From the IMG/VR virus record IMGVR_UViG_2837719392_000001: DNA of 64,000 nt. One strand, written 5' to 3'. The notes beneath the pieces are model-generated. The model searched no databases and was not told the DNA's origin. It saw only the letters and a list, made by a program, of their open reading frames with translations. This DNA comes from a virus (lineage: Duplodnaviria > Heunggongvirae > Uroviricota > Caudoviricetes). The position numbers were made by a program, and so were the translations under genes. Below are positions 1-64,000 of this stretch, in pieces. Within the stretch, counting starts at the first letter, position 1. Every line of letters starts with the position of its first letter.

Positions 1-1180
1 TAGATGTATTATAGCTGAAAGCTGCAGCATACTTATATTGAGAAGGATAATCAATTAAATGCTCATCATTTTTTTTACTGCAAGAATGTTCTGTTACATC
101 CTCATCTACAAATTGATTGTATAATGTTTCTCCACACCAGTAATCATTGTTATCAATTCTATGATACGTAAGCTGAGTGCCAGGATTTGATGATATTCCC
201 ATTAATTTTGTAAAAGTATATTGTCCAATAGGTGTTCTCGTACTGTTTTCACTTCCTGTTCCTACTCCAGCCTTACCAAAATCAGCTGTTGTCTTTAGAA
301 CTTCCTTCCATTTTCCATTCACCTTCTGATAATAAATAAATGTTCCTTGTCTTGATGAACTTGATGGAGCTGATGCAATCATGATTTTCGAATAGCTCTT
401 AGCAACTTTTAAATTTGCTACCCATAAATCTTTTGACGATGCACTGGATGAACCAGATGTTCCGGTATTCTTATTTGAAGAGCTTGAAGAATTGCTACTT
501 GCTGTTTTGTTACTCGTAGAACTCCCCGTATGTGATGAGTTTGAGTTGTTTGTCTTGTTTGATGACGTAGTTGTTGAACTTGAGTTCTTTTGTGATGATT
601 GACTTGTAGTGCTTCCCTTTGAAGAACTCTTAGAAGTAGTATTCTTTGATGCCGTTACAGCCTTTTCTTTGACTGTCAAATCAATTTCCTTTTGAGCCTT
701 GTTCTGATATTTATCAGTAGCTGTGACCTTCACCTTATAATTTCCTGATTTTGTATAGTCAATTTGACTATCTTCAACTGTAATGGTTACATCAGACAAA
801 TCTGTTGCCGTAAATTTCTTTTTATTAATCTTTTCACCATTATCAACAGTGACCTTTGTTGTTCCATCGGTAAAGGTTGGAGCCTTTGTGTCTTCAACTT
901 TCACTGTCACTTCCTGATTCGTATTTCTGTGACTAATCTTTAATGAATATTGCCCAACGGCAGGGTATTCTTTCCCTTCTTCATTTTCTGGAATCCCTGT
1001 CATTGTTGAATTTTTCATATATTCATCACTGTTTTCTAGATACGTTTTCAAATCCGAAGAAATGATTTCTCCATATTCTACTGTTAATTCTTTATTCTTT
1101 AATTTCATTTGTTCCTGCTGGCATCCACTAACCATTAATGACACTAACAGTACCAAAAAAACTTGTAAACATTTTCTCAT
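1..1180 (-). CDS. surface lipoprotein, 3'-truncated by window edge. Signal peptide MRKCLQVFLVLLVSLMVSGC (lipobox), Ig-like repeat region, S/T/N-rich linker, C-terminal domain of unclear (possibly L,D-transpeptidase-like) type
   Basis: Reverse-strand translation from ATG at 1178-1180 preceded by GGAGGAAGAAA RBS. Open frame continues to position 1. The ORF track misses it because it has no stop in the window. Confidence 0.6.
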   Translation of the reverse strand, partial: MRKCLQVFLVLLVSLMVSGCQQEQMKLKNKELTVEYGEIISSDLKTYLENSDEYMKNSTMTGIPENEEGKEYPAVGQYSLKISHRNTNQEVTVKVEDTKAPTFTDGTTKVTVDNGEKINKKKFTATDLSDVTITVEDSQIDYTKSGNYKVKVTATDKYQNKAQKEIDLTVKEKAVTASKNTTSKSSSKGSTTSQSSQKNSSSTTTSSNKTNNSNSSHTGSSTSNKTASSNSSSSSNKNTGTSGSSSASSKDLWVANLKVAKSYSKIMIASAPSSSSRQGTFIYYQKVNGKWKEVLKTTADFGKAGVGTGSENSTRTPIGQYTFTKLMGISSNPGTQLTYHRIDNNDYWCGETLYNQFVDEDVTEHSCSKKNDEHLIDYPSQYKYAAAFSYNTS

Positions 1181-1204
1181 TTTCTTCCTCCTTGCAACAA
1201 AAAA

Positions 1205-1240
1205 AAGATGTGTAGCTTTGTACACATCTCCTTCGTATAT
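1205..1240 (-). terminator. rho-independent terminator of recJ
   Basis: Hairpin AGATGTGTA-n6-TACACATCT followed by a T8 run on the minus strand. Confidence 0.55.
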
Positions 1241-1284
1241 ATTTACATGATTATTTTATCATATCTTGTTATTCTTGGGATAAT

Positions 1285-3099
1285 CTAAGCTCTATCAACT
1301 TCTATAACATTGTATCTTGGTCCAACCCCATTAAAATCAGTATATCCGACTTCAATCAGATAATTGACATTGGCCTTTTTATCCTTCTTTCTTTGATATG
1401 TTTCGGCACGGATTTCTCTAGCTTCATTTTCTGTGACATTATCTCTTTCCATGATTCGCTGAACATTATCACTCATTGTAAATGACTCTTCATTACAAAT
1501 CGGTTTAACATTTTTTAATCCTCCAAACAACCACAATTCTAAAGCTGGGAAGGATTTCTTTCCATGGTCAAAGACCATTTCATATTGCGTCATTTTAGCG
1601 TGGTTAGACTTGTAATAGAGGTCAATTCTTGATACATTGAAACTCATTTTTGCTATAGGCAAAGGCAATCCGTTTCCAAATGGCTTCAATTTCTTAATCT
1701 CTTCTACAAAAGCCAATCTTTCCTTGCGATTATGGATTTGAACATAAGTCTTTTCAATAACCTTACCTTGTTCTTGCTTTTCCACACTCTCGCAAAACTC
1801 TTGTTTAAACTCTTCCAAATTTTCATCCAGCACGGTCAACCCTGCTGCATCGGCATGTCCTCCATATGCATATAGCAAATGTTTTCTGTCATCAATGTCT
1901 TGAAGAGTATCATACAAGTTGATAAGCGAGTTTCCTCTTGCTGAACCTTTCCAGGCCTTTTGACCATCCACCATACAGTCTGTCATGACTAGAGTCGTCT
2001 TATTATTTTCATTCATGTAAGCACCAGCCAAAATCCCAATAATTCCCTCATGGATTCCTTCTTGAGCAATAAAATTGACTGATGTTGATTCATCAAGATG
2101 GATTCTTTCCATAGTCTGTTTTTTGATGTCCTTTCTTTCTTCATTTAAAAAGACAATAAATGAGCAGGCTCTTCTGGCATCTTCTTTATTATCAGTCGTT
2201 AAGAAATCAACTGCCAACTTAGCATCATGTAAACGTCCAACAGCATTGATGGCTGGCGCAATGGAAAATCCAATGGACTGCTCATCAAATGTTTCCTGAT
2301 TCACTTCCTGATAATCCATAAGCATTTTAAGATGCCAGTCGGGTTCAGTCTGGATAGACTTGATTCCATCCTTTAACCATTTTCTATTCTCATTGACCTG
2401 TGATAAGTCTTCATCAGCTGATGCAATAGGCATGACGTCTGAAACAATGGTCAAAGCTGAAAGCTGTAATAGGTATTTTCGAAGATTGTCTTTCTTCTTC
2501 TTTAAAGCCTTGCTATTATCCAATAACAAGCTTGCAACCTTATATGCAACCTGTGCCCCACTGATGTATGGGAATGGATATGCTCCAATTTGAGGATGCA
2601 CGATGAGATTGGCATTTGGCAAGACTGATGATGGTGTATGATGGTCGGTAACGTATACATACAATCCTTTCTCTCTTGCATAGTCAATAACCTCATGACA
2701 GGCAATTCCATTATCACAGGTTAAGATAGCCTTGATATTATCATCTAGAGCCTTATCTATCATCTCCTTGCATAATCCATACCCATTTCTGATACGATGA
2801 GGGATATCATAATCCACTCTAGCATGAATGAATGTTAAAGCAAGGTATAAGATAGAAGTTGCTCCTACACCATCCATATCATAATCTCCCATAATTCTGA
2901 TTTTTTCATTGTTTTTGATGTGAGTTTGAAGAGCTTCGCATAACTCTACACAATTATCCAATAACTTTGGCGAATGCAACTCACAGGGGTTGTAGAGAGT
3001 TTGGATGGATTTTTGGGAGAATCCTAAATGCGTTAACCATTCATCCATCTGAACATTGTCTACAAGTCCGCTTGTTTTATCTAATTCCTTCCAGTTCAT
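1285..3099 (-). CDS. recJ: single-stranded-DNA-specific exonuclease RecJ (DHH/DHHA1 family)
   Basis: 604 aa. DHH motifs (IMGDYDMDGVGATSIL, VTDHH) and GGHADAAG. AGGAGGAG RBS. Confidence 0.9.
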   Translation of the reverse strand: MNWKELDKTSGLVDNVQMDEWLTHLGFSQKSIQTLYNPCELHSPKLLDNCVELCEALQTHIKNNEKIRIMGDYDMDGVGATSILYLALTFIHARVDYDIPHRIRNGYGLCKEMIDKALDDNIKAILTCDNGIACHEVIDYAREKGLYVYVTDHHTPSSVLPNANLIVHPQIGAYPFPYISGAQVAYKVASLLLDNSKALKKKKDNLRKYLLQLSALTIVSDVMPIASADEDLSQVNENRKWLKDGIKSIQTEPDWHLKMLMDYQEVNQETFDEQSIGFSIAPAINAVGRLHDAKLAVDFLTTDNKEDARRACSFIVFLNEERKDIKKQTMERIHLDESTSVNFIAQEGIHEGIIGILAGAYMNENNKTTLVMTDCMVDGQKAWKGSARGNSLINLYDTLQDIDDRKHLLYAYGGHADAAGLTVLDENLEEFKQEFCESVEKQEQGKVIEKTYVQIHNRKERLAFVEEIKKLKPFGNGLPLPIAKMSFNVSRIDLYYKSNHAKMTQYEMVFDHGKKSFPALELWLFGGLKNVKPICNEESFTMSDNVQRIMERDNVTENEAREIRAETYQRKKDKKANVNYLIEVGYTDFNGVGPRYNVIEVDRA

Positions 3100-3608
3100 C
3101 TTGACTCCTCCTTTATGATTCTTTTGAGTTCTGAAGCGAATATCCAGTCGGGAAGTTCATAGTGGACGGTATGCCCTTTCCATGTTCCCTTTGTAAAGTT
3201 AATATTGTTGACAAGTTTAATTCCTGTCATGTTATGTAAAGCAACATCTTCCAGATTCTTTGTATAGTCATCAAGCAAGTATGACTCATGTGAATTATCA
3301 CTTGAATTCATGTAATGGCTCTTTTGCTTGCCATAGGGAACATAGATTCTATCTTTTTTATCAATAAACGGTAGATATTTATCAACAAGCTGATTCTTTT
3401 CTTCCAGAATGTAATCTCTGTCCAGACATGATGACAATATCTTGAGTTTCACATCTGGATTCTCTTTATGGAAAGTCTTAATCCCTCTAATGACATTATC
3501 GAATGGATAAAGTGATGAGAAAAAGCCTCTTTCCAGTATTTCATCCAGTGATGCATCCTTTTTAAATTCAAAACATGTTCCATCTAAATCTATATATAAT
3601 GTTTTCAT
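3096..3608 (-). CDS. HAD-superfamily 5'(3')-deoxyribonucleotidase-like protein (NT5C family)
   Basis: MKTLYIDLDGT HAD motif I. Start moved to the Met with AGGAGAG RBS (ORF track start 3656 lacks an RBS). 4-nt overlap with recJ. Confidence 0.6.
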   Translation of the reverse strand: MKTLYIDLDGTCFEFKKDASLDEILERGFFSSLYPFDNVIRGIKTFHKENPDVKLKILSSCLDRDYILEEKNQLVDKYLPFIDKKDRIYVPYGKQKSHYMNSSDNSHESYLLDDYTKNLEDVALHNMTGIKLVNNINFTKGTWKGHTVHYELPDWIFASELKRIIKEESR

Positions 3609-3707
3609 ATCTTCTCTCCTTTCTGTAGTGACATTATTTTCATTTATCCATGACATTTTTTGCTTTTCGTCTTGTATCTTGTGACAATATTTTCTTTTGG
3701 TCTTGTA

Positions 3708-5954
3708 TTAGATATCATATTGCTTTAGCAGTTCAGTCAACATGGTATTTCTTTTTCTTTCCTTGTTGTCCAATGCATGTTGCATCATATCCTTTTGACC
3801 AACAATAAAAAGTTCGTTTTTGTTTCTTGTCATTCCTGTGTAAACAAGACGTTTCTTTATCATGAATCGGTGTAATCCATCCATAAGCATAATAGAGCAC
3901 TTGTATTCAGAACCCTGAGTTTTATGAATGGTCATAGCATAAGCCAAGCGCAATTCATCAAACTCTTCTCTTAGGTATGTATGCTCCATTCCATCATAAT
4001 CCACAACAATTCTATCTTCATTGCTATTCTTTGTATCTGAGTAAATACAATCAATCACATTTCCAACCATACCATTGAACAGATTAAATTCTGGATGGTT
4101 CTTCAACTGAAGAACTCTATCCCCTACCCTAATGATTTTCTTGAATCCAACTTTCATTTCAGGCTTGTCTTCATCATAGGGATTTAATATAGCCTGTATT
4201 TCCACGTTCATGACATCACAGCCAATATCACCTTTATTCTGTGGCTCCAGCAAGCAGACATTTTCAACACCCCACTGTGTCACTTTCTTGAGATAAAGCT
4301 GTAACACTTCATCTTTAGTCGCCTGAATATCACTTTCTGGTGTTTCAATGAATGCAAAATCTTGAGCATCAGTTAAATCTGGTACTCTTTCCTGAAAGTT
4401 GAAGTCAAGAGCTCTTGGCAATGTTGTACTCCCATCAACAGCTCGATAGATTTTTTCAAGGATTGTTTTTGGAATATAATCTACATCAATCAAATCCTCC
4501 AAGACTTGTCCTGGGTCAACAGATGGCAACTGGTCCTTATCACCTGTCAAGATGACGACAGTATCTGAAGAGATGGCTTTCATCAATCGTTCAAAAAGAA
4601 CAATATCAACCATTGAAAACTCGTCGACAATCAACAAATCAACCTGCAAAGGATTATGTTCATTGTATTTCCATCCCGTTTCAGGATTATATCCAAGTAA
4701 TCTATGGATTGTGCTTGCTTCCATTCCTGTAGCTTCTGACATTCTTGTAGCAGCCTTTCCTGCTAGCGCACATAACTTAATGTTGACTCGTTTCTTGCTG
4801 TTTTGGAATATATAGCAGATACAATCAATCAATGTTGTCTTTCCACTTCCTGGTGGACCAGATATTATGGAAAACTGATTAATAGATGAACGCTTGATTC
4901 CTTCTCTTTGTTTGTCAGCCAACTGAAAACCCTTCATTGACTCATACTGCTCAATCATTTCATCTACTTTGCTCTCTGCAACTATTCTGTTTTTGCGTAC
5001 TGCTGTAGCAACCATTTGAGCAACATTGTTTTCTGCTTTGTAGATATATGGCAGGTAGATGACAATATCTGTTTTCTTCAGCCTCTTATAAATCTTTCTA
5101 GAATCCAGCATCTTAATGATTGCTTCTCTGATAAGCGATTCATCTACATTTAATCCTCTCTCTGCCTGAACAATCAATTCTTCTAGAATCATGTAACAGT
5201 CACCTGTATATAGTTTTGCTTTTAGCAACGATATGATATATGCCTCTATTCTTCTTAAATCCTCTTTTGAATAGTTGTAATATCTTAAACCAATCCCATC
5301 AACAGTCTCAAAAGAAAATCCGTCAACATTAATCAGTTGATAGGGATTATCATCTATGATGCTTGATGCATTTGTTCCCCAGAGTTTTAAGAGTTTTAGT
5401 GCTGAGTTTAGTGAAACACCAAAACGAACAAATTTATAATAAAGAGAATCTATCGCCTGGTATTTTTTTTGTTTTTCAAGAGCTTTGTCAATGGTTTTCT
5501 GTCCAATCCCACTTACATCCTTCATATCCACTCTGAACTCCTCAATGTTTTGTTTGAAGGTGTTGATGGCATTTAGTGGGTTGCTATCATAATAGTCAAT
5601 CAGTCTTTCTGCTCTTTTAGGACCGAATAGAAATGCAAGCATTGACGTTGCTCCTACGATGTCATCATCAGCTCTGATAGCGTAAGTGAAATGAAATTCA
5701 TCTTTCCCGTTCTTCCCTTTCTTCCATTCTCCAATGAATTCCAGATAATCACCTACAGAATGATGATTTGTTGTACCGACGGCTTTGAACTTCTTATTTG
5801 TCAATGGGTCTCTAACGTTCAAAACACACCATAATAGTTCATCTGCTTCTAGAAAACCTTTAGGTACTATTACATAATCAATCCATCCTCTGATTCTTTC
5901 TAAATTCTCCTGACTCTCCATCTTCTTTTTTATAATTCTTTCTTTGAGTCCCAT
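3708..5954 (-). CDS. recD2: RecD2-like ATP-dependent DNA helicase (SF1B)
   Basis: 748 aa. Walker A GPPGSGKTT, LIVDEFSMVD, VLTGDKDQLPSV, TIHKTQGSEY. AAAGGAGG RBS. Confidence 0.85.
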   Translation of the reverse strand: MGLKERIIKKKMESQENLERIRGWIDYVIVPKGFLEADELLWCVLNVRDPLTNKKFKAVGTTNHHSVGDYLEFIGEWKKGKNGKDEFHFTYAIRADDDIVGATSMLAFLFGPKRAERLIDYYDSNPLNAINTFKQNIEEFRVDMKDVSGIGQKTIDKALEKQKKYQAIDSLYYKFVRFGVSLNSALKLLKLWGTNASSIIDDNPYQLINVDGFSFETVDGIGLRYYNYSKEDLRRIEAYIISLLKAKLYTGDCYMILEELIVQAERGLNVDESLIREAIIKMLDSRKIYKRLKKTDIVIYLPYIYKAENNVAQMVATAVRKNRIVAESKVDEMIEQYESMKGFQLADKQREGIKRSSINQFSIISGPPGSGKTTLIDCICYIFQNSKKRVNIKLCALAGKAATRMSEATGMEASTIHRLLGYNPETGWKYNEHNPLQVDLLIVDEFSMVDIVLFERLMKAISSDTVVILTGDKDQLPSVDPGQVLEDLIDVDYIPKTILEKIYRAVDGSTTLPRALDFNFQERVPDLTDAQDFAFIETPESDIQATKDEVLQLYLKKVTQWGVENVCLLEPQNKGDIGCDVMNVEIQAILNPYDEDKPEMKVGFKKIIRVGDRVLQLKNHPEFNLFNGMVGNVIDCIYSDTKNSNEDRIVVDYDGMEHTYLREEFDELRLAYAMTIHKTQGSEYKCSIMLMDGLHRFMIKKRLVYTGMTRNKNELFIVGQKDMMQHALDNKERKRNTMLTELLKQYDI

Positions 5955-5994
5955 TATAATCCTCCTTTTAAAGAAAGAGGCCTAATAGCCTCTT

Positions 5995-6627
5995 CTAATG
6001 ATTCTTGATATATGCAAGATAAATGAATTCTAACATGGCTACGAGTCTTTCTGTTCTGACAGGGACAGATACTCTAGCTGTTTTCCCATCTCTTGTTTCT
6101 GAAACACCAATCATCCAGTTTCCTTCACGATTTCCTGGAGTGACTGTAAATGTTCTTTGGAATGCCTTCCCTTCAAATTCGGGTTGTTTAAATTCACTAA
6201 AGACTGCTGAAGCGAATTTTTTCTTTCCATCTCTCATGGCTTCTCTTTCTGTTGCTTCTAAATCAAAGATATAGCCTGACGTAAAGGCCCATCTTAAGTA
6301 TAGTAAATTCTTAAAATCCAAATAGTAAGGGATGAACGCCTTTTGTTTGTTGGATTCATCTAATTCGACGAAGTTCATATGAACCTTACAGTCCATACCT
6401 GCATCATCATCAACCAAATTAAATCCATCCTGTAAAACTTCTAGGAATACATCTCCTCCTGTTTTTCTTTGAGCATATACTTTATCAATTTTCTTAGCAT
6501 ATTCTTTCTTATCTTCCTTTTCTTTGACTTCAGTTTTAACTTCTGAACTCATAGTTTTAGGAGTATATGTTTTCATTTCTACTCCCTTGTTTTCTTTGTT
6601 TGCTTTTGCTTTGTCTTTTAATCCCAT
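5995..6627 (-). CDS. hypothetical protein (Lys/Glu-rich N-terminus)
   Basis: 210-aa ORF. No recognisable motifs. Confidence 0.45.
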   Translation of the reverse strand: MGLKDKAKANKENKGVEMKTYTPKTMSSEVKTEVKEKEDKKEYAKKIDKVYAQRKTGGDVFLEVLQDGFNLVDDDAGMDCKVHMNFVELDESNKQKAFIPYYLDFKNLLYLRWAFTSGYIFDLEATEREAMRDGKKKFASAVFSEFKQPEFEGKAFQRTFTVTPGNREGNWMIGVSETRDGKTARVSVPVRTERLVAMLEFIYLAYIKNH

Positions 6628-6746
6628 AGTTTTCCTCCTTTAAACAAAAAAGACACACATCATGTGCGTCTTTTCTTTCGTATATGATTTACATATATAT
6701 TTTATCATAAATCATTATTTCATTGTAAAGATAAATAATAATAATT

Positions 6747-6762
6747 TGGTCACTAGTGACCA
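6747..6762. repeat. parS-like perfect palindrome TGGTCACTAGTGACCA (copy 1), extended to a 24-bp palindrome AATTTGGTCACTAGTGACCAAATT; 3' of parB
   Basis: Exact self-complementary 16-mer. One of 5 identical copies in the window. Confidence 0.8.
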
Positions 6763-6770
6763 AATTTCAG

Positions 6771-7820
6771 TTAGTCAGCAATTTTGGATTTTAGAGTATT
6801 TAAAACTGTTTCGATTTCCTGAATACTATCTAGAATTTCCTTTCTCTCATTTTCATCCACTGTTATTTTTATTCCATCCATTTGTTGTACCTGTTTTTTT
6901 ATCTTATCAATGTTCTTGATTGCTTCAAATCCTTTCATTCGAGAAACCTTTTTTGGTTTTGATTCTTTGAAAGTCTTCAGATAAGCCTTGAATTCCTTGT
7001 CTGTCATTTTATTAGATTTTTCTAAAACATTTTTCTGCATCTCAAGAGGCATATCAGACACTATAAGTGCCTCACTTTTTGAAATATATTCTTTTTCATA
7101 ATATTGTCTCAACATTGGATGTCCGTTGTAGATTTTGTAATATTGTTTAATTGCTGTTCGCCCGAAACTATACCCCATATCCTTAAAGGCGTATTGTATC
7201 TGTTCAATTTTTTCTTTTTTAGGATTGAAAGATACATAATTTCCTTCATCATCTTTTTCAAATATAATATCAAAGCAACTAAACAACTCATCTAGTTCAA
7301 TTTTTCTGTTGTATGCATTGGTTTCAACAATAACTTCTTGAATTTCCTGCTCAGTTGTTCCTAAAGGTAAAACTGTACACCATACCTGAGAAAAACGCTC
7401 TGCGACTTTTTCGTTTCCTTCATCAATTGCAGAATTATGAATATTTGTAATAGCTTTAAAACGTCTTGAACCAGCTTTGATTTCATATTTCCCAGAAGGT
7501 TTACCATCCTCATTTTGTAGCGTCAGAATAATGATGGGTTGTAACTGTCCTAGTTTTTTTATTGATTTTTCTAGATAATAAGTCCCTTTCACTTTAAATG
7601 GATTAGCTGTGTTATCGACCAATTTATCTAATGTAATATATCTCGCATTTAATCTGGTTGTTTCAGCTAATGTTTTTTCTATATTATCGGCGTCTATTGC
7701 CATTCTTTGTTGAGGTGAAAACAAACTTGTGCTATGTTGGCTTTTACCCATTGAATTTATCGACTTTCTCTGCTTAGCCATTGCTTTCATCTCCTTTCTC
7801 GTTTTCTTCATCTTGTTCAA
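6771..7820 (-). CDS. parB: ParB-like partition protein (ParB/Srx N-terminal domain)
   Basis: 349 aa. GxxQPIIxxx...YEIxAGSRRFKAI ParB box. Overlaps parA end. True start may be a downstream Met (7781-7811). Confidence 0.75.
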   Translation of the reverse strand: MNKMKKTRKEMKAMAKQRKSINSMGKSQHSTSLFSPQQRMAIDADNIEKTLAETTRLNARYITLDKLVDNTANPFKVKGTYYLEKSIKKLGQLQPIIILTLQNEDGKPSGKYEIKAGSRRFKAITNIHNSAIDEGNEKVAERFSQVWCTVLPLGTTEQEIQEVIVETNAYNRKIELDELFSCFDIIFEKDDEGNYVSFNPKKEKIEQIQYAFKDMGYSFGRTAIKQYYKIYNGHPMLRQYYEKEYISKSEALIVSDMPLEMQKNVLEKSNKMTDKEFKAYLKTFKESKPKKVSRMKGFEAIKNIDKIKKQVQQMDGIKITVDENERKEILDSIQEIETVLNTLKSKIAD

Positions 7821-8736
7821 TGATTTCTTTTGCTAAAGAATATATGGCTTGTCTATATGATTGCCAAGCTTTGCCATTTTGTTGAACAGCAATCTCACCT
7901 GTTCCTGATAACTCTTTTAGCTTCAAGTTTCTTGGTATGATTGTTTTAAACATGTGAAGATTATTGTTACTAGCATAATCTGAAACCTCATCATAGGTTC
8001 TCTTGTCAAAATTCGTTTTTGCGAATTCATTGAAAAGCACCCCTCTTATTTTGAACATAGGAAGCACCTGACCTAAATCCTGTAAATTATCAAGAACCAT
8101 ATCAATTCCTAATGTACTTAATTGGTCTGTAATTGTTGGGATAATAATAGAGTCACATGCTAATAATGTACTAGTTACCAAGTATCCTAAATTTGGTGGA
8201 CAGTCAATAAAGATATAATCATAATCATACATCTTCTTGATTCTATTCACAATCATAGCTAATACTGCAGTTCCATATTGTCTATTTTCAGGCTGTATAA
8301 TAAAGGCGTCAGGTGGAGCTGCTGAATATATAAGTTCTGCTAATGATAAATCCTTACCAACGCTTGGAATTAAATCAAAGTAGAATTCCGTTTCTTTATC
8401 TTCCCATTGAATAGTTCCTTCTTTTCTTTGACTTTTTAGATATGTTGGGCGTATGATAGTTTCTTCAAAATCTTCATACTCAGGCAATTCCCCGAACCAT
8501 TGATATTTTTGTTCTAAATACCCTAACGTGCTGACTCCATCATCAACCTCAACTCTTCCGTTTTCCTTAATTGACATATTTGCCAAAAAGCTTAATGAAC
8601 ATTGGACATCGTTATCAATAACCAACACCTTCTTATTAAAATCTCTACCTAACGTCTCCGCTAGATTTATGGTTAATGTGGTTTTCCCGACACCACCCTT
8701 TGAATTATACATAGTAATAACTTTTGTATCGCTCAT
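7774..8736 (-). CDS. parA: ParA/Soj-family partition ATPase
   Basis: 320 aa. Deviant Walker A KGGVGKTT at the N-terminus. Confidence 0.85.
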   Translation of the reverse strand: MSDTKVITMYNSKGGVGKTTLTINLAETLGRDFNKKVLVIDNDVQCSLSFLANMSIKENGRVEVDDGVSTLGYLEQKYQWFGELPEYEDFEETIIRPTYLKSQRKEGTIQWEDKETEFYFDLIPSVGKDLSLAELIYSAAPPDAFIIQPENRQYGTAVLAMIVNRIKKMYDYDYIFIDCPPNLGYLVTSTLLACDSIIIPTITDQLSTLGIDMVLDNLQDLGQVLPMFKIRGVLFNEFAKTNFDKRTYDEVSDYASNNNLHMFKTIIPRNLKLKELSGTGEIAVQQNGKAWQSYRQAIYSLAKEIIEQDEENEKGDESNG

Positions 8737-8936
8737 TTCTTATCTACCCTTTCTATTCATTAAATAATTATAGCGAAATTAAATTATATAATCAAACCTT
8801 TTTATATAATATAGACTGATTAAAAAAGTGACTTTTAGAATTTTTTTAGATATTTGCGATTTTACAAGGAAACACATAGAAATCTTCACTTAGCGTATTC
8901 CTTACTATAACCTATCCAAACTCCATATATTAAAAA

Positions 8937-8952
8937 TGGTCACTAGTGACCA
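8937..8952. repeat. parS-like palindrome TGGTCACTAGTGACCA (copy 2), upstream of parA
   Basis: Exact 16-bp palindrome, flanked by AAA/TTT making a 22-bp palindrome. Confidence 0.8.
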
Positions 8953-9047
8953 TTTTTGTTTATTATTTATTTATTGCTAATATTGATATTATCCTTGCTA
9001 TCTTCTTTAATATCTTTTTAATGTATTTGATTTGTACTTATTGGATT

Positions 9048-9063
9048 TGGTCACTAGTGACCA
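9048..9063. repeat. parS-like palindrome (copy 3)
   Basis: Exact 16-bp palindrome. Confidence 0.8.
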
Positions 9064-9160
9064 TTTTTGAAAACATCATTTTCGCGCCCTCTGTCATTTA
9101 TGACAGTTTCTATCTATACCCTATATAACTTCATATTTCATATCGCATACTTGTATAATA

Positions 9161-9176
9161 TTGTTTCTTGGTCACT
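9161..9176. repeat. parS-like palindrome (copy 4)
   Basis: Exact 16-bp palindrome. Confidence 0.8.
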
Positions 9177-9199
9177 AGTGACCAAATTGAATTTATGAA

Positions 9200-11175
9200 G
9201 AATAAAGCATTGACTTTTAAAGGACTTCTTCCTTATGTCATATAAATTATAACTTTATATTCTAGGACGATTTTTTATTGTTTTATAAGGTTTTTCGATA
9301 GGTTTTTTTTAGTATTTTTCTCTTCTCTATATTTCTTTGGTTTTTTATACGTTTTATTCCATTTTTCTTTAGTTTCTATAATCATCTATCAATAATACCC
9401 CCCCTATTCTCGTCCCATTCAAACCCTACTCATCTCCCATTAATTCAAATGTATTTAGATAGAATTTGAATAGCTTATTCATTTAGACTCATTATGTATT
9501 CAACCCCTATTTATCTTCTATCCAACCTCCTTCATCCTCACAATTCATATTCTCACCATATCTGTCGATATCTTTTTCTCTATCCTTTATCTTATCATAT
9601 CCATACCACATCATATATGACGAGGATTGAGATAGAGTTTTATTAGGATTGTATATAAACACTCGTCTCTACTTCTTCACAAAAGAAAAGAGATGAAATC
9701 CTATCATTCCCCTATCTATTCCCTACAAGCTCAAGCTATACTTTAGTTGATATCCAGTAACGTTGTAGAGTGATGATAGAATATGGATAGAAAGAAGTCG
9801 CTTCTGTGCTAATTATTACCCTATACAAAAAGAATCCACACCTATTCATATCCTATCCAATTCCCCATAAATAAAGTAATGCTTTATAAAAGGATATTGA
9901 TAGAATTGAAATAGTATATCTATAAAAAAAACTAATCATAGACTTTACAATTGTACATAATCAATCCTATTTATAATCTATCAAATATCCTATACGTATA
10001 AAGTATGATGAATTGAATATAGCAAGGTTTTAAATAGATGCTGTGATATTTCTTTACAAAAGTCGTGATTAAAAACCTTTCATAATCTTTTACAATTCCT
10101 TCAGAACGAATCAGGAGTTGAAGGAATAGAAAAGAATTATAAAAGAATCTATCTTCTTCCCTCATTCTAAAAAGACTCTTTTCATATCCAAATATCTACA
10201 CCTTGTACCAATCTAAACCCTATCCAAACTCATTCAAGAACTCATTACATTATGAAAAGTTAAATTTAGATTTTGGGAAGGATAATATCCAGCTAAATTA
10301 TTGCTAAAGTATAACTTGAGTCATAGAAGAATTCTATCAATAATCTTTCAAGCTTCTTTCAGAGCTTTTATATAAGATAGGGTTAGTAGAGATAATGGAT
10401 TTTGATAGATGATGGATAGTATTTAGCTATGACATATAAAAATTATTATTTTATCAAAAAAGAAAATCCTATCAACTCTCTATCAAAATTCCTTCAATCT
10501 CAATTTATATAAAGTATAGCTTTAGTTATATAAACAACAACCCCTCATAAATTCCATTCATCTCCCATTCTGAATATAAAAATCTTATCGCATAGAAATA
10601 GTTTTAATAGAAGATAAAAAGAATATGAGGAGATTAAATGTACTTGGTATAAAATTATCAAATACCAATGTAACACCATCTAAACTCTTTTCAAAACAAA
10701 AAGATAACGATATCAGTTGAATAAGATAATGATAGAAGTAGGAGGGATGTGCAAAGAATCTTAATACACCATCAAAACTCTATCAAAAGCCTAATGATAT
10801 TGAATTGTAAAAGTTTGGATGATGATAGACTTTAGATGGGGTTGAAAGGGTTAAATTGATGGAAGGGTTTGGAAAGAATGTGGAGGGGTTCATATGAGCC
10901 TAAGAATAGGATAATGAGGGATATAGATAGACTCGTATTGGAAAAACAGTAAAAAAATACGATAAATCGCATATTTATCAAGAAAATAGTATTTTTAAGG
11001 AAAAAGAGGGAAAACCAATTAAAAACTATTAAAAAAACCAATAAGAAATAGGATAAAACTTAAAGTTATTATTCTTATTGTATAAGGAAGAAGTCCTCTT
11101 AAAGTCACTTTCATCAAACACTTAATTTATCCATCACAAAGAAGAATATGATACAATAGATACGTAATCTAATAC
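9200..11175. other. about 2-kb non-coding region with degenerate iteron-like repeats (ATCCTATC / CTATCAA(A) / TATCCAAACTC). Pyrimidine-rich top strand 9300-10600 switches to purine-rich at 10700-11050. Candidate replication origin and/or long ncRNA.
   Basis: No ORF >70 aa on either strand. Repeated motifs visible by eye. Ends at a strong intrinsic terminator. Confidence 0.35.
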
Positions 11176-11208
11176 GAATGGAGACATGTCATCGGCATGT
11201 CTCTTTTT
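11176..11208 (+). terminator. rho-independent terminator closing the non-coding region
   Basis: GAGACATG-n8-CATGTCTC hairpin followed by a T7 run. Confidence 0.6.
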
Positions 11209-11232
11209 TTGTAAAATTAAAGGAGGAATACA

Positions 11233-11890
11233 ATGAAGAAAAAGAAATGTCCAGTCTGCGGTGCATTACTAGACGAGGACAATGAATTAAGATGCAGTCG
11301 CTTTCCCATCTGCACCTTTCAAGAATCTACAAACACAAATCTAGAAAGATATATCATGTATGACCTTGAAACATCAGGATTTAAGGATAGTGACCATATC
11401 ATAGAAATTGGAGCTATTTATGTAGAGGATGGAAAGGTTGTGGATGGGTTTGATAAATTATGCAACCCTGGAATTTTCATCAATCAGAGAATCACTCAAG
11501 TAACAAACATTACAAATGATATGTTAAAGGACAAGGAGTCTGAAGAAAGTGTACTGAAGGAGTTTATCGAATGGGTCCACTCAAAGAATACAGACGTCTG
11601 TGTCGGTCATAACATTGACGCGTTCGATAACAGAATGTTAAACGCAGCATGCAAAAAATACAGACAGCAAATGCCATTCCATAGAACACTAGACACCCTC
11701 AAAATGGCAAGGAATCTAAAATTAAAGGAAAGGGGGGGTAGTCCAAGATTATAAACAGGAAACATTGGCAAATGAATATTGTCATTTTACATATTCAGCC
11801 CATAGAGCAATCCAAGACGTAGAAGCATTATTTAGAATTTTTGAAGTTTTAAGAAAGGAATATCAACAACTTCCAATTATCAATATCTGA
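11233..11890 (+). pseudogene. DEDDh 3'-5' exonuclease (DnaQ-like) with N-terminal zinc ribbon (CPVCG...C..C). Frameshifted in a G7 run at 11732-11738.
   Basis: Exo I DLETSG and Exo II GHNIDAFD are in frame 1, ending at 11754. The Exo III motif YCHFTYSAHRAIQDV continues in the -1 frame to TGA at 11888-11890. Removing one G restores a 218-aa protein. Confidence 0.65.
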
Positions 11891-11893
11891 TAA

Positions 11894-12604
11894 ATGGGAT
11901 TAAAACAGAAGTGTCTAAATAATGCAAAGAAATCTAACTATCTTGGAGATAAATGTTTTGAAGAAACATCTATGCACTACCTTGAAAATACTCAGATATT
12001 CAAAGACATGAATATTAGAGAAGTCGTTCATGATAGGTCGAGACAATTAAAAGGTATTGATGCTATAGGAAGCATAGGAAATCACAGCATCAATGTCGAT
12101 GTCAAGGCTATTGCATCTCAATTAAATACATTCTGCTTTGAAATAAGCGGTAATGTATCAACAAATCAGGTGGGATGGCTGATTAATCCAAAACTAGAAA
12201 CAACACATTATCTGATTGTCTATCACACAGTGAAAGGAGCTGAAAGAAATTACAGATTAGGAAAAAGAATTATGACAGTCAATAACGTGATAGAAACAGA
12301 AGCGTTGTTAATAGAAAAAGAAAAACTGAAGTCATTCATTCAAAAGGAATTAGGACAGAATCTTGATAGTGTTGTCAAGGAAATCAGAAAACAGGACTTA
12401 GAGGGTAGGGGAGTTGTAAGATTCAATAAAGAAATGAACGTAGTCAAAGGTACAGTGAATCAAAAGGCTTATCCTACAATTTCTCTAGGTTTAAAAGAAC
12501 AGCCTATCAATGTCGTTGTCAGAAAAGAAAGCTTAAAAGAATTAGCTGACAAGCATTGGATTATAGAAGATGAAAAGAATATGGTCACTAGTGACCAAAT
12601 CTAA
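11894..12604 (+). CDS. hypothetical protein. Its 3' end contains parS-like palindrome copy 5.
   Basis: 236-aa ORF, no clear motifs. The last codons ATGGTCACTAGTGACCAAATCTAA encode the palindrome. Confidence 0.45.
   Translation: MGLKQKCLNNAKKSNYLGDKCFEETSMHYLENTQIFKDMNIREVVHDRSRQLKGIDAIGSIGNHSINVDVKAIASQLNTFCFEISGNVSTNQVGWLINPKLETTHYLIVYHTVKGAERNYRLGKRIMTVNNVIETEALLIEKEKLKSFIQKELGQNLDSVVKEIRKQDLEGRGVVRFNKEMNVVKGTVNQKAYPTISLGLKEQPINVVVRKESLKELADKHWIIEDEKNMVTSDQI
12582..12597. repeat. parS-like palindrome (copy 5)
   Basis: Exact 16-bp palindrome TGGTCACTAGTGACCA. Confidence 0.8.
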
Positions 12605-12689
12605 AATTCACCTATTATCTTGCTAAAAAACATGATTAACTTTCACACATCAAAGAAAATATATGATATACTTTATGTGTAAATATTAT

Positions 12690-12730
12690 ACGAGAAGAGA
12701 TTCCTATTTTTAGTGAATCTCTTTTTTATT
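12690..12730 (+). terminator. hairpin + T-run (terminator/attenuator) immediately upstream of the SpoVG-like RBS
   Basis: AGAGATTC-n12-GAATCTCT followed by TTTTTTATTT. Confidence 0.5.
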
Positions 12731-12747
12731 TGAAGGAGGAAAATTTA

Positions 12748-13401
12748 ATGCCAAGTTTAAAAGGTAGAGCAAAAGCTAAAACAGAATCACAAGAAAAAGA
12801 AACTAAAACAGTAGATGTAAGAATGAGAAAAGTGGAATTTGAAAACAACCCATCACTTAAAGCATTCTTTACGGCTACAGTAACAGGATATCCAGTAGCT
12901 ACTAGAGTTACATTCACTGAAAAAGAAAAAGAAGAATCAGACGATACGGAAGAAATCAATCCAGATGACTTCAATATCTTATTCCAATCAAAAGTAGGTA
13001 AGGATGGTAAGCGATATCCATTGTTACATCCAATTGATGCAGAAACAAGAAATGATATTAAGTTAAATGTTTTGAGTGCATTTAAGAGATTCTTTGAAGA
13101 TGAAAAAGATGTATTTGTAGATGAAAACGACATTGCAGTATCTCAAGTTGCAGAGAAAAATTACTTTAAAGGTCAAGTTGGTGACGCACTCGTTCAAACT
13201 ACAAGAACAATGGCTTTAAAAGATATGGAATTACATGTCAATAAAGATGGTAATTACTATATTACTTATCCAAGTTATCCAAGTAAGCAAAAAAATGCTG
13301 AAGGAAAATATGATAGATTTCCATATTATTGGCCACAAAAAGATAGTGATACAACACAAGCTATCTTAGAAGCTGCAGTCAAAGAATATGAAAAAGCTTA
13401 G
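12748..13401 (+). CDS. SpoVG-like protein with repeated SpoVG-type modules
   Basis: VDVRMRKVEF...FFTATV...YPVATRV resembles the SpoVG N-terminus. Second and third repeats (KRYPLLHPIDAETRNDIKLNVLSAF; YYITYPSYPS...). Start moved to ATG with GGAGG RBS. Confidence 0.55.
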   Translation: MPSLKGRAKAKTESQEKETKTVDVRMRKVEFENNPSLKAFFTATVTGYPVATRVTFTEKEKEESDDTEEINPDDFNILFQSKVGKDGKRYPLLHPIDAETRNDIKLNVLSAFKRFFEDEKDVFVDENDIAVSQVAEKNYFKGQVGDALVQTTRTMALKDMELHVNKDGNYYITYPSYPSKQKNAEGKYDRFPYYWPQKDSDTTQAILEAAVKEYEKA

Positions 13402-13414
13402 AGCTAAATAAACG

Positions 13415-13450
13415 ATAGAAAAGGGATGCTCTGGCATCTCTTTTTTTATT
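13415..13450 (+). terminator. rho-independent terminator
   Basis: GGGATGC-TCTG-GCATCTC hairpin + T9. Confidence 0.55.
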
Positions 13451-13459
13451 TAATCGGAG

Positions 13460-14031
13460 GTGTTTCGTATTAGCCTAAAAAAAGTTTCACGTGAAACGAA
13501 ATCCATCAAAAAACTCCCATCAATCCAACTTTTTTTAGACGTCTCCTCTACAAACACAGGAGTTGCTATCTTGTTGGAAGATGGAAGGGTGATGATGGAC
13601 TCAATCAACCTCAAAAGATTCCAAAGACCACCCTGTATGTCTTTGACAGATTATGAAAAGGTCAAGATAGGAGTCATCAAGGAATATCTAGATAAGCTTG
13701 AAGAGAAATACAGGATTGATTTGGTGTGTGTTGAGGGTATATTCATTCGCCCTGGATATAATCAATCTTCTCAAATCCTTCTCAAACTCCACGGATTTTT
13801 GATGGGATATTTTCTGGATACACCATTCATATCAATACCACCATCAAACATAAAAAAGCTATAGCAGGGAAGGGTAATGCAAAAAAGGAAGAAGTGAGAG
13901 GAAGATTAGAAGAGGTATATCAATATCATTTTCGAAGTGATGATGAAAGTGATGCAATGGCCCTGCTCGTTACTTACAAAGGCCATAGTCAATATCAAAT
14001 AGAACAGAAGGAGGATACTTATGGAATATGA
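13460..14031 (+). pseudogene. RuvC-family Holliday-junction resolvase (phage-type). Frameshifted in an A6 run at 13852-13857.
   Basis: N-terminal LDVSSTNTGVAIL (RuvC motif I) in frame 1, ending at 13864. The C-terminal KKAIAGKGNAKKEEV...SDDESDAMALLV (RuvC motif IV) continues in the +2 frame to TGA at 14029-14031. Confidence 0.65.
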
Positions 14032-14608
14032 TACATTATATAAAGAAGTGCTAGGTAGACTGGATGCTTATAAGGACAATGAAAAGAAGATAAAAGACAC
14101 AGATGTCAATAAAAAAGCTTTTAATAAGATGTTATATAAGTATGAGGTTAATAACCAGACAGAAGAATTATCTGATGAGTTCAAGGAAAGTATTCAGTTG
14201 TTAAAGGATTCTGGATTAAGCTTGAACGATATCTTAACTGTACTTACTGTTTCAAGCAAAGAGATGAAACCTTTTTTAACCGAGGCTAAAAATGAGTTAA
14301 AAACTTTAGCAGAAACGAATGAAGAATTATATCAGGAAATTGGAAAGGTCATGTTGGAAGATGACAAAATGACTGAAAGAAGTATGCACTTCCCACATAT
14401 TGGAACAGTCAAAGTTGTAAGAGAAAAAGAAGTTAACATCACAGATGAAGACAAACTGATTGTTGAATTAGCAAAGAATAAAGACTGGCGAAATAAATAT
14501 TTAAAGATTTCAAAGACTGTCACAAAATTACCAGAGGCAAAAGATGGATTAATTGATGGAATCTCAATTGAAGAGAAATTCAAGGTCACAGTGAAGGCAG
14601 ATAAATAA
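14021..14608 (+). CDS. hypothetical coiled-coil protein (phage recombination-module context)
   Basis: 195-aa ORF, K/E-rich. Confidence 0.45.
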   Translation: MEYDTLYKEVLGRLDAYKDNEKKIKDTDVNKKAFNKMLYKYEVNNQTEELSDEFKESIQLLKDSGLSLNDILTVLTVSSKEMKPFLTEAKNELKTLAETNEELYQEIGKVMLEDDKMTERSMHFPHIGTVKVVREKEVNITDEDKLIVELAKNKDWRNKYLKISKTVTKLPEAKDGLIDGISIEEKFKVTVKADK

Positions 14609-14964
14609 TGGGATTAAAAGAACGAGTCCAAAAGCAAAGACAAAAGACTGAACAGTCTCCATCAAAAACCCAACAAAACTCCCCAATAGGAAATGAACTT
14701 GCTGGATATGTGCAATCATATCTTGCCTGGTTAAAGGTTCAAAATCCTAACTTTGCCGAAAACCTAACAACAGAAGAATTAGCCAATTATTTTTATGGGA
14801 AGGTCAAATTACCAGAGGAAATAATGATATACATGGAAAGCCATCCTCTCCAGACTCTTTCTAAAGTCTATGAATATATAGACCGTTACAAGGATAAGAC
14901 TGATATGTTTGCAATCAATAAAAAAATAGAACCCAAAGATAGAGGAAACTACAAGGAGGTATAG
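14608..14964 (+). CDS. hypothetical protein
   Basis: 118-aa ORF. ATGA overlap with the upstream gene. Confidence 0.45.
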   Translation: MGLKERVQKQRQKTEQSPSKTQQNSPIGNELAGYVQSYLAWLKVQNPNFAENLTTEELANYFYGKVKLPEEIMIYMESHPLQTLSKVYEYIDRYKDKTDMFAINKKIEPKDRGNYKEV

Positions 14965-15951
14965 ATGTATAAGAAGAAAGATTTCAACTTCCTAGAGAAA
15001 TATGAAAAGATATCTTTTAAGACAGGAATTATCCTTTGTACAGGAGAGTGGATTCACATCATCATCAACAGCCTTCAAGAATCTCACAAAATACAAACAG
15101 AATGTAGTCAGGATGTCTATTTCGACCTTAGAGATTTTCTAGGTAAGTATAAAAAGATTCATGGAAGCAGACATGTGTTTACAATTGGGAATGATGGATT
15201 GCATATCCAAACAAAAAAGACAGGAGAAGAAGAAATCATTGAAGTAGAGGAGGGGATAAAAGTATCTCCTCTGGTTCCAAAAGAAAAAGGATGTTATCTC
15301 AATGATTGTAACTTTAAACAGTTTGATATTCTTAGCTCCATTAACATGGATTTGAGTTATATCAGTTTTTTAAAGGATGCCTCGTTGGTGATAGATGATG
15401 ATAAATCCTATATCTGGAAAACAAATGGAATTACTGATATCTATATACAGATACCTTCATTTTCTAAACCAATGGGATATATTCCTCATAGCTTAATTTC
15501 ATTATTTGCCAATTGGCAAGGTAAAGAAGCGTATATCAGCATTGAAAAGAATGTACCAGGTATTGGGGTGAATAATCTTGTGTTACATGATGATGAAAAC
15601 ATCTTAGCTGTAGCAATGAATAGAAATCAGGAATACAACACCTATGAACTTCCATCATCTTCTCAACAATACGTCTTAACCAATGAAGAGCTGAAAAACC
15701 TTCAAAGCATCAAGTTTAAGAAGTTATTAGCTCAGATAAAGAAGGAAAAGAATCTGAAAACAAGTTATGAAGTATATGTTGAGATTGTTGATGGGATTTG
15801 GTATATGAATGAAGAGAAATTCTTTGAAACAGAAGGGAAGATAACAACACGACGCTATGAAGGCTATAAACTTGCCACATTCATTAACAATGCTAAACAC
15901 TTAACAGTTCATGATACTTATCTACAAGATGGAAATATTTATTTCATATAA
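14965..15951 (+). CDS. hypothetical protein
   Basis: 328-aa ORF, tightly packed in an operon. Confidence 0.45.
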   Translation: MYKKKDFNFLEKYEKISFKTGIILCTGEWIHIIINSLQESHKIQTECSQDVYFDLRDFLGKYKKIHGSRHVFTIGNDGLHIQTKKTGEEEIIEVEEGIKVSPLVPKEKGCYLNDCNFKQFDILSSINMDLSYISFLKDASLVIDDDKSYIWKTNGITDIYIQIPSFSKPMGYIPHSLISLFANWQGKEAYISIEKNVPGIGVNNLVLHDDENILAVAMNRNQEYNTYELPSSSQQYVLTNEELKNLQSIKFKKLLAQIKKEKNLKTSYEVYVEIVDGIWYMNEEKFFETEGKITTRRYEGYKLATFINNAKHLTVHDTYLQDGNIYFI

Positions 15952-15954
15952 ACG

Positions 15955-15990
15955 AAAAAGTCCCCTTATTGGGGACCTCTTTTTTTATTT
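15955..15990 (+). terminator. rho-independent terminator
   Basis: GTCCCC-TTATT-GGGGAC + T9. Confidence 0.6.
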
Positions 15991-16455
15991 ACTGAAAGTT
16001 TTGACTGTTCCTTGTAATACCTCTAGCATCTTTCCAGAATCTGTATCTTTGGCGGCCGAAATAGAGGTTAGTTTGCTATTGCTAACTAATTCATTTCTTT
16101 CTTCAAGATATACTTCTGAATATGCCTGCATTGTTGCCACATAATCCATATACTTATCAGAAAAGGCATCTAATATTTCTAAATCTAGGTTAACTCGATT
16201 TGATGCAATCTGATAAACATCATCCAAATACTTAACAGTCACAACCTGTTTTTGAGTATTCGTATCTGCTTTTTTCATATTTGTTTCATAAATATCTTCT
16301 GCTTTTTGAATCAATTCATAATCGCTTTGAACATTACTTAATTCGACTTCACTATAATCCATTGTTTTGCTGGAATCTATACTTTGCTTACATCCTAGAA
16401 GAGAAAAACAGAGAAGTAAGCAAATCACAGCCTTGAATAATCTTGATATTTTCAT
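15985..16455 (-). CDS. lipoprotein (signal peptide + LLGC lipobox)
   Basis: N-terminus MKISRLFKAVICLLLCFSLLGC. Confidence 0.55.
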   Translation of the reverse strand: MKISRLFKAVICLLLCFSLLGCKQSIDSSKTMDYSEVELSNVQSDYELIQKAEDIYETNMKKADTNTQKQVVTVKYLDDVYQIASNRVNLDLEILDAFSDKYMDYVATMQAYSEVYLEERNELVSNSKLTSISAAKDTDSGKMLEVLQGTVKTFSK

Positions 16456-16457
16456 AA

Positions 16458-17434
16458 CTATTTCACTGACTTAATAATATTCTTGACTTTATTCTGATAG
16501 CTTTTAGATGTGCTAGCTGAATTACCAGCGGAACTAATAGCTTTCTGTGCTGAAATTATCTGTTTTCTTAATGTATTATAGTTCTTTTGAATTGTTGTAT
16601 TTTGTTTCGCTGCAGCAGAGCCAAAGGCAGAATTATTTTGTTTGCTATTAGCAATATTATTGTTATTTTGTGCTGTTGATGAATTTTTATCATTCTTCAT
16701 CTCATTATTCTTTTTATCTATTGCTTGTTGATTCGCTTGTTGCTTTGAAGCTGTATCGGATGCATTGTTTTGCGCATTTTCCTCACTTTTGGATAGACTC
16801 CCTCCAAATTCTTTTGATTGACTTTCCTTATCTGTTAATGATTGTTGTTTCTGTTGGTCTTTGATGGCATTATAATCATCTTTACTGGCTAAGCTTTCAT
16901 CACCAAAAGCCTCAGCAAATGTCTCATTACCATCCTCGATTTTCAGTATGCTGTCTTCTTCCTCTTTTTGACTAGCTTCCTGTTGTTCTAGTTCTTTAGC
17001 TTTTTCTTCATCACTGACTCCTCCAACTGCATCAGCAAGACTATTCATAGTACTCGTATTTGCGTTAACTGTATAATAGCCTTGAGCTATCTGATTGATT
17101 TCATTTTGTAAAGCCTGATTTTCTTTATCTGCCTGAATACTTTTCAAATACGCTTGAAATCCTTTGCCTGCATTTGTTTCTTCATCTAAAGACCCGTATT
17201 GTGCCTGAAGATTTTGAAAATTCTGTTTAGCTTCTCCAAATAGAGAATAAGCTTCTTCTTGTATATCAAAAGGTTGTTCCTTTCTTGCCTCATTGCTATT
17301 ATCTTCTGACTTGAATCTTTCCTCGGCAGATTGTGTTGCATTTGTCTGCGAACTTTCTAGGGGGTTTGTAGCAAAGACAGGGGTAGGGGCTATCATGAAT
17401 AGAGATAAAGCACCTGCAAAAAACTTTTTATTCA
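16458..17434 (-). CDS. secreted Q/N/S/K-rich low-complexity protein
   Basis: GTG start with GGAGGTGA RBS. Signal peptide KKFFAGALSLFMIAPTPVFA. Confidence 0.5.
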
Positions 17435-17591
17435 CCTGTATCACCTCCACACTTTATTTTATCATACATAGGCTTCAATTCGATTTTCCTCAGATTGATG
17501 AATAGTTGATACAATAGTGTAAGGATAAAAACTTGAGAAAGTCATGGAAATGAGTTTTTGTCACTACACCAATAACAAAAGAGGTGATGAA

Positions 17592-18344
17592 ATGAAACAG
17601 ATTTATTTTTATGGAAATACAGCACAATGCCAATGTGATAAACAGGAAGATGCTATCTTTATGAGTGAATTAGAAGATTATTACATACTGATGATTGCTG
17701 ATGGTAATGGAGAACAGGCAGGGGACATCAATACTGGTCAGCTTGCCATAAACATCATGTTCAACTATCTACAAAAAATCATTACACCTTATTCCTCTTT
17801 ACAGGATATTAGAGATTCGATGGATTTTGGCATGTTTATAGTATCGCAGTCATTTCTGTCAATTAATGCTATCTCTGAAAAATATAGAAACATCTATGCA
17901 TCATTGGCAGTTGTTATCATTTCTAAGACAACACAAAAAATGATGTTTGCCAGTACAGGGAATACTGAATTGCAATTGATACGCAATGGTAAACTTCAAA
18001 GAATCAACAGAATCTATTCAGATGCCTATGAAGCTCTGCAAAGAGGAGAGATAGAAGAAAGGGATTTCTATATTCATCCTGGCAGAAGTATGTTAACAAG
18101 TGCAATAGGAGTCTTTCCAGATGTCTCAGCTGATATCATGCTGTTTGGAGAATTACAGGAAAAAGATATCTTTATTTTAAGTACAGACGGTGTCTATCGT
18201 TATCTAAATCCTGATGAAGTCATTTCTATCCTTGGAGAAGCATCCAATATTCAGGAAGGAGTGAATCAAATCTTAACAGAAATAAATGATAAAGGTGGCG
18301 AAGACAATGCCTCTTTAATAGTGGGACATCTGTTCAATCAGTAA
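17592..18344 (+). CDS. PP2C-family Ser/Thr protein phosphatase
   Basis: IADGNGEQAGD, STDGVY, GGEDNASLIV PP2C motifs. GAGGTGA RBS. Confidence 0.7.
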   Translation: MKQIYFYGNTAQCQCDKQEDAIFMSELEDYYILMIADGNGEQAGDINTGQLAINIMFNYLQKIITPYSSLQDIRDSMDFGMFIVSQSFLSINAISEKYRNIYASLAVVIISKTTQKMMFASTGNTELQLIRNGKLQRINRIYSDAYEALQRGEIEERDFYIHPGRSMLTSAIGVFPDVSADIMLFGELQEKDIFILSTDGVYRYLNPDEVISILGEASNIQEGVNQILTEINDKGGEDNASLIVGHLFNQ

Positions 18345-18465
18345 AAATACGATTTTACACAACTTGAAAATGAAATGATATAATGATTGAGATGTCAGAT
18401 TTGTTTTAGGCAAATACAGATACATCAAAATTATTTATGTAGCAAAGGCTACGGAGGATTTACAA

Positions 18466-18753
18466 ATGAATAAAATTATGAAGATTGGAAGTGGTATTGA
18501 AAGAGTAGACGGAGAAGCAAGAGAAGTGACAGCTTATGTAAGTAAATGTAGCACTTCATTAACAAGATTGTTAGAAGGAAACGACCCGGTAACAATCAAA
18601 GCTATGGGAAATAGAGCCATTGCTAACACAATGAAAGTTATTGCTAGAGTTCACAAAACTGTCCCTTTAAAATTAGATGCTCCAGTGTTCTTAGATGAAC
18701 AGGTTGGCGAATCTGAATTAGCAGTATTCAACATCACAGTAGAAAAAGCATAG
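18466..18753 (+). CDS. SpoVS-like protein
   Basis: 95 aa with the SpoVS pattern (KIGSG...AMGNRAIANTMKVIARV...ELAVFNITVE). Extended -10 promoter TGATATAAT upstream. Confidence 0.5.
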   Translation: MNKIMKIGSGIERVDGEAREVTAYVSKCSTSLTRLLEGNDPVTIKAMGNRAIANTMKVIARVHKTVPLKLDAPVFLDEQVGESELAVFNITVEKA

Positions 18754-18757
18754 TTCA

Positions 18758-19135
18758 ATGGATAATGGACAGTTAGAAGACTGGGGACAAATCATTCTTA
18801 TTTGCCCTTGTCATATAAAAGAAGCGAAGGAATGTGAAGATATTAGAAAAATGAAAGATATGACCATGAAGATGGTCAATGGATATAGAAATGTCAATTT
18901 TCAATGTCCTTACTGCACAAACAGCTTTGATTATGAAGTGAAAATTAAACTCTTTGAACTTCTTAACAAATACTTTCAAAACAACCAGACATATGTGGGA
19001 TTTAACAAGTATGTAAGTAGGAAAGGGGAAAGGATTCGTTTAAGATATATCAAAGAAATGAAAACTAACACAGGAAAAGCAATCATTATCGAAGCGGCTA
19101 ATCTCACACAACATCCAAGCTTTAAAAATGCTTAG
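18758..19135 (+). CDS. hypothetical Cys-rich (CPCH...CPYC) zinc-finger protein
   Basis: 125-aa ORF. Confidence 0.4.
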   Translation: MDNGQLEDWGQIILICPCHIKEAKECEDIRKMKDMTMKMVNGYRNVNFQCPYCTNSFDYEVKIKLFELLNKYFQNNQTYVGFNKYVSRKGERIRLRYIKEMKTNTGKAIIIEAANLTQHPSFKNA

Positions 19136-19160
19136 GACTCTGATGAGTCCTTTTTTTGTT
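19133..19160 (+). terminator. rho-independent terminator
   Basis: GGACTC-TGAT-GAGTCC + T7. Confidence 0.6.
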
Positions 19161-19455
19161 GAAAAATGAGAAGAAGTCGTTTATAATAGTTATTGGGTAA
19201 ATAAAAAAACAAAACACAGCAAATTTTTCAATGAAAACTAGCTAAAACATCTTGATTTTTAAATAGCAAAGATGTATTATAGTTATGCATTGATAATGCT
19301 TTTACGTACAAATTAAAGATTATGAAAAGTGCATGTATGAAGGCATGACCATTATTCAATGGTGATGCTGTGTATCGCCTTATTTACCCAACAAATAGGT
19401 CGTGACTTCGTACATGCATTTTTATTTTATAAAAAAGAAAGGAGGATAGATATTC

Positions 19456-21078
19456 ATGGACAAATATTATAAATATGAAGACAAAATAGTCAATTCCTTT
19501 CTTTTTGTACCAAAGTTCTTGTTTTCTGACGAACGCTTTATGAAGTTAAGTGTCACAGAGAAACTGATTTATTCCTTATATCTACACAGATATACAATAA
19601 GCCAATATCATGACGAGATAGGACGATATATCATTTTTACTGATGATGATATTGTTGACAAACTTTACATCACTTCAAGGACTTGTATCAGAGCTAGAAA
19701 AAAACTCGAAGAAGCAAATCTCATCAAAATCCAAAAAACTCTAACATATAACAAAATCTATCTTGTTAATGTACTTAAAGCTTCTGAAAGTGAACATTTC
19801 TTTAACGAAAATGATTTGGAGGGATTAAAATTTTATCAGTTCCCAAGAGAATTCTTTGAAGATACTTATAAAAACTTAACACTGAATGCCAAGATGGTCT
19901 ATACAGTTTTTCTAGATACTTTAACTCTTAGTCAAATGAATTACTTTGTAGATTCTAACAAAAGGATTTATTTTCAGGAGAACATGGACATACAGATAAA
20001 AAAACTAAATCTAACAAAGCCAACAATACGTGAGGCAAGATACCTCTTGATGGTATGTGGATTGTTGTTAGAGTATAAAACATTCACTGAAGATATCAGA
20101 TATTATCCATTAAAGTTGTCTCACTTTACAGATAGAACTGCTGAATATAAAAAATGTAAAACAGCAAAAGAGAAGAAAGAATTTATAGAGATGACAACAA
20201 AACAAGACAAAGATGAGTTAATACTGAATCCATTAAAAATAGGTGTAAAACTTAAGGACTATAGAAAAGACGCAGGACTTACACAGACAAGACTAATCTC
20301 TTTATTAAGAGAAAAAAATGTAGATATTACTCAGCAGACTTATTCTTCATATGAAAATGGAAAGTTACATATCAAAAAAGAACTTTATGATATCTGTTTA
20401 GAGTGCATACAGGACGAAAAGAAAAAATTGTCTGAGTATACAAGACCAAAAGAAAATATTGTCATGAATGACAACTCTAAAGAAAAAAATTGTCATGACA
20501 TACAAGCTGAAAACAAAGAAATGTCATTAGTGGAAGAAAAATTATTCACGAATGAAAAGAAAGAATTGACATCTCCTGAAAGAAAAGAAAGTCATATAAA
20601 TTATACTTATACAAACAAAAAAGAAAATAATTATAATGAAAAATTAATAGAATTAATTAATTATATTAATAACATTATAAATACTTCACATATTCTTTTA
20701 GAAGAAAAAGATTACTTAACTGCATGTTTTGATAAGCTTCGTATATATAAACGATTCTATCTCAATACTTCACAAGAACTATTCACAACAGAAAGATTAT
20801 ATGAAGTCTTACAGAAGATGAATGAAAGAAATAAAGTTGAAGAGGTGTGTTTGAAGATTTTAGATAGAATTGAAACTAGCCATTATCAATTTAAGACACC
20901 TGATTCAGCCATCAATTGTTTTATTACTTTCTTGCTTAATGAACTAAAAGTAGAGGAAAAACAAGCTGATGATGTCCCAGAATGGTTTTCTAAAAAGAAA
21001 TTTCAGTTTGGTAGATTACCTGAACGTCATGTTGATGTATCTGATGATATAAAAAATTTAAAATGGTGGGAGGATTAA
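19456..21078 (+). CDS. RepA_N-family plasmid replication initiator. Duplicated RepA_N module plus central XRE-type HTH and long K/E/N-rich C-terminus.
   Basis: YKYEDKIVNSFLFVPKFLFSDERFMKLSVTEKLIYSLYLHRY matches the RepA_N signature. Second copy YQFPREFFEDTYKNLTLNAKMVYTVFLD. AAAGGAGG RBS. Confidence 0.7.
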   Translation: MDKYYKYEDKIVNSFLFVPKFLFSDERFMKLSVTEKLIYSLYLHRYTISQYHDEIGRYIIFTDDDIVDKLYITSRTCIRARKKLEEANLIKIQKTLTYNKIYLVNVLKASESEHFFNENDLEGLKFYQFPREFFEDTYKNLTLNAKMVYTVFLDTLTLSQMNYFVDSNKRIYFQENMDIQIKKLNLTKPTIREARYLLMVCGLLLEYKTFTEDIRYYPLKLSHFTDRTAEYKKCKTAKEKKEFIEMTTKQDKDELILNPLKIGVKLKDYRKDAGLTQTRLISLLREKNVDITQQTYSSYENGKLHIKKELYDICLECIQDEKKKLSEYTRPKENIVMNDNSKEKNCHDIQAENKEMSLVEEKLFTNEKKELTSPERKESHINYTYTNKKENNYNEKLIELINYINNIINTSHILLEEKDYLTACFDKLRIYKRFYLNTSQELFTTERLYEVLQKMNERNKVEEVCLKILDRIETSHYQFKTPDSAINCFITFLLNELKVEEKQADDVPEWFSKKKFQFGRLPERHVDVSDDIKNLKWWED

Positions 21079-21094
21079 ACCCACCTTTTCTTAT
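21063..21094 (+). terminator. rho-independent terminator after the initiator gene
   Basis: GGTGGGAGG-n-CCCACC + TTTTCTT. Confidence 0.5.
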
Positions 21095-21235
21095 ATTCCT
21101 AAATTTCGGATTTTCCTAAACTATCATAAATAATGGTATAATATAACTGTATTAATAAACGATTTCCAGAGATTACATTTTTGTAGTCTCTTTTTTCTTT
21201 TAGGAGGGAAAAGGAAAACGTGGAAAGGAGTAAAT

Positions 21236-21439
21236 ATGAAAACATTAAAGAAAATCAAATGGAATCATGTAGCATTAACTTTCATGACTCCAATGTTCAT
21301 TGGAGTAAACTTCTATTGTATCTGGAAATTAATGTTAGCTTTTTTAACAGCCAACGTAAACACTGGATATAATGCTTCTTGTTTTCTATTAATTGAAGCC
21401 ATTATTCTATTTCTTATTATTACAATTAGATTTAAATAA
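21236..21439 (+). CDS. small membrane protein
   Basis: 67 aa, two predicted TM helices. Confidence 0.35.
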   Translation: MKTLKKIKWNHVALTFMTPMFIGVNFYCIWKLMLAFLTANVNTGYNASCFLLIEAIILFLIITIRFK

Positions 21440-21466
21440 TGACCTATCTTGAAAGGAGGGATTGAG

Positions 21467-21727
21467 ATGATGGTCATAAAGAAAAACCGTATTTTTGTGG
21501 ATTTGAGTAGCATATCATACTCAATCCACTCACAAGAAAAAGGTAGAGAGAAAAGAATGTCTTATGTTGGAGACATTGCTTCCATGCATGTTCTCAAATC
21601 ATTTAGTGTTGATAGAGGTCATTTTGACGGACCGGAAATCCATCTAATTACAACAGATGGATATATCATCATTGTCAATGCTTGGACATTTAAGTTATGC
21701 ACAGTCTTGATAGCAAGACCAGGATAG
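21467..21727 (+). CDS. hypothetical protein
   Basis: AGGAGGGA RBS then ATGATG. Confidence 0.35.
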   Translation: MMVIKKNRIFVDLSSISYSIHSQEKGREKRMSYVGDIASMHVLKSFSVDRGHFDGPEIHLITTDGYIIIVNAWTFKLCTVLIARPG

Positions 21728-21846
21728 ATTGATAGATATTATAAAGCTATCAATCAAAAAGCACCAGTATGGTTGCTTGATAAGGCTTTTTACAATCAAA
21801 AAAGAAAATTAAACAAACTCTAGTCTGGCCAACTAGTTAAGAAAGG

Positions 21847-22080
21847 ATGAAAATTATGAGTTATTTAGGTGAAACAAAATTAATACGTGCAATAAGAAAG
21901 AGATTAGAAAGATATGGTTACATGGATGTAGAAGTCGCTTGTGCTGCAGAGCATCTTATAGACAATAGATGTGCAATAGAATCAATTATTGCTGATGTCT
22001 TAGATGAAGATATGACAGTTAATGAAGCTGTCAAAAAAGCAGTGAATGCGGAAGTTGAAAGAATGGAATGTATGGAATAG
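21847..22080 (+). CDS. hypothetical small protein
   Basis: 77 aa. Followed by hairpin GAGTGAT-TCTT-ATCACTC. Confidence 0.35.
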   Translation: MKIMSYLGETKLIRAIRKRLERYGYMDVEVACAAEHLIDNRCAIESIIADVLDEDMTVNEAVKKAVNAEVERMECME

Positions 22081-22132
22081 AGTGATTCTTATCACTCTAT
22101 TTTATCTTAAAATAAATAATATAATATAATTA

Positions 22133-22161
22133 TTGACACAATATCATTTATATGATATAAT
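22133..22161 (+). promoter_or_regulatory. consensus sigma-A promoter for the tRNA array: TTGACA - 17 nt - TGaTATAAT
   Basis: Exact -35 and -10 hexamers with 17-nt spacer and extended -10 TG. Confidence 0.7.
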
Positions 22162-22271
22162 GTGTGTACAGTGATGAAAGGAGAGAACATATTAAGACGA
22201 TTTGTGATAGACTTTTCAATATTTCTTAATTTGTCGCTTCTTGGTCACAAGAAGTTTTTATTTTGAAAAAA

Positions 22272-22354
22272 CGTCCTCGTGATGGAACTGGTAGACATGC
22301 ATGGCTTAGACCCATGTGCTTATGCGTAAGGGTTCGAATCTCTTCGAGGACACC
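22272..22354 (+). tRNA. tRNA-Leu (anticodon TAG), class II
   Basis: Acceptor GTCCTCG/CGAGGAC, anticodon stem CATGG/CCATG with loop CTTAGAC, T-loop TTCGAAT, CCA encoded. Confidence 0.75.
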
Positions 22355-22398
22355 AATATCACTCCAATTCTTGTAAAGAGTGAATATATGAAATTATA

Positions 22399-22471
22399 TG
22401 AACATCTAGCATAATGGAAATGCGTAGGGTTCAGCGCCCTTCATGATACTGGTTCAAGTCCAGTGGTGTTC
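22399..22471 (+). tRNA. tRNA-like gene with atypical anticodon arm (loop TTCAGCG, identity unresolved), no encoded CCA
   Basis: Acceptor GAACATC/GGTGTTC (7 bp incl. G-U), D-arm GCAT/ATGC, T-arm ACTGG-TTCAAGT-CCAGT. Anticodon stem has a mismatch and a 6-nt variable region. Confidence 0.4.
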
Positions 22472-22521
22472 AAATACCAGATTAGAAATAAGGCTAAAAC
22501 AGGGATAATCATATCCCTACA

Positions 22522-22661
22522 TGGTCCTTTAGCTCAGTAGGTAGAGCAGATGACTGTTATACATCACTACATCAAATAAAGACAGTTAAGTACGTGATGT
22601 ATGTCAACACTTTGTGTTGACAAATCATAGCTTGCAGGTTCGAATCCTGTAGGGACCACCA
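22522..22661 (+). tRNA. tRNA-Asn (GTT) gene interrupted by about 67-nt insertion at the 3' side of the anticodon loop (about 22559-22625)
   Basis: 5' half GGTCCTT-TA-GCTC-AGTAGGTA-GAGC-A-GATGA-CTGTTA. 3' half TCATA-GCTT-GCAGG-TTCGAAT-CCTGT-AGGGACC-A-CCA. Near-identical to the intact paralog at 23946. Insert has two perfect hairpins. Confidence 0.6.
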
Positions 22662-22688
22662 AATATACATTTTTTGTGACAAACAATA

Positions 22689-22766
22689 TTGGTGAGTAGC
22701 GTAGTTGGTTAGCGCAATCGGCTGTTAACCGATGGGTCGTGGGTTCAAGTCCCACCTCGCCAGCCA
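22689..22766 (+). tRNA. tRNA-Asn (GTT)
   Basis: U1-A72, loop CTGTTAA, T-arm GTGGG-TTCAAGT-CCCAC, discriminator G, CCA. Confidence 0.8.
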
Positions 22767-22767
22767 T

Positions 22768-22843
22768 GGCCTGTTCGTCTAAAGGTTAGGACACAACCCT
22801 TTCACGGTTGCAATGTTGAGTTCAAGTCTCACACAGGTCGCCA
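22768..22843 (+). tRNA. tRNA-Glu (TTC)
   Basis: Acceptor GGCCTGT/ACAGGTC, loop CTTTCAC, CCA. Confidence 0.8.
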
Positions 22844-22848
22844 AAAAT

Positions 22849-22925
22849 GGACATTTAGCTCAGGTGGTTAGAGCCATCGCCTCATAAGCGATTGGTCGGA
22901 GGTTCAAGTCCTTCAATGTCCACCA
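22849..22925 (+). tRNA. tRNA with CAT anticodon, elongator Met or Ile2 (lysidine) type
   Basis: Acceptor GGACATT/AATGTCC (G1-C72, so not initiator), loop CTCATAA, CCA. Confidence 0.75.
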
Positions 22926-22934
22926 TATAAAGAT

Positions 22935-23009
22935 GGTGAGGTTAGCTTAATGGTAAAGCGCTGGACTGTGGCCCCAGTTATACGAGTTCGATTCTCGTAC
23001 TTCACACCA
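22935..23009 (+). tRNA. tRNA-His (GTG) with encoded G-1
   Basis: G-1 then GTGAGGT acceptor, loop CTGTGGC, T-loop TTCGATT, CCA. Confidence 0.75.
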
Positions 23010-23014
23010 AAAAT

Positions 23015-23091
23015 TGGAAAGTAGCTCAGTTTGGTAGGGCGCACACTTTGGGAGCGTGAGGGCATGGGTTCAAATCCCATCTTTCCAACCA
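23015..23091 (+). tRNA. tRNA-Pro (TGG)
   Basis: Acceptor TGGAAAG/CTTTCCA, classic Pro loop TTTGGGA, one A-C mismatch in anticodon stem, CCA. Confidence 0.7.
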
Positions 23092-23105
23092 TATATTCCA
23101 CATAT

Positions 23106-23181
23106 GCCACCATAGCACAACTGGCAGTGCAACTGACTTGTAATCAGGAGGTTGGAGGTTCGACTCCTTCTGGTGGCACCA
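23106..23181 (+). tRNA. tRNA-Thr (TGT)
   Basis: Acceptor GCCACCA/TGGTGGC, loop CTTGTAA, CCA. Close to B. subtilis tRNA-Thr. Confidence 0.8.
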
Positions 23182-23186
23182 TATTT

Positions 23187-23271
23187 GGGGAAGTATTCCG
23201 TAACAGGTAGCGGGCTTGACTGTAAATCAGGTGTTTAAACTCAGAGTGTTCGAGTCACTCCTTCCCCACCA
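23187..23271 (+). tRNA. tRNA-Tyr (GTA), class II
   Basis: Acceptor GGGGAAG/CTTCCCC, loop CTGTAAA, long variable arm, CCA. Confidence 0.8.
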
Positions 23272-23283
23272 ATAAAATAATCT

Positions 23284-23372
23284 GCCCAAATGGTGAAATC
23301 AGGTAGACACACTGGACTTAAAATCCAGAGGAAGAAAATTCCGTGCCAGTTCGAGTCTGGCTTTGGGTACCA
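23284..23372 (+). tRNA. tRNA-Leu (TAA), class II
   Basis: Acceptor GCCCAAA/TTTGGGT, loop CTTAAAA, long variable arm, CCA. Confidence 0.8.
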
Positions 23373-23378
23373 TATTTT

Positions 23379-23453
23379 GCGGGTGTGATTCAACGGCTAG
23401 AATGTCAGCCTTCCAAGCTGACTACGTGGGTTCGATTCCCATCACCCGCTCCA
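23379..23453 (+). tRNA. tRNA-Gly (TCC)
   Basis: Acceptor GCGGGTG/CACCCGC, loop CTTCCAA, discriminator T, CCA. Confidence 0.8.
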
Positions 23454-23458
23454 TAAAT

Positions 23459-23548
23459 GGAAAGTAAATCCAAGAGGTTTTGGAACACGCCTGCTAAGCG
23501 TTGTGTGGGTATGACACCCATGAGTTTCGATTACTCTGCTTTCCGCCA
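23459..23548 (+). tRNA. tRNA-Ser (GCT), class II
   Basis: Acceptor GGAAAGT/GCTTTCC, loop CTGCTAA, long variable arm, discriminator G, CCA. Confidence 0.75.
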
Positions 23549-23551
23549 TAT

Positions 23552-23682
23552 ACGTCCTTAGCTCAGAGGAAAGAGCACGCGCCTTCTACATTGCAATCTG
23601 TAGATAGCAAGACATTGAAAATCAATCAAGTTGATTTTCATATAAGCGTGATGTCGAAGGTTCGACTCCTTCAGGGCGTACC
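23552..23682 (+). tRNA. tRNA-Arg (TCT) gene interrupted by a 55-nt insertion (about 23590-23644) between anticodon-loop position 38 and the 3' anticodon stem
   Basis: 5' exon ACGTCCT-TA-GCTC-AGAGGAAA-GAGC-A-CGCGC-CTTCTAC. 3' exon GCGTG-ATGTC-GAAGG-TTCGACT-CCTTC-AGGGCGT-A-CCA. All other arms canonical. Insert has hairpins TCTACA/TGTAGA (pairs with anticodon) and GAAAATCAA/TTGATTTTC. Confidence 0.65.
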
Positions 23683-23691
23683 AATTCAATA

Positions 23692-23768
23692 TCGCGGGGT
23701 AGAGCAGTTTGGTAGCTCGTCGGGCTCATTCCCCGAAGGTCGCAAGTTCAAATCTTGCCCCTGCAACC
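23692..23768 (+). tRNA. initiator tRNA-fMet (CAT)
   Basis: C1 x A72 mismatch (CGCGGGG...CCCTGCA-A-CCA). Near-identical body to E. coli tRNA-fMet, but anticodon loop reads CTCATTC (T37 instead of A, unusual). Confidence 0.7.
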
Positions 23769-23771
23769 AAA

Positions 23772-23848
23772 TGGTCTGGTAGTTCAGTTGGTTAGAACGC
23801 CGCCCTGTCACGGCGGAGGTCGCGGGTTCGAGCCCCGTCCAGACCGCC
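23772..23848 (+). tRNA. tRNA-Asp (GTC)
   Basis: Acceptor GGTCTGG/CCAGACC, stem CCGCC/GGCGG, loop CTGTCAC, discriminator G, CCA. Confidence 0.8.
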
Positions 23849-23853
23849 ATAAA

Positions 23854-23941
23854 CGCTTGCGTGTGATAATTGGTAGTCGCGCGGTCTTGAAAACCGTTGA
23901 CGGGAAACCGTTTGAGAGTTCGAGTCTCTCCGCAAGCGCCA
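23854..23941 (+). tRNA. tRNA-Ser (TGA), class II
   Basis: Acceptor GCTTGCG/CGCAAGC, loop CTTGAAA, long variable arm, CCA. Confidence 0.8.
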
Positions 23942-23945
23942 ATAA

Positions 23946-24021
23946 GGTTCCTTAGCTCAGTAGGTAGAGCGGATGACTGTTAATCATTAGGCCGCAGGTT
24001 CAAGTCCTGCAGGGACCGCCA
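23946..24021 (+). tRNA. tRNA-Asn (GTT), intact paralog of the interrupted gene at 22522
   Basis: Acceptor GGTTCCT/AGGGACC, stem GATGA/TCATT, loop CTGTTAA, CCA. Confidence 0.8.
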
Positions 24022-24022
24022 C

Positions 24023-24097
24023 GGCCCGTTCGACAAGTGGTTAAGTCACTACCCTTTCACGGTAGTATCGTGGGTTCAAATCCCGCACGGGTCACCA
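24023..24097 (+). tRNA. tRNA-Glu (TTC), second copy
   Basis: Acceptor GGCCCGT/ACGGGTC, loop CTTTCAC, CCA. Confidence 0.8.
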
Positions 24098-24100
24098 TAT

Positions 24101-24176
24101 GGACATTTAGCTCAGGTGGTAGAGAGGATGATTATTAAAAATCATCAAGTCGGAGGTTCAAATCCTCCAATGTCCA
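24101..24176 (+). tRNA. tRNA-like gene. Paralog of the CAT tRNA at 22849 but with an enlarged anticodon loop (GATGA-TTATTAAAAA-TCATC) and no encoded CCA. Possible pseudogene or unconventional decoder.
   Basis: Acceptor GGACATT/AATGTCC, T-arm GGAGG-TTCAAAT-CCTCC. 10 nt between the 5-bp anticodon stem halves. D-stem has one mismatch. Confidence 0.4.
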
Positions 24177-24186
24177 CTTCTTTCGT

Positions 24187-24262
24187 GGTTTCGTAGCTCA
24201 ATAGGTAGAGCGCTTGGCTGAAGACCAAGGCAGTATTGGTTCAATTCCAGTCGAAACCACCA
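24187..24262 (+). tRNA. tRNA-Phe (GAA)
   Basis: Acceptor GGTTTCG/CGAAACC, stem CTTGG/CCAAG, loop CTGAAGA, CCA. Confidence 0.8.
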
Positions 24263-24267
24263 TAAAT

Positions 24268-24346
24268 GGGGAATGGGAATGCTAGGAGTGTTCACCTGCC
24301 TTGCAAGCAGGAATGCAGATGGGTTCAAATCCCATATTCTCCACCA
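24268..24346 (+). tRNA. tRNA-Ala (TGC)
   Basis: G3-U70 identity pair, stem CCTGC/GCAGG, loop CTTGCAA, slightly long variable region, CCA. Confidence 0.7.
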
Positions 24347-24353
24347 AAAATCT

Positions 24354-24429
24354 AGGAGCGTAGCACAAAGGTGAATGCACACGACCGATAATCGTGCGAC
24401 TGCAAGTTCGAGTCTTGCCGTTCCTACCA
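24354..24429 (+). tRNA. tRNA-Ile (GAT) with C at position 33
   Basis: Acceptor AGGAGCG/CGTTCCT, stem CACGA/TCGTG, loop CCGATAA, CCA. Confidence 0.65.
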
Positions 24430-24432
24430 TAT

Positions 24433-24504
24433 CATCTGTAGCTTATATGGTAAAGCCACAGCCGTTAGTGCTGGGGAAGTTTGGTTCGACTCCAGACCAG
24501 ATGC
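24433..24504 (+). tRNA. tRNA-like gene with aberrant anticodon loop (CGTTAGT, G at position 33, possible TTA/TAG-type anticodon). No CCA.
   Basis: Acceptor CATCTGT/CCAGATG (6 bp), D-arm GCTT/AAGC, T-arm TTTGG-TTCGACT-CCAGA. Anticodon stem has only 4 bp. Confidence 0.35.
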
Positions 24505-24918
24505 CGGAGTTAAGGATTCTCTGAGAAAAATCTATATTGGAAAGGACCACGGTGAGGAATTGTACGCGAAAGCCATGCAACACTATTCCAAATCCGAAAG
24601 CATCTAGCTAATGCCTTGTTGGTCTGAGTTTCAAGTGCGAGGTTGGGGCAGCTTGAACAAGAAATCGTATGGGAATAAAAAATCTGACGACAGCCGGATT
24701 GACAATATATTTCCGTCCTGTATAGGTAAAAGTGGTTTGATGTGAACCGTCAAAAGAAAAAACATCGCTGTCAAATACCGAACAAAGGAGAAGAGTAGGT
24801 AAAAGACAAACCAGAATCCTTGAGGCTATTAACCTCTATTTGAATATCATTGAATAAGTTAATGGTCGACAGTCCATTGGGTAACTCCATAGGAGCACTG
24901 TTAGGTCTTTTCTTTTAT
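24505..24918 (+). ncRNA. candidate structured non-coding RNA (about 410 nt) between tRNA genes. Identity unknown.
   Basis: No plausible ORF on either strand. GC content clearly above flanking DNA. Many short complementary segments. Lies inside the tRNA transcription unit. Confidence 0.3.
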
Positions 24919-24995
24919 AGCAGAATGGCGAAAATGGTAGACGCACAGGACTTTGACTCCTGCATTTGGAGGTTCGAACCCTTCTTCTGCTGCCA
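24919..24995 (+). tRNA. tRNA-Gln (TTG)
   Basis: Acceptor AGCAGAA/TTCTGCT, stem CAGGA/TCCTG, loop CTTTGAC, discriminator G, CCA. Confidence 0.8.
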
Positions 24996-25017
24996 AAATA
25001 CTCAAATGGGGTGATAG

Positions 25018-25604
25018 ATTTGTCAACTTATTATGATTATTATGTTTTTATTAAAAAGGATAATGAGTTTAAGTATGCTGGATACTATGATATTTCTGGC
25101 AAACCCCTTCCCATATATTATCATACCCGTAGCTTCTCATACGGTTTCTTAGATTATGGACAATATGTCGATGACCCAGATAAATATGGTATCCATTTAC
25201 CAAACGAAGGTGATGAGGAAGATGAAGCCAGATTCGGTTACGTTTTCCAATTACCAGATATAGAAGCCATTCCAGACAGAAGCCATAAAGAAGCCTATAT
25301 ATATAAAACACTGAAAAGAGATATGGAAATTAATCATTTCGAATATGACATAGAAGAATATTTGGAAAATGATGAAGAATCTGTCGATGGACATTCACTT
25401 GTTATTTGCAAGAGTGAATTTGATAGACTATCCATAGAAGAACAAAAGAAATACTTTTATTATAAGTGGATTGATTATGAAGATATGTCCTACCATAGAA
25501 ATATTCTATGCACCATCATCAATAACTGGATAAATATAAGACAATTCAAAGAATTTAAAGATATAGATAAAAAGGACATATATGTCATTGCCTTTGGAGG
25601 ATAG
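25018..25604 (+). CDS. hypothetical acidic protein (D/E/Y-rich)
   Basis: ORF 24966..25604, trimmed so it does not overlap tRNA-Gln. Probable TTG/GTG start after a GGGGTGA RBS. Start uncertain. Confidence 0.35.
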
Positions 25605-25617
25605 GGAGGTGATGTAA

Positions 25618-26340
25618 GTGCAATGTAAAATTTATAGACGCACTTGGTCGTTGAAAAGAAAGTATCAACAAGAAGCTTTATTTTTTGACATTGATTCCTT
25701 CTTTCTTCCATATTATAAAAGATGCCATTTAAAAGCGTACAATCGTCCCCAATTTTGGTGGGCAACAGAATGGAATCTTATCTGTGATGAATTCAATCCT
25801 GAAGAATATAAAGATATTGAGTGGTTTCGAAAGAATGTTGCGGGACGCTTTGTGTCTCCTAAAGCGCTTAAATATATTCCATTTGCCAAATCAGATGATG
25901 ATTTCCCTGTACATGAAATAGATGAAATAGAAGTGGTACAATATAAGGTTGTTGATGAATATGGATATCCTATAAGTATGGATGTCTATATTAGTGATTA
26001 TATTGAAGAAAATATCAAAAGATACAAGAACTCATATAGTTTAAACAATCATCATTGTTATCCATCTCTACGCTACTACTGGCGACATCCTCAAACGACA
26101 AATGAAAAAAGACAACAGTTATCTAAAGAAGAAAAAAGATATTATCAAGAAAATGGATGGCATATGAAAGAGCGTTCTAAAAGAAATGCAAGAAATCTGC
26201 CAGATTTATTCGATGATAAATTCATTCATGTTGACAAATGCTGGAAATCTCAGACTCGTCAGCCTCGACAATATTTGAGAAACAAAAGAGCCAAAAGAAA
26301 AAGAATTCATGGAGAGGAATACAGGAATTTTATGGGGTGA
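25618..26340 (+). CDS. hypothetical basic protein
   Basis: GTG start after GGAGGTGA RBS. 240 aa, K/R/Y/W-rich. Confidence 0.4.
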   Translation: MQCKIYRRTWSLKRKYQQEALFFDIDSFFLPYYKRCHLKAYNRPQFWWATEWNLICDEFNPEEYKDIEWFRKNVAGRFVSPKALKYIPFAKSDDDFPVHEIDEIEVVQYKVVDEYGYPISMDVYISDYIEENIKRYKNSYSLNNHHCYPSLRYYWRHPQTTNEKRQQLSKEEKRYYQENGWHMKERSKRNARNLPDLFDDKFIHVDKCWKSQTRQPRQYLRNKRAKRKRIHGEEYRNFMG

Positions 26341-26349
26341 TAAGTAAAC

Positions 26350-26643
26350 TTGTCGTACACTCAAAAACGTCATACAAAAAGCCATATTCGACATGAATTA
26401 TATACTCATATAAAAAGAAAAGAAAAAATATTAAAGAATGTTTACGATGCAGGCTATGGATACTGTAAAAACAATGAAAAACTTGGCTCTTATTATGGAT
26501 ACACGAAAGGACAACCGCATCGTCTTTCAAAAGAAAAGATTCATTGCTCTTGTCCAATGTGTAGAGAAAAGACGAGAGAAAGAGGCTGGAAACACAGTGA
26601 TTTAGTTAATATGATGAAAGGAATTGAAGATGAGAGAGAATAG
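26350..26643 (+). CDS. small basic Cys-containing protein, paralog of 28623..28880
   Basis: MSYTQKRHTK... with ...IHCSCPMCREKT. Shares the MSYxxKRH N-terminus and K-x-HKSCP motif with the ORF at 28623. Confidence 0.45.
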   Translation: MSYTQKRHTKSHIRHELYTHIKRKEKILKNVYDAGYGYCKNNEKLGSYYGYTKGQPHRLSKEKIHCSCPMCREKTRERGWKHSDLVNMMKGIEDERE

Positions 26644-26808
26644 CCAATGTGAATGATGGATAATTCTAGAAAAAATCCGTCAAGACTCTACTCCTATTGA
26701 GGATGGGAAAAACTCAAGCTGAAAGATGCACCAATAACCAAGTATAAGAGGAAGGCTATCAATAGAATGTCATGCTACAGACAGAGGATGTTCATTTGTA
26801 ATAAATAA

Positions 26809-26883
26809 CCGTCTGTAGTCTAATGGATAGGACACGGAGCTACGGACTCCGGGGTGGTGGTTCGATTCCATTCAGGCGGGCCA
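26809..26883 (+). tRNA. tRNA-Arg (ACG)
   Basis: Acceptor CCGTCTG/CAGGCGG, stem CGGAG/CTCCG, loop CTACGGA, discriminator G, CCA. Confidence 0.8.
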
Positions 26884-26896
26884 GTGAGGTAGAAAG

Positions 26897-27508
26897 ATGA
26901 TTAGAGAATTTGTTTATCAAAGGCTTAACTTTCTGATAAATAATGTACAGGTAGAACATTCATCTTTTCTTAATCAATATGCAAAAGATTTTATAAAAGG
27001 AATACAAGAGAAATGTGATGTTAACATGTCGCATGTGTTTATCGAGAATTTTCCTATAATTGTAGCCATACATGATATAGGAAAGAAACATATTCCAGAT
27101 TATATTTTAGAAAAAAAAACTCAGTTGACGGATGATGAATATGAATGTGTACAACGTCATTGCATTTTAGGATATGAAGACTTGCAAGAAGCTTTCAACA
27201 ACATACCTCTGAATGAAGAAGAAAAGGAGTTGATTAAATTATGCAAGGAATCATGTTTATATCATCACGAAAGACTTGATGGGAGCGGATATCCTTATGG
27301 TTATAAACAAATCCCTCTTATCGCTCAGATGGTAGGAATTCTTGATAGTTTTGATGCTATGACTGTAAACAGATGCTATAAGAAAGCCATGAGCAAAGAA
27401 GAAGCTATCAAAAATCTTATTCAATCAGACAAATATAATGAGGAATTTCTTTATGTATTATCGGAGGTGATAGAAGATGAAAATGAAACTAGAAATTCAG
27501 ACAAATGA
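26897..27508 (+). CDS. HD-GYP/HD-domain phosphohydrolase
   Basis: HDIGK...HHERLDGSGYPYGY motif. 203 aa. Confidence 0.65.
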   Translation: MIREFVYQRLNFLINNVQVEHSSFLNQYAKDFIKGIQEKCDVNMSHVFIENFPIIVAIHDIGKKHIPDYILEKKTQLTDDEYECVQRHCILGYEDLQEAFNNIPLNEEEKELIKLCKESCLYHHERLDGSGYPYGYKQIPLIAQMVGILDSFDAMTVNRCYKKAMSKEEAIKNLIQSDKYNEEFLYVLSEVIEDENETRNSDK

Positions 27509-27683
27509 ATTGAATGTAACTTATGAAGAATTAGTCAATCATGTTAAAGACTCTTTAAAAATGAAGAATGTCCCTTTAACAAAAGTGAAAGATGTAAAAG
27601 CATATTATGTTCCTAACACAAAAGTTTTGTATTACACAGCCATGTATAATGGTGAAGAAATCAAAGGAGAAAAATACTTGTAG
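27477..27683 (+). CDS. hypothetical small protein
   Basis: 68-aa ORF overlapping the HD gene's 3' end. Confidence 0.3.
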   Translation: MKMKLEIQTNELNVTYEELVNHVKDSLKMKNVPLTKVKDVKAYYVPNTKVLYYTAMYNGEEIKGEKYL

Positions 27684-28129
27684 TTTTATACTTACAGTTT
27701 TCTCTTTATGCCAGCATTGTGATGAAACCTCCTCGTGGTTGCTGGTGGGTCGCGCTAATATCATCACAAGAAACAGACATATGGCTGAAAATCCTTTCAA
27801 CGGGATAAGGCACACTTGCTTCATGGTGGGTGGAATTCCCATTATAGAAACTCGATTGAGATATAACATAAAGTGGTTCCAAGATGAACAATGCCGTTTG
27901 TAAATTGGCTGTGCGGACAAGGCTTTCCTATCCGGGTAACAAGGAAAGGGAAATCCTTCTGGTGATGCAAATGTCGAGGCACAGGCTCCATGGTAGAAAA
28001 ATCCAGAGAAGAAAAACATATGGTGATATATTCTGTAGTTGATGCCATGGTTGGAGGTCACAGAGTCCTTCTTTTATGCAATGAAAGCAAACGAGGAGCA
28101 GCTTGTTGAGGTATGTACGTCTGTTTTAT
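27684..28129 (+). ncRNA. candidate structured non-coding RNA (about 440 nt) upstream of tRNA-Gln(CTG). Identity unknown.
   Basis: Only Cys/His-rich nonsense ORFs on both strands. GC-rich relative to flanks. Adjacent to tRNA. Confidence 0.3.
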
Positions 28130-28204
28130 ATCGGGATAGCATAATGGTAATGCGCATGGCTCTGAACCATGTCAGTGGAGGTTCGAATCCTTCTCCCGAT
28201 GCCA
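28130..28204 (+). tRNA. tRNA-Gln (CTG)
   Basis: Acceptor ATCGGGA/TCCCGAT, stem CATGG/CCATG, loop CTCTGAA, discriminator G, CCA. Confidence 0.8.
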
Positions 28205-28282
28205 AAAAAATTTCAAAATTAGCAATTCATGATAAAATGATAGTGGTAATCCTAATATCAGGAGCCACTATAATAGAAGATG

Positions 28283-28446
28283 GTAGCAGGGAACTATCAT
28301 CTTCACTATTACATTAAAAAAAAGGAGAAAGATGATAGAAAACCACTATCATCTTAACTACTCTATTATAAAAGAGATGATAGAAGGTCACTATCATCTT
28401 CACTATACTATGACATTATTGATGATAGAAAACCAGTATCATCTTC
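28283..28446. repeat. tandem hairpin repeats: three 45-bp units (28331, 28376, 28421) each containing GATGATAGAAAACCACTATCATCTT (stem GATGATAG/CTATCATC), plus a degenerate copy at about 28283
   Basis: Direct inspection shows a 45-nt period. Repeat about 25 nt, inter-repeat 20 nt. Confidence 0.6.
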
Positions 28447-28450
28447 AAAT

Positions 28451-28525
28451 ATCTCCATAGTTTAGTTGGTAGAACGTCGGTCTCCAAAACCGAAAGCAGA
28501 TGTTCGAGTCGTCTTGGAGGTGCCA
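28451..28525 (+). tRNA. tRNA-Trp (CCA)
   Basis: Acceptor ATCTCCA/TGGAGGT, stem TCGGT/ACCGA, loop CTCCAAA, discriminator G, CCA. Confidence 0.8.
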
Positions 28526-28526
28526 T

Positions 28527-28600
28527 GGTTTCTTGGCAGATTGGTTATGCGCAGGACTGCAACTCCTGTCAAGCTGGTTCGATTCCAGCAGAAATCTCCA
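28527..28600 (+). tRNA. tRNA-Cys (GCA)
   Basis: Acceptor GGTTTCT/AGAAATC, stem CAGGA/TCCTG, loop CTGCAAC, U73 discriminator (Cys identity), CCA. Confidence 0.8.
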
Positions 28601-28622
28601 TAAATTCTATTGAGGTGATTTT

Positions 28623-28880
28623 ATGTCTTATATGAGAAAAAGACACGACAGAGCTACAAAGCTTCGTAATGATTACAAGCACATGGCTCGCAAGAAAGAA
28701 ATCATCCGTAATACATATACGGATAGCTTTTGGAGGGATGAAAGAGCAAAGAAAAGACTCTTTACGCATCGTCTAAGCGATGCCAAGATACACAAAAGCT
28801 GTCCTTTGCTTCAAAGGAAAACAAATAAACTTGGATATTCATATTCAGACAAGAAAAGAATGAAGCCTATTGAAGCGTAA
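28623..28880 (+). CDS. small basic protein, paralog of 26350..26643
   Basis: MSYMRKRHDR...KIHKSCPLLQRKT. GAGGTGA RBS. Confidence 0.45.
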   Translation: MSYMRKRHDRATKLRNDYKHMARKKEIIRNTYTDSFWRDERAKKRLFTHRLSDAKIHKSCPLLQRKTNKLGYSYSDKKRMKPIEA

Positions 28881-29159
28881 AGAAAATTTCAAGCGTGAAG
28901 GGTATCTCTTGCAGATAGCATCCTTTTAAAAAGTAAGTCATATTATAAAGTATATAAGGATACTCTTTTACTCGCTATCAGATAGCTTGAAATTTGTGAA
29001 CGTACTTTTCTGTTGTGTGCTTTCCTTGGAAAGCATTTGATGTAGCATCCTTTTAATTCTAAAAAACGGAAGATTGGGGAAGCAGAAAAGCTTATTGCTA
29101 CAAGATAGTTCGCATGGGGCTTTATGCCCCTTTTCTTTGTATATAAGGAGGTATAAAAC

Positions 29160-31121
29160 ATGGAATTAAAGAACAATTATCAGTATTTATTACTTTCACA
29201 ATATAGAATGGCTGTTTATGATGATACAGAATTGCCATTAACTCATGAAAATCTCATTAAAGCCATCACATTGAATGAGAATCTATTATCTCTCGGTTAT
29301 ACTTTAACAGCTAAGGATATCATTACATTAGCAACTTCTCCATCATTAGACACCTTTTACTCCTCAATCAAATCCATCATCCCAAATATCAAAGCTAAGC
29401 CAATGTATCCAAACTTTCCTCAACAGGTCATGAAGATGGATGAGGCAACATATCGCTTCCATCAAATGGTTCACTATTTTTCGACATATGGACTCGAATC
29501 TATGTTGCCAATTGAGATTTGTAAAGGATGGTTGCCTAGCGTTGAAGACACAGAAAAGATTAAAGAGGATGATACGTTATTAGAAGCCAAGGTACTAAGA
29601 CTTTTACCTTGTAAACTCCAATATCAAACTCCTTACACATTATCTGTATCAAAGACTGAAAGAATGACTGCCATGGAAAGAGAAATTGTCAGACATGCGT
29701 GTACAGAAATTCCTTTAAAAATCCTTCAGCAAACACCTATCCCATTTAAGGAGAATTTATTGGAATTATCATGGATTCTTTTCAATACATTAGAAAAACA
29801 ATCATTTCAGGATACACTTTCAAAAATCTGCAAACATACCGGAGATGTGTTAAGAGTCATCGCATACATCTATAAAAGAAATCATTACCATTTCAAGACA
29901 AGTCAGAAAAGAATGTTTGTGCAGGTTCTGGAAAGATATTCCCCTGCAGACCTTGAAATAAACCTGATGCTTTCTTGGAAGAAAAGAGAGGGAAATATCA
30001 AGGTTTTACAGGGGATTGATTATCAGAACTACTCTCGCTCATTACCTCATATGAATGCTGTCAAAAAGCTAAGAAACAAGGAGTTGCGTTCATGGAATGG
30101 ACAGGTTGATGCTATGCTTAAGATAAAGGATGAAAAGGCCGTCTCTTACATTGGTCAAAGACCAGGAATGCTACTGAGAATGATGGCATGGTTGATGAGA
30201 CTAGGATATGATAAAGAATCAATCAAGAAGGAACTGATGTATCATCGTGAAGACTTATCTATGCCAACTCTTATAACAGTCTTGACGTATTTCGGGGGAC
30301 ATGAGGAAAGAGAAGAGGCTGAAGGAATTTATGAAGTTTTAAGTGAGGTTCTTTTTGAAAAGATGAAATATCTCAAAACACCTCTACAGAACAAGAAAGT
30401 CTATGTGGATGAAGGAAACTTCTCCATGATAGATTCCATTGTTGAGTGTTCATCAAAATCTGATGAGGGAGGATACATCAGAAGTGGACTTGCCATCAAG
30501 ATTCCAGAGAATGTAAAGAGATTACGTTTCTTTGTCTACTGGAATGACAAGAAGAGAGTGGATATTGACCTCCACGCTGATGCCTTTGATAAGGAAGGAA
30601 ATGCATTTCATGTTGGATGGTATGGAGAATATCATAAAAATGGTATTGTGACATCAGGAGATATCACACATAGCAACGCTGCAGAATATATTGATATTGA
30701 TATGACAAAGAATGTAGCTCGTGTCGATGCTCAAATTGATATCTACGATGGAAAGAGAAGTTTCAAGGAAATAGAAGAGTGTTTTGTTGGAATGATGGCT
30801 GTCAATCAATTAGGAGAAGACGTGAAGCTATATAATCCAAAGAACTGCTTCTTCTCACATTATCTAAGAAGTCAGCTGGACTATATGAACTATGGATTTA
30901 TTGCTGTAGACAAAAGACTTCTAATCTTTGGAGGAAAGAATAGAATAGAAGACTTGTACTCATCAAAGTTCAATCTTAAAGTCTATGTGGATTTGCTTTG
31001 CTTGGCACAAGGGGCAACAATGGTTTCCAATAGAGAGGAAGCTGAAATCATCTTAAGTGTAGATAAGAGAGAAGAAGAGAATAGTGTATCTCTGATAGAT
31101 AATAACTTTTTTGTTGAATAG
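29160..31121 (+). CDS. large hypothetical protein with C-terminal TerD-like domain
   Basis: C-terminal VDIDLHADAFDKEGNAFHVGWYGE...SGDITHSNAAEYIDIDM matches the TerD fold pattern. AAGGAGG RBS. Confidence 0.5.
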   Translation: MELKNNYQYLLLSQYRMAVYDDTELPLTHENLIKAITLNENLLSLGYTLTAKDIITLATSPSLDTFYSSIKSIIPNIKAKPMYPNFPQQVMKMDEATYRFHQMVHYFSTYGLESMLPIEICKGWLPSVEDTEKIKEDDTLLEAKVLRLLPCKLQYQTPYTLSVSKTERMTAMEREIVRHACTEIPLKILQQTPIPFKENLLELSWILFNTLEKQSFQDTLSKICKHTGDVLRVIAYIYKRNHYHFKTSQKRMFVQVLERYSPADLEINLMLSWKKREGNIKVLQGIDYQNYSRSLPHMNAVKKLRNKELRSWNGQVDAMLKIKDEKAVSYIGQRPGMLLRMMAWLMRLGYDKESIKKELMYHREDLSMPTLITVLTYFGGHEEREEAEGIYEVLSEVLFEKMKYLKTPLQNKKVYVDEGNFSMIDSIVECSSKSDEGGYIRSGLAIKIPENVKRLRFFVYWNDKKRVDIDLHADAFDKEGNAFHVGWYGEYHKNGIVTSGDITHSNAAEYIDIDMTKNVARVDAQIDIYDGKRSFKEIEECFVGMMAVNQLGEDVKLYNPKNCFFSHYLRSQLDYMNYGFIAVDKRLLIFGGKNRIEDLYSSKFNLKVYVDLLCLAQGATMVSNREEAEIILSVDKREEENSVSLIDNNFFVE

Positions 31122-31270
31122 ACTGCTCATATAGGGTAGTCTATTTTTTATAAAGAAACGGATATGTTAATAATAGGAAAATCATAAAATTATTTAGAAA
31201 AATAACAAATATTTATAAAAATATGTTATTATAGAGAAGTCAAAAATAGTAAAGAAAGGAGGTTGGATGA

Positions 31271-32734
31271 ATGTTAAATACTATTTTATCGCCAGGAATT
31301 ATTATAGGAGCCATCGTTATTATCATTATTGTTTTGATTATGTTGACTGGTTATGTCAAGGCATCACCAGATACGGCGTATATTATATCTGGATTGAGAA
31401 AAGAACCAAAAGTTTTGATTGGTAAAGCAGGAATTAAAATACCTTTCCTAGAAAAGAAAGATGAATTGAATTTACAATTAATTCCTATTGATGTACAAAC
31501 TTCTAACGCTGTACCAACAGCCGATTATATCAATATTAATGTCGATGCTACAGTGAATGTAAAAATCAGTGACAAAACAGAATTATTGAATTTAGCTGCA
31601 CAAAACTTTTTAAATAAATCGACAGAATATATTGCAAGAGTAGCACGAGAAGTCCTTGAGGGAAACGTTCGTGAAATTGTCGGCCGAATGAATTTGGAAG
31701 AAATGGTTTCTGATAGACAAAAATTTGCTGAATTGGTTAAGGAAAATGCAGAACCAGATTTGGCAAAAATGGGACTAGATATCGTTTCTTTTAATGTTCA
31801 GAATTTCATGGATGACCAACAAGTTATTGAAAACCTTGGTGTTGATAATATTGTAAAAATTCAAAAGAATGCAGCCATTTCTAGAGCAGTGAGCGAACGA
31901 GACATTGCAGAAGCCCAATCAAAAGCTTCACAAGAAGCCAATGATGCTAGAATTGAAGCGGAAACAAAAATTGCAGAAAGAAATAATGAATTAGCCATTA
32001 AACAGGCAGAATTAAAGAAGGTTTCTGATGCAAAGAAAGCAGAAGCAGATGCTGCTTATAAGATTCAAGAAGAACAATCTCGTAAGTCTATTGAAATTGC
32101 CACTGCAGATGCCAACATTATGCGCCAAGAAAAGGAAATTGAATTAAGAAGAAAAGATGTAGAAGTCACTGAACAAGAATTAGAAGCCAAAATCAAAAAA
32201 CAGGCAGAAGCTGAAAAATTTGCTGCTCAACAAAAAGCTGATGCTGAATTGTATAAGCGTCAAAAAGAAGCTGAAGCAAGATTCTTTGAGACTCAAAAAG
32301 AAGCCGAAGCTCAAAAGGCTAAAGCAGAAGCTATCAAATATCAAATGGAACAGGAAGCTGCTGGTATTGCAGCCAAAGGTGAGGCTGAAGCCAAAGCCAT
32401 TGAAGCAAAAGGTATTGCTGAAGCTCAAGCTCTTGATAGAAAAGCAGAAGCTATGAAAAAATATGGAGAAGCTGCCATTGCTGAAATGTATTTCAATGCT
32501 TGGCCAAAAGCTGTTGAAGCAGCTGCAAAACCTCTTGAAAAGGTTGGTAATATTACTATGTATGGTGAAGGAAACAGTGCAAAGCTTATTGAGGACGTTA
32601 TGAAAAGTACAACTCAAGTCAATTCAGGTTTAGAAGGAAGTATCGGCATGGGATTAAATCCAATGTTATCTAGTTTGCTTGGAATCAAAGCAATGTCAAC
32701 TTTATCTGATAATCAGACTAATGAAGGAGAGTAA
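31271..32734 (+). CDS. flotillin-like SPFH/band-7 membrane protein
   Basis: N-terminal TM helix, SPFH region, long EA/AK coiled-coil repeats (AEAEKFAAQQKADAE...). Confidence 0.7.
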   Translation: MLNTILSPGIIIGAIVIIIIVLIMLTGYVKASPDTAYIISGLRKEPKVLIGKAGIKIPFLEKKDELNLQLIPIDVQTSNAVPTADYININVDATVNVKISDKTELLNLAAQNFLNKSTEYIARVAREVLEGNVREIVGRMNLEEMVSDRQKFAELVKENAEPDLAKMGLDIVSFNVQNFMDDQQVIENLGVDNIVKIQKNAAISRAVSERDIAEAQSKASQEANDARIEAETKIAERNNELAIKQAELKKVSDAKKAEADAAYKIQEEQSRKSIEIATADANIMRQEKEIELRRKDVEVTEQELEAKIKKQAEAEKFAAQQKADAELYKRQKEAEARFFETQKEAEAQKAKAEAIKYQMEQEAAGIAAKGEAEAKAIEAKGIAEAQALDRKAEAMKKYGEAAIAEMYFNAWPKAVEAAAKPLEKVGNITMYGEGNSAKLIEDVMKSTTQVNSGLEGSIGMGLNPMLSSLLGIKAMSTLSDNQTNEGE

Positions 32735-32881
32735 TCCCCTTCATTTTTTTTCTGTATTTTTCGCACAAAGCAACATTTATATGATAAAATATAGACAATT
32801 TGAAATAGGTGTAGACACCTGGAGGGCAGAGAAGATACGTATTCATTTATGTGTTTTCTCTGTCTTTTTATGGAGGTAGAA

Positions 32882-33181
32882 ATGATAAGAGTTAATTACG
32901 ATTTTACTATCAAATCTTATTCACAGGGATATAAGGTTTATCGTGAGTTACATAAGATTGATAAAAAGGGAAACCCATTATATGATTTTTTAGGATATGC
33001 TACTGATATTCCACATGCTCTGGGAATGATTCAAAAACGCATGGAAAGAGAAAAGGTAGATGAAGGTGATTGGACATTAAAAGAAGCAATTGAACAATTC
33101 AAGGCAATTCATGATGATTTATATAAGGATTTTTTAAGTATTGAACAAACTATCAAAAACCATGAAAACACTCACTCATAA
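32882..33181 (+). CDS. hypothetical protein
   Basis: ATG with GGAGGT RBS (MIRVNYDF...). Confidence 0.4.
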   Translation: MIRVNYDFTIKSYSQGYKVYRELHKIDKKGNPLYDFLGYATDIPHALGMIQKRMEREKVDEGDWTLKEAIEQFKAIHDDLYKDFLSIEQTIKNHENTHS

Positions 33182-33401
33182 TTGGATAAGATTTTGGATT
33201 GGCTACATAGCCCTGTTTATGATTTTATGCATGGCTGATGTAAAAACTGGATTGTTCTTTTATGGCCCCATCGGGATTATGCATGGAATGTTGATAGGAT
33301 ATATCATATATCCAAATATGAATGATAAGAAGTTTTATATTCCATACTATTTGTATTATATTTGGACATTTGTTAACTGTTTATTGTTTATATACTTGTA
33401 A
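33141..33401 (+). CDS. hypothetical small membrane protein
   Basis: 86-aa ORF with hydrophobic segments. Confidence 0.3.
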   Translation: MNKLSKTMKTLTHNWIRFWIGYIALFMILCMADVKTGLFFYGPIGIMHGMLIGYIIYPNMNDKKFYIPYYLYYIWTFVNCLLFIYL

Positions 33402-33496
33402 AATAAAAACAACAAAAAGTAGATAATAGCATATCTATATTGACTTAAAACAGTTAATATGATATAATATGTATACATTTGAAGGAGGTATGATAG

Positions 33497-34390
33497 ATGG
33501 CTAATAAAAGTTTTATTATTAATAAATTAAAAGAAAGATTAGCATGGATGAAGGAAAATACTGACTATAATGTGGCATTTATCTGTCTTCAGGGAAGCCA
33601 AAATTATGCTATGGATACAAAAAAAAGTGATGTTGACGTTAAGTGCTTTATAGTTCCTACGCTAAAGGACATGGTAAGCAATAAACAACCAGTCAGCAAA
33701 ATTTATACTATGGATGATAACAGCATCATTGATGTTAAAGATATAAGACTGTTACCTTCATTGCTACATAAATGCAATCCATCTTATCTTGAACTTTTGT
33801 ATTCTGATTATTTTTTAACAAACAATTCTTATCATCGCGTACCAACTTTAAGATTGAAAAAACAATTAAAGAAAGTTCGTCATGATATTTGCAATAGAGA
33901 TGTTATGCGTTTTATGAAATGCTTAAAAGGCAATGTACATGATAGACGTAAACATATGGAAAAAGAAACAGAAACGACTGCTAAGGACATTGAAATCTAT
34001 GGATATGTTCCTAAGGACTTTCATCATTTATTGAGATATACTTACATGATTGAAGAAATCAATAGACTTGGTAAAATCAAGTTTGAGTCATTAATGTCTC
34101 TTGATTTTTTAACAAGACCGAAATTCAATGAATTAAAGCTCTACAAGACAAATCCTGTTTCAAAAGTGGAAGCCATGAGATTAGCAGATATGTATGTCAA
34201 TAAAGCGGATAGAATTGTAGAAGAATTTGAAGCAAACTATAGTGGCAATATTAATGATGAAATTGATGAAAAAGTGAAACATTATGTCAATGAGTATGTA
34301 GAGTTCTGTATTGAACGTGATGTGATTACAGAATTCGTTGACAAGGTTCAACAAAAGAAATTAAAAGAAGTAGAAAGAGAAAGGAGCTAA
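33497..34390 (+). CDS. pol-beta-superfamily nucleotidyltransferase (GS-x10-DVDV motif). CD-NTase- or AbiEii-like.
   Basis: CLQGSQNYAMDTKKSDVDVKCF is the GS...[DE]h[DE]h NTase signature. Third acidic motif IIDVKDI. GAAGGAGG RBS. Confidence 0.5.
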   Translation: MANKSFIINKLKERLAWMKENTDYNVAFICLQGSQNYAMDTKKSDVDVKCFIVPTLKDMVSNKQPVSKIYTMDDNSIIDVKDIRLLPSLLHKCNPSYLELLYSDYFLTNNSYHRVPTLRLKKQLKKVRHDICNRDVMRFMKCLKGNVHDRRKHMEKETETTAKDIEIYGYVPKDFHHLLRYTYMIEEINRLGKIKFESLMSLDFLTRPKFNELKLYKTNPVSKVEAMRLADMYVNKADRIVEEFEANYSGNINDEIDEKVKHYVNEYVEFCIERDVITEFVDKVQQKKLKEVERERS

Positions 34391-34459
34391 GTTATAATTT
34401 TATAGAATCTGAAAAGCTACCTTTTATGGTGGCTTTTTTTTCTTAGGAGGGATACAAGC

Positions 34460-34960
34460 ATGACTTTAGAAGAATTAAAAAATATTAGTAATGAAATCAA
34501 GATAAGAAATAGTACAGGTACTCATATGATAAAGCATGTTTTTATTTATAAACCTTCAAAGAAAACATTTAAGACCTTTCAAAAATTAAATTTACCTTAT
34601 ATAAGTGACTTAATTCTTTCAATAGATGAGGACAAAAAATCATGCTTTCAGTTCTACTATGAGTCTCATCTAGAGAATGAGTTTCACGGTGTTATAGATA
34701 TAGAATGCAATGAAAATGGTTTTTGTTCCTATGTCTGTTTTAAAACAAGATACTTGAGAAAGAAATCTCCTAATAAGTATAGAGATTTAGGCAATTTTGA
34801 AATATATGGCGTCATAAGGGGTGGGAAGTTATTTCAATATCAGGTTTATACATCGATAGCTTTTTATAAAGATGCTGATATTTGTCCGGGTTGTGGAAAT
34901 ATTAATTATTTAAGCTATCAAGAAGCGTTAAAAAAAAGAAATAGCTATTTACATGAATAA
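34460..34960 (+). CDS. hypothetical protein, tandem paralog A
   Basis: MTLEELKNISNEIKIRN... about 40% identical to the next gene. Confidence 0.45.
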   Translation: MTLEELKNISNEIKIRNSTGTHMIKHVFIYKPSKKTFKTFQKLNLPYISDLILSIDEDKKSCFQFYYESHLENEFHGVIDIECNENGFCSYVCFKTRYLRKKSPNKYRDLGNFEIYGVIRGGKLFQYQVYTSIAFYKDADICPGCGNINYLSYQEALKKRNSYLHE

Positions 34961-35006
34961 CCCAGATTTTGGGCTAAGAAGAATGTATACACTGAAATAA
35001 AAGGAG

Positions 35007-35495
35007 TTGAAAAATATGACTTTAGAAGAATTCAAAAGCATCAGCAATGAAATTAAATTAAGAAATATGACATCTCAAAATATGATTCGACATTGCTTTA
35101 TTTATAATCCAACAGAGGAAGATTTTCAAAATCTTGTTAAGATGAAACTCATATATCATGAGCATAAGGATTCAGATTTCTTTACATTTGGAAAGTGGAA
35201 GCGTCCAAACAATGAAATGATTTCCTTTTTGAATGTAAAGATAGATATTCAATGCAATGAAGAAGGATTTGTAGCTTATACATGCTTCTTTGCTACTGAA
35301 GGAGGAAATAATAATAATCGAGGATATCTGAATTTAAAAGAAAACGAAATCATAGGAGTTATTCATAATCATCAATTTGGTTATTCAAAGTATGAGTCAC
35401 TTAATTTTTATTTAGATATGTTATGTAGAGATAGAGAAACAAGACCTGATTTTTCTATATATCAAGAAATTCAAAAGGCGACAGCTTTATGTTAG
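35007..35495 (+). CDS. hypothetical protein, tandem paralog B
   Basis: MTLEEFKSISNEIKLRN... Confidence 0.45.
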   Translation: MKNMTLEEFKSISNEIKLRNMTSQNMIRHCFIYNPTEEDFQNLVKMKLIYHEHKDSDFFTFGKWKRPNNEMISFLNVKIDIQCNEEGFVAYTCFFATEGGNNNNRGYLNLKENEIIGVIHNHQFGYSKYESLNFYLDMLCRDRETRPDFSIYQEIQKATALC

Positions 35496-35531
35496 AAATT
35501 TTATTGGGATTTTACCCAGGAGTGAAAGGAG

Positions 35532-36026
35532 TTGGAATTAAGAAATCTATTCCCTAATGAAGCTTTGGATTTTACACCATGGCTAGCAAAAAACAATTTA
35601 ATACCAGATATCATTCATACCCTCAACCTCTTTGATAATCCTATCCATCTCTATAAGACTGAAGTTTCAGTAGGAGACTATCGTTTAGATATGATTTACA
35701 AAGAATCTGGAGGGAAGGGGAGTCTGATAGTAGAAAATCAATATGGCAACAGTGACTCCCGACATCTCGGACAAATCATCGTTTATTCCAAGCTGACTCA
35801 TATACCTAAAATACTGTGGATATGTGATAAGGTGTGCTTGGAGCATCGAAGAATATCCGAGAGTTTGAATGGTATCGAGATAATCCCAGTGTCTATGGAG
35901 ATTGTTCCTAGAGCAGAGAGAAGATACTTCCTTAAATCTCACATATATGGCAACTATAACCGAGTTATCACTTATCGACTTGGGGAAGATTGTGAGGTTT
36001 TGGGAAGGATTATAAATGGAGTGTAG
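35532..36026 (+). CDS. putative PD-(D/E)xK-fold nuclease-like protein
   Basis: GDYRLDMIY...LIVENQYG arrangement resembles the D...ExK/Q restriction-endonuclease core. Low certainty. Confidence 0.35.
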   Translation: MELRNLFPNEALDFTPWLAKNNLIPDIIHTLNLFDNPIHLYKTEVSVGDYRLDMIYKESGGKGSLIVENQYGNSDSRHLGQIIVYSKLTHIPKILWICDKVCLEHRRISESLNGIEIIPVSMEIVPRAERRYFLKSHIYGNYNRVITYRLGEDCEVLGRIINGV

Positions 36027-36066
36027 ATATAAATTTCTTTGAAAAAAAGCATGAGGAGGTAGAAGA

Positions 36067-36507
36067 ATGGAAATTACAGTCAATTCAAATATTTTATTTG
36101 GAAGTATTATTGCAATTATAGTCATTATTGTTAGTCTAATAGGATTATTTTGTGATGAAGATGAAAAACATCTGACTCATATGGGATATTTTGCTTGTTT
36201 CTTTTTTGGAACAACAGCGTTAGCGTTAGTCCTTTTTGGAAACAGTGTATCATATTCTGAAAATACGGTATTTCTAACAGAAATTCCTAATACTCATGAA
36301 TATTACATCTATCATCAAGGAGATGAACAAAGTTCATTGCAGTATATGGCAGGAAATAAATTGATAACTGACAAAGTCAATGATTTAGAGATTATCTATG
36401 ATGCCAAAGATGAACCTTATATGGAAATAGAGGAAGGGAAAAGCATCATCAATCAGACAATAGAAAAAAATGTAACTATTCATATGACTATTGAGGGAAA
36501 TGAATAG
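36067..36507 (+). CDS. membrane-anchored protein, tandem paralog 1 of 4
   Basis: N-terminal TM helix. Conserved C-terminal motif PYMEIEEGKS...VTIHMTIEGNE. Confidence 0.45.
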   Translation: MEITVNSNILFGSIIAIIVIIVSLIGLFCDEDEKHLTHMGYFACFFFGTTALALVLFGNSVSYSENTVFLTEIPNTHEYYIYHQGDEQSSLQYMAGNKLITDKVNDLEIIYDAKDEPYMEIEEGKSIINQTIEKNVTIHMTIEGNE

Positions 36508-36552
36508 ACTTGAGATGCCAAAATGGCATTTCAAGATGTGAGGAGGTAATAG

Positions 36553-37014
36553 ATGGCAAATGTAATTATTATACTCGGAATAATTTTTTTAATCATTGGA
36601 TGCGTTTATGCTATATATTGTTTCATAAATGAAATGGACTTATATATGACGATATTCTTTTCTGTGTTTTGTTTGGTCATAGGTGGGATACTCATAAAAG
36701 ATGGAATAGATAGGAAGAACGCTAAAGAACAAGAACAAATGAGAAACGAGATTGTTGATATTGATGAAAGAACTGTTGTTCTCAAAGAATTACCAGAGCA
36801 ATCATCGTATTATGATGTTCAGAATTTGTCTGGTGGTACAAAGATAAAATATTTGGATGGCAAAGAATTAGTGACCTTAAATATTGATAATTATAGAGAA
36901 TTTTATGATGCCGAGAATCAACCATATATTGAAATCAAAGAGAGCAAAAATACATACGGTGACGTGCTAGAAACAAATGTTGTTATTCATTTGAAGGTGC
37001 TAGAAGATGACTAA
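36553..37014 (+). CDS. membrane-anchored protein, tandem paralog 2 of 4
   Basis: TM helix + QPYIEIKESKNTYGDVLETNVVIHLKVLEDD. Confidence 0.45.
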   Translation: MANVIIILGIIFLIIGCVYAIYCFINEMDLYMTIFFSVFCLVIGGILIKDGIDRKNAKEQEQMRNEIVDIDERTVVLKELPEQSSYYDVQNLSGGTKIKYLDGKELVTLNIDNYREFYDAENQPYIEIKESKNTYGDVLETNVVIHLKVLEDD

Positions 37015-37447
37015 TAATGAGCTTTTCCTTTATATAGGATTCGCATGTTTCTTCTTTGCGTTTATAGCTTTCTTGCAATTTCTTTGGGATGATTACGATG
37101 TTGTTATGAAGGAGTTTAGAGAAAGAGTATCCTTTTTTGCCATTTCCATAATCGTAGGATTCTTATGTTTTATTCCTGTGACGACATCTACTCAGGAAAA
37201 CACTATCAAACTCAAGCCTATACCTGAACAAGGAACTTATTACACGTATCAAGAGAGTGATAAAACAATACGATATTTAGATGGAAGTGAATTAAAGAGC
37301 ATGAAAGCAAATAGCTGTAAGGTTCTTTTTGATATTAATGATGATAAGCAGCCATATATGGTGAAAACTGATAATTACAATGTTTATGGCAATAAAATTC
37401 AGACAGAAGTAGTTGTACATTTGAATAGTTTAGAAACCCAAGAGTAA
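37007..37447 (+). CDS. membrane-anchored protein, tandem paralog 3 of 4
   Basis: TM helix + QPYMVKTDNYNVYGNKIQTEVVVHLNSLETQE. Confidence 0.45.
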   Translation: MTNNELFLYIGFACFFFAFIAFLQFLWDDYDVVMKEFRERVSFFAISIIVGFLCFIPVTTSTQENTIKLKPIPEQGTYYTYQESDKTIRYLDGSELKSMKANSCKVLFDINDDKQPYMVKTDNYNVYGNKIQTEVVVHLNSLETQE

Positions 37448-37458
37448 CGGAGGTATAT

Positions 37459-37884
37459 ATGATAATAGCATTTAGTCTTATATTGATAGGAATATTATTG
37501 TTTTGCTTAGGTTTATATTTGATGGAAGATTTTCATCCTGCATTATCATTATTATGCATTATTTTATGTTCAATTTCTGTGGCAGTAGGAGTTTTCTTTC
37601 CAATTGATAAGACAACAACAAAATATTATATTGCTGAAGAAATGAAAAATAACGAGGCTATTGCCTTACTAGAGAAAAACTGTGATGAATATACAATGAA
37701 GTATATAGAAGAAAATGAATTGAAGACAATAGATGAAGACAAGTCTGATACCAAAATTTACTTTGATGCTGAAAAGCCGTTTATCGAGGTGGAAAGAATA
37801 CAAACTCTATTCTTTAGTGGGACGTCTATGAGCTTGCATTTTCAAACACAAGAACAGATGGAAAAATTGATAGAAAATGAATAA
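37459..37884 (+). CDS. membrane-anchored protein, tandem paralog 4 of 4
   Basis: TM helix + KPFIEVERIQ... Confidence 0.45.
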   Translation: MIIAFSLILIGILLFCLGLYLMEDFHPALSLLCIILCSISVAVGVFFPIDKTTTKYYIAEEMKNNEAIALLEKNCDEYTMKYIEENELKTIDEDKSDTKIYFDAEKPFIEVERIQTLFFSGTSMSLHFQTQEQMEKLIENE

Positions 37885-37911
37885 CCTTATTTTAAATAGG
37901 AGGAGTAATAT

Positions 37912-38229
37912 ATGGATAAAACAAATCAAAACATTGAGCAGATATTTACTGACCCAAAAAAACTTGATAACTTCTTAGAAAATCCCAAGGAGTTAGAATA
38001 TGTATTATATGAATGTCTGACTCAAAAAGATAATACACGTTTTATTCAAATACTGACATTATTAAAAAGAAGGTTAAATCAAAGAACTAGAATGTCTGAA
38101 GATAATAATGAAAAAGCATATAAAATTGGATATGCTAAAGGAATGTTAAATCTCTGCATGAAAATGGCTACTATTAAGTCAGAAAATGAAATGAAAGAAT
38201 TAAATTCTTCAGATATAAAACAGAGGTGA
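37912..38229 (+). CDS. hypothetical protein
   Basis: 105-aa ORF with GGAGG RBS. Confidence 0.4.
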   Translation: MDKTNQNIEQIFTDPKKLDNFLENPKELEYVLYECLTQKDNTRFIQILTLLKRRLNQRTRMSEDNNEKAYKIGYAKGMLNLCMKMATIKSENEMKELNSSDIKQR

Positions 38230-38238
38230 TAAGGAAAA

Positions 38239-38634
38239 ATGACTGACAATTCAAAACACAAAATGAATTATGAAATTAAAACGGATGAAGATTATAACGT
38301 ATATATATTAGCTACAACAAATGACATCGATGTCCTTATTAAAATGAAAAATGGGCTTTTGCCGAATCCACATGGATATTCTAAAACGGAATTGTCCAGG
38401 GCAATAGAACTTTATAATACAGAAGAGTTTGTAAATACAAGAGAAGAACTTTTGAAAGATAATATTGAAGCATCCTATGAAGTAACACTGATTATTGATG
38501 ATTTTGGTAAAGACTTTTATTCAATTTATGGCGAACCAGAGATAGACGAATATTTAAAAAGTTTTTCAAATGAAAGATTTCGTATAAAGGATATAAAACA
38601 TTTAAAGGCTTTGAAAAGATATAAAAATTACTAA
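38239..38634 (+). CDS. hypothetical protein
   Basis: 131-aa ORF. Confidence 0.4.
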   Translation: MTDNSKHKMNYEIKTDEDYNVYILATTNDIDVLIKMKNGLLPNPHGYSKTELSRAIELYNTEEFVNTREELLKDNIEASYEVTLIIDDFGKDFYSIYGEPEIDEYLKSFSNERFRIKDIKHLKALKRYKNY

Positions 38635-38696
38635 TTGGTTTCAATCAAAAATAAGTATTAACAAAAACAAAAAAACAAAATATCAGAGGTGATACA

Positions 38697-38849
38697 ATGA
38701 CTATAGGAGATATAATACCTTTATTTCTTAAGCTATTTGCTCAATCGTGGGGACTCTGCTTTTTGGCTGTTTTTGCATGTATGAGCCTAAGTTTGTTGTT
38801 TTTGATTTTGATGGAACCAGTATTTCGAAAGTTAGATAAGAATACCTAA
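38697..38849 (+). CDS. small hydrophobic membrane peptide (50 aa)
   Basis: GAGGTGA RBS. MTIGDIIPLFLKLFAQSWGLCFLAVFACMSLSLLFLILMEPVFRKLDKNT. Confidence 0.4.
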   Translation: MTIGDIIPLFLKLFAQSWGLCFLAVFACMSLSLLFLILMEPVFRKLDKNT

Positions 38850-38883
38850 CCAAAAGTAGATAGAATTTTTGAAAGGTGATGAA

Positions 38884-39027
38884 ATGAATTATGTTTTGAT
38901 GATGATAGTTTGTGGAATGGTTGTTAATGGGTTTAGATTGACCATCAATAAAAAAATGGCTAAGGGCATGATAATGTACGCCTTAGCTATTGTTCTAACT
39001 GTATATAGTATTTCATGGCTTGGATAA
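38884..39027 (+). CDS. small hydrophobic membrane peptide (47 aa)
   Basis: MNYVLMMIVCGMVVNGFRLTINKKMAKGMIMYALAIVLTVYSISWLG. Confidence 0.35.
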   Translation: MNYVLMMIVCGMVVNGFRLTINKKMAKGMIMYALAIVLTVYSISWLG

Positions 39028-39055
39028 AAAAAGAGATGGCAAGCTATTTGCCATC
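39023..39055 (-). terminator. hairpin terminator (GATGGCAA-GCTATT-TTGCCATC) serving the minus-strand gene
   Basis: Hairpin followed on the minus strand by a T7 run. Confidence 0.5.
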
Positions 39056-39535
39056 TTCTTCACCTGTAAAGAAACCATCTAATAAACTATCAATTTCTTT
39101 ATCAAGTTTAGCATCGTCTTCAACTATAGGAGTATAGTTAGAAGTTGATACTTTTTGCTGAGTGTCTTTATTGACATCATTCAACATTGCCAAAAGCTCC
39201 TCTTTAGAGAAGTTTGACATGAGTGCTCTAAGTAATGGAGCATTTTGTTGGTCAGCAGCCTTAATATGTGCTTCCAACATATCTGCATTTGCAGAAATTT
39301 TGGCTTGTTCAACTTTAGCTCTTTCAACCTTAACTTTTTCTCTGTGAGCAAGTAAGTTAAGAACTGCACTTCCAATAATAGCAAAGATAGCCATTATGAA
39401 TAAGATAATTAGTGCAATTTGTACCAAGTTAAACATTCCTTCAACATTGTTCATGGCAGCAGTATTTTCTGCGTATGCCTGTTCGTACTGTGATGCTAAA
39501 TCTGCATATGAAGATAAAGTTATAAAGTTTGCCAT
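39044..39535 (-). CDS. membrane protein with coiled-coil C-terminus
   Basis: 163-aa ORF with central TM helix IALIILFIMAIFAIIGSAVLNLL. Confidence 0.45.
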   Translation of the reverse strand: MANFITLSSYADLASQYEQAYAENTAAMNNVEGMFNLVQIALIILFIMAIFAIIGSAVLNLLAHREKVKVERAKVEQAKISANADMLEAHIKAADQQNAPLLRALMSNFSKEELLAMLNDVNKDTQQKVSTSNYTPIVEDDAKLDKEIDSLLDGFFTGEEDGK

Positions 39536-39873
39536 AATATTCTCCCTTCCGATACATTCAAATGAATATACCTCACCCTGGCAAAGAATATATATTTTAT
39601 AGTTTATATATTCAGGTGGCCTAAATTTATTAGGACTTGAAATGAATAGTTGATATTTAATCCATAAATGATGTGAAGTGAAGAAAGATAAATATCAGAC
39701 TCCCAAAACACAAAAAAGAGACTTTGAAATAAAGTCTCAAGTCGGAATAAATATACATATATATTATAGCATCAACATTGCTATTTGTAATAAAACGAAA
39801 TATTTTAAATATATATTTAGAAAATAACTAAAGTCATGCTTGATATGATAAAATAAAGATGTGGAGGTGGAAC

Positions 39874-40524
39874 ATGACAGTAAATAAAATCATAAAAAAA
39901 ATCATTATTTATACTTTCTTCTTCTCTTTAATCTTTTCAACTGTTTATTTCATTAAAGACAATGTAGAAAAACAAAAAGAAATTAAGGAAACGATAGCCT
40001 TTTTGTTCGACAACTGGCACAGTCAGAACATGGAGGGTATCTATGATATTTCAAAGACAAAGGCAGAGGACAATATATTCCAATATAAGACTGGATTCGA
40101 AGAGAACGAAGTCATTAGTGATATTATTAATAAACATATATATGAAGGACCTGAGTATGACTTAGATAGAGATATTGTTATAGATGGTATAGGAAAAAAA
40201 GATGCAAAGGCTTCTGTCACAATAAGTCTGCGTACATATAATAATCTTGAAGTTATAGATACTGTTATAGAAACGTTACTCAATGATAATAGTAAAATTA
40301 CAAAAGATTATCAACATGACAAATTTGTCGAAAGCAACGAAGACAGTATTTTGAAAGCTACACAAGAGGTAGAAAAGACATCGCAGAAGAAAATGATTAT
40401 TTATATGGAGTGTGAAGATAATAAATGGACAATTCCTTATCAAAATAATAAAAATTTCTATGATGCTATGAGTGGTGGAATGATAACATTCAGTGAATCA
40501 GTTAATACTGAGGTTGATATATAA
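39874..40524 (+). CDS. membrane-anchored hypothetical protein
   Basis: GGAGGTGG RBS. N-terminal TM helix IIIYTFFFSLIFSTVYF. Confidence 0.45.
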   Translation: MTVNKIIKKIIIYTFFFSLIFSTVYFIKDNVEKQKEIKETIAFLFDNWHSQNMEGIYDISKTKAEDNIFQYKTGFEENEVISDIINKHIYEGPEYDLDRDIVIDGIGKKDAKASVTISLRTYNNLEVIDTVIETLLNDNSKITKDYQHDKFVESNEDSILKATQEVEKTSQKKMIIYMECEDNKWTIPYQNNKNFYDAMSGGMITFSESVNTEVDI

Positions 40525-40815
40525 AAAAGGCCTCCCATCTGGGAGACCTGTTCGTATGAGATAGATTTTCATAACATGATAAGATGAAATTCCTATCTCT
40601 AAAATCAAATATCAACTATATTCATTTTTTACTGAAATAATAAGGGAGAAAAAAATTTCAGCAGTCTTATTTTTTATCCTGACAGAAAAAATGGAGGGAG
40701 GTGGTCTGCATACAATGCAATCTGCCAAGACATTATTATATTATCGGTTAATTAAGACAATATTATTGTAGCATATAAATTGGATTTTGTAGGAAATCAT
40801 AAGAGGTGGTTATAT

Positions 40816-41061
40816 ATGGGAAAAAAAAGACATCCATTAACAGTTTTAAAGTCCATTAGGGAACAAAGGGGCATCACTCAAGCCGAATTAGCTAAAGAAT
40901 TGCTTGTCACTCCACAGTATTACAGTGCTCTGGAAAGAGGATTGAATGAACTGACATATTATGATGCCTATTTGATAGCAAGAAAATTAGGAATGCCTCC
41001 AGATGCATTGTTTATGGAAGATGCTATTGATAGATTGAGAGGAGAAGGGGGAAGAAGGTAG
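40816..41061 (+). CDS. XRE-family helix-turn-helix transcriptional regulator
   Basis: LTVLKSIREQRGITQAELAKELLVTPQYYSALERG HTH_3 pattern. Confidence 0.65.
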   Translation: MGKKRHPLTVLKSIREQRGITQAELAKELLVTPQYYSALERGLNELTYYDAYLIARKLGMPPDALFMEDAIDRLRGEGGRR

Positions 41062-41141
41062 CAAAAATTAATTAGATATAATAATTTGGTTAGAATGGAT
41101 TATCATTATTGAATATGATATGATATAGCAAAAGAAAAGAG

Positions 41142-42098
41142 TTGAGAAAAATGTTTAAAATGAATTACAATGGAGGACTATTAGGGGTAATCATAGATGA
41201 AAACATAAACTTTAATTCTAGATTTTTAAAAGAAGTATCTAGGATTTTCCCTATAGTTGATAAGAATGATGAAATAACGCAAATAGTAATTACACAGTTA
41301 GGGTCTATATATATTGATAATATATCATTGACATATTTATATAATATTTGTGCCTATTTCTACAAAAAGAAAGGAATAAAATGTATGGTACAAAAAATTT
41401 TATATAACAGAATCGATAATACTATTAAATCTTATGATGCTGATAAATATAATTTTATTGAAATGAATGAAATATATGTTGGAAAAATAAATTATTATAC
41501 ATTGTATGGAGAAAATGAATTTACTCATGTTGTAAAAGGAATAACGGATTATATTTTAAGTAAAAGTATTGTACATAAGAAAAATAAAATTGAAGAATTT
41601 CTAAAAACAACAATTGGAGAAATATTTTCAAATGCAAGTTATCATAATCAGATAAAAGAATATTATTTTTTTCAGGACTCGAGTTTAATCGAAGGAGAAA
41701 TATATCTTACGGTTAATGTTATAGATTATGGGAATACTATAATTGCAAATGTAAACAAGTATTTTAAAGAAAATAATATAGTTGAAAAAACCAGAGAAAA
41801 AAGAATAGACTGGGCTATTAAGCAAGGAAATACAACTCGCATAGGTAGTGGAGGATATGGGTTGAGTACATTAATTCAATATTTAAAAAATGTAAATGGT
41901 AAACTAATAATTCTTTCTGGCAATGAAATATATGAATTGTCACCAAAAAGTGCTAATACCACAAACCTAGAAAATGCTTCATTTCCCGGCACAATTGTGT
42001 CGTTTACAGTACATCTTTATGATTTGGATAATTACTTGGAATATGATACTGATAGAAACACAATTCAAACTAGAAGTATTAATTTAAATGATATATAA
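41142..42098 (+). CDS. GHKL-type (histidine-kinase-like) ATPase domain protein
   Basis: C-terminal N-box/G-box: IGEIFSNASYHNQ...VIDYGNTI...IGSGGYGLSTL...NGKLIILSG. Confidence 0.5.
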   Translation: MRKMFKMNYNGGLLGVIIDENINFNSRFLKEVSRIFPIVDKNDEITQIVITQLGSIYIDNISLTYLYNICAYFYKKKGIKCMVQKILYNRIDNTIKSYDADKYNFIEMNEIYVGKINYYTLYGENEFTHVVKGITDYILSKSIVHKKNKIEEFLKTTIGEIFSNASYHNQIKEYYFFQDSSLIEGEIYLTVNVIDYGNTIIANVNKYFKENNIVEKTREKRIDWAIKQGNTTRIGSGGYGLSTLIQYLKNVNGKLIILSGNEIYELSPKSANTTNLENASFPGTIVSFTVHLYDLDNYLEYDTDRNTIQTRSINLNDI

Positions 42099-42122
42099 TA
42101 TAAATGATAATGGGGTGAGAAG

Positions 42123-42425
42123 ATGATTATAAAGATTAAAGATTTTGCACAAGGAGATACAGCTGTCTCTTATGAAGAAGGAAGAAAATGTTATGATTTA
42201 ATGAAGGAAGGCTTAAATAGAGGCGAAAAAATAGTTTTAGATTTTAATGATGTCAAGTATGTTATAACAGCTTTTTTGAATCCAGTTATCGGCGATGCAA
42301 TATTAAATTATGATAAAAACATTATGAATAAAATAGATATAAATAATGCTTCTACAGATATTATAGAGAAAATAAAACTTGTAAAAGAAGGTGCTTTAAT
42401 TAAAAGAGAGGATTTAGATGAGTAA
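42123..42425 (+). CDS. STAS-like (DUF4325-type) small protein, partner of the GHKL ATPase
   Basis: 100 aa. Operon context. Pattern resembles anti-sigma-antagonist-like STAS. Confidence 0.4.
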   Translation: MIIKIKDFAQGDTAVSYEEGRKCYDLMKEGLNRGEKIVLDFNDVKYVITAFLNPVIGDAILNYDKNIMNKIDINNASTDIIEKIKLVKEGALIKREDLDE

Positions 42426-42930
42426 AGTATTTTTAGATACATGTGTATGGTTTGAGTTAGTAGCTGGAGCAAATCCAACTTCTGCTCATCAGATATTACA
42501 AACTCAAAAAGCAACAGATTTATTAAATAATATATTAAGTAGTAATGATGAAATAATTACATTAGATATTCAATTAATCGAATTAACTCAAACTATAATT
42601 AAAGCAAAATTAAAAGAATGTAATAGAGATTTAAAACAAAATGGGCAATCAGGAATTGGAAATATAAAACAATTTAGAAATGACCCTACATGCCATCAAT
42701 ATTATTCTAATGCAATAAATGTGTGTTCACATGCAATCAATGATATTAGAGCATTTTCTAAAAAAATTGAAATATATCATAGTGATATTGATAAAATATT
42801 ATGTAATTTAATTAAAGCGGATATAAATGACTATATATATTATGAATTTTGTCAAAAAAATGATATAAGACTATACACATTTGACCAAGATTTTAATGAC
42901 TTTGAATATCAATACTTAAATATACTTTAG
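42418..42930 (+). CDS. PIN-domain nuclease-like protein
   Basis: N-terminal VFLDTCVWFELVAG (PIN acidic motif 1). 8-nt overlap with the upstream gene. Confidence 0.45.
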   Translation: MSKVFLDTCVWFELVAGANPTSAHQILQTQKATDLLNNILSSNDEIITLDIQLIELTQTIIKAKLKECNRDLKQNGQSGIGNIKQFRNDPTCHQYYSNAINVCSHAINDIRAFSKKIEIYHSDIDKILCNLIKADINDYIYYEFCQKNDIRLYTFDQDFNDFEYQYLNIL

Positions 42931-43104
42931 AAAGCTTATTTTAGTTTCTACGCAGAAAAAATAATATGAGCAAGTTTATGGTAAAATATAAATGTAAATA
43001 TAAACGAAACAGGACATGTCAACAGATATGTCTTTTTTTATTGCTCATATTTACGAAAATAATGGAAAGGAGCTCTTCAATAAGCAAGAGAAAGTGACAA
43101 AAAA

Positions 43105-44490
43105 ATGAAAAAAGAACAATTCAAATCAGTGGAGATAGGACAATCTCGAAATAAAGCAATGATTATAGGATATCTGCCAGAATTTGATAAGATTTCAATT
43201 TATAACCATGTACAGGAAATTAAATTAAAAGCAACAGATGTTGAATATCAGTTTAATTTTAATCCTAGATATGTTCATATGAAAGAAAGTATCTATAGTG
43301 GGAGTGAAGAAGAACAAATCTGCAAAAAATCCAACAATAATCTCAAAAGATTATCTCAAATCATTAATAATACTAATAAAGACTTTAAAACGAATCATCA
43401 ATTTATAGTCTTTCATTACTCATTAATTGATTCTATTAATAAATGGTTAGACGATTTATGGGAATCAACCAAATATATGAAATATGGAAATTTGAAGAAT
43501 GATGTTGGGTTATTGCATGACGTTTTTCATAATACTGAAAAAGAATGGGTTGTGATTGATGGTAATAGTTACTTTTCATCAATTCATCAAAGTTATTTAG
43601 CAAGGAAACAATTAAAGAATGTCCCAGATGAAATTAAGGAATGGTCAAAGTATTATAATGTCAGAAAATCATTAGAAAAAGCTTATACAAAAGATATGCT
43701 GTCAACGCAAAGTGATGAATATGACATACAGATGATTCAATTGATTGCTTTGGTTATGGAAAAGAATATGAGTTCATGGAATCAAAGTGATAAAATAGAT
43801 TTTATGAAGATTTTGTATAGATTATTATTTGCCATTACTTATAGAAATAAGGATAAATGGATAAATGCTAATGATATGTTTGTTTATATACAAGCAATAA
43901 GATATCTTACATTGCCATTTGATAAGACAACAACATTTAAACAGACAAATAGAATGAATTATATTCTTTTGACTGCATTATATGAAAAGGATAAGAATCT
44001 AGAAAAAACAACTTTTAATATCAAGATGTTTAGAAACCTTATTGAGGGATTAATTTCAAAGAATGAACGAAAAGAGAAATTAGATTATGTCTTAGATGGT
44101 TTAAATGAAGTGTATAATGCGATGATTTACTATCAGAACGAATCTCTTCATATTTTAAAGGATATTGACGGACAATCTGCACGAGACAGATTGACAAAGA
44201 TTGATTCTTTATGTGCAAATGGAGTTATGAAATATACTTCAAAGTGTAGAGACAAGATTATTAATGATGATATTGATATTGTTCAGATGCGTAAGAAATT
44301 AAAACAAATGGCTGATAATATGATAAAAGTTTATCAAAATTATCTTAATAATAATGTAACAAAATTATTGCACAATAATCCCAAATTAGCGAGCAACATT
44401 TCAAATATTTATAAGCTTGGACACTTTGAAGACAACCTAACAGAAAGAGATTTTTTCTTATTGGTTATGGATGCTTTGAAATGTTCTTGA
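43105..44490 (+). CDS. hypothetical protein (very AT-rich gene)
   Basis: 461-aa ORF. Confidence 0.4.
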   Translation: MKKEQFKSVEIGQSRNKAMIIGYLPEFDKISIYNHVQEIKLKATDVEYQFNFNPRYVHMKESIYSGSEEEQICKKSNNNLKRLSQIINNTNKDFKTNHQFIVFHYSLIDSINKWLDDLWESTKYMKYGNLKNDVGLLHDVFHNTEKEWVVIDGNSYFSSIHQSYLARKQLKNVPDEIKEWSKYYNVRKSLEKAYTKDMLSTQSDEYDIQMIQLIALVMEKNMSSWNQSDKIDFMKILYRLLFAITYRNKDKWINANDMFVYIQAIRYLTLPFDKTTTFKQTNRMNYILLTALYEKDKNLEKTTFNIKMFRNLIEGLISKNERKEKLDYVLDGLNEVYNAMIYYQNESLHILKDIDGQSARDRLTKIDSLCANGVMKYTSKCRDKIINDDIDIVQMRKKLKQMADNMIKVYQNYLNNNVTKLLHNNPKLASNISNIYKLGHFEDNLTERDFFLLVMDALKCS

Positions 44491-44504
44491 AAGGAAGTGA
44501 TTAT

Positions 44505-45062
44505 ATGAATTTAAGAAAGAAAATAGAGGAAACGAAGAATTGTATTGAAAAAGATAATTATGCAAATAGAAATTATGAGATTTGCTGCAGTTATCTAGAA
44601 TCTATAAAACTCAGAATTCAAGATAAAGAAAGAGGTGAAGATAACCATTACACTGTTATGATGTGCCCACCTAAAACCCCAAACATTGATTCATACCTTA
44701 TATGTTCCAAACAACATAATGATTATGCTATTCAGATAAAGCAAGGAAAGAATAAGGATAAGGAATCAAAAAATAGAATGTGGCATAACAAATACAAAAA
44801 TATTATGAATACTGATAATTATCTCTATCTTACATATGAAAAAGAATCAGATAGAATAAGCTATAATAGCCAATGGCATGTTCAAGAAGATAATACAGTA
44901 GAAACAATTCAATATATCGAAAAAAGAAAGCAAGATAATCCAAAAGAATATAAGTTTCTGAAAAAGATGATGGAAAATCTTGCTTTTTCTAATGCAAATG
45001 AAGATGAGATGGATTGGATATTATTAAATAGATTCTATGCATATCTATTTCAAAATAACTAA
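44505..45062 (+). CDS. hypothetical protein
   Basis: Start moved to MNLRKK with RBS GGAAGTGA. ORF track start 44481 overlaps the upstream gene. Confidence 0.4.
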   Translation: MNLRKKIEETKNCIEKDNYANRNYEICCSYLESIKLRIQDKERGEDNHYTVMMCPPKTPNIDSYLICSKQHNDYAIQIKQGKNKDKESKNRMWHNKYKNIMNTDNYLYLTYEKESDRISYNSQWHVQEDNTVETIQYIEKRKQDNPKEYKFLKKMMENLAFSNANEDEMDWILLNRFYAYLFQNN

Positions 45063-45123
45063 TCCTCTTTATCCATTATCTATTTAAATATGATATACTA
45101 TTAATGTAATCTTAATACGAATA

Positions 45124-45155
45124 AAAGACACGTCATTTCGATGTGTCTTTTTTGT
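45124..45155 (+). terminator. rho-independent terminator
   Basis: AGACAC-n11-GTGTCT + T6. Confidence 0.55.
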
Positions 45156-45196
45156 TTAGGAGAAAAAATTAAAACAAGAAAGGATGAAACAAAATT

Positions 45197-47014
45197 ATGG
45201 CAAAAACATTAAAAAAACCAAAGTATGATGCATTAACATTTGCATATTCAAAAAAAGAAGCAGGGAAAATGATTCCTAATACAACTTTTACAGCAGGAGG
45301 AGAAGATGAAAGATTCTATAGTATTAAAAACAAGACAATCTTGCCATCTACTGGAAAAGTAGCATCTATATTATCTGATAAGATTGCAAAAGCAATTTTA
45401 GAATCTCAGTTAACAAATGATGAAACGATGATAGGATGGGGTAAAAATGGAACTGAGCAATTTATTTATGGAGAATTGCCTGGTGGTTCTGCAAGTGATA
45501 TAGAAAAATTCATTATTAACTTAGATGAAAAGAAAATCTATGCAACGAATATCTATTCACATCTTTTATATAAAGTTATCCTAGCATATGACTTATTGCA
45601 ATTTGTCTTAGCTGGTGAAAAAGCAACAGATGAACAAAGAGAGGCTTATGAGATTTTAGCAGGTATTAACTATTTACCTACTGAACCTTTTGATGAAACA
45701 TCTATTTTAGTAGATTCGGCTGAAAAAGAAAGTTTTGTCACTTTATGTGATAGTATTTTACAAACAGCATCAATGTTTAATGGTTATGAGTTTGATACTG
45801 AAATACCTAATAAAGATAAGGACTTTGATATCTATGCTAATAAGATTAAATATAATCTTTTGCCATTAGTTGCTATGCATAATAAGGTTGATGATATGTC
45901 TATTGATACTGGAGAAGAAGATGAAGATGGAAATCCTATCTATATTCCGGAAATCAAACCTCTCAAAGTCAAAAGAAAGAAAAAAGGAGCGAAATCTAAA
46001 GCAAACTCATCTATTCCGTATAAAGATAGAGATTATACGTTAATGACTGATGAAGAAGCTGAAGATTTACCTGAAGAATTAAAGATTCAAAGAGATGCAT
46101 GTATTGAACTTTATGAAAGAAATAAAGAGTTTATGGATGATAATGATGAGCTTTGGGAATGTATCTTAAGCTTCTATCATGGAAACATCTGGAAAATGGG
46201 ATTCTTTGGACCATCTGCTTCTGGGAAAACAACGTTTGTCAGAATGATGGCAGGAGCATTAAAATTACCTTTCGCACTGGTAACAGGTAATAGAGATACA
46301 GAAACAGCACAGTTGTTTGGACATATGACAATCAAAGATGGAGATATGGTCTTCGTTGATGGCCCATTGACTCAAATTGCGAGATACGGTGGTATCTTCT
46401 TATTTGATGAAAGAAATATGGTCAACGCTGGTGTCGTGTCAGCGACAAACAACTTGCTTGATGATACTCGTATGTGTACAATTCCTCAAACTGGAGAAAC
46501 TATCAGAGCTCATAAAAACTTCAGATATTGTGAAGCTTTCAATATTGGATATGAAGGGACAAAAGAAGACAACTTGTCACATATTTCACGTATTGATGAA
46601 TTCCATAAATTGGCACATACAGATGAAACAGAAGCTAAAATCGTCGTTGCGAATTCTGGAATTGAATTAGGAGTAGCCAAAACGATGATTCAAGTCAAAA
46701 ACAATATCACAAAAGAAATCATAGAAGACGGGGATGAAACTACTCAAAGAGTAGATTTACGTTCTTGTATTTCATGGGCTAAAAAGACAATGGATTTGGA
46801 AGGTAATGCATTAAGAGCAGCACTTTCTACAATCTTAACACCTCTATCAAAAGAAGTTGATACAGTTTTAAGCAGTAATAATATCAAGAACTTCTCTGCT
46901 ACAGGGGACCCTGTCGTAGATTATGCTTCTAATGAGATTAGAAAATATTTCGATGAAAGTGTTAAAAAGAAAGTCATCAAGAAAGAATATGAATTTGAAA
47001 AATATGAACTTTAA
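45197..47014 (+). CDS. MoxR/CbbQ-like AAA+ ATPase (AAA_5) with about 300-aa N-terminal extension
   Basis: Walker A FFGPSASGKTTFV, Walker B IFLFDE, sensor residues. Confidence 0.65.
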   Translation: MAKTLKKPKYDALTFAYSKKEAGKMIPNTTFTAGGEDERFYSIKNKTILPSTGKVASILSDKIAKAILESQLTNDETMIGWGKNGTEQFIYGELPGGSASDIEKFIINLDEKKIYATNIYSHLLYKVILAYDLLQFVLAGEKATDEQREAYEILAGINYLPTEPFDETSILVDSAEKESFVTLCDSILQTASMFNGYEFDTEIPNKDKDFDIYANKIKYNLLPLVAMHNKVDDMSIDTGEEDEDGNPIYIPEIKPLKVKRKKKGAKSKANSSIPYKDRDYTLMTDEEAEDLPEELKIQRDACIELYERNKEFMDDNDELWECILSFYHGNIWKMGFFGPSASGKTTFVRMMAGALKLPFALVTGNRDTETAQLFGHMTIKDGDMVFVDGPLTQIARYGGIFLFDERNMVNAGVVSATNNLLDDTRMCTIPQTGETIRAHKNFRYCEAFNIGYEGTKEDNLSHISRIDEFHKLAHTDETEAKIVVANSGIELGVAKTMIQVKNNITKEIIEDGDETTQRVDLRSCISWAKKTMDLEGNALRAALSTILTPLSKEVDTVLSSNNIKNFSATGDPVVDYASNEIRKYFDESVKKKVIKKEYEFEKYEL

Positions 47015-47024
47015 GAATTGAAAA

Positions 47025-47052
47025 GGCTGGTATTTCAGCCTTTTTATTTTAA
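47025..47052 (+). terminator. rho-independent terminator
   Basis: AAGGCTG-n7-CAGCCTT + TTTATTTT. Confidence 0.5.
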
Positions 47053-47066
47053 GGAAGGAGTAAATT

Positions 47067-49334
47067 ATGAAAAGAAAAACAGGAAAATTAATGAAAAAGA
47101 AGGTTAAGAAGATTTTAACTGGCATTGAGTTGCTTACAAGTAAAGGTTATAGAGCCAGCTATAAAAGTATGGCTGAAACTTATTGTAAACAGCCTCTTCA
47201 ATTTAAAATGCTTTTAAATGCAGGAAGTTTTACAAGTGTTAATGATAAAGGTCAGACATTGATGAATATTGACTTGAATATGTTTAGAGATGATAAGTTT
47301 TCAACATCTCACTATCATCTGTTTGCTAAAGGCGTGATTTTACATGAATCCGGTCATGTTTTATATAGTGATTTTGATGTGATTAGAAAAAACGCAGATA
47401 ATGTGAATCAGTTAAGAAATCAAATCAAGGCAATCGGAGAGGCATACTATCAAGAATCTGACCCTATTCTCAAACAGGACTGTGAAACAAAATTGTATGA
47501 TGCCATTTTAGAATTTACTAAGGCAAGTAATCTACCAGATGTCCTAAACTCTTTTGAAGATGCTGCAGTAGAGAGAGTCATGTCAGAAATGGGTAAAGAT
47601 GAAAATGGAAGCATTGCTTTTACAAGAAATTATATTGTAGAAAAAGATACACAACATAAATTAGATGGCATCAATAACGATGCGATTCCATTGGATTCAG
47701 ACAACTGGAATCAAGCCACTTTGGATGGAATTATCACTGAAGCCAGATTAATGGCTACAGCAGGATATAGAATGGCTATTGATATGACTATCATATCGCA
47801 TACTTTTGAGCCTGCAGAAATCAATCAGATTAAGGATATCTGTCAATATGTGAGATTTATGTCCAATACAACAGAAGATAGAAATATTTCCAGTGAAGTC
47901 TTCTTGGATATGTGTCAACCAATTATCGAGAAGATAGCGCAAGACTTAACAAACGCTTATATCAGAGATATTGATTATGCTGAAGACCAGTTGAACAACA
48001 TGCAACAAAACGCAAATGCATCTACTCAATCAACAGGTGGTCCAGGAAGCCAGCCAACTCAAGCAGGAGGAAATGGATTGCCTGGGCAAAAAGGAGGAAG
48101 TCAACCTCAGCCTACATCAAATAAGAATAGTTTACCTCTGCCTGATAGCCTAAAGAAACAATTACAAAACAAAGCCAATCAAACAGGGCAGCTATTAAGT
48201 GTTGGTGGACAGGGTTCAAACCAAGGAGACGCTTCACATGATGGACAGGGAGCAGATGGCGCAGGCACAGGAAATGAAAATAATAATGCTACATCAGGAG
48301 GAGGTTCAGGTGATGGGCCAAATGGAACATCAATCCCTAATGCGACAAAAACAAGTGAAGAGTTAAGTGATGAAAGTGTTACTGATATGACAGAGGCATT
48401 AAATAATGCAAAAAAGACTTTTCAGCGAAATGAAGATATGGTTCAAGATTCATTAATTAAAAGCGACCATAATATCAGAGCAGCCGAAGGACGCTGTCAT
48501 AAAGGTATTGGAATCAGCATAACAGACATCAATGATGTTTTGGATTTATCAGATTCTCGTGAAGGAAAAGAAGCCCAAAAAACAATTCAAAAAGATAATT
48601 TGAACATCTATGTTAATGAATTATCTAAAAAAATTAAAAAAGTTCTTATGAGAAAAGGCATGGATGATACATCAAGAGGACGTTATGAAGGAGATATTGA
48701 TTTCTCAAATCTTCATAGAATCAAAACAGACTGCCAGTTATTTAAAAAGGATATCGAAGGTAAGACAAACAAAATAAGATTTGCTATTCTTGTAGACGAA
48801 TCTGGAAGCATGTATGGTACAGAACTGTATAATGCCATATTAGGATGTTGGATGATTGCAAAAGCTGCACAAAAACTCAAAATCCCATTTGCTGTTTATG
48901 GCCATGATGAAGATGATGAGTTTGAACTCAGAAAGTACATCTCATATGAAAAATGTAAGAAAAATACAGCATTGAACTCATTATTTAAAATGAGTTCTAG
49001 AGGATGCAACAGAGATGGCCTGGCAATTTTCCATGTTTGTAGAGAATTAATTAAACATGCACAAGATGACGAGGATTTGTATTTTATCATCTTGAGTGAT
49101 GGACAACCAAATGGACACAATTATGGTGGACAACCGGCAATCGATGACATGAGAGAAGTTATCAATACTTTCAAAAAGCATTACAACGTCCATTCAATTG
49201 GAATTGGGATTGGAGATTTTAATTTTGAAAATATTGGCGTCATCTATGATAATCATGTCTGCGTAAAAGACGTGAAAGAATTGCCTAATGAGATGTTCAA
49301 GATTTTTAAACAGATTTTAAAAGTAGAAAGATAG
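47067..49334 (+). CDS. von Willebrand factor A (VWA) domain protein, CobT-like partner of the AAA+ ATPase
   Basis: C-terminal MIDAS motif ILVDESGSM. Central G/Q/S/P-rich low-complexity linker. Confidence 0.65.
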   Translation: MKRKTGKLMKKKVKKILTGIELLTSKGYRASYKSMAETYCKQPLQFKMLLNAGSFTSVNDKGQTLMNIDLNMFRDDKFSTSHYHLFAKGVILHESGHVLYSDFDVIRKNADNVNQLRNQIKAIGEAYYQESDPILKQDCETKLYDAILEFTKASNLPDVLNSFEDAAVERVMSEMGKDENGSIAFTRNYIVEKDTQHKLDGINNDAIPLDSDNWNQATLDGIITEARLMATAGYRMAIDMTIISHTFEPAEINQIKDICQYVRFMSNTTEDRNISSEVFLDMCQPIIEKIAQDLTNAYIRDIDYAEDQLNNMQQNANASTQSTGGPGSQPTQAGGNGLPGQKGGSQPQPTSNKNSLPLPDSLKKQLQNKANQTGQLLSVGGQGSNQGDASHDGQGADGAGTGNENNNATSGGGSGDGPNGTSIPNATKTSEELSDESVTDMTEALNNAKKTFQRNEDMVQDSLIKSDHNIRAAEGRCHKGIGISITDINDVLDLSDSREGKEAQKTIQKDNLNIYVNELSKKIKKVLMRKGMDDTSRGRYEGDIDFSNLHRIKTDCQLFKKDIEGKTNKIRFAILVDESGSMYGTELYNAILGCWMIAKAAQKLKIPFAVYGHDEDDEFELRKYISYEKCKKNTALNSLFKMSSRGCNRDGLAIFHVCRELIKHAQDDEDLYFIILSDGQPNGHNYGGQPAIDDMREVINTFKKHYNVHSIGIGIGDFNFENIGVIYDNHVCVKDVKELPNEMFKIFKQILKVER

Positions 49335-49467
49335 TATAGGCTGGGACGAATCATTATTTATTATTCGTTCCGACCTTTTCTTTTTTAAATATGTTATACT
49401 ATACATGTAGAAATAAACGATGAATGTATCTCACTGATACATTTTTTTTATAAAGGAGAGTGAAAGA

Positions 49468-50001
49468 ATGTCAGACAGATTAGATGGACAATATATCGTA
49501 TTGGACATTGAATTTACGAAATCTAAAGAAAGGACAGAAATTATTGAAATTGGAGCTCAAAGGCTTTTATCATACAACTATGGAACTCGGGTAAAAGAAA
49601 GCGACTCTTTCAATAAACTTGTCAAACCCCTTCATTTACCAAAACAATCTCTTTTGGATTTGCTAGGAATGAAGAAGGAAGACTTACAAGAAGCACAAAA
49701 CTTTGCTAATGTCTTTCAAGAATTCTTAGAATGGGTAGGCGATGAAAATACTTTTTATGTTGTATGGGGAACAAGAGACCCTAAGATTATAGAAAAGGAG
49801 TGCAAAAATTATCATTTAGTTAAAGAATTTCAAAGTATGGATTTCATCGATATTCAATCATATACGATGTTACAGGACAAAATAAAAAACTTGCCATCAT
49901 TAGCAAGCATGGTTAAGAAGTATGGAGAATTTGAAGGGAAACAACATAACGCATTAAACGACGCTGTCAATACAAGTAAAATTCTAAAGAATATTATTTA
50001 A
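49468..50001 (+). CDS. DEDDh 3'-5' exonuclease (DnaQ/epsilon-like)
   Basis: Exo I VLDIEFT, Exo II VVWGTRD, Exo III HNALNDAVNT. Confidence 0.7.
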   Translation: MSDRLDGQYIVLDIEFTKSKERTEIIEIGAQRLLSYNYGTRVKESDSFNKLVKPLHLPKQSLLDLLGMKKEDLQEAQNFANVFQEFLEWVGDENTFYVVWGTRDPKIIEKECKNYHLVKEFQSMDFIDIQSYTMLQDKIKNLPSLASMVKKYGEFEGKQHNALNDAVNTSKILKNII

Positions 50002-50158
50002 TTGCATGAAAAAGGAGGGTGGGAAGATAACGAATATGAATATTTTAAACTCTAGCAAAGCGTTCCACCCACTTTTTCATTTCTATATTGATATAATTTA
50101 GGAATAGGAATATAATTATATTAGATATAGATAACAAACGATAGAAAGGAGAATAATT

Positions 50159-50278
50159 ATGAATGGAAAACGTGTATTAAAATCTGTAAAGAAAAGAGTT
50201 TCAATTGCTGAGAAAAATTCCAAAATTTCTAGAAATATGCAGTATACAAATGGAGCATGGAATGATTCTCATAGATAG
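50159..50278 (+). CDS. candidate RiPP precursor peptide (39 aa): MNGKRVLKSVKKRVSIAEKNSKISRNMQYTNGAWNDSHR
   Basis: AAAGGAG RBS 7 nt upstream. Followed by hairpin + T-run, then modification-enzyme genes. Not in the ORF track (<60 aa). Confidence 0.45.
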   Translation: MNGKRVLKSVKKRVSIAEKNSKISRNMQYTNGAWNDSHR

Positions 50279-50286
50279 AATTTAAA

Positions 50287-50320
50287 GAGCTGTAACGATT
50301 ATTACGTTACAGCCTCTTTT
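50287..50320 (+). terminator. hairpin + T-run (attenuator/terminator) between precursor and enzyme genes
   Basis: GAGCTGTAACG-ATTATTA-CGTTACAGCCTC + TTTT. Confidence 0.55.
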
Positions 50321-50327
50321 CACATAT

Positions 50328-51050
50328 ATGAATTATATTTTTTTATTACCATTTGCTTTTGGTGGAAATCCTGCATGTGAATCAGGCCCTAGAGCTGCAT
50401 ATAATATAATAAAGGATAACTTCTCTACTCAGAAATACTCTGTTTTTATTATTGAACAAAAAATCAATGAAAGTCCGGAAAATTATTTATTAAAAGTAGA
50501 AGATATTATTGATAAAGAGGTTATAGATAATTCAAAATGTTGTGTAATTGGTGGAAATCATCTTTCTATATTACCTGTTTATAAACATATAATTAAATCT
50601 AACTTGTTATCTAATTTTTTAATATTAGATGCTCATCGAGATTTTTATCCTCAAAACGATTTATCCCATTCTACTTTTTTAAAATACATATCTCATGATA
50701 ATAATTTTTTGTTGGTGGGTTGTAGAGATAAAAATAGACATCATTCATTTATTAGAAATACAAAAGTGATTTTTAAAGAAGATTATAAAGAGTTATTACA
50801 AATAGATATGAATAAAATAAATATGATAGATATAGATTTAGATGTAATAGATGAAAGTGAATTTGCCAGTTATTCAGATTATATCCCAAATGGGCTTTCG
50901 CTAAATCAAATTCGTGAAATAATTTCATTATCTAAAAACAGGGAGGCACAGTTTTTATCAATTTCAGAATATAATCCTATTTTTGATTATGGACAAAAGG
51001 ATTTACTAAAAATAATTGATTTAATTAATCTATTTTTTGATGATTATTAA
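50328..51050 (+). CDS. arginase/agmatinase-family (ureohydrolase) enzyme, short form. Candidate peptide arginase.
   Basis: Ureohydrolase motifs GGNHLS, LDAHRD, DIDLDVIDES. N-terminal GGNPACESGPRAAY resembles the arginase N-terminal loop. Confidence 0.55.
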   Translation: MNYIFLLPFAFGGNPACESGPRAAYNIIKDNFSTQKYSVFIIEQKINESPENYLLKVEDIIDKEVIDNSKCCVIGGNHLSILPVYKHIIKSNLLSNFLILDAHRDFYPQNDLSHSTFLKYISHDNNFLLVGCRDKNRHHSFIRNTKVIFKEDYKELLQIDMNKINMIDIDLDVIDESEFASYSDYIPNGLSLNQIREIISLSKNREAQFLSISEYNPIFDYGQKDLLKIIDLINLFFDDY

Positions 51051-51069
51051 TAATAGGAGGTAAAATGAT

Positions 51070-52140
51070 ATGTTAATGCAGAGTTTTATCATACCCATAA
51101 TTAAAGTAACTGATTCATGTAACTTTAATTGTGAATTTTGTTATTATTCACAAAAAAAATTACATTCAGAATTAATGACACTCGAATTATGTAAGAAAAT
51201 AATAAAAGAAACATTTGAATATAATGCTAAGATGGGAAATAAAAGAATGAGAATAATTTTTCATGGTGGAGAGCCTTTACTTCAACCCATAACCTTTTAT
51301 AAAGAGTTATATAATTTTGAAAATGAGTTAAAACATAACTATCAAATGGATATTTTACATTCAATTCAAACGAATGGTTACAATATTAATAATCAATGGA
51401 TTGAATTATTTCAAATAATGAATATGGATGTTGGAATTAGTATTGATGGCCCTGATTTTCTTAATTTCCATTATAATGAATTAGGTCAGAAAAAGTGCAC
51501 TGATAAAGTTTTAGAGAATATACAATTATTAAATCAGAATAACATCTCTTATGGAATAATTAGTGTAATTACAAATTCTCATCTTAATTATGCAAAAGAA
51601 ATGTATGATTTCTGTATTAAAAATGATATACATAATCTAAGTCTTAATTATTGTTATAATGATGACTCAGATGATAGTGTTGATACGAAAGAATTAGTTT
51701 TTTTCCTAAAAGAACTTTTTGATTTATATTTTAATGGTGATTATGAGTTAAATATTAGAGAATTTAATGAGTCTATTGCAAAAATACTAGGGTATTGTAG
51801 TGATACATGTGCAACATGTAGTAGGGAAAATTGTGGGCAGTATATGTCTTTTGATTCCTATGGAAATGTATTCTTTTGTGATAATGCATATGATAAAAAT
51901 AATGCAATTGGAAATTTATATAATTCTTCATTATATGATATTATTGACTCCTCAAGATATTTAACAGAAATAATTAAATCAAGACGAAATTATGAAGAAA
52001 ACTGTAAAAATTGCTCACTATCTTTTGTGTGTGGAAGTGGATGTTATAGATATGATAACAACCTTGGAGTTAATTATTTTTGTCCAACCATGAAAGCGAT
52101 TAACAATTATATTATAAATAAAATAAATAATAATGATTAA
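51070..52140 (+). CDS. radical SAM enzyme with C-terminal SPASM domain (peptide-modifying maturase type)
   Basis: CNFNCEFC (CxxxCxxC). C-terminal Cys cluster CATCSRENCGQ...FFCDN...CKNCSLSFVCGSGCY. Confidence 0.7.
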   Translation: MLMQSFIIPIIKVTDSCNFNCEFCYYSQKKLHSELMTLELCKKIIKETFEYNAKMGNKRMRIIFHGGEPLLQPITFYKELYNFENELKHNYQMDILHSIQTNGYNINNQWIELFQIMNMDVGISIDGPDFLNFHYNELGQKKCTDKVLENIQLLNQNNISYGIISVITNSHLNYAKEMYDFCIKNDIHNLSLNYCYNDDSDDSVDTKELVFFLKELFDLYFNGDYELNIREFNESIAKILGYCSDTCATCSRENCGQYMSFDSYGNVFFCDNAYDKNNAIGNLYNSSLYDIIDSSRYLTEIIKSRRNYEENCKNCSLSFVCGSGCYRYDNNLGVNYFCPTMKAINNYIINKINNND

Positions 52141-52167
52141 AAAAAGTTGAAAAAAAATCAACTTTTT

Positions 52168-52638
52168 TTAATGAGTAATTACTAACAGTATCATTAGAAA
52201 TATAATATATCCAATCAACATCATCAAAGCCAGAGGAATCATAATGCTCTGTTTTTCTTTTAAGCTTCCACCATGATTCTTTCTTTTTTGCATAAATTTA
52301 TATAAGCAATAGAACCATGAAACAACAAATGTGATAAGAAAGAGTAGGAGGCTGTTTTCCATACCTAATAGAGAACCTACTGCTAACATCAGTTTGGCAT
52401 CTCCGCCTCCTATTTGGTGGAGTTTAAAAAGGATGAAACATATAATAAATAATGGAATCAACCATATCTGATTTTTCAATCCTTCCAACCATCCATATAA
52501 AAACATGCTATTGATAATACCTATAGGAATAAATGGTAATGTCATATAATTGGGTATGATTCGTTTCCTTGCATCGCTGTAGGCTGTTAATACCAGTAAG
52601 ATAAAAGTCAATATAATATCTAAATAAAGCATATACAC
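52168..52638 (-). CDS. A24-family prepilin/leader peptidase-like membrane protease
   Basis: DARKRIIPN and IGGGDAKLM motifs. Multiple TM helices. Confidence 0.6.
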   Translation of the reverse strand: MYMLYLDIILTFILLVLTAYSDARKRIIPNYMTLPFIPIGIINSMFLYGWLEGLKNQIWLIPLFIICFILFKLHQIGGGDAKLMLAVGSLLGMENSLLLFLITFVVSWFYCLYKFMQKRKNHGGSLKEKQSIMIPLALMMLIGYIIFLMILLVITH

Positions 52639-52657
52639 CTCCTAAAAAGAGACTGTC

Positions 52658-54298
52658 TTAGGCAGCCTCTTTTACATTTATATATAATTTTTCGATATCC
52701 TGTGCTAATAAGGTTTCTTTTTCTAGAAGACTTTTAGCAATGGTATCTAAAAGTGATTGATTTTCCTTGATAATATGAGTTGCTTCTTCATGGCATTGTT
52801 TTAAAAGGGTATTCACTTCCTCATCAAGTTTCTTTTGAGTTTCTTGAGAGGCTTGGTTATCAACTTTCATCAATCCCATTTTCCCCATCCCAAAAGAGCC
52901 AACATATCTTCTGGCAAGATTCGTAGCTTTTTCAATGTCATTGGATGCACCAGCCGTTATATCATCGAAGAAAAGTTCCTCTGCGACACGACCTGATAAT
53001 AACCCAACGATTTCATCATGAATAGAGCCTTTTGTAGGGAAAAATGTTTCTTCTTTTGGCATCATGAGGTTGTATCCTCCAGCTTCTCCACGAGGAATGA
53101 TTGTGACTTTTTCTACCTTCTTTGCATTTTCCAGGACAAGACCAGCAACGGCATGACCTGCTTCATGATAAGCGACAATTTTTCTTTCTTTATCAGTATA
53201 CTGATGTGTTGTTTTTGATGGTCCCATCAAGACTCTATCCACAGCTTCATCAATAAGGGAATCATTGATAGCATTTTGATGGAATCTGACAGCTAAAAGT
53301 GCCGCTTCATTCATAAGTGCAGCTAATTCAGCATTAGAAAATCCCTGTGTTTTCTTAGCAATACTTTCAAAATTCAAATTATCAATCTTTTTATTCTTTG
53401 CGTGCAACTTAAGGACATCAATGCGTTCTTCATATGTTGGTAAACCGACATAAATTTGTCTATCGAATCGTCCAGGACGAAGCAATGCAGAATCTAACAT
53501 ATCCTTACGATTTGTGGCAGCAATGACAATGTAGTTATTATCTTTGGTAAATCCATCCATCTCAACCAATAACTGATTAAGCGTATGTTCACTTTCTTTG
53601 TTATAACCGTTACTGCTTCTTTTTCCTCCCATTGCATCAATCTCATCAATGAAGATAATGCATGGTTCCTTGCTTTCTCTTGCAGAGTCAAATAGCTTTC
53701 TCACTCTTTCAGCTCCAACTCCAACAAACTTTTCAACGAATTCAGAACCTGAAGTATATAAAAACTTCACACCTGCTTCACCAGCTACAGCTCTGGCAAG
53801 TAATGTTTTCCCTGTGCCTGGAGGGCCTTCAAATAGGATTCCATGAGGAATTGTTGCTCCCATACTATGATATTTTGAGGGCTGCTTTAAAAAGTCGATG
53901 ATTTCGTATAATTCATCCTTTACTTCTTTAAATCCGGCGATGTCGTTTAAAGTGATATCGCTATGAGAAGGAGTAAATTCATTGCCAACATTTTTTTCAG
54001 TCATCTTTTCATTAATCATATCTTTAATTTTATTACTGTCAGCAGAAGAATTGACTGCTGTTTTCTTAGTTTCCTGTAAATAAGCAGTTGCAATCAGTTT
54101 GGCTTTATCCTTATATTCATTTCTTTCAATCTCAATAGTCTTCATTTTATAATAATATAAGCCTATGATGACAAAACTGGCAATGCCAATTAATGTCATC
54201 ATAATAAAACCAATCATAGAAATAGATGTAAAAAAATATATAAATAACAGTGCTAGAATATAAATGACACCGTAAATTTTAATGTATGTGTTTTTCAT
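52658..54298 (-). CDS. FtsH-like AAA+ zinc metalloprotease (short form)
   Basis: N-terminal TM, Walker [19 protein letters not shown] zinc motif. Start trimmed to the Met with AAGAGG RBS. Confidence 0.75.
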
Positions 54299-54427
54299 AT
54301 CATAACCTCTTTTCCCTGCTAATAGCATTTGTCTTTAGCTTTTTCACAAGTCTATTTTACCATAAATCCTAAAAAATATCAAGAAAAATTTAGGGAAATA
54401 ACAAAAAAGAGAATTTTTCATTCTCTT

Positions 54428-54934
54428 TTACTTTTTATATAGCTTATGAAATAGAGAGGATATGAAATCATTTTCGTATACGACTTTGGCATAAACGTCC
54501 TCTACATTAATTTCACCAATAATTCTAGAATCAATAGAATTATTTCTATTATCACCCATGACAAATACGCAGTCTTGAGAAACAGTCACTTCTTCCATGT
54601 CAGAATACATCTGTTCACTGATATAGGATTCTTCTTGTTTTTCTCCATTGATATAAAGATATCCATCCATAATAGCGACTGTATCGCCAGCAACAGCAAT
54701 GACTCTTTTAATGATATATTCTGCTCCTATGTTGTATTGGGAACAGTCAACAATAACGACATCCTGACGGGCATAGTTTCTATCTATTTTAACGCCTAGA
54801 ACGACATCCCTGTCTTCGTAAGTGGGATGCATTGATTCTCCTGATACTATGGCAGTAGCAAATGTCACTTGTACACCAAAAAAAACAGCTAAACATAAAA
54901 GAACAAATCCAATTTTTTCAATTATCTTTTTCAT
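54428..54934 (-). CDS. lepB: signal peptidase I (S26)
   Basis: SGESMHPT and GDNRNNSIDSR boxes. N-terminal TM. Confidence 0.8.
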   Translation of the reverse strand: MKKIIEKIGFVLLCLAVFFGVQVTFATAIVSGESMHPTYEDRDVVLGVKIDRNYARQDVVIVDCSQYNIGAEYIIKRVIAVAGDTVAIMDGYLYINGEKQEESYISEQMYSDMEEVTVSQDCVFVMGDNRNNSIDSRIIGEINVEDVYAKVVYENDFISSLFHKLYKK

Positions 54935-54937
54935 GTT

Positions 54938-55414
54938 TTATCCCTCCAGTCGTGTTGCTGAGAATTCTTCGTTGGTGTTGAGATTGACTATGCTTAAGCT
55001 ATTGATACCATTCATCTGAAAAGCAAATTCACTGCTTTGCTTAGATAATGAAGAAGAATAGTTTTCACCATTCAAAATAAAGGTATCATAATTCATTTTA
55101 TAATAATAGATATGTTTTTCTAATAGACTTGCTTTATTGGATTCTGGTGCTTGAATGGCTTCTAATGCATCTTCTTGTGTTAAAACAGTAGGGGAAGTGG
55201 CATGATAATAACTCTCTTTTGTGTTGTCCTGATACCAGTAAAATTCATCTTCAGATATCACCATGACACTTCCATTGTTCAATATCCATTCTCCTTCAAT
55301 CCCTGGTACATGTTGGGTACAGCCTATTAGCAAAAGGCTTAGTAAAAAGAAGAGACTAATCCTTTTGAAGTACCCAATGTTCAATTTCTTTAGCGAGTTC
55401 ATTATTTTTCTCAT
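54938..55414 (-). CDS. lipoprotein (LIGC lipobox)
   Basis: N-terminus ...ISLFFLLSLLLIGCTQ. Confidence 0.45.
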   Translation of the reverse strand: MRKIMNSLKKLNIGYFKRISLFFLLSLLLIGCTQHVPGIEGEWILNNGSVMVISEDEFYWYQDNTKESYYHATSPTVLTQEDALEAIQAPESNKASLLEKHIYYYKMNYDTFILNGENYSSSLSKQSSEFAFQMNGINSLSIVNLNTNEEFSATRLEG

Positions 55415-55775
55415 ATACACGATAAAATTTATAAGATTTTCCTTCTGCAGTGATTTTGAAGTATCTTGGAGCTATGTGTATTTTATCAATGGAATGAAAC
55501 GTATATTCTTTATCATTAACATGGAATGTAATAGCATCATCTATCACAACACTATCATTATGCCTTTTCATAATGTCTGAAATAGGGTGAGTGTAGATAG
55601 TATGTCCTATGATTATCAAGATGACTGCTAGGAAGATGAGAATCAAACCTTGCCAAATGGCCATATACCTTAAGACTGTGATACTGAATAAAAGTAATGT
55701 AAATAATGTGGCGAATGATATTTTTTTTAATCCCATAGCCTGTTTTTCATCATATAAATATGTCACTCCCTTCAC
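55356..55775 (-). CDS. membrane protein with bacterial PH-like domain
   Basis: Two TM helices then a small soluble domain. 139 aa. Confidence 0.4.
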   Translation of the reverse strand: MKGVTYLYDEKQAMGLKKISFATLFTLLLFSITVLRYMAIWQGLILIFLAVILIIIGHTIYTHPISDIMKRHNDSVVIDDAITFHVNDKEYTFHSIDKIHIAPRYFKITAEGKSYKFYRVYEKNNELAKEIEHWVLQKD

Positions 55776-55777
55776 CT

Positions 55778-64000: not shown

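What the first reader, a model, noticed from the sequence alone, without database searches (positions are those of the whole stretch)
22522..22661. Second interrupted tRNA: tRNA-Asn(GUU) copy with a 67-nt two-hairpin insertion and an intact paralog nearby
The 5' half (acceptor GGTCCTT, D-arm, GATGA-CUGUUA) and the 3' half (TCATA, T-arm GCAGG-TTCGAAT-CCTGT, acceptor AGGGACC-A-CCA) closely match the intact tRNA-Asn at 23946-24021. They are separated by an insert at the 3' side of the anticodon loop. The insert has ACTGT/ACAGT pairing with the anticodon region and perfect hairpins TACATCAC/GTGATGTA and GTCAACAC/GTGTTGAC. The two inserts (here and in tRNA-Arg) share architecture but not sequence. 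That argues for a class of functional intron-like elements rather than one transposed repeat. A small hairpin (GGGATA-ATCA-TATCCC) sits immediately 5' of the gene.
Basis: seen in the sequence. Interest (0 to 1): 0.8.

Follow-up and report, generated by a model that had tools for sequence, protein, structure and literature searches.

The report
Hairpin insert splitting a tRNA gene
A transfer-RNA gene on a large plasmid- or phage-like element from gut or rumen bacteria is split in its anticodon loop by a 64-base hairpin-rich insert that looks like an intron but matches no known intron type, and whether it is ever spliced out is untested.

Summary
Window 22523-22661 is a complete tRNA-Asn(GUU)-type gene (Rfam tRNA 51.5 bits). 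A 64-nt insert (22560-22623; not 67 nt) splits it at anticodon-loop position 37/38 (or 36/37). The insert has two perfect 8-bp hairpins. Removing it gives a canonical 75-nt tRNA. The same interrupted gene occurs in two independent assemblies of 95-97% relatives.

The sister case, tRNA-Arg(UCU) at 23552-23683 with a 56-nt insert, is a clean presence/absence polymorphism. One near-identical genome has the same exons joined exactly. The interrupted copies differ by a compensatory T-stem pair.

Both inserts are single-copy and unrelated in sequence, except for a shared 5' UACAU and a UACA/UGUA first helix. They are not group I introns, not bulge-helix-bulge introns and not known ribozymes. They show no inverted-repeat ends and no consistent target duplication. 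No splicing enzyme was recognised in the 64 kb.

Best reading (about 0.4): a young, intron-like intervening sequence of a new bacterial kind, removed by proteins. Main rival (about 0.35): an unspliced, inactivated gene copy. No RNA data were available to decide.

In passing, a different, conserved and covarying family of about 45-nt inserts turned up in many phage tRNA genes.

The parts
22133..22161 (+). Promoter-like site upstream of the tRNA array: TTGACA, 17 nt, TATAAT, preceded by TG
   Evidence: 12 of 12 consensus matches. It is the only perfect site in 21800-25000. The inference is that the interrupted genes are co-transcribed with the rest of the array.
22502..22517 (+). Spacer hairpin GGGATA-ATCA-TATCCC just 5' of the gene
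   Evidence: Read from the sequence. It is also conserved in L091/L092, where the downstream gene is an uninterrupted tRNA-Val, and in L218. It is therefore not tied to the insert.
22523..22559 (+). 5' exon of the interrupted tRNA-Asn(GUU): acceptor strand, D arm, anticodon-stem 5' strand, loop nt 32-37
   Evidence: Rfam tRNA 51.5 bits; ARAGORN intron mode; exon/insert split.
22560..22623 (+). 64-nt intervening sequence. Hairpin I is 22560-67 with 22594-601 and has a 26-nt loop. Hairpin II is 22603-10 with 22614-21. An AA tail follows. The insert starts with TACAT.
   Evidence: Boundaries come from comparison with the intact paralog and from the canonical tRNA left after deletion. Fold. L004 and L096 differ at only 2 of 64 positions; one of these is G-C to G-U in the closing pair of hairpin II.
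22624..22661 (+). 3' exon: A38, anticodon-stem 3' strand, 4-nt variable loop, T arm, acceptor strand, A73, encoded CCA
22690..22766 (+). Intact tRNA-Asn(GUU) paralog
   Evidence: ARAGORN; Rfam 68 bits.
23946..24021 (+). Intact tRNA-Asn(GUU) paralog, the closest relative of the interrupted exons
   Evidence: ARAGORN; Rfam 73.7 bits; alignment.
23552..23683 (+). Sister case: tRNA-Arg(UCU) with a 56-nt insert at 23589-23644 (boundary ambiguous over TA: 35/36, 36/37 or 37/38)
   Evidence: Rfam 48.8 bits; ARAGORN intron mode. The insert is present in L004 and absent in L096, L008 and L091, with an exact junction. It is the only UCU tRNA in the array.

Best explanation
**What it is.** 22523-22661 is a genuine tRNA-Asn(GUU)-type gene. 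It carries a discrete, recently acquired 64-nt intervening sequence at the canonical intron position of the anticodon loop (after nt 37, or 36). It is one of two such intervening sequences in a roughly 29-gene tRNA array. The array sits on a low-GC plasmid- or phage-like element (RepA_N, ParAB, DnaE) of gut or rumen Firmicutes.

**Proposed mechanism.**
1. The gene is transcribed as part of the array from the consensus promoter at 22133-22161.
2. The insert folds on its own into two hairpins and leaves the cloverleaf arms intact.
3. The first helix starts at the very first insert base (UACA/UGUA), so the 5' junction is buried in a helix.
4. The 3' junction lies in a short A-rich single strand after hairpin II.
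5. A protein endonuclease and an RNA ligase, from the host or from the unseen part of the element, remove the insert and rejoin the halves. This is not self-splicing.

On this reading it is a new, non-group-I, non-bulge-helix-bulge kind of bacterial tRNA intron.

**Shown:** the gene, the boundaries, the fold, the conservation, and the intron-like presence/absence of the sister insert.

**Inferred:** transcription, excision and ligation.
For: - **Same site twice.** Two different tRNAs in one array are interrupted at the same loop position by unrelated sequences of the same architecture. A random second insertion would land on an overlapping position in only a few percent of cases.
- **Clean excision product.** Removing the insert restores canonical tRNAs.
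- **Intron-like polymorphism.** The Arg insert is an exact presence/absence difference between near-identical genomes. L004 has it and L096 lacks it, with identical exons.
- **Compensatory change.** The two insert-bearing Arg alleles differ by a compensatory T-stem pair, G49-C65 against A49-U65. The exons carry no other difference and the two flanking tRNA genes are identical. The insert differs only by the hairpin-loop inversion.
- **Structure-preserving changes in the Asn copy.** All three stem substitutions between the window and L004/L096 keep pairing: D stem G-C to G-U, T stem G-U to A-U, hairpin II G-C to G-U.
- **Persistence.** The interrupted Asn copy is kept in all three sampled genomes of the clade.
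- **Codon demand.** The interrupted Arg gene is the only UCU tRNA, and AGA is 292 of 413 Arg codons in the window's ORFs.
- **Shared start.** Both inserts can be written to begin with UACAU (P about 0.011 by simulation).
- **Precedent in phages.** Small structured inserts in the anticodon arm of otherwise perfect tRNA genes are common in tailed phages, with several per array. Such interrupted genes are therefore tolerated and maintained elsewhere.
Against: - **No RNA evidence.** No transcript data of any kind were available.
- **No known splicing signature.** The insert is far too small for group I and does not end in G. The bulge-helix-bulge central helix scores 0-2 of 4 pairs. No Rfam ribozyme or intron family matches.
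- **No enzymes found.** No tRNA endonuclease, RtcB or other RNA ligase was recognised in the 64 kb. The only hit of that kind is an RlaP-type nucleotidyltransferase at 33497-34390.
- **Too young for covariation.** The inserts are confined to a 95-100% clade, so no covariation test of the insert is possible.
- **Lost pairing.** The anticodon-insert pairing is not conserved.
- **Weak Asn copy.** It has A73 instead of the G73 of the intact copies. Its variable loop is 4 nt, and 3 nt in relatives. Two intact paralogs exist.
- **Decay in related arrays.** Related arrays contain plainly decayed tRNA genes: L008 Arg has a 4-nt T-arm deletion and L091 Ser(GCU) is truncated.
Confidence: 0.4

Rival explanations
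1. Inactivated gene copy. A short hairpin-rich piece of DNA was inserted into the part of the gene that encodes the anticodon loop. Possible routes are filler DNA at a break, local duplication or template switching, or a site-specific nuclease that targets tRNA genes. The insert is never removed from the RNA. The copy is a young pseudogene, tolerated because intact paralogs or host tRNAs cover the codons.
For: - The Asn copy is redundant. It has A73 instead of G73 and a shortened variable loop, 4 nt here and 3 nt in L004 and L096.
- The inserts are young and clade-restricted, and the Arg insert is polymorphic.
- No splicing signature and no splicing enzymes were found.
- The arrays of relatives hold other broken tRNA genes.
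- The Asn insert contains local repeats of exon-like sequence: TACATCA twice, and GACAGTTAA against the mature GACTGTTAA. The loop of the Arg hairpin is inverted between the window and L004. Both point to DNA-level palindrome dynamics.
- The element carries HNH and GIY-YIG endonuclease ORFs.
- Part of a plasmid tRNA array is known to be unexpressed in Anabaena (PMC8421152).
Against: - Two independent accidents at the same loop position with the same architecture are unlikely without a targeting mechanism.
- The compensatory T-stem change between insert-bearing Arg alleles, and the pairing-preserving substitutions in the Asn copy, fit continued selection on tRNA structure.
- The interrupted Arg gene is the only tRNA for the dominant Arg codon.
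- The exactness of the presence/absence junction is not expected from random deletion.
Confidence: 0.35
2. The unspliced RNA is itself the product. It would be a tRNA-like RNA whose enlarged anticodon arm serves another purpose. One possibility is a decoy or sponge for a host anticodon nuclease or a sequence-specific RNA toxin. UACAU, the pentad that starts both inserts, is from memory the recognition site of Firmicutes MazF. Another possibility is a handle for an RNA-binding protein, by analogy with Y-like RNAs.
For: - Both inserts begin with UACAU (P about 0.011).
- All five plus-strand TACAT pentads of the array (22273-24505) lie in or next to the two interrupted genes.
- The cloverleaf arms are kept.
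- In other phages, tRNA genes with a conserved insert sit next to a DUF2828-type 'RNA-binding protein' in 17 of 34 loci.
Against: - The MazF link rests on memory and was noticed after the fact.
- The UACAU pentads lie partly inside helices.
- No MazF-like or DUF2828 protein was found in the window.
- The window inserts do not match the model of the conserved phage insert family.
- A decoy role would not explain why removing the insert leaves a perfect tRNA.
Confidence: 0.1
3. A miniature transposable element, either a non-autonomous IS derivative or a single-strand hairpin element of the IS200/IS605 or REP type, that targets the hairpin loop of the tRNA gene.
For: - Exact presence/absence of the Arg insert, flanked by TA...TA.
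- Perfect palindromes in both inserts.
- A shared 5' TACAT.
Against: - Each insert is single-copy in the window and absent from the loci held (L001-L095) and from the phage collection.
- There are no terminal inverted repeats.
- The Asn insert has no TA duplication.
- The two inserts are unrelated in sequence.
- No transposase domain was seen among the ORFs scanned. ORFs below about 95 aa were not scanned systematically.
Confidence: 0.07

Closest known systems
Protein-spliced tRNA introns of Archaea and Eukarya (canonical position 37/38)
   Same: - Short (tens of nt) and without an ORF.
- Compatible with position 37/38 in the anticodon loop.
- Part of the insert can pair with anticodon-loop bases.
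- The exons form a complete cloverleaf.
   Different: - The host context is bacterial: a sigma-70 consensus promoter, RepA_N, DnaE, encoded CCA.
- There is no bulge-helix-bulge motif; the central helix scores 0-2 of 4 pairs.
- The 5' junction lies inside a helix, not in a bulge.
- No splicing endonuclease or RtcB was seen in the window.
Bacterial group I introns in tRNA anticodon loops (tRNA-Leu UAA, fMet, Ile CAU, Arg CCU; Patescibacteria Asn/Asp, PMC13011429)
   Same: - Interrupt the anticodon loop of bacterial tRNA genes.
- Patchy presence or absence among relatives.
- The same element probably carries endonuclease-bearing introns in its DnaE gene.
   Different: - 56-64 nt against roughly 200 nt or more.
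- No Rfam group I match.
- No P1 U-G pair at the 5' junction.
- The last insert base is A or U, never G.
Conserved ~45-nt 'hairpin + ACAGCAA' inserts in phage tRNA genes
   Same: - A small structured insert in the anticodon arm of an otherwise perfect tRNA gene inside a mobile-element tRNA array.
- Removing it restores a canonical tRNA.
   Different: - Family A sits after position 28/29.
- It has a conserved sequence motif and a covarying hairpin.
- It occurs several times per array.
- It is linked to a DUF2828 protein.
- The window inserts do not match its covariance model even at E <= 10.
Intervening sequences of bacterial 23S rRNA (excised by RNase III without religation)
   Same: - Short hairpin-forming inserts in a stable RNA gene.
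- Sporadic among close relatives.
- Removed, if at all, by host nucleases.
   Different: Fragmented rRNA still works. A tRNA cut open in its anticodon loop cannot decode, so ligation would be needed. The helices here are only 8-10 bp.
Miniature inverted-repeat elements of the IS630/mariner type (TA target duplication)
   Same: The Arg insert is flanked by TA on both sides, and its presence/absence is exact.
   Different: No terminal inverted repeats, single copy, and no TA duplication at the Asn insert.

Membership tests
Group I intron | Conserved catalytic core (P3-P9), normally at least about 200 nt, recognised by Rfam RF00028 | tested here: not met
   The insert is 64 nt. No Rfam family other than tRNA matches 22523-22661, even at E <= 1, and the whole-window gathering scan gives the same result.
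Group I intron | U at exon position -1 paired with G in P1, and a terminal G at the intron's 3' end | tested here: not met
   For every allowed boundary the last insert base is A (Asn), or A or U (Arg). U36 pairs with A, not G, in the Arg helix.
Archaeal/eukaryal protein-spliced tRNA intron | Position 37/38 of the anticodon loop (canonical) | tested here: met
   The 37/38 boundary is compatible for both Asn and Arg. The alternatives 36/37 (both) and 35/36 (Arg) cannot be excluded.
Archaeal/eukaryal protein-spliced tRNA intron | Bulge-helix-bulge motif: two 3-nt bulges separated by a 4-bp helix, carrying both splice sites | tested here: not met
   Central-helix pairing is 1/4 or 2/4 (Asn) and 0/4 or 1/4 (Arg) across all boundary options. 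The 5' junction lies inside an 8-10 bp helix.
Archaeal/eukaryal protein-spliced tRNA intron | Splicing endonuclease (EndA/Sen) and an RNA ligase available in the cell | tested here: inconclusive
   No such Pfam, PHROG or NCBIfam domain was found in the ORFs scanned: all ORFs >= 150 aa and about a dozen smaller ones, mainly between 13 and 43 kb. The window is only 64 kb of an element of at least 167 kb, and the host genome is unknown.
Small self-cleaving ribozymes (hammerhead, twister, pistol, hatchet and others) | Match to the family covariance model | tested here: not met
   No hit in 20000-30000 at E <= 1.
Miniature transposable element (MITE or IS derivative) | Multiple copies, terminal inverted repeats, target-site duplication | tested here: not met
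   There are no other copies in the window, in the loci held (L001-L095) or in the phage records. There are no inverted-repeat ends. A TA repeat flanks only the Arg insert.
Phage tRNA insert family A (hairpin + ACAGCAA) | Match to covariance model R1; insert after tRNA position 28/29 | tested here: not met
   R1 gives no hit at 22560-22623 or 23589-23644 at E <= 10, but finds 37 hits in 100 IMG/VR loci. The position here is 37/38.
Functional tRNA-Asn | Canonical cloverleaf after excision; GUU anticodon; G73 discriminator (a bacterial Asn identity element, from memory) | tested here: inconclusive
   The cloverleaf and anticodon are met. The discriminator is A73, whereas all five intact Asn genes compared have G73. 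The variable loop is only 4 nt.
Spliced intron of any kind | Mature RNA with the exons joined | not testable with these tools
   No transcript data were available.

The most novel reading that the evidence does not exclude
Bacterial mobile elements carry a previously unrecognised class of short tRNA introns that lack both a group I core and a bulge-helix-bulge motif. They would be inserted at the canonical 37/38 site, excised by a sequence- or structure-specific endoribonuclease, and resealed by an RNA ligase. One candidate nuclease would cut at the UACAU that begins both inserts. If so, maturation of particular element-encoded tRNAs would depend on an RNA-cleavage and repair pathway, possibly coupling tRNA supply to the host's stress or defence state.
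Probability: 0.3. Interest if true: 0.85.

Novelty: new variant of a known kind. Interest (0 to 1): 0.6.

Why it matters
The only tRNA introns known in Bacteria are self-splicing group I introns. Protein-dependent splicing of short anticodon-loop introns is treated as a hallmark of Archaea and Eukarya. If these 56-64-nt inserts are excised, that would be a third route to tRNA splicing, operating in bacterial plasmids or phages. It would also give a role to the RNA repair enzymes (RtcB, RlaP-type systems) that are common in bacteria and phages without known substrates.

If the inserts are not excised, they record how tRNA arrays on mobile elements decay, and they show that a site-specific process hits the anticodon-loop DNA.

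There is also a practical point. Standard tRNA finders skip such genes; default ARAGORN missed both. tRNA complements of phages and plasmids may therefore be under-counted.

Tried and rejected
- **Close relatives in annotated collections.** None exist at the DNA level in INPHARED. Protein matches in phages and plasmids are only about 30% identical.
- **IMG/VR pattern for an interrupted Asn gene.** It returned only adjacent-tRNA false positives.
- **Related-locus searches.** The HD protein and RepA searches of IMG/VR found nothing. The 653-aa protein found one distant locus without an array. Eighty GTDB loci with 31-46% homologs of the 653-aa protein lack the tRNA array; their single ARAGORN 'intron' call (L028) is a terminator, not a tRNA.
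- **Alternative genetic code.** This was checked because of the UUA suppressor tRNA. ORF statistics give no clear sign of recoding.
- **Promoter inside the inserts.** None passes the scan. The TTGACA at the 3' end of the Asn insert lacks a usable -10.
- **Group I, bulge-helix-bulge, ribozyme, MITE and family A membership.** All were tested and not met.
- **Link between the 653-aa protein and the DUF2828 protein of other phages.** None (hhalign probability 0.2%). No PDB relative by sequence.
- **Structure prediction of the two array-embedded proteins.** 25618-26340 gave pLDDT 49.9 and 24966-25604 gave pLDDT 40.8. Both were too poor for fold search.
- **MazF homolog in the window.** A tblastn with a remembered B. 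subtilis sequence found none. This is weak evidence.
- **Intermediate relatives (L218-L220).** Their contigs end at or before the interrupted slot.
- **Literature.** Seven full-text searches found no description of short non-group-I inserts in bacterial or phage tRNA genes.

Full report

Yes. Default ARAGORN finds 26 tRNA genes between 22273 and 28600 and skips 22523-22661. In intron mode it calls tRNA-Asn(gtt) there and tRNA-Arg(tct) at 23552-23683.

Independently, the Rfam tRNA covariance model matches 22523-22658 over its full length (51.5 bits, E 5.9e-09). It also matches 23552-23680 (48.8 bits). No other Rfam family hits either region at E <= 1, and none does in the whole-window gathering scan.

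Reading the sequence gives these parts:
- The 5' exon is 22523-22559.
- The insert is 22560-22623. It is 64 nt, not 67, and it can be shifted by one base.
- The 3' exon with encoded CCA is 22624-22661.

The precursor folds to -44 kcal/mol (z = -3.8 against dinucleotide shuffles) and keeps the acceptor, D and T arms. The Arg precursor behaves the same way (-42.2 kcal/mol, z = -3.9). Deleting the inserts gives sequences that ARAGORN calls as ordinary 75-nt Asn(gtt) and 76-nt Arg(tct) genes.

**2. What carries it?**

The window is about 33% GC. Its recognisable genes are listed below:
- RepA_N (19456-21078) and ParA/ParB (6771-8736).
- RecD2, RecJ, topoisomerase III and FtsH.
- A MoxR-type ATPase with a weakly VWA-like partner.
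- An RlaP-type nucleotidyltransferase (33497-34390).
- A DnaE gene broken into three pieces by HNH and GIY-YIG ORFs.

No phage structural genes lie in these 64 kb. A 12-of-12 sigma-70 consensus promoter sits at 22133-22161, just upstream of the array.

No close relative exists in annotated phage or plasmid collections. Distant homologs of the 653-aa protein are widespread in rumen and gut Firmicutes MAGs. Arrays of more distant relatives contain ROOL RNA. The host is therefore bacterial, probably a Clostridia-type gut or rumen organism. The element is plasmid-like or a phage-plasmid.

**3. Comparative evidence**

Relatives were fetched through the 653-aa protein and RepA.

*The Asn copy.*
- The interrupted Asn gene is present in the window, in L004 (97% protein identity; ENA, 167-kb contig) and in L096 (95% RepA identity; OBYM01000094.1).
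- Against those two, the window copy differs at six positions.
- The three differences that fall in stems all keep pairing: D stem G-C to G-U, T stem G-U to A-U, and the hairpin II closing pair G-C to G-U.
- One difference destroys the ACAGT that could pair with the anticodon. One shortens the variable loop. One changes the already mismatched position 43.
- At the same slot, defined by conserved flanks, the 68% relatives L091 and L092 carry an uninterrupted tRNA-Val(UAC) with a similar acceptor and T arm.
- L218 carries the 5' half of an Asn gene of the 23946 type.
- The upstream spacer hairpin is present in all of them, so it is unrelated to the insert.

*The Arg copy.*
- The interrupted Arg gene is more informative. 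The 56-nt insert is present in the window and in L004.
- It is absent in L096, whose gene equals the L004 exons joined exactly (CCTTC|TAAGCG). It is also absent in L008 and L091.
- The ancestral state is therefore uninterrupted. The insert is a derived, exactly bounded unit that is still polymorphic.
- The two insert-bearing alleles differ by an inversion of the 5-nt loop of hairpin II (TCAAG against CTTGA).
- They also differ by a compensatory pair in the T stem: G49-C65 in the window against A49-U65 elsewhere.
- The exons carry no other difference, and the neighbouring Ser and Met genes are identical.

Overall divergence of the two interrupted genes (6 and 5 differences) lies inside the range seen for the other tRNAs of the array, 0-13.

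**4. What the inserts are not**

- **Not dispersed repeats.** Short-word BLAST finds no second copy in the window or in the loci held at the time (L001-L095). Nothing similar exists in 50,697 phage records.
- **Not a typical small transposon.** There are no inverted-repeat ends. Only the Arg insert is flanked by a 2-nt TA repeat.
- **Not group I.** The size is wrong, there is no Rfam match, and there is no terminal G.
- **Not bulge-helix-bulge.** The 4-bp central helix that defines the motif scores 0-2 of 4 for every boundary option. The 5' junction is buried in an 8-10 bp helix.
- **No known small ribozyme** matches.
- **No splicing enzymes were recognised.** Pfam scans of all ORFs >= 150 aa and about a dozen smaller ones, plus PHROG and NCBIfam scans of about a dozen ORFs in and around the array, found no tRNA endonuclease, RtcB, Rnl or kinase-phosphatase domain. 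The window is less than 40% of the element, and the host is unknown.
- **The array-embedded proteins stay unassigned.** Structure predictions of the two were too poor to use.

**5. What the two inserts share**

- Both are compatible with position 37/38.
- Both can be written to start with UACAU, using the 37/38 boundary for Asn and 35/36 for Arg. A simulation that allows for the boundary ambiguity gives P about 0.011 for a shared first pentamer.
- In both, the first four bases UACA pair with a downstream UGUA to open hairpin I.
- Both have a perfect 8-9 bp hairpin II near the 3' end, followed by a short A-rich or AU tail before A38.
- All five plus-strand TACAT pentads in 22273-24505 lie within or beside the two interrupted genes.

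From memory, UACAU is the recognition pentad of MazF toxins of Bacillus, Staphylococcus and Clostridioides. These toxins leave ends that RtcB can join. This is a lead, not a test. It was noticed after the fact, it explains only one of the two cuts, and no MazF-like gene is in the window.

**6. Broader context found in passing**

An IMG/VR scan looked for tRNA genes with 65-95 nt between the D arm and the T arm. An exhaustive 'delete one segment' test followed.
- 67 distinct genes with intact acceptor stems (6 or 7 of 7 pairs) were tested.
- 39 of them become canonical tRNAs after deletion.
- In 28 of those 39, the insert lies after position 27, 28 or 29, in the 5' strand of the anticodon stem (mostly 28/29).

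Many of these inserts share a short hairpin followed by ACAGCAA.
- The hairpin covaries. All 5 pairs show double changes; the covariation score is 0.688 against 0.242 in shuffles, with 0 of 500 shuffles reaching it.
- A covariance model of the motif finds 37 copies in 100 loci, often several per array.
- These are tailed phages, with terminase and portal genes.
- In 17 of 34 loci a DUF2828/DUF7788 protein (PHROG 850, 'RNA-binding protein') lies near the array.

The model does not match the window inserts, so they are not members of that family. The family still shows that tRNA genes with small structured inserts are maintained in phage arrays. That raises the prior for the inserts here being handled in some way. 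No paper describing either phenomenon was found in seven full-text searches.

**7. Weighing the explanations**

For an intron-like, excised element:
- The same site is hit in two tRNAs.
- The exons are perfect.
- Presence or absence is exact.
- The compensatory and pairing-preserving changes point to continued selection on tRNA structure.
- The Asn copy is retained in all three genomes of the clade.
- The only UCU tRNA is interrupted, while AGA is 71% of Arg codons.

Against it:
- There is no signature of any known splicing mechanism, no enzymes and no RNA data.
- The inserts are too young for covariation analysis.
- The Asn copy is redundant and has A73 where the intact Asn genes have G73. 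Its variable loop is marginal.
- Related arrays contain decayed genes.

I put the excised-intron reading at about 0.4. An unspliced, inactivated copy is at about 0.35. An unspliced RNA with another role is at about 0.1. A miniature transposon is at about 0.07.

**8. Verdict**

The finding is real and is more than chance. The claim of function is unproven.

The feature is filed as a new variant of a known kind, a tRNA intervening sequence. It fails the tests for every established intron family. It becomes important only if excision is demonstrated.

Noticed in passing
L109 6304-6877; L107 10129-10605; L114 329-445; about 30 further IMG/VR loci among L098-L217: A conserved insert of about 43-45 nt sits after tRNA position 28/29 in otherwise perfect phage tRNA genes, with several copies per array. 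It is a short covarying hairpin followed by ACAGCAA. It matches no Rfam family. Covariance model R1 finds 37 copies in 100 loci.
   Followed up: partly
L107 8440-9906; L203 859-2469 (minus strand); 17 of 34 family-A loci: A DUF2828 + DUF7788 protein (PHROG 850, 'RNA-binding protein'; Ro/TROVE-like from memory) is the most recurrent gene next to arrays that hold family-A interrupted tRNAs. This suggests a protein partner for these RNAs.
   Followed up: partly
L100, L120, L123, L128, L169/L209, L214, L162, L180, L204 (IMG/VR): A second group of tRNA inserts, 51-69 nt long, ends in (A)GAGTTACTTC or GTTAY. Some also contain ACAGTAAT. They occur after position 28 in some tRNAs and inside the anticodon loop in others, which suggests a mobile element family.
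   Followed up: no
window 23589-23644 against L004 4756-4811: The 5-nt loop of the perfect 9-bp hairpin in the Arg insert is inverted between two otherwise identical copies (TCAAG against CTTGA). This is a flip of the palindrome centre at the DNA level.
   Followed up: partly
window 22523-22661 against L091 13051-13126 and L218 11490-11544: The same array slot, with conserved flanks, holds an interrupted Asn(GUU) gene here, an intact Val(UAC) in L091/L092, and an Asn gene of the 23946 type in L218. All have similar acceptor and T arms. The tRNA identity at this slot has been remodelled.
   Followed up: partly
window 58065-63994 (minus strand): The DNA polymerase III alpha (DnaE) gene is in three pieces: 62636-63994, 60590-61393 and 58065-59522. 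The pieces are separated by an HNH/NUMOD ORF (61547-62275) and a GIY-YIG ORF (59622-60425). These are probably two endonuclease-carrying introns, although Rfam reports no group I or II match.
   Followed up: partly
L094 13847-14421; L095 14188-14761: Full-length ROOL RNA (about 303 bits) is embedded in the tRNA arrays of the 47% RepA relatives. There is none in the window.
   Followed up: no
window 24433-24505: A tRNA with anticodon UUA (an ochre-suppressor type) is conserved in L004, L096 and L008. ORF statistics give no clear sign of stop-codon recoding in the window.
   Followed up: partly
window 23459-23550: A class II tRNA-Ser(GCU)-like gene with an unusual D arm is missed by both ARAGORN and Rfam. 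It is identical in L004, L096 and L008. In L091 its 3' end is replaced by about 230 nt of unrelated sequence.
   Followed up: no
window 22273-28600: The array of about 29 genes has no tRNA-Lys and no tRNA-Val, although AAA/AAG and GTN codons are abundant. It includes an odd Phe(AAA) gene at 24101-24177.
   Followed up: no
L094 12904-12998; L095 12950-13044: A tRNA with anticodon UAU is 92-95 nt long because of a long extra arm in the variable region. That is unusual for an Ile-type tRNA.
   Followed up: no
L008 127-195 and 783-1228: The uninterrupted Arg(UCU) gene of L008 has a 4-nt deletion in its T arm and is probably dead. A 445-nt stretch with no annotation lies inside the same array.
   Followed up: no
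L001 9011-9175; L002 12205-12370: In an unrelated IMG/VR phage, the 3' end of a tRNA (GGGTTCGAATCCCTCTCTGGGAGCTT) is repeated about 150 nt downstream of two tRNA genes. This looks like an integration-site duplication.
   Followed up: no

What the first reader, a model, noticed from the sequence alone, without database searches (positions are those of the whole stretch)
24505..24918. GC-rich, ORF-free about 410-nt segment inside the tRNA operon: candidate large structured ncRNA
This segment lies between a tRNA-like gene and tRNA-Gln(UUG). Its GC content is well above the local background, a common signature of structured RNA in AT-rich genomes. It has no ORFs and many short inverted repeats (e.g. 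GGTCTGAGTTTCAAG..., CCGGATTGAC...). Large ornate ncRNAs of phages (GOLLD, ROOL, HEARO classes) characteristically sit next to tRNA genes. I cannot match a known consensus by eye.
Basis: inference. Interest (0 to 1): 0.55.

Follow-up and report, generated by a model that had tools for sequence, protein, structure and literature searches.

The report
New structured RNA in tRNA operon
The flagged stretch encodes a real, folded non-coding RNA of about 375-410 nt that matches no known RNA family and sits in the tRNA operon of a giant plasmid-like element, in the slot where related elements carry the enigmatic ROOL RNA.

Summary
Window 24506-24918 is ORF-poor and GC-enriched (0.40, against 0.32 elsewhere). 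It lies between a CCA-less tRNA-like structure and tRNA-Gln(UUG), inside a tRNA operon of 26 ARAGORN calls plus two insert-bearing tRNAs.

No Rfam 15 family matches it, at gathering score or at E<=10. Phage, plasmid, IMG/VR, JGI and GTDB searches found nothing.

Homologues recovered through flanking proteins show three parts:
- a conserved 5' domain (91% identity);
- a variable middle domain that can be deleted;
- a 3' domain kept by compensatory changes.

On the consensus fold, 98.5% of cells pair. Seven pairs changed on both sides, against 0-1 in slid controls. G.U pairs place the RNA on the + strand. A 7-9 bp helix clamps the two ends.

More distant relatives of the same element carry a full-length ROOL RNA (303 bits) in the same slot. 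Models built from this RNA do not detect ROOL, and the ROOL model does not detect this RNA.

I read it as a new family of tRNA-island-associated large structured RNA, probably cut out of the operon transcript by RNase Z and RNase P, and a positional analogue of ROOL. Its function is unknown.

A second conserved RNA-like segment of about 430 nt (27700-28129) lies upstream of tRNA-Gln(CUG).

The parts
22133..22161 (+). Consensus sigma-70 promoter (TTGACA-17-TATAAT with TG) about 110 nt upstream of the first tRNA. It is the presumed promoter of the operon that contains the RNA.
   Evidence: It matches 12 of 12 consensus positions. The only terminator-like sites with an all-G-C stem lie far downstream; the strongest on + is at 29116-29130. 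Actual use of the promoter is inferred.
24433..24504 (+). tRNA-like structure (TLS): a cloverleaf with acceptor, D and T arms but no CCA, G at position 33 and a non-conserved 'anticodon' loop. Proposed 5' processing signal for RNase Z.
   Evidence: ARAGORN calls it tRNA-Stop(tta). The Rfam tRNA model scores the L033 orthologue only 18.4 bits, below the 29-bit gathering score. In five lineages the acceptor stem is kept by covariation (UA/CG/UG and GC/AU/GU), while the anticodon loop varies from 4 to 7 nt. Every other tRNA of the array ends in an encoded CCA.
24505..24523 (+). Leader hairpin CGGAG-loop-CUCUG directly after the TLS. It is conserved in all lineages, including those where a 430-nt insertion separates it from the core.
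   Evidence: Five pairs are predicted, one with a one-sided change. L033 and L039 keep the hairpin upstream of the insertion.
24542..24548 (+). P1, 5' strand (AAGGACC) of the helix that closes the RNA.
   Evidence: It pairs with 24904-24910 in all five full-length sequences, with G.U changing to G-C. In window and L033 it extends to 9 bp, with A-U changing to G.U (reading).
24550..24596 (+). Arm A: a three-tier hairpin (CGG/CCG, GGAAU/AUUCC, GU/AC, GC/GC) with a variable apical loop (GCGAAAGC in one clade, GC-UCC in the other).
   Evidence: The stems are almost invariant and there is a 4-nt indel in the apical loop.
24600..24614 (+). Hairpin B candidate GCAU-CUAGCUA-AUGC. Its loop carries the invariant 6-nt palindrome UAGCUA (24605-24610), a possible kissing-loop dimerisation site.
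   Evidence: The sequence is invariant in 6 sequences. The fold is ambiguous: two alternative pairings of 24604-24627 were predicted and none has covariation. The dimerisation role is inferred.
24630..24657 (+). Hairpin D: UUCAAGYGC [GAGGUUGGG] GCARCUUGAA, with an invariant 9-nt loop at 24639-24647.
   Evidence: Two covarying pairs: U-A to C-G, and U.G / C-G / U-A. The loop is invariant in 6 sequences. The loop's GAGGUUG can pair with UAACCUC at 24830-24836 in all sequences; this is a candidate pseudoknot and is unproven.
24660..24762 (+). Variable middle domain. It is 48% identical between clades and almost wholly deleted in L035, so it appears to be a dispensable peripheral element.
24769..24808 (+). 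Hairpin F (UGUC/GACA and UACC/GGUA).
   Evidence: Two covarying pairs, A-U to C-G and C-G to U-A.
24824..24867 (+). Hairpin G: a 17-bp two-tier hairpin (GGCUAUUAAC / GUUAAUGGUC and UAUUUGA / UUGAAUA).
   Evidence: Three pairs changed on both sides and four changed on one side in a wobble-compatible way (helices 9 and 10).
24868..24902 (+). Hairpin H (GACAGU / ACUGUU and CC..UGGG / UCCA..GG).
   Evidence: Five one-sided wobble-compatible changes and no broken pairs (helices 11 and 12).
24904..24910 (+). P1, 3' strand (GGUCUUU), followed by the tail UCUUUUAU up to the tRNA.
24919..24995 (+). tRNA-Gln(UUG). RNase P cleavage at its 5' end would create the 3' end of the RNA.
   Evidence: ARAGORN and Rfam tRNA, 58.2 bits. 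The processing role is inferred.

Best explanation
Window 24506-24918, with its core at 24542-24910 on the + strand, encodes a stable structured non-coding RNA of a family not yet described.

How it is made. It is transcribed as part of a long tRNA operon from the consensus promoter at 22133-22161. The tRNA-processing machinery then releases it. RNase Z, which cuts CCA-less tRNA precursors after the discriminator base, would cut after the tRNA-like structure at about 24504. RNase P would cut at the 5' end of tRNA-Gln(UUG), at 24918/24919.

How it folds. A 7-9 bp terminal helix (P1) clamps the two ends. Inside it are:
- a highly conserved 5' domain (arm A, a loop with the palindrome UAGCUA, and hairpin D with the invariant loop GAGGUUGGG);
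- a dispensable variable middle domain;
- a 3' domain of three covariation-supported hairpins.

What it does. It occupies the slot that holds ROOL RNA in more distant relatives of the same element. I therefore take it to be a functional analogue of the ROOL/GOLLD kind: an abundant trans-acting structured RNA made together with the element's tRNAs. It may self-associate through the palindromic loop. Its molecular task is unknown, as ROOL's is.

Shown: position, conservation pattern, fold, strand, absence from known families, and ROOL in the syntenic slot.
Inferred: transcription, processing sites, action in trans, oligomerisation.
For: Structure.
- RNAalifold gives a closed multi-helix fold.
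- On 6 sequences and 74 pairs, 98.5% of cells pair. Seven pairs changed on both sides, against 0-1 in six slid controls. The covariation score is 0.124 against at most 0.048, and 0 of 500 shuffles reach it.
- L035 and L003 differ from each other by further compensated changes in hairpin G.

Strand. Dozens of G.U cells lie in covarying helices and would be A.C on the minus strand.

Conservation (window against L003).
- 5' domain 91%, middle 48%, 3' domain 80%.
- Flanking genes 74-86%, tRNAs 93-97%.

Not coding. ORFs are at most 54 aa and the indels are not multiples of 3.

No known family.
- No Rfam match at gathering score or at E<=10.
- ARAGORN finds no tmRNA.
- No hit in the phage or plasmid collections.

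Operon context.
- Promoter at 22133-22161; the strongest + terminator-like site is at 29116.
- The TLS cloverleaf is kept by covariation, has no CCA and has a variable anticodon loop.

ROOL slot.
- L006 13847-14421 and L007 14188-14761 are full-length ROOL (303 bits).
- They lie between tRNA-Tyr and tRNA-Ile(gat)/tRNA-Gln(ttg), in arrays downstream of the same RepA_N gene block.
- ROOL and GOLLD are known to lie near tRNA islands of phages and prophages, and to form RNA-only homo-oligomers (PMC5737381, PMC12286853).
Against: - Only two to three independent lineages are available. Window, L033 and L038 are nearly identical to each other, and so are L003 and L035, so most covariation rests on one deep split. 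The structure was also derived from the same alignment.
- The MFE z-score is not significant.
- The 3' domain is no better conserved than the neighbouring genes.
- In the L039 lineage (at least 8 contigs from different samples) the 3' domain is replaced by unrelated sequence. In L035 the middle domain is gone.
- No expression data exist, and the processing sites are inferred from general tRNA biology.
- Sharing a slot with ROOL does not prove a shared function.
- The pairing of 24604-24627 is unresolved: a local hairpin, or a long-range helix with 24811-24819.
Confidence: 0.6

Rival explanations
1. It is a strongly diverged and shortened ROOL RNA: homologous to ROOL, not merely analogous.
For: It sits in the same slot of the tRNA array as ROOL does in L006 and L007. 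Both RNAs are closed by a terminal helix and flanked closely by tRNAs.
Against: The ROOL model finds nothing in the window at gathering score, or in 24300-25100 at E<=10, yet it scores 303 bits on the AT-rich relatives. Covariance models of the 5' and 3' domains find nothing in the L007 array region, which includes its ROOL, with filters off (best 3.9 and 7.9 bits, E>0.6), and nothing in L006 with default filters. The core is about 375 nt against 574-581 nt for ROOL. None of the conserved ROOL strings in the consensus (for example ACAAUAGAC, GUAGCC, UCUGAAUG, GGUGAAAGUUG) occurs in it.
Confidence: 0.1
2. It is a cis-acting 5' leader of tRNA-Gln that controls or assists maturation of the tRNA that follows it, and is not an independent RNA.
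For: This RNA and the second conserved segment (27700-28129) each end in UUUUAU directly before a tRNA-Gln gene, UUG and CUG respectively.
Against: In L035 the downstream tRNA-Gln has decayed: ARAGORN does not call it and its acceptor 3' strand is lost. The RNA there still keeps both domains, with compensatory changes. In L039 the retained 5' domain precedes tRNA-Trp. A leader of about 375 nt with many helices has no precedent for a tRNA.
Confidence: 0.12
3. It is a non-functional spacer or the decayed remains of tRNA genes, and the apparent structure comes from few, related sequences.
For: The MFE z-score is -0.86. The 3' domain is as diverged as the neighbouring genes. Whole domains are lost in L035 and L039. 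There are only two to three lineages. The GC content lies between that of tRNAs and the background.
Against: Nearly every substitution inside a predicted helix keeps the pair: 7 are double changes, about 14 are one-sided and wobble-compatible, and only 6 of 400 cells are unpaired. Slid controls pair only 24-44% of cells. The 5' domain is 91% conserved, more than any flanking gene. The tRNA model finds nothing inside the segment at E<=10.
Confidence: 0.1
4. It is a mobile or self-splicing RNA: a group I-like intron or another ribozyme cassette.
For: The element is rich in mobile insertions. The dnaE gene is split by GIY-YIG and HNH endonuclease ORFs. A 430-nt ORF-less element is present or absent immediately 5' of the core in different lineages. 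Rfam also fails to report introns in dnaE, so its silence is weak evidence.
Against: No exon context exists, because a complete TLS and a complete tRNA flank it. Its position is the same in all lineages. Its ends pair with each other, unlike those of group I or II introns. There is no intron or ribozyme hit at E<=10.
Confidence: 0.05

Closest known systems
ROOL RNA (Rfam RF03087)
   Same: It is a large ORF-free structured RNA inside a tRNA island of a mobile element in low-GC bacteria. It is closed by a terminal helix and flanked within tens of nt by tRNAs. It occupies the same slot of the array, next to tRNA-Ile(gat)/tRNA-Gln(ttg), as ROOL does in related elements (PMC5737381; PMC12286853).
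   Different: No sequence or structure similarity is detected in either direction. The core is about 375 nt, against about 580 nt for ROOL. The fold is simpler: no established pseudoknots and fewer multistem junctions. The oligomeric state is unknown.
GOLLD RNA (Rfam RF01998)
   Same: It is associated with tRNA islands. It has a modular build, with one well-conserved part and one poorly conserved part. tRNAs lie next to or inside the locus (PMC12286853).
   Different: No model match. GOLLD often exceeds 800 nt. In GOLLD the conserved half is the 3' half, whereas here the 5' domain is the best conserved.
tRNA-punctuated release of a non-tRNA transcript (mitochondrial tRNA punctuation; MALAT1-mascRNA)
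   Same: A tRNA-like cloverleaf with no decoding capacity lies directly beside a long non-coding RNA and would recruit RNase P or RNase Z to define its end. This comparison rests on my own knowledge of those systems.
   Different: Here the TLS is on the 5' side and a true tRNA is on the 3' side, within a bacterial operon. Cleavage has not been shown.
Bacterial RNase P RNA
   Same: Similar size class, closed by a terminal helix, a 5' motif GGAAAGGACC that recalls the P4 strand GGAAAGUCC, and a link to tRNA genes.
   Different: No hit to any RNase P model at E<=10. The motif forms the terminal helix, not an internal pseudoknotted P4. Its third base varies (A, G or U). The other conserved regions are absent.

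Membership tests
ROOL (RF03087) | Match to the family covariance model at or above the gathering score (99.1 bits) | tested here: not met
   No ROOL hit anywhere in the window at gathering score, or in 24300-25100 at E<=10. The same model scores 303 bits on L006 and L007.
ROOL (RF03087) | Reciprocal similarity: models of this RNA should detect true ROOL | tested here: not met
   R1 and R2 give only noise (at most 7.9 bits, E>0.6) on L007 12700-16644 with filters off.
ROOL (RF03087) | [quoted passage not shown] | tested here: not met
   The core is about 369 nt (24542-24910), and about 300 nt in L035. The predicted fold has 12 helices and no supported pseudoknot.
ROOL / GOLLD kind | Located in or beside tRNA islands of phages, prophages or other mobile DNA | tested here: met
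   It lies inside a tRNA operon of 26 ARAGORN calls plus two insert-bearing tRNAs, downstream of RepA_N.
ROOL / GOLLD kind | RNA-only homo-oligomeric assembly (nanocage) | not testable with these tools
   The only hint is an invariant palindromic loop, UAGCUA, at 24605-24610.
GOLLD (RF01998), HEARO, OLE, raiA | Match to the family covariance model | tested here: not met
   No hit at E<=10.
RNase P RNA (bacterial types A and B, archaeal) | Match to a family model; internal P4 pseudoknot with conserved regions CR-I to CR-V | tested here: not met
   No hit at E<=10. The GGNAAGGACC motif pairs with the 3' end to form the terminal helix.
tmRNA (standard or permuted) | tRNA-like domain with CCA plus a tag reading frame; detected by ARAGORN or Rfam | tested here: not met
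   ARAGORN finds none. The only Rfam matches are weak ones over neighbouring tRNAs (14.7 and 18.1 bits).
Group I / group II introns | Match to intron models; flanking exons that form a gene when joined | tested here: not met
   No hit. The flanks are a complete TLS and a complete tRNA. Caveat: Rfam also reports no intron in the split dnaE.
tRNA (for the upstream 24433-24504 element) | Cloverleaf with a 7-nt anticodon loop, U33 and a conserved anticodon; Rfam tRNA at 29 bits or more | tested here: not met
   The cloverleaf arms are conserved, but the loop is 4-7 nt and its sequence varies. Position 33 is G, there is no CCA, and the L033 orthologue scores 18.4 bits.

The most novel reading that the evidence does not exclude
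The tRNA operon of this lineage of giant RepA_N elements has swapped ROOL for a set of unrelated, undescribed 'closed' structured RNAs of about 350-430 nt. These are this RNA, the 96-97% conserved segment at 27700-28129, and a 430-nt cassette that is present or absent in different lineages. All would be excised by tRNA-processing enzymes. On this reading, tRNA islands of mobile elements are a general launch pad for interchangeable large functional RNAs, and several new classes are waiting there. This RNA would be a new ornate RNA, perhaps self-assembling or active in translation or anti-defence.
Probability: 0.35. Interest if true: 0.8.

Novelty: new variant of a known kind. Interest (0 to 1): 0.62.

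Why it matters
Bacterial non-coding RNAs longer than 300 nt with complex conserved folds are rare, and most turned out to be ribozymes or to have unusual biochemistry. ROOL and GOLLD were recently shown to build RNA-only nanocages, and their function is still unknown.

Finding an unrelated structured RNA in exactly the ROOL slot of related elements gives a natural replacement experiment. Whatever ROOL does for a tRNA-rich mobile element, this RNA probably does too, or shows what can substitute for it. Comparing the two could narrow the function.

The finding also points to tRNA-punctuated operons of giant plasmids or phages as a place to search for further large RNAs. At least one more candidate lies 2.8 kb downstream.

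Tried and rejected
- Rfam. At gathering score on the whole window and at E<=10 on 24300-25100, only tRNAs and noise appeared (NBR2, YrlA, permuted tmRNA; all far below gathering score and lying over neighbouring tRNAs).
- RNase P by eye. GGAAAGGACC, AAUCCGAAAGC and GUUAGGUC recall B. subtilis RNase P RNA. I rejected this: no model hit, the motif forms the terminal helix, and its third base varies.
- tmRNA or two-piece tmRNA with the upstream TLS. Rejected: no CCA, no tag frame, and ARAGORN is negative.
- Decayed tRNA relics. Rejected: the tRNA model finds nothing inside the segment.
- Direct DNA searches. Phages gave only tRNA-Gln hits. Plasmids gave nothing. IMG/VR exact patterns gave nothing. 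JGI metagenome patterns gave nothing. An 18-mer in GTDB genomes gave 25 hits in unrelated taxa, about the number expected by chance, and I did not pursue them.
- The search for related loci in IMG/VR with flanking proteins and with a RepA alignment: nothing.
- Exact-protein look-ups of two window ORFs failed. Homologues came only through the search for homologous proteins followed by the look-up of encoding contigs.
- MFE z-scores are uninformative for this RNA and for the 430-nt insertion.
- Neighbouring proteins. AlphaFold models of the two downstream proteins had pLDDT 55 and 64. A Foldseek search of the PDB with the better model gave no match below E=1. Pfam and PHROGs gave nothing for them.
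- Paralogy between this RNA and the second segment: no similarity.

Full report
**What is at the coordinates.** ARAGORN finds 26 tRNA-type genes between 22273 and 28600, all on the + strand. Rfam adds two tRNAs with long inserts. The flagged segment is the 413-nt gap between an ARAGORN 'tRNA-Stop(tta)' at 24433-24505 and tRNA-Gln(ttg) at 24919-24995.

Its GC content is 0.40. The 5' third is 0.49. Windows of 413 nt outside the array average 0.322 +/- 0.043, and the tRNAs average 0.52. No ORF longer than 54 aa touches it. Folding energy alone does not set it apart: the z-score is -0.86 on + and +0.37 on -.

**Known families.** Rfam 15 gives nothing but tRNAs over the whole window at gathering score. 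Over 24300-25100 at E<=10 it gives only noise. That excludes detectable membership of GOLLD, ROOL, HEARO, OLE, RNase P, tmRNA, group I/II introns, 6S and SRP. BLAST against 50,697 phage records and 72,556 plasmid records finds only the flanking tRNA-Gln, or nothing. Exact-pattern scans of IMG/VR, JGI metagenomes and GTDB genomes were empty or at chance level.

**The element.** The window encodes:
- a RepA_N initiator (19456-21078), ParA/ParB-like proteins, RecD2, RecJ and topoisomerase III;
- FtsH, a flotillin, and a MoxR/VWA pair;
- a radical-SAM protein and an RlaP nucleotidyltransferase;
- a Pol III alpha gene cut into three pieces by GIY-YIG and HNH endonuclease ORFs.

About 35 proteins were scanned and none looked like a virion gene. 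Calling it a phage is therefore unproven. It looks like a giant plasmid or phage-plasmid of a low-GC Gram-positive host. RepA_N plasmids are typical of that group; this last point rests on my own knowledge.

**Homologous loci.** The RepA protein and the two proteins downstream of the segment have relatives only in Logan/ENA metagenome assemblies. Fetching their contigs gave the segment in these loci:

| Locus | Position | Relationship |
|---|---|---|
| L003 | 14877-15294 | RepA 68% identical |
| L033 / L034 | 9499-9908 / 7761-8170 | downstream protein 93% identical |
| L038 | 35-447 | downstream protein 84% identical |
| L035 | 200-538 | downstream protein 73% identical |

A truncated form occurs in L039-L046.

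The alignment is a mosaic. Window against L003 gives 91% for the 5' domain (24539-24659). The middle (24660-24762) gives 48%, has many indels and is almost entirely deleted in L035. The 3' domain (24763-24912) gives 80%. For comparison, flanking genes are 74-86% identical at the DNA level and tRNAs are 93-97%. The indels (4, 5, 2 and 3 nt, and about 70 nt) rule out a conserved reading frame.

**Structure.** RNAalifold predicts a closed fold. All coordinates below are window coordinates.
- P1: AAGGACC (24542-24548) pairs with GGUCUUU (24904-24910).
- Arm A: 24550-24596.
- An unresolved region, 24600-24627, carries the invariant palindrome UAGCUA.
- Hairpin D: 24630-24657, with the invariant loop GAGGUUGGG.
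- The variable middle domain.
- Hairpin F: 24769-24808.
- Hairpin G: 24824-24867, a 17-bp hairpin.
- Hairpin H: 24868-24902.

I counted this structure on six sequences:
- 98.5% of 400 cells are standard pairs.
- Seven pairs changed on both sides. They lie in hairpins D, F and G. The six slid controls give 0-1.
- About fourteen further pairs changed on one side in a wobble-compatible way.
- The covariation score is 0.124, against at most 0.048 in slid controls and 0.091 +/- 0.007 in shuffles (0 of 500 reach it).

Many G.U cells lie in the covarying helices, which fixes the RNA on the + strand.

Caveats: the sequences represent only two to three lineages, and the fold was derived from the same alignment. 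Two alternative pairings of 24604-24627 cannot be separated, because all the bases involved are invariant. One is a local hairpin; the other is a long-range helix, GGUCUGA with CCAGAAUCC at 24811-24819. A candidate pseudoknot, loop D GAGGUUG with UAACCUC at 24830-24836, is possible in all sequences but is not supported by double changes.

**The flanks, and how the RNA would be made.** A perfect extended sigma-70 promoter lies at 22133-22161. The only convincing + strand terminator after the array is at 29116-29130. The RNA is therefore most simply part of the tRNA operon transcript.

The upstream 'tRNA-Stop' is not a decoding tRNA:
- Across five lineages its acceptor stem is kept by covariation (UA/CG/UG and GC/AU/GU).
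- Its D and T arms are invariant.
- Its 'anticodon' loop is 4-7 nt long and its sequence is not conserved.
- Position 33 is G.
- It is the only member of the array without an encoded CCA.
- Rfam's tRNA model gives the L033 orthologue 18.4 bits, below the 29-bit threshold.

In Bacillus-type bacteria, CCA-less tRNA precursors are cut after the discriminator base by RNase Z. RNase P cuts at the 5' end of every tRNA. Both statements are established knowledge and were not tested here. These two cuts would release an RNA running from about 24505 to 24918. Its ends, apart from a 37-nt leader with a small conserved hairpin (24505-24523), are locked in P1.

**The ROOL result.** The more distant relatives L006 and L007 (RepA 47% identical) have the same upstream gene order. 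Each carries a full-length ROOL RNA (RF03087, 303 bits, model positions 1-574) inside its tRNA array. In L006 it lies at 13847-14421, between tRNA-Tyr and tRNA-Ile(gat)-tRNA-Gln(ttg). In L007 it lies at 14188-14761, upstream of tRNA-Gln(ttg). In the window the order is tRNA-Ile(gat), TLS, this RNA, tRNA-Gln(ttg). The RNA therefore sits in the ROOL slot.

It is not ROOL. The ROOL model detects nothing in the window. Covariance models I built from the 5' and 3' domains (R1, R2) recover their own family at 140-185 bits. On L007 12700-16644, which includes its ROOL, they give only noise with filters off; on L006 and L007 searched whole they give nothing with default filters.

ROOL and GOLLD are described as large RNAs of unknown function, often beside tRNA islands in phages and prophages. 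They were recently shown to form RNA-only homo-oligomeric cages (PMC5737381, PMC12286853).

**Interpretation.** The best-supported reading is a new family of large structured RNA in the ROOL/GOLLD ecological niche. It would be produced with the element's tRNAs, excised by the tRNA-processing enzymes, and act in trans. The invariant palindromic loop UAGCUA is the kind of motif that mediates kissing-loop dimers, so self-association is a testable guess, not a finding.

The rivals, in brief:
- Diverged ROOL homologue. Same slot, but no similarity in either direction.
- Cis leader for tRNA-Gln. Both this RNA and a second one abut tRNA-Gln genes. But in L035 that tRNA has decayed while the RNA is kept with compensatory changes.
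- Neutral spacer. Domains are lost in L035 and L039, and conservation of the 3' domain is modest. But substitutions in helices almost always keep the pair.
- Mobile intron or ribozyme. The element is rich in insertions. But there is no exon context and no model hit.

**The L039 lineage.** In at least eight contigs from different samples, only the 5' domain up to hairpin D remains. It is followed at once by GUGGUCUUUGG, which could re-form P1 with UAAGGACCAC. After that come unrelated AT-rich sequence and tRNA-Trp. This is either a recent recombination scar or a minimal version. The data cannot tell which.

**Verdict.** The finding is a real feature: a structured non-coding RNA. It is new as a family and related in kind and position to ROOL/GOLLD. 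Its function is unknown. I score interest at 0.62: large complex bacterial RNAs are rare, and the ROOL-slot replacement offers an experimental handle, but sampling is thin and there are no expression data.

Noticed in passing
window 27700-28129 (closing helix about 27770-27782 with 28116-28128): A second large non-coding segment lies directly 5' of tRNA-Gln(CUG). It is 96-97% identical between window, L033 and L003, although flanking genes are only 74-86% identical. It is also present in L035. It has no Rfam hit at E<=5, no phage or plasmid hit, and no similarity to the first RNA. It is predicted to be closed by a 12-bp terminal helix, and 3 pairs show double changes. It contains AACCUCCUC, which resembles the anti-Shine-Dalgarno sequence.
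   Followed up: partly
L006 13847-14421; L007 14188-14761: Full-length ROOL RNAs (RF03087, about 303 bits) lie inside the tRNA arrays of distant relatives of this element, flanked within 14-26 nt by tRNAs in L006.
   Followed up: yes
window 22523-22658 and 23552-23680: Two tRNA genes (Asn-like GUU and Arg UCU) carry inserts of about 58-65 nt on the 3' side of the anticodon loop, which is too short for group I introns. L033 has the same inserts. L003 has an uninterrupted tRNA-Arg(UCU) at the syntenic place. ARAGORN misses both genes; Rfam finds them.
   Followed up: partly
window 24101-24177: A tRNA with an enlarged anticodon loop (GAUGA-UUAUUAAAAA-UCAUC). ARAGORN calls it Phe(aaa) here, but calls the orthologues in L033 and L039 suppressor tRNA (tta).
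   Followed up: no
L033 9090-9525; L034 7352-7787; L039-L046 (L039 2020-2455): A GC-rich, ORF-free insertion of about 430 nt lies between the leader hairpin and the core of the RNA. It is about 99% identical among its carriers and absent from window, L038, L003 and L035. It is flanked by the imperfect direct repeat AACATAACAGAAT / AACATACAACAAT. It has no Rfam hit at E<=10, and its MFE z-score is +0.74.
   Followed up: partly
L039 2456-2600 (and L040-L046): A truncated version of the RNA. The 5' domain is intact. The 3' domain is replaced by unrelated sequence that begins with GUGGUCUUUGG, which could re-form the terminal helix. The next gene is tRNA-Trp instead of tRNA-Gln.
   Followed up: partly
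window 28279-28445: Four copies of a 25-nt palindromic hairpin, GATGATAGAAAACCACTATCATCTT, spaced 45-52 nt apart between tRNA-Gln(CUG) and tRNA-Trp. They read as terminator-like on the minus strand.
   Followed up: no
window 58065-63994 (- strand): The Pol III alpha (dnaE) gene is in three pieces (62636-63994, 60590-61393, 58065-59522). They are separated by a GIY-YIG (59622-60425) and an HNH (61547-62275) homing-endonuclease ORF. Rfam reports no group I intron there at gathering score.
   Followed up: partly
L036 203-1030 and 2557-3138: A 59%-identical homologue of the 197-aa protein that follows the RNA lies, in another element, about 1.5 kb from a ToxN (type III toxin) gene. There are no tRNAs and no copy of the RNA there.
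   Followed up: no
window 25618-26340: The conserved 240-aa protein two genes downstream has a confidently modelled N-terminal core (pLDDT 80-93) with no PDB fold match. Its C-terminal tail, about 90 residues long, is very basic and predicted to be disordered, which hints at nucleic-acid binding.
   Followed up: partly
L035 538-615: The tRNA-Gln(UUG) downstream of the RNA has decayed in this lineage. The tRNA after the second RNA has anticodon UUG there instead of CUG.
   Followed up: no

What the first reader, a model, noticed from the sequence alone, without database searches (positions are those of the whole stretch)
33497..36026. Nucleotidyltransferase + two tandem paralogs + PD-(D/E)xK-like protein cluster
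The 297-aa protein carries the minimal pol-beta NTase signature (GS-x10-DVDV plus a downstream acidic residue), as found in CD-NTases (CBASS) and AbiEii-type abortive-infection proteins. It is followed by two about 165-aa paralogs (about 40% identity, both starting MTLEE(L/F)K.ISNEIK.RN) and a 164-aa protein with a possible D...ExQ nuclease core. The arrangement (signal-generating NTase plus candidate nuclease effector plus duplicated accessory proteins) resembles defence or anti-defence cassettes. The paralog family is uncharacterised.
Basis: partly seen in the sequence, partly recalled or inferred. Interest (0 to 1): 0.55.

Follow-up and report, generated by a model that had tools for sequence, protein, structure and literature searches.

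The report
RNA-repair nucleotidyltransferase beside reader-less restriction-type nuclease
The four genes are real, but this is not a CBASS-like signalling cassette: it is an RlaP-type RNA-repair enzyme with its own promoter and terminator, followed by an orphan protein (duplicated here) and a cut-down relative of the Madara anti-phage nuclease, all on a giant phage-like element of the gut bacterium Massilimicrobiota.

The parts
33440..33468 (+). Promoter-like site (TTGACT-17-TATAAT with extended -10 TG), followed by the RBS GAAGGAGG and the NTase ATG
   Evidence: Best-scoring site in 32600-38800, 11 of 12 matches; sequence read. This is a consensus match only; function is inferred.
33497..34390 (+). 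RlaP-family (PF10127) Pol-beta nucleotidyltransferase, 297 aa; catalytic G33-S34, D45, D47, D82
   Evidence: Pfam RlaP E 1.4e-9, 38.5 bits against cut-off 23. phrog_388 'nucleotidyltransferase' E 3.5e-13. 773 homologues. Conserved residues. Homologues in RNA ligase/PNK operons.
34411..34446 (+). Intrinsic-terminator-like hairpin (11-bp stem) plus a T-run, between the NTase and X1
   Evidence: The only terminator-like site in 6.2 kb. A GC-rich hairpin plus U-run at the same position, with different stem sequences, is present in 8 of 8 loci. Fold z-scores -2.4 to -4.5 for the 7 regions folded.
34460..34960 (+). X1, 166 aa: orphan protein; the extra, basic copy (pI 8.8)
   Evidence: No family hit. 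AF2 pLDDT 41. Absent from the single-X variant L055.
35016..35495 (+). X2, 159 aa from the ATG (the ORF lister starts at TTG 35007): orphan protein, paralog of X1
   Evidence: The family has only about 5 genuine cluster representatives among 1.84 billion.
35505..35531 (+). Conserved leader of the nuclease gene: small hairpin TGGG-N-CCCA, AGGAG, TGAAAGGAG, then a TTG/GTG start
   Evidence: Exact pattern found in window, L001-L004 and L055; aligned for window and L001-L004. It is more conserved than the flanking coding DNA. Not conserved in L056/L057.
35532..36026 (+). Stand-alone NucS/Madara-type PD-(D/E)xK nuclease, 164 aa: E44, D53, E68-N-Q70, Q81xxxY85, plus a ~50-aa C-terminal beta domain; no DUF4268

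Best explanation
I read this as two adjacent conflict modules in the conserved backbone of a large (contigs up to 256 kb), phage-like and plasmid-like element of Massilimicrobiota. Module 1 is a monocistronic RlaP-family nucleotidyltransferase. [quoted passage not shown] It complements the element's 26 tRNA genes. Module 2 is X (duplicated here) followed by a NucS/Madara-type PD-(D/E)xK endonuclease that has lost the DUF4268/EVE-like modified-DNA reader of its bacterial relatives. I infer that this nuclease cuts DNA. I also infer that the fast-evolving X protein encoded just upstream is its partner, either supplying target choice or holding the nuclease in check. The nuclease is translated weakly from a conserved TTG/GTG start. 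Shown: family and fold assignments, conserved catalytic residues, gene order, the terminator hairpin, and absence of the reader domain. Inferred: the substrates, the role of X, and whether the two modules cooperate.
Against: No RNA ligase, kinase or phosphatase partner of RlaP was found among the about 54 window ORFs scanned, so the repair pathway is incomplete in the part of the element I can see. The catalytic lysine of the ExK motif is Gln (E68-N-Q70) throughout the family, so activity rests on the Madara/MdgA experiments and not on this protein. The role of X has no direct support. X has no detectable fold or homologue. A distant relative (L014) keeps the stand-alone nuclease without any X. 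Adjacency of the three genes carries little weight, because the compared elements are syntenic over the whole region at similar divergence. Some PD-(D/E)xK folds among the structural matches are tRNases (CdiA-CT), so an RNA substrate is not excluded.
Confidence: 0.5

Rival explanations
1. The three gene products form one functional system for processing nucleic-acid ends. For example, in RNA repair the PD-(D/E)xK protein would trim damaged or over-extended RNA ends, the RlaP enzyme would rebuild them, and X would act as an RNA-binding or scaffolding adaptor. The terminator would only set the expression ratio by partial read-through.
For: The three genes are adjacent in the same order in 8 of 8 loci down to 45% NTase identity, while the genes immediately upstream differ: flotillin block, Y-family polymerase, or HD block. 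No convincing separate promoter for X lies after the terminator. The RlaP paper itself proposes an unknown nuclease that removes one of two added nucleotides. The distant relative L014 carries a degenerate RlaP-like protein 1.9 kb upstream of a stand-alone ORF4-like nuclease. Some PD-(D/E)xK folds are tRNases.
Against: A terminator is conserved between the NTase and X. RlaP homologues elsewhere lack X and the nuclease. The nuclease family elsewhere lacks an NTase and is a DNA restriction protein. In L014 the NTase-like protein has lost two catalytic Asp residues and X is absent, yet the nuclease is intact. Whole-region synteny explains the adjacency.
Confidence: 0.2
2. X and the nuclease are a toxin-antitoxin-like addiction or abortive module that stabilises the large element. 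The nuclease would be the toxin and X, encoded upstream, the neutralising partner. The NTase would be unrelated.
For: The gene order is antitoxin-first. The nuclease has a weak, conserved TTG/GTG start and a structured leader, which would keep it below X in amount. The element carries plasmid-type maintenance genes: ParA, ParB and RepA_N.
Against: X (160-190 aa) has no DNA-binding or known antitoxin domain. X diverges far faster than the nuclease, which is unusual for a tightly co-evolving pair. L014 keeps the nuclease without X. No PADLOC or Pfam TA model matches.
Confidence: 0.15
3. This is the first reader's model: a CBASS-like or AbiE-like cassette in which the NTase makes a nucleotide signal, or acts as an AbiEii toxin, that activates the nuclease effector, with the paralogs as accessory proteins.
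Against: The NTase passes the RlaP threshold and hits no CD-NTase, SMODS or AbiEii model at E <= 0.1. Its relatives are in RNA ligase operons. ORF4 has no SAVED, CARF or other ligand-sensing domain, only ~50 extra residues. There is no AbiEi-like gene. A terminator lies between the NTase and the rest.
Confidence: 0.03

Closest known systems
RlaP (PF10127) RNA-ligase-associating Pol-beta nucleotidyltransferases, e.g. Pseudomonas PfRlaP/PaRlaP and T4 NrdC.11
   Same: HMM match above the curated cut-off, the three catalytic Asp residues, and similar size. It occurs in a large tRNA-rich phage-like genome, as is typical for jumbo phages. Homologues at 33% identity are in RNA ligase/PNK operons.
   Different: No RNA ligase, kinase or phosphatase lies beside it or anywhere in the 64-kb window. 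Instead its fixed neighbours are X and a DNA-type nuclease. Identity to annotated phage NTases is only 21-32%. Activity is untested.
PDC-S11 / Madara (and probably MdgA): single-protein modification-dependent, type IV-like restriction nucleases
   Same: The N-terminal NucS-like PD-(D/E)xK domain is homologous (E 3e-27). It has the family signature FTPWLA...D...(I/V)(I/V)ENQ...HLG(Q/K)..(T/V)Y and the conserved Asp and Glu that, by HMM position, correspond to Madara D63 and MdgA E77.
   Different: It lacks the linker and the C-terminal DUF4268/EVE-like reader (164 aa against about 310) and has an unrelated ~50-aa beta domain instead. It is encoded on a mobile element backbone next to an orphan partner, not in a bacterial defence island.
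NucS/EndoMS archaeal and actinobacterial mismatch endonuclease
   Different: Only 11-12% identity, and no NucS N-terminal DNA-binding/dimerisation domain. Sequence homology is to the Madara family, not to NucS proper.
Split nuclease + DUF4268 gene pairs in bacteria (e.g. P0139 with its neighbour, loci L006-L008)
   Same: A stand-alone ~167-aa nuclease of the same family (35% identity) works with a separately encoded partner next door.
   Different: There the partner is a recognisable DUF4268 protein encoded downstream. Here the neighbour is upstream, and hhalign shows it is unrelated to DUF4268 (probability 0.06%).

Membership tests
RlaP (PF10127) | Match to the family HMM above the curated gathering score | tested here: met
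   38.5 bits against cut-off 23, E 1.4e-9, residues 10-201 on profile positions 4-180 of 249. Most close homologues carry a precomputed PF10127 hit.
RlaP (PF10127) | Pol-beta catalytic core with three strictly conserved Asp residues | tested here: met
   G33-S34, D45-x-D47 and D82. G33, S34, D47 and D82 are invariant and D45 is >=90% conserved in 34 sequences. The requirement is stated in PMC12776372.
RlaP (PF10127) | N-terminal NTase domain plus C-terminal helical domain forming an RNA-binding cleft | not tested
The PfRlaP sequence was not found in the PDB copy.
RlaP (PF10127) | Gene neighbourhood with RNA ligase (RtcB, Rnl) or other RNA-repair enzymes | tested here: not met
   No RNA_ligase, RtcB or PNK hit among the about 54 window ORFs scanned, nor by BLAST with ligase and kinase proteins from L059/L061. 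The feature is met for homologues in L059/L060. The rest of the element (up to about 190 kb more) could not be examined.
RlaP (PF10127) | Adds 1-2 NMP to the RNA 3'-OH, Mn2+-dependent | not testable with these tools
   Biochemical property reported in PMC12776372.
CD-NTase / CBASS | Match to CD-NTase/SMODS-type models | tested here: not met
   No such hit at E <= 0.1 in Pfam or PADLOC. The only PADLOC hit is PDC-S09, E 0.0037, on 48 N-terminal residues.
CD-NTase / CBASS | Effector with a cyclic-nucleotide sensor domain encoded in the same operon | tested here: not met
   ORF4 is a nuclease core plus a ~50-aa beta domain, with no SAVED, CARF or STING hit. A terminator separates the NTase from the downstream genes.
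AbiE (AbiEi/AbiEii) | AbiEii NTase model match and an adjacent AbiEi antitoxin | tested here: not met
   No AbiEii or AbiEi hit in Pfam or PADLOC for any of the 10 proteins scanned.
PDC-S11 / Madara | N-terminal NucS-like PD-(D/E)xK nuclease domain | tested here: met
PDC-S11 / Madara | Catalytic acidic residues (Madara D63) | tested here: met
   D53 and E68 are invariant. Their equivalence to Madara D63 rests on HMM offsets, not on a direct alignment.
PDC-S11 / Madara | C-terminal DUF4268/EVE-like modification-reader domain | tested here: not met
   ORF4 is 164 aa with no Pfam hit. Three full-length relatives have DUF4268 at about residues 174-308. hhalign of the ORF4 family against DUF4268 gives probability 3.8%, and of X against DUF4268 gives 0.06%.
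PDC-S11 / Madara | Restriction of hypermodified phage DNA | not testable with these tools
   Phenotype reported.
NucS/EndoMS | Two-domain architecture: N-terminal DNA-binding domain plus C-terminal nuclease | tested here: not met
   Only the nuclease core aligns: 99 of 226 residues at 11% identity. No sequence-level PDB hit.

The most novel reading that the evidence does not exclude
NTase-X-nuclease could be a previously undescribed three-part system of giant phage-like elements. In it the orphan, fast-evolving X protein would be a new kind of sensor or specificity subunit that has replaced the EVE-like reader of Madara-type nucleases. The RlaP enzyme would be functionally coupled, for example by marking or repairing nucleic-acid ends produced or spared by the nuclease. 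A weaker form of this reading is that X defines a new family of regulators of type IV-like nucleases carried by mobile elements.
Probability: 0.15. Interest if true: 0.65.

Novelty: new variant of a known kind. Interest (0 to 1): 0.38.

Why it matters
This result removes a false CBASS/AbiE lead. It shows that a Madara-type restriction nuclease, a defence family characterised only in 2025-2026 preprints, also exists as a reader-less stand-alone protein in the conserved backbone of a large gut mobile element, always paired with an orphan protein. If X controls or targets that nuclease, it would show how mobile elements re-tool host type IV restriction domains. It also gives an RlaP enzyme detached from any visible RNA ligase, which could help test what RlaP does in phage-like elements rich in tRNA genes.

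Tried and rejected
1. CD-NTase/AbiEii identity: no model hits; rejected.
2. X as a diverged DUF4268 reader: hhalign probability 0.06%; rejected at this sensitivity.
3. ORF4's C-terminus as a DUF4268 remnant: probability 3.8%; rejected.
4. Structure of X: AF2 with 7 sequences gave pLDDT 41, so it was unusable and no fold search was run on it.
5. Remote homologues of X:
   - A full HMMER scan of 1.84 billion representatives found 8 hits, three of them spurious repetitive proteins.
   - Pfam, PADLOC and PHROGs scans of all members found nothing.
   - A PDB profile search gave only E > 1.
   - IMG/VR gave none.
   - GTDB species genomes gave one Massilimicrobiota MAG. A first attempt with alignment A1 failed for lack of a conserved stretch.
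6. PDB sequence searches for the NTase and ORF4: nothing significant.
7. AFDB50 fold search: library unavailable.
8. Megablast of 10 kb against phages and plasmids: no match. The backbone AAA_5 protein finds only distant ATPases, so the element has no annotated close relative.
9. Rfam on 32700-36300: no hit.
10. MdgA sequence, to verify family identity with ORF4: no supplementary files held.
11. The tandem 210/198-aa paralogs after the NTase in L061 as remote X relatives: hhalign probability 0.4%; not supported.
12. RNA ligase in the window: none by Pfam or BLAST.

Full report
**Observation.** The four ORFs are present as described, all on the + strand:
- NTase, 33497-34390, 297 aa
- X1, 34460-34960, 166 aa
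- X2, 35016-35495 (the ORF lister starts it at TTG 35007)
- ORF4, 35532-36026, 164 aa, TTG start

The NTase carries G33-S34, D45-x-D47 and D82. G33, S34, D47 and D82 are invariant and D45 is at least 90% conserved in a 34-sequence alignment. X1 and X2 are 42% identical (E 6e-25). D53 and E68-N-Q70 of ORF4 are invariant in 13 homologues.

**The NTase is an RlaP enzyme.**
- It scores 38.5 bits on Pfam RlaP/PF10127 against a cut-off of 23, and hits phrog_388 'nucleotidyltransferase'.
- No CD-NTase, SMODS, AbiEii or KNTase model reaches E 0.1 in Pfam or PADLOC.
- It has 773 homologues. Many are on 100-250 kb contigs. Annotated ones are in large Bacillus phages at 21-32% identity.
- Homologue P0039 (33% identity) lies in an HNH - RNA ligase (PF09414) - 84 aa - RlaP - PNK-like kinase block. 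The locus of homologue P0029 (40%) has a HAD_SAK_2 phosphatase 2.4 kb upstream.
- RlaP enzymes add one or two NMPs to RNA 3'-OH ends, prefer cleaved-tRNA mimics, and restore aminoacylation of over-trimmed tRNA (PMC12776372). They are the commonest NTase in jumbo phages (PMC7824862).
- In this window, however, no RNA ligase, kinase or phosphatase partner was found among the about 54 ORFs scanned.

**ORF4 is a Madara-type nuclease without its reader.**
- The AF2 model is confident (pLDDT 84.7, pTM 0.83).
- At sequence level it matches PADLOC PDC-S11 at E 3e-27, covering ORF4 residues 2-113 on profile positions 12-120 of 318.
- PDC-S11 was recently renamed Madara. It is a NucS-like nuclease plus an EVE-like C-terminal domain. 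D63A abolishes defence, and it restricts glucosyl-hmC T4 but not T4(C) (bioRxiv 10.64898/2026.09.05.749240).
- MdgA (nuclease plus DUF4268; E77A inactive; degrades T4 DNA in vitro) is probably the same family. I could not verify this, because no sequence was available.
- By HMM offset, ORF4 D53 and E68 fall at about the positions of Madara D63 and MdgA E77. In full-length relatives the ENQ glutamate lies mostly at residues 71-84. This mapping is an inference.
- About 40 relatives on IMG/VR contigs are mostly 305-350 aa. Three that I scanned carry DUF4268 at about residues 174-308.
- ORF4 has no DUF4268 (hhalign probability 3.8%). It has a ~50-aa four-strand C-terminal extension instead.
- A bacterial relative, P0139, is split from a DUF4268 gene lying immediately downstream.

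**X is an orphan family.**
- A word-indexed search of 5.8 billion proteins found 6 clusters.
- A full HMMER profile scan of 1.84 billion representatives found 8 hits, three of them spurious.
- IMG/VR holds none. GTDB species genomes hold one, a Candidatus Massilimicrobiota merdigallinarum MAG.
- There is no Pfam, PADLOC, PHROGs or PDB similarity and none to DUF4268.
- AF2 failed, with pLDDT 41.
- X diverges much faster than its neighbours in the same loci: 23-43% identity, against 45-73% for the NTase and 55-74% for ORF4.
- X is single-copy in every relative, including the near-identical locus L055. X1 is therefore a polymorphic extra copy.

**Gene order and transcription.**
- NTase, X and ORF4 are adjacent in the same order in 8 of 8 distinct loci with NTase identity of 45% or more: window, L001, L002, L003, L004/5, L055, L056 and L057.
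- At 41% identity or below the association is gone.
- These elements are syntenic and similarly diverged across the whole region, including the TerD-like protein, flotillin, HTH, AAA_5 and VWA genes. Adjacency alone is therefore weak evidence of joint function.
- The best promoter-like site of the region lies just upstream of the NTase.
- A GC-rich hairpin plus U-run directly follows the NTase stop codon in all 8 loci, with different stem sequences. Fold z-scores are -2.4 to -4.5 in the 7 regions folded.
- ORF4 is preceded by a conserved ~27-nt leader (TGGG-N-CCCAGGAG-TGAAAGGAG) and a TTG/GTG start in the closer relatives, but not in L056/L057.
- In the distant relative L014, a stand-alone ORF4-like nuclease with an intact active site lies between homologues of window genes from the replication/recombination region. 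It has no X. A degenerate RlaP-like protein (DxD lost, fused to a coiled coil) lies 1.9 kb upstream.

**Context.**
- Source names place the genes in Massilimicrobiota (sp. An142, B5E87_03525-03540), on contigs up to 256 kb.
- The window also has 26 tRNA genes, ParA, ParB and RepA_N, and a DnaE-like polymerase gene interrupted by GIY-YIG and HNH homing-endonuclease ORFs.
- No close relative exists among annotated phages or plasmids. The element looks phage-like with plasmid-type maintenance genes. Its class is unsettled.

**Interpretation.**
- The best-supported reading (confidence about 0.5) is two neighbouring conflict modules. One is a monocistronic RlaP RNA-repair NTase. The other is X plus a reader-less Madara-type DNA nuclease, with X as its regulatory or specificity partner.
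- Rivals are a single three-protein end-processing system (0.2), an X-nuclease addiction module (0.15) and the CBASS/AbiE model (0.03).
- The NTase is a new member of a known family in an atypical neighbourhood. The nuclease is a new architectural variant of a known family. X is uncharacterised.
- Overall this is a new variant of known kinds, and I score interest at 0.38.

Noticed in passing
window 22273-28600 (+): An array of 26 tRNA genes. It includes a predicted suppressor-type 'tRNA-Stop' with anticodon TTA (24433-24505), which would read UAA, and an unusual tRNA-Phe(AAA). An HD_5 phosphohydrolase gene (26897-27508) lies among them.
   Followed up: no
window 58065-63994 (-): A DnaE-like DNA polymerase III alpha gene is in three pieces: 62636-63994 (PHP+NTPase), 60590-61393 (NTPase+finger) and 58065-59522 (finger+HHH+OB). 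They are separated by ORFs for an HNH/NUMOD (61547-62275) and a GIY-YIG (59622-60425) homing endonuclease. These are probably two mobile introns, a phage-like trait.
   Followed up: partly
window 36067-37884 (+): Four tandem ~141-153-aa paralogs (19-33% identity) with N-terminal transmembrane segments and a conserved C-terminal motif (...PY.E......V.H...) lie directly downstream of the nuclease. One to three copies occur in some relatives and none in others.
   Followed up: partly
window 29160-32734 (+): A 653-aa protein with a partial match to the MXAN_6230/SCO0854 family (NF041916; C-terminal region, phrog_33734) is followed by a FloT-like flotillin (487 aa). The pair is conserved in L001, L004 and L057 but absent upstream of the NTase in L002 and L003.
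   Followed up: no
window 1285-21078: Plasmid-type maintenance and replication genes sit on an otherwise phage-like element: ParA (7774-8736, -), ParB-like (6771-7820, -) and a RepA_N initiator (19456-21078). RecJ, RecD2 and a DEDD exonuclease are also present.
   Followed up: no
window 45197-49334 (+): An AAA_5 (MoxR/CbbQ-like) ATPase of 605 aa plus a 755-aa VWA/CobT_C-like protein. The pair is conserved at 39-83% identity in the related loci that extend that far.
   Followed up: no
L014 2376-6462: On a 112-kb IMG/VR contig distantly related to this element, a 565-aa protein has an RlaP-like N-terminal domain that has lost two of three catalytic Asp residues and is fused to a long coiled coil. 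A DEDD exonuclease, two unknown ORFs and a stand-alone ORF4-like nuclease follow.
   Followed up: partly
L061 5001-7419: An RlaP homologue (40% identity to the window NTase) is followed by a different pair of tandem paralogs (210 and 198 aa, 40% identical). They share only an 'NGFxSY' motif with X (hhalign probability 0.4%). This may be coincidence or a very remote relationship.
   Followed up: partly
window 35532-36026: The nuclease gene has 37.8% GC (GC3 36%), against 27-30% (GC3 22-26%) for the NTase, X1 and X2 and 33% for the window. This hints at a different origin or different constraint.
   Followed up: no
window 50328-55420: An arginase-family protein (50328-51050) lies next to a radical SAM/SPASM enzyme (51070-52140). 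On the opposite strand are a prepilin peptidase A24 (52168-52638), FtsH (52658-54328) and signal peptidase S26 (54428-54934). These are unusual cargo for a phage-like element.
   Followed up: no

What the first reader, a model, noticed from the sequence alone, without database searches (positions are those of the whole stretch)
41142..42930. Three-gene operon: GHKL ATPase - STAS-like - PIN nuclease, preceded by an XRE regulator (candidate defence/toxin module)
The 318-aa protein has a C-terminal Bergerat-fold ATP-binding core (N-box NASYHN, G-boxes DYGNTI and GSGGYGLS) but no recognisable His-kinase dimerisation domain. Next comes a 100-aa STAS/DUF4325-like protein, then a PIN-domain protein (VFLDTCVWFE) overlapping by 8 nt. 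An XRE HTH gene (40816-41061) sits just upstream. GHKL plus STAS partner-switching modules that control a nuclease effector are reminiscent of anti-sigma/antagonist logic repurposed for abortive infection or addiction. This combination is not a named system to my knowledge.
Basis: partly seen in the sequence, partly recalled or inferred. Interest (0 to 1): 0.65.

Follow-up and report, generated by a model that had tools for sequence, protein, structure and literature searches.

The report
VapKSC kinase-controlled toxin-antitoxin defence operon

Summary
On the + strand lie a 315/318-aa protein (41151/41142-42098), a 100-aa DUF4325 protein (42123-42425) and a 170-aa PIN protein (42418-42930, overlapping by 8 nt). 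A terminator-like hairpin follows at 43011-43041.

The trio matches vapKSC (Chambers et al., EMBO J 2026, PMC13373217).
- **Antitoxin (S):** its only PDB match is Escherichia VapS (9Z7O, E 6.5e-6). Its invariant T49 aligns with the phospho-acceptor S48.
- **Toxin (C):** it folds as a VapC-type PIN (pLDDT 94.1). Seven invariant residues align with VapC D28, W32, E74 and the Mg ligands D151/D154/D173/D175.

K-S-C is colinear in 22 of 25 related loci, set in unrelated surroundings. The upstream XRE gene recurs only in a 98%-identical twin, so it is not a conserved component.

Likely mechanism, by homology: an infection or DNA-damage signal activates VapK, VapK phosphorylates VapS-T49, and VapC is released to arrest growth.

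Differences here are a VapS ending 16 residues earlier, a compact VapC, and a large tRNA-rich mobile element as carrier. Verdict: a new member of a known kind, of modest interest.

The parts
41151..42098 (+). vapK: STAS + GHKL serine/threonine kinase. 315 aa from ATG 41151; the mechanical ORF starts at TTG 41142 and gives 318 aa.
42123..42425 (+). vapS: STAS-like (DUF4325) antitoxin, 100 aa. Predicted phospho-acceptor T49. The C-terminal tail VKEGALIKREDLDE is largely invariant in this clade.
   Evidence: DUF4325 E 3.7e-10. Its only PDB hit is 9z7o_A 'Escherichia VapS', E 6.5e-6, residues 3-99 on 3-99. hhalign 96.4%. T49 aligns with S48 and is invariant in clade members. 50-64% identical across loci where K and C are 30-47% identical.
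42418..42930 (+). vapC: PIN-domain toxin, 170 aa. Overlaps vapS by 8 nt. Predicted catalytic and metal residues are D7, E55, D135, D138, D156 and D158.
   Evidence: Pfam PIN E 4.2e-4 and NCBIfam VapC E 1.7e-4, both below their cut-offs. Most of 149 homologues carry PF01850. AF2 pLDDT 94.1; Foldseek top hits are PIN/VapC structures (2fe1 E 2.8e-4, 7vwo, 4chg). The family profile retrieves Escherichia-VapC-like proteins from 1.84 billion representatives, and Escherichia VapC matches 62 of the 150 listed (best 6.6e-14). The joint alignment places D7/W11/E55/D135/D138/D156/D158 on D28/W32/E74/D151/D154/D173/D175.
43011..43041 (+). Terminator-like hairpin plus T-run that closes the operon.
   Evidence: 10-bp stem, 4-nt loop, then TTTTTAT. 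Sequence read.
40816..41061 (+). XRE-family HTH gene directly upstream, with an 89-nt gap and no terminator in between. It is a neighbour and possible local regulator, not a conserved component of the system.
   Evidence: HTH_3 E 6.7e-15. A homologue sits upstream of K only in L010, the 98%-identical twin; upstream genes differ in all other loci.

Best explanation
This is a vapKSC operon, a three-component kinase-gated toxin-antitoxin and anti-phage system.

- **Resting state:** VapC (PIN RNase) is held inactive by VapS, a small STAS/DUF4325 protein that binds it directly.
- **Sensor:** VapK is an N-terminal STAS domain fused to a SpoIIAB/RsbW-type GHKL kinase.
- **Switch:** when VapK is activated, it phosphorylates the conserved Thr49 of VapS. 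In the characterised Escherichia system the trigger is thought to be single-stranded DNA made during DNA damage or phage infection.
- **Outcome:** phospho-VapS can no longer bind VapC. The freed nuclease cuts cellular RNA (probably tRNA or rRNA) and stops growth, which aborts the infection.
- **Carrier:** the operon rides on a large mobile replicon, so it may also help that element persist or exclude competing phages.

Shown here: gene order, homology of all three proteins to the characterised system, the folds, and conservation of the kinase motifs, the phospho-acceptor and the PIN acidic residues.

Inferred from the Escherichia homologue: toxicity, antitoxin action, phosphorylation, the ssDNA trigger and phage protection.
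For: Published system and its experiments.

- **K:** hhalign 98.9%, E 1.9e-17 over the full length vs Escherichia VapK. Shared invariants include E..N..H, DxG, W-A-x3-G-N-T-T, GxGL and F-x-G-T. The model is STAS + SpoIIAB-like GHKL.
- **S:** its only PDB match is VapS 9Z7O, E 6.5e-6, and T49 equals S48.
- **C:** PIN fold. The nearest relatives outside its own clade, among 1.84 billion representatives, are Escherichia-VapC-like proteins. All Mg ligands and D28 align to invariant residues.
- **Operon structure:** 24-nt K-S gap with a Shine-Dalgarno sequence, 8-nt S-C overlap, terminator after C.
- **Conservation:** K-S-C is colinear in 22 of 25 loci in unrelated contexts. These include a site beside Cas9-Cas1-Cas2 and prophage ends next to serine recombinases.
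Against: - No experiment exists on this clade.
- VapS here ends 16 residues earlier than Escherichia VapS. The Escherichia tail (residues 94-116) was essential for inhibition, whereas only 7 residues lie beyond position 93 here.
- The equivalent of the putative ssDNA-stacking F54 of VapK cannot be placed with confidence. hhalign gives Y57, which is not conserved in the family, and MAFFT aligns the region differently.
- Even in the paper, VapK activation by ssDNA was inferred from an AlphaFold 3 model and one mutant, not shown biochemically.
- None of the gene products tested within about 10 kb on either side gave a specific PADLOC defence hit.
Confidence: 0.85

Rival explanations
1. Same molecular machine, different biological role. 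The operon mainly serves the large mobile replicon that carries it, as an addiction (post-segregational killing) module or a tool to exclude competing elements, rather than as host anti-phage immunity.
For: The window carries RepA_N, ParA/ParB, its own DNA polymerase pieces, a topoisomerase and 26 tRNA genes, so it is a plasmid-like or huge-phage-like element. In other loci the trio sits at prophage ends next to serine recombinases. K matches a phage protein family (phrog_3364). No specific PADLOC defence hit was found nearby.
Against: The Escherichia homologue gave about 2-log protection against phage Bas42, and 36% of published operons lie within 10 kb of other defence genes. One relative here sits beside a type II CRISPR-Cas locus. 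A folded STAS antitoxin switched off by phosphorylation does not fit the usual labile-antitoxin logic of addiction. The two roles are not mutually exclusive.
Confidence: 0.25
2. A VapKSC-like machine that senses something other than ssDNA in this clade, for example a phage protein or another nucleic acid, and inhibits VapC by a different contact because the VapS tail is short.
For: The F54-equivalent aromatic residue cannot be placed and is aliphatic in the window's subclade at the best-conserved neighbouring column. The N-terminal STAS half of K is the least conserved part (BLASTP finds only the GHKL half). VapS ends 16 residues early but has an invariant acidic tail.
Against: The profile alignment to VapK covers both domains, and the architecture is identical. 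Nothing positive points to another ligand.
Confidence: 0.2
3. A CapK/CapS-type or SpoIIAB/SpoIIAA-type regulatory switch that controls transcription, for example of the downstream 461-aa and 193-aa genes or of a sigma factor. On this reading the PIN protein is a passenger.
For: K's best structural match is the anti-sigma factor SpoIIAB. CapK/CapS are the closest characterised regulators.
Against: S has no wHTH domain (100 aa, only DUF4325) and matches VapS, not the CapS entries, in the PDB search. K has no N-terminal HTH. The operon contains no sigma factor or PP2C phosphatase. A terminator separates C from the downstream genes, and those genes are conserved only in the twin locus. C travels with K and S in 22 of 25 loci.
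Confidence: 0.03
4. A canonical two-component histidine kinase.
Against: There is no HisKA/DHp domain, no transmembrane sensor and no response regulator nearby. The N-terminal domain is STAS, and the top match is a Ser kinase of the SpoIIAB/RsbW type.
Confidence: 0.01

Closest known systems
VapKSC of Escherichia sp. E4736 (Chambers, Rani, Min, Villa & Corbett, EMBO J 2026; PDB 9Z7O for VapS2-VapC2)
   Same: Same gene order K-S-C. K is STAS + GHKL kinase without an HTH. S is a STAS domain with a conserved Ser/Thr at the same position (T49 = S48). C is a PIN domain with the same acidic residues (D7/E55/D135/D138/D156/D158 = D28/E74/D151/D154/D173/D175). All three are demonstrably homologous.
   Different: Very divergent. 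K is about 20% identical overall (29% over the GHKL half), S about 30% and C about 18%. VapS is 100 aa rather than 116, so most of the C-terminal helix shown to be essential in Escherichia is missing or shortened. VapC is 170 aa rather than 203, lacking the ~21-residue N-terminal extension and the C-terminal tail. The host is a low-GC Firmicute (Erysipelotrichales-like) mobile element. Placement of the F54 equivalent is uncertain.
CapK/CapS (same paper): ssDNA-activated kinase plus STAS-wHTH repressor upstream of CBASS, Bub and Thoeris operons
   Same: STAS + GHKL kinase that phosphorylates a STAS-domain partner. Same signalling logic and the same presumed trigger.
   Different: CapK has an N-terminal HTH and CapS a C-terminal wHTH, and both are absent here. 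The output of CapK/CapS is transcriptional de-repression, not release of a toxin. S did not match the CapS PDB entries (9Z71-9Z73) in a search at E <= 10.
SpoIIAB/SpoIIAA and RsbW/RsbV partner-switching modules
   Different: There is no sigma factor target and no PP2C phosphatase to reset the switch. The kinase carries its own fused STAS domain. What is sequestered is a nuclease, and it is held by the STAS protein rather than by the kinase.
VapBC type II toxin-antitoxin systems, and PIN.4 of Matelska et al. 2017
   Same: A VapC-type PIN toxin neutralised by a protein encoded immediately upstream with translational coupling. [quoted passage not shown]
   Different: The antitoxin is a STAS fold, not an RHH/AbrB/PHD DNA-binding protein. 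Release is by phosphorylation from a dedicated kinase, not by proteolysis of the antitoxin.

Membership tests
VapKSC | Three-gene operon in the order kinase, STAS protein, PIN protein, on one strand and tightly spaced | tested here: met
   41151-42098, 42123-42425 and 42418-42930, with a 24-nt gap, an 8-nt overlap and a terminator after C. Colinear in 22 of 25 related loci.
VapKSC | VapK is a CapK-like STAS domain plus a GHKL kinase domain, homologous to Escherichia VapK | tested here: met
VapKSC | VapK has intact ATP-binding and catalytic motifs (N-box E/N/H, G1 DxG, G2 GxGL) | tested here: met
   E160, N164, H168, D195, G197, G235-L241 and G283-T284 are invariant in the family and shared with Escherichia VapK.
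VapKSC | Conserved aromatic residue in the VapK STAS domain (F54; CapK W68), proposed to stack on ssDNA | tested here: inconclusive
   hhalign puts Y57 opposite F54, but that column is not conserved. The next column is Y/F in most members and I/L in the window's subclade. MAFFT aligns the region differently.
VapKSC | VapS is a STAS domain with an absolutely conserved Ser/Thr phospho-acceptor (S48) | tested here: met
   PDB 9z7o_A is the only hit, E 6.5e-6. T49 aligns with S48 (numbering checked from SEQRES). T49 is invariant in clade members.
VapKSC | VapS has a short C-terminal region (Escherichia residues 94-116) that reaches the VapC active site and is required for inhibition | tested here: inconclusive
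   About 20 residues follow the DUF4325 match, and the tail is invariant in the clade. The protein ends at the equivalent of Escherichia residue 100, so most of the 94-116 helix has no counterpart. No complex model could be made.
VapKSC | VapC is a PIN nuclease with the conserved catalytic Asp (D28) and the Mg ligands (D151, D154, D173, D175) | tested here: met
   PIN fold. A homology bridge exists through 62 intermediates. D7, D135, D138, D156 and D158, plus E55 = E74, are invariant in joint alignment A5.
VapKSC | VapC is toxic, VapS neutralises it, a phospho-mimic abolishes neutralisation, and the operon protects against phage | not testable with these tools
   Shown only for the Escherichia operon.
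CapK/CapS | Kinase with an N-terminal HTH, and a STAS partner with a C-terminal wHTH that represses a downstream operon | tested here: not met
   K begins directly with the STAS beta-strand. S is 100 aa with only DUF4325. S did not match the CapS PDB entries. A terminator precedes the downstream genes.
SpoIIAB/RsbW anti-sigma partner switch | The kinase sequesters a sigma factor, and a PP2C phosphatase resets the antagonist | tested here: not met
   No sigma factor or PP2C domain was found among the operon and flanking proteins scanned. The kinase fold itself matches.
Two-component histidine kinase | HisKA/DHp dimerisation domain with a phospho-His, and a cognate response regulator | tested here: not met
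   No HisKA or Response_reg hit. The N-terminal domain is STAS.
VapBC type II TA | A DNA-binding VapB antitoxin (RHH/AbrB/PHD type) upstream of the PIN toxin | tested here: not met
   The upstream protein is STAS/DUF4325. The PIN half of the definition is met.

The most novel reading that the evidence does not exclude
The gut-Firmicute clade to which this operon belongs could be a mechanistic variant of VapKSC. Three features point that way. Its VapS is unusually conserved (50-64% identity where K and C are 30-47%), is 16 residues shorter, and ends in an acidic tail that is invariant among the four clade members aligned (..KRxDxDE). Its VapC is compact. The ssDNA-stacking aromatic residue of the kinase is not clearly conserved. 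The clade might therefore block the PIN site in a different way or respond to a different trigger. It might also be used by huge phage-like or plasmid-like elements, rather than by the host, to exclude rivals.
Probability: 0.2. Interest if true: 0.45.

Novelty: new member of a known kind. Interest (0 to 1): 0.3.

Why it matters
The finding adds a well-supported and very divergent branch to a defence and toxin-antitoxin system described only in 2026.

- **Size of the branch:** there are 102 K clusters and 149 C clusters at 90% identity, almost all from metagenome sources and without source names. The named genome loci are gut-associated Clostridia and Erysipelotrichales, many of them MAGs.
- **Detection gap:** PADLOC-DB v2.0.0 (2023) has no model for any of the three proteins, so pipelines using that database miss it.
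- **Conserved core:** the kinase motifs, the phospho-acceptor Thr/Ser and the PIN metal ligands survive at about 20% identity.
- **Variable parts:** the VapS tail, the VapC extensions and the putative ssDNA-contact residue differ, which is useful for designing mutants and profile models.
- **Carriers:** the operon travels on prophage ends and on a large tRNA-rich replicon, which raises the question of whose interests it serves.

It does not open a new category.

Tried and rejected
- DNA searches of the region against the phage and plasmid collections found nothing. tblastn of K found one weak phage hit and no plasmid hit.
- PADLOC has no model for K, S or C.
- The K sequence alone and the K family profile gave no meaningful PDB sequence hit. 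The GHKL assignment therefore needed per-member Pfam scans and a structure model.
- C alone and two C profiles did not reach Escherichia VapC in the PDB sequence search. hhalign against the single VapC sequence also failed. The link was made through the 1.84-billion-representative search plus a reverse phmmer.
- Foldseek's PDB library stops at 2026-04-08 and returned no 9Z7O chain, so a direct structural comparison with VapC was not possible.
- Six genus and taxon name terms taken from the related genome loci were searched in the paper's supplementary files. None occurs. Whether this exact clade is among the 289 published operons therefore remains unverified, although other Firmicutes are listed.
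- The XRE gene as a system component was rejected. No convincing operator palindrome was found upstream.
- The two-component kinase, anti-sigma and CapKS readings were rejected on architecture (see the membership table).
- The radical-SAM hit to pVip covers only the generic radical-SAM core and comes with a SPASM domain. I did not count it as a viperin.
Full report
**1. What is there**

The + strand between 40.8 and 43.05 kb carries four genes:
- an XRE-type HTH gene (likely ATG 40816 to 41061; HTH_3 E 6.7e-15);
- a 318-aa ORF from TTG 41142, more likely 315 aa from ATG 41151, since near-identical metagenomic copies are 315 aa;
- a 100-aa ORF (42123-42425);
- a 170-aa ORF (42418-42930).

The 100-aa ORF follows the kinase gene after 24 nt and has a good Shine-Dalgarno sequence. 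The last two ORFs overlap by 8 nt. A terminator-like hairpin with a T-run sits at 43011-43041. The region is AT-rich (GC 24-26%) against about 30-35% for the window.

**2. Identity of the three proteins**

*Kinase (K).* The protein has no Pfam hit of its own. It does match the phage family phrog_3364 end to end (E 1.4e-18). It belongs to a family of about 310-aa proteins (102 clusters).

In a 28-member alignment the invariant columns are the Bergerat-fold motifs: E160/N164/H168, D195-x-G197, GNTTR-GSGGYGL and G283-T284. Fifteen of 28 members hit HATPase_c and ten hit HATPase_c_2, the SpoIIAB/RsbW-type model.

*Antitoxin (S).* It hits DUF4325 ('STAS-like', E 3.7e-10).

*Toxin (C).* It hits PIN and VapC models only below their cut-offs. 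A profile search found 149 relatives of about 165-173 aa, most carrying PF01850, and some named VapC or PIN by NCBI. Its AF2 model (pLDDT 94.1) matches PIN/VapC structures (PAE0151 E 2.8e-4, M. tuberculosis VapCs, PAE2754).

**3. It is a conserved module**

Three diverged K homologues (33-40% identity) were looked up on their contigs. In each, the ~100-aa DUF4325 gene and the ~170-aa PIN gene follow in the same order, but the surroundings are unrelated:
- next to Cas9-Cas1-Cas2 and an integrase fragment;
- at a prophage end beside a serine recombinase inserted by the cotJ genes.

A scan of species-representative genomes added 16 loci from Clostridia and Erysipelotrichales. tblastn with the window proteins gave these results over 25 loci:
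- K-S-C colinear in 22;
- one locus cut by a contig end;
- two decayed copies (L021 and L025).

S is clearly the most conserved partner, at 50-64% identity against 30-42% for K and 34-47% for C.

A homologue of the XRE gene is upstream only in L010 ('Ca. Massilimicrobiota merdigallinarum'). That locus is a 98%-identical twin of the window. Elsewhere the upstream gene is an integrase, a recombinase, cotJB, flagellin and so on. The XRE gene is therefore a neighbour, not a component. The 461-aa and 193-aa genes downstream are likewise conserved only in the twin.

**4. Comparison with what is known**

A full-text search for DUF4325 led to Matelska et al. 2017. [quoted passage not shown]

A search for STAS, GHKL and anti-phage terms led to Chambers et al. 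(bioRxiv February 2026; EMBO J June 2026). They describe two things.

*CapK/CapS.* An HTH-STAS-GHKL kinase is activated by ssDNA and phosphorylates a STAS-wHTH repressor.

*vapKSC.* This is a three-gene operon:
- VapK is a STAS + GHKL kinase.
- VapS is a STAS domain plus a short C-terminal region.
- VapC is a PIN protein.

For the Escherichia sp. E4736 operon they showed the following:
- VapC is toxic, and toxicity depends on D28.
- VapS neutralises it.
- Neutralisation is lost on deleting VapS residues 94-116 or on the phospho-mimic S48E.
- A VapS2-VapC2 crystal structure exists (9Z7O).
- The operon gives about 2-log protection against phage Bas42, and protection needs VapC D28, VapS S48 and VapK F54.

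They report 289 operons, 36% of them within 10 kb of other defence genes. The list includes several Firmicutes.

**5. Membership tests run here**

*S.* In a search of all PDB sequences at E <= 10, the only hit is 9z7o_A 'Escherichia VapS' (E 6.5e-6, residues 3-99 on 3-99). hhalign gives 96.4%. Using the SEQRES numbering (-17..116), T49 aligns with the phospho-acceptor S48. T49 lies in the invariant block YVITAFLNPxIGD.

*K.* I took Escherichia VapK residues 1-286 from the authors' AlphaFold 3 file.
- BLASTP against the window protein gives E 9e-11 over the GHKL half.
- The family profile aligns over both domains (98.9%, E 1.9e-17).
- Shared invariants include a distinctive W-A-x3-G-N-T-T segment.

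*C.* Direct similarity to Escherichia VapC (203 aa) is marginal. The link comes from intermediates.
- The C-family profile, searched against 1.84 billion representatives, finds 192 proteins.
- Beyond its own clade these are 175-205-aa proteins with an ~18-residue N-terminal extension.
- Escherichia VapC matches 62 of the 150 listed, down to E 6.6e-14.
- In the joint alignment the only invariant residues besides the initiator Met are D7, W11, E55, D135, D138, D156 and D158. They fall on VapC D28, W32, E74 and the four Mg ligands D151, D154, D173 and D175 recorded in 9Z7O.

The three defining architectures, the gene order, the phospho-acceptor and the catalytic residues are all met.

**6. How it most likely works**

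By homology, the VapS2-VapC2 complex keeps the PIN RNase silent. An infection or DNA-damage signal activates VapK. In the paper's model this is ssDNA bound between the STAS and GHKL domains.

VapK then phosphorylates VapS-T49, a residue buried in the S-C interface in 9Z7O. VapS falls off, and VapC degrades RNA and arrests growth. No PP2C phosphatase is encoded with the operon, which is consistent with a one-way, abortive switch.

Shown here: homology, folds, motifs and operon structure.

Inferred: every biochemical step.

**7. Differences and open points**

- **VapS length.** VapS here has 100 residues against 116. Only 7 residues lie beyond position 93, while deleting 94-116 inactivated the Escherichia antitoxin. 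Yet the tail VK-GAL-KR-D-DE is invariant in this clade.
- **VapC length.** VapC lacks the N-terminal ~21 residues and the C-terminal tail.
- **F54 equivalent.** It cannot be fixed. hhalign gives Y57, which is not conserved; the neighbouring column is Y/F in most members but I/L in the window's subclade; MAFFT disagrees.
- **Published set.** I could not verify whether this exact clade is among the 289 published operons.
- **Carrier.** The operon sits on a large mobile replicon: RepA_N, ParA/ParB, RecD2, RecJ-like, a TopB-like topoisomerase, FtsH-like, CobS/CobT-like proteins, pieces of a DNA polymerase and 26 tRNA genes. An addiction or inter-element exclusion role is a live alternative to host defence.

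**8. Rejected readings**

- **Two-component kinase:** there is no HisKA domain and no response regulator.
- **Anti-sigma switch:** there is no sigma factor and no PP2C phosphatase.
- **CapKS-type regulator:** there is no HTH or wHTH, and a terminator precedes the downstream genes.
- **Plain VapBC:** the antitoxin is a STAS fold and a kinase is always present.

**9. Verdict**

The system is not new. It is a divergent, apparently intact member of the recently named VapKSC family, and the XRE gene is incidental.

Novelty: new member of a known kind. Interest is modest (0.3). The residual interest lies in the short-tailed, highly conserved VapS, the uncertain trigger, and the unusual carrier element.

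Noticed in passing
window 22273-28600 (+): A dense array of 26 tRNA genes, nearly a full set. It includes a tRNA with anticodon TTA that would read the UAA stop codon (24433-24505, ARAGORN only) and a tRNA-Phe with anticodon AAA. Two Rfam tRNA hits are about 130 nt long (22523-22658 and 23552-23680), were not called by ARAGORN, and may contain introns. This suggests a huge phage or megaplasmid, possibly with stop-codon suppression.
   Followed up: partly
window 58065-59522 (-) and 62636-63994 (-): Two separate ORFs match different parts of one phage DNA polymerase family (phrog_405, profile positions 677-1129 and 43-443; E 2e-89 and 3e-92). About 3 kb with other ORFs lies between them. This looks like a split or interrupted polymerase gene, perhaps through inserted mobile genes or an intein/intron arrangement.
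   Followed up: no
window 1285-21078 and 45197-57856: A replicon-like gene set: RecJ-like DHH (1285-3099), RecD2 helicase (3708-5954), ParB (6771-7820), ParA (7774-8736), RepA_N initiator with HTH (19456-21078), CobS-like AAA_5 (45197-47014) plus CobT/VWA-like (47067-49334), DEDDh exonuclease (49468-50001), FtsH-like protease (52658-54328), and a TopB-like topoisomerase with Toprim_Crpt (55778-57856). The carrier is a large plasmid-like or phage-like element.
   Followed up: partly
window 50328-52140 (+): An arginase-family protein is followed by a radical SAM/SPASM enzyme. The latter's radical-SAM core also hits the PADLOC pVip (viperin) models (E 1e-16). This is probably generic radical-SAM similarity, but it was not resolved.
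   Followed up: no
window 34460-37884 (+): A run of seven similar-sized ORFs (141-166 aa). The three whose translations I read (36553-37884) have hydrophobic N-termini and look like paralogous small membrane proteins. The one I scanned (34460-34960) has no Pfam hit.
   Followed up: no
window 43105-45062 (+): Two overlapping genes of unknown function (461 aa and 193 aa) lie directly after the vapC terminator. They have no hit above any library's threshold, and they are conserved only in the 98%-identical locus L010.
   Followed up: partly
L021:4001-5486 and L025:4001-5556: Decayed vapKSC copies. In L021 (Erysipelotrichaceae MAG) K is fragmented and S is missing. In L025 (Coprobacillaceae chromosome CP139560.1) K, S and C are all broken into shifted pieces. 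The module can evidently be lost by pseudogenisation.
   Followed up: no
L001-L003 and L004-L009: Relatives of the operon sit immediately after a type II CRISPR-Cas locus (Cas9-Cas1-Cas2 plus a 277-aa gene) and an integrase fragment. Others sit at the edge of prophage-like insertions bounded by a serine recombinase next to cotJA/cotJB. In L009 a type III R-M methylase and helicase lie nearby.
   Followed up: partly
window 42123-42425 and loci L001-L024: The small STAS antitoxin is much more conserved (50-64% identity) than the kinase (30-42%) or the toxin (34-47%) across the same loci. This is the reverse of what is usual for type II antitoxins.
   Followed up: partly
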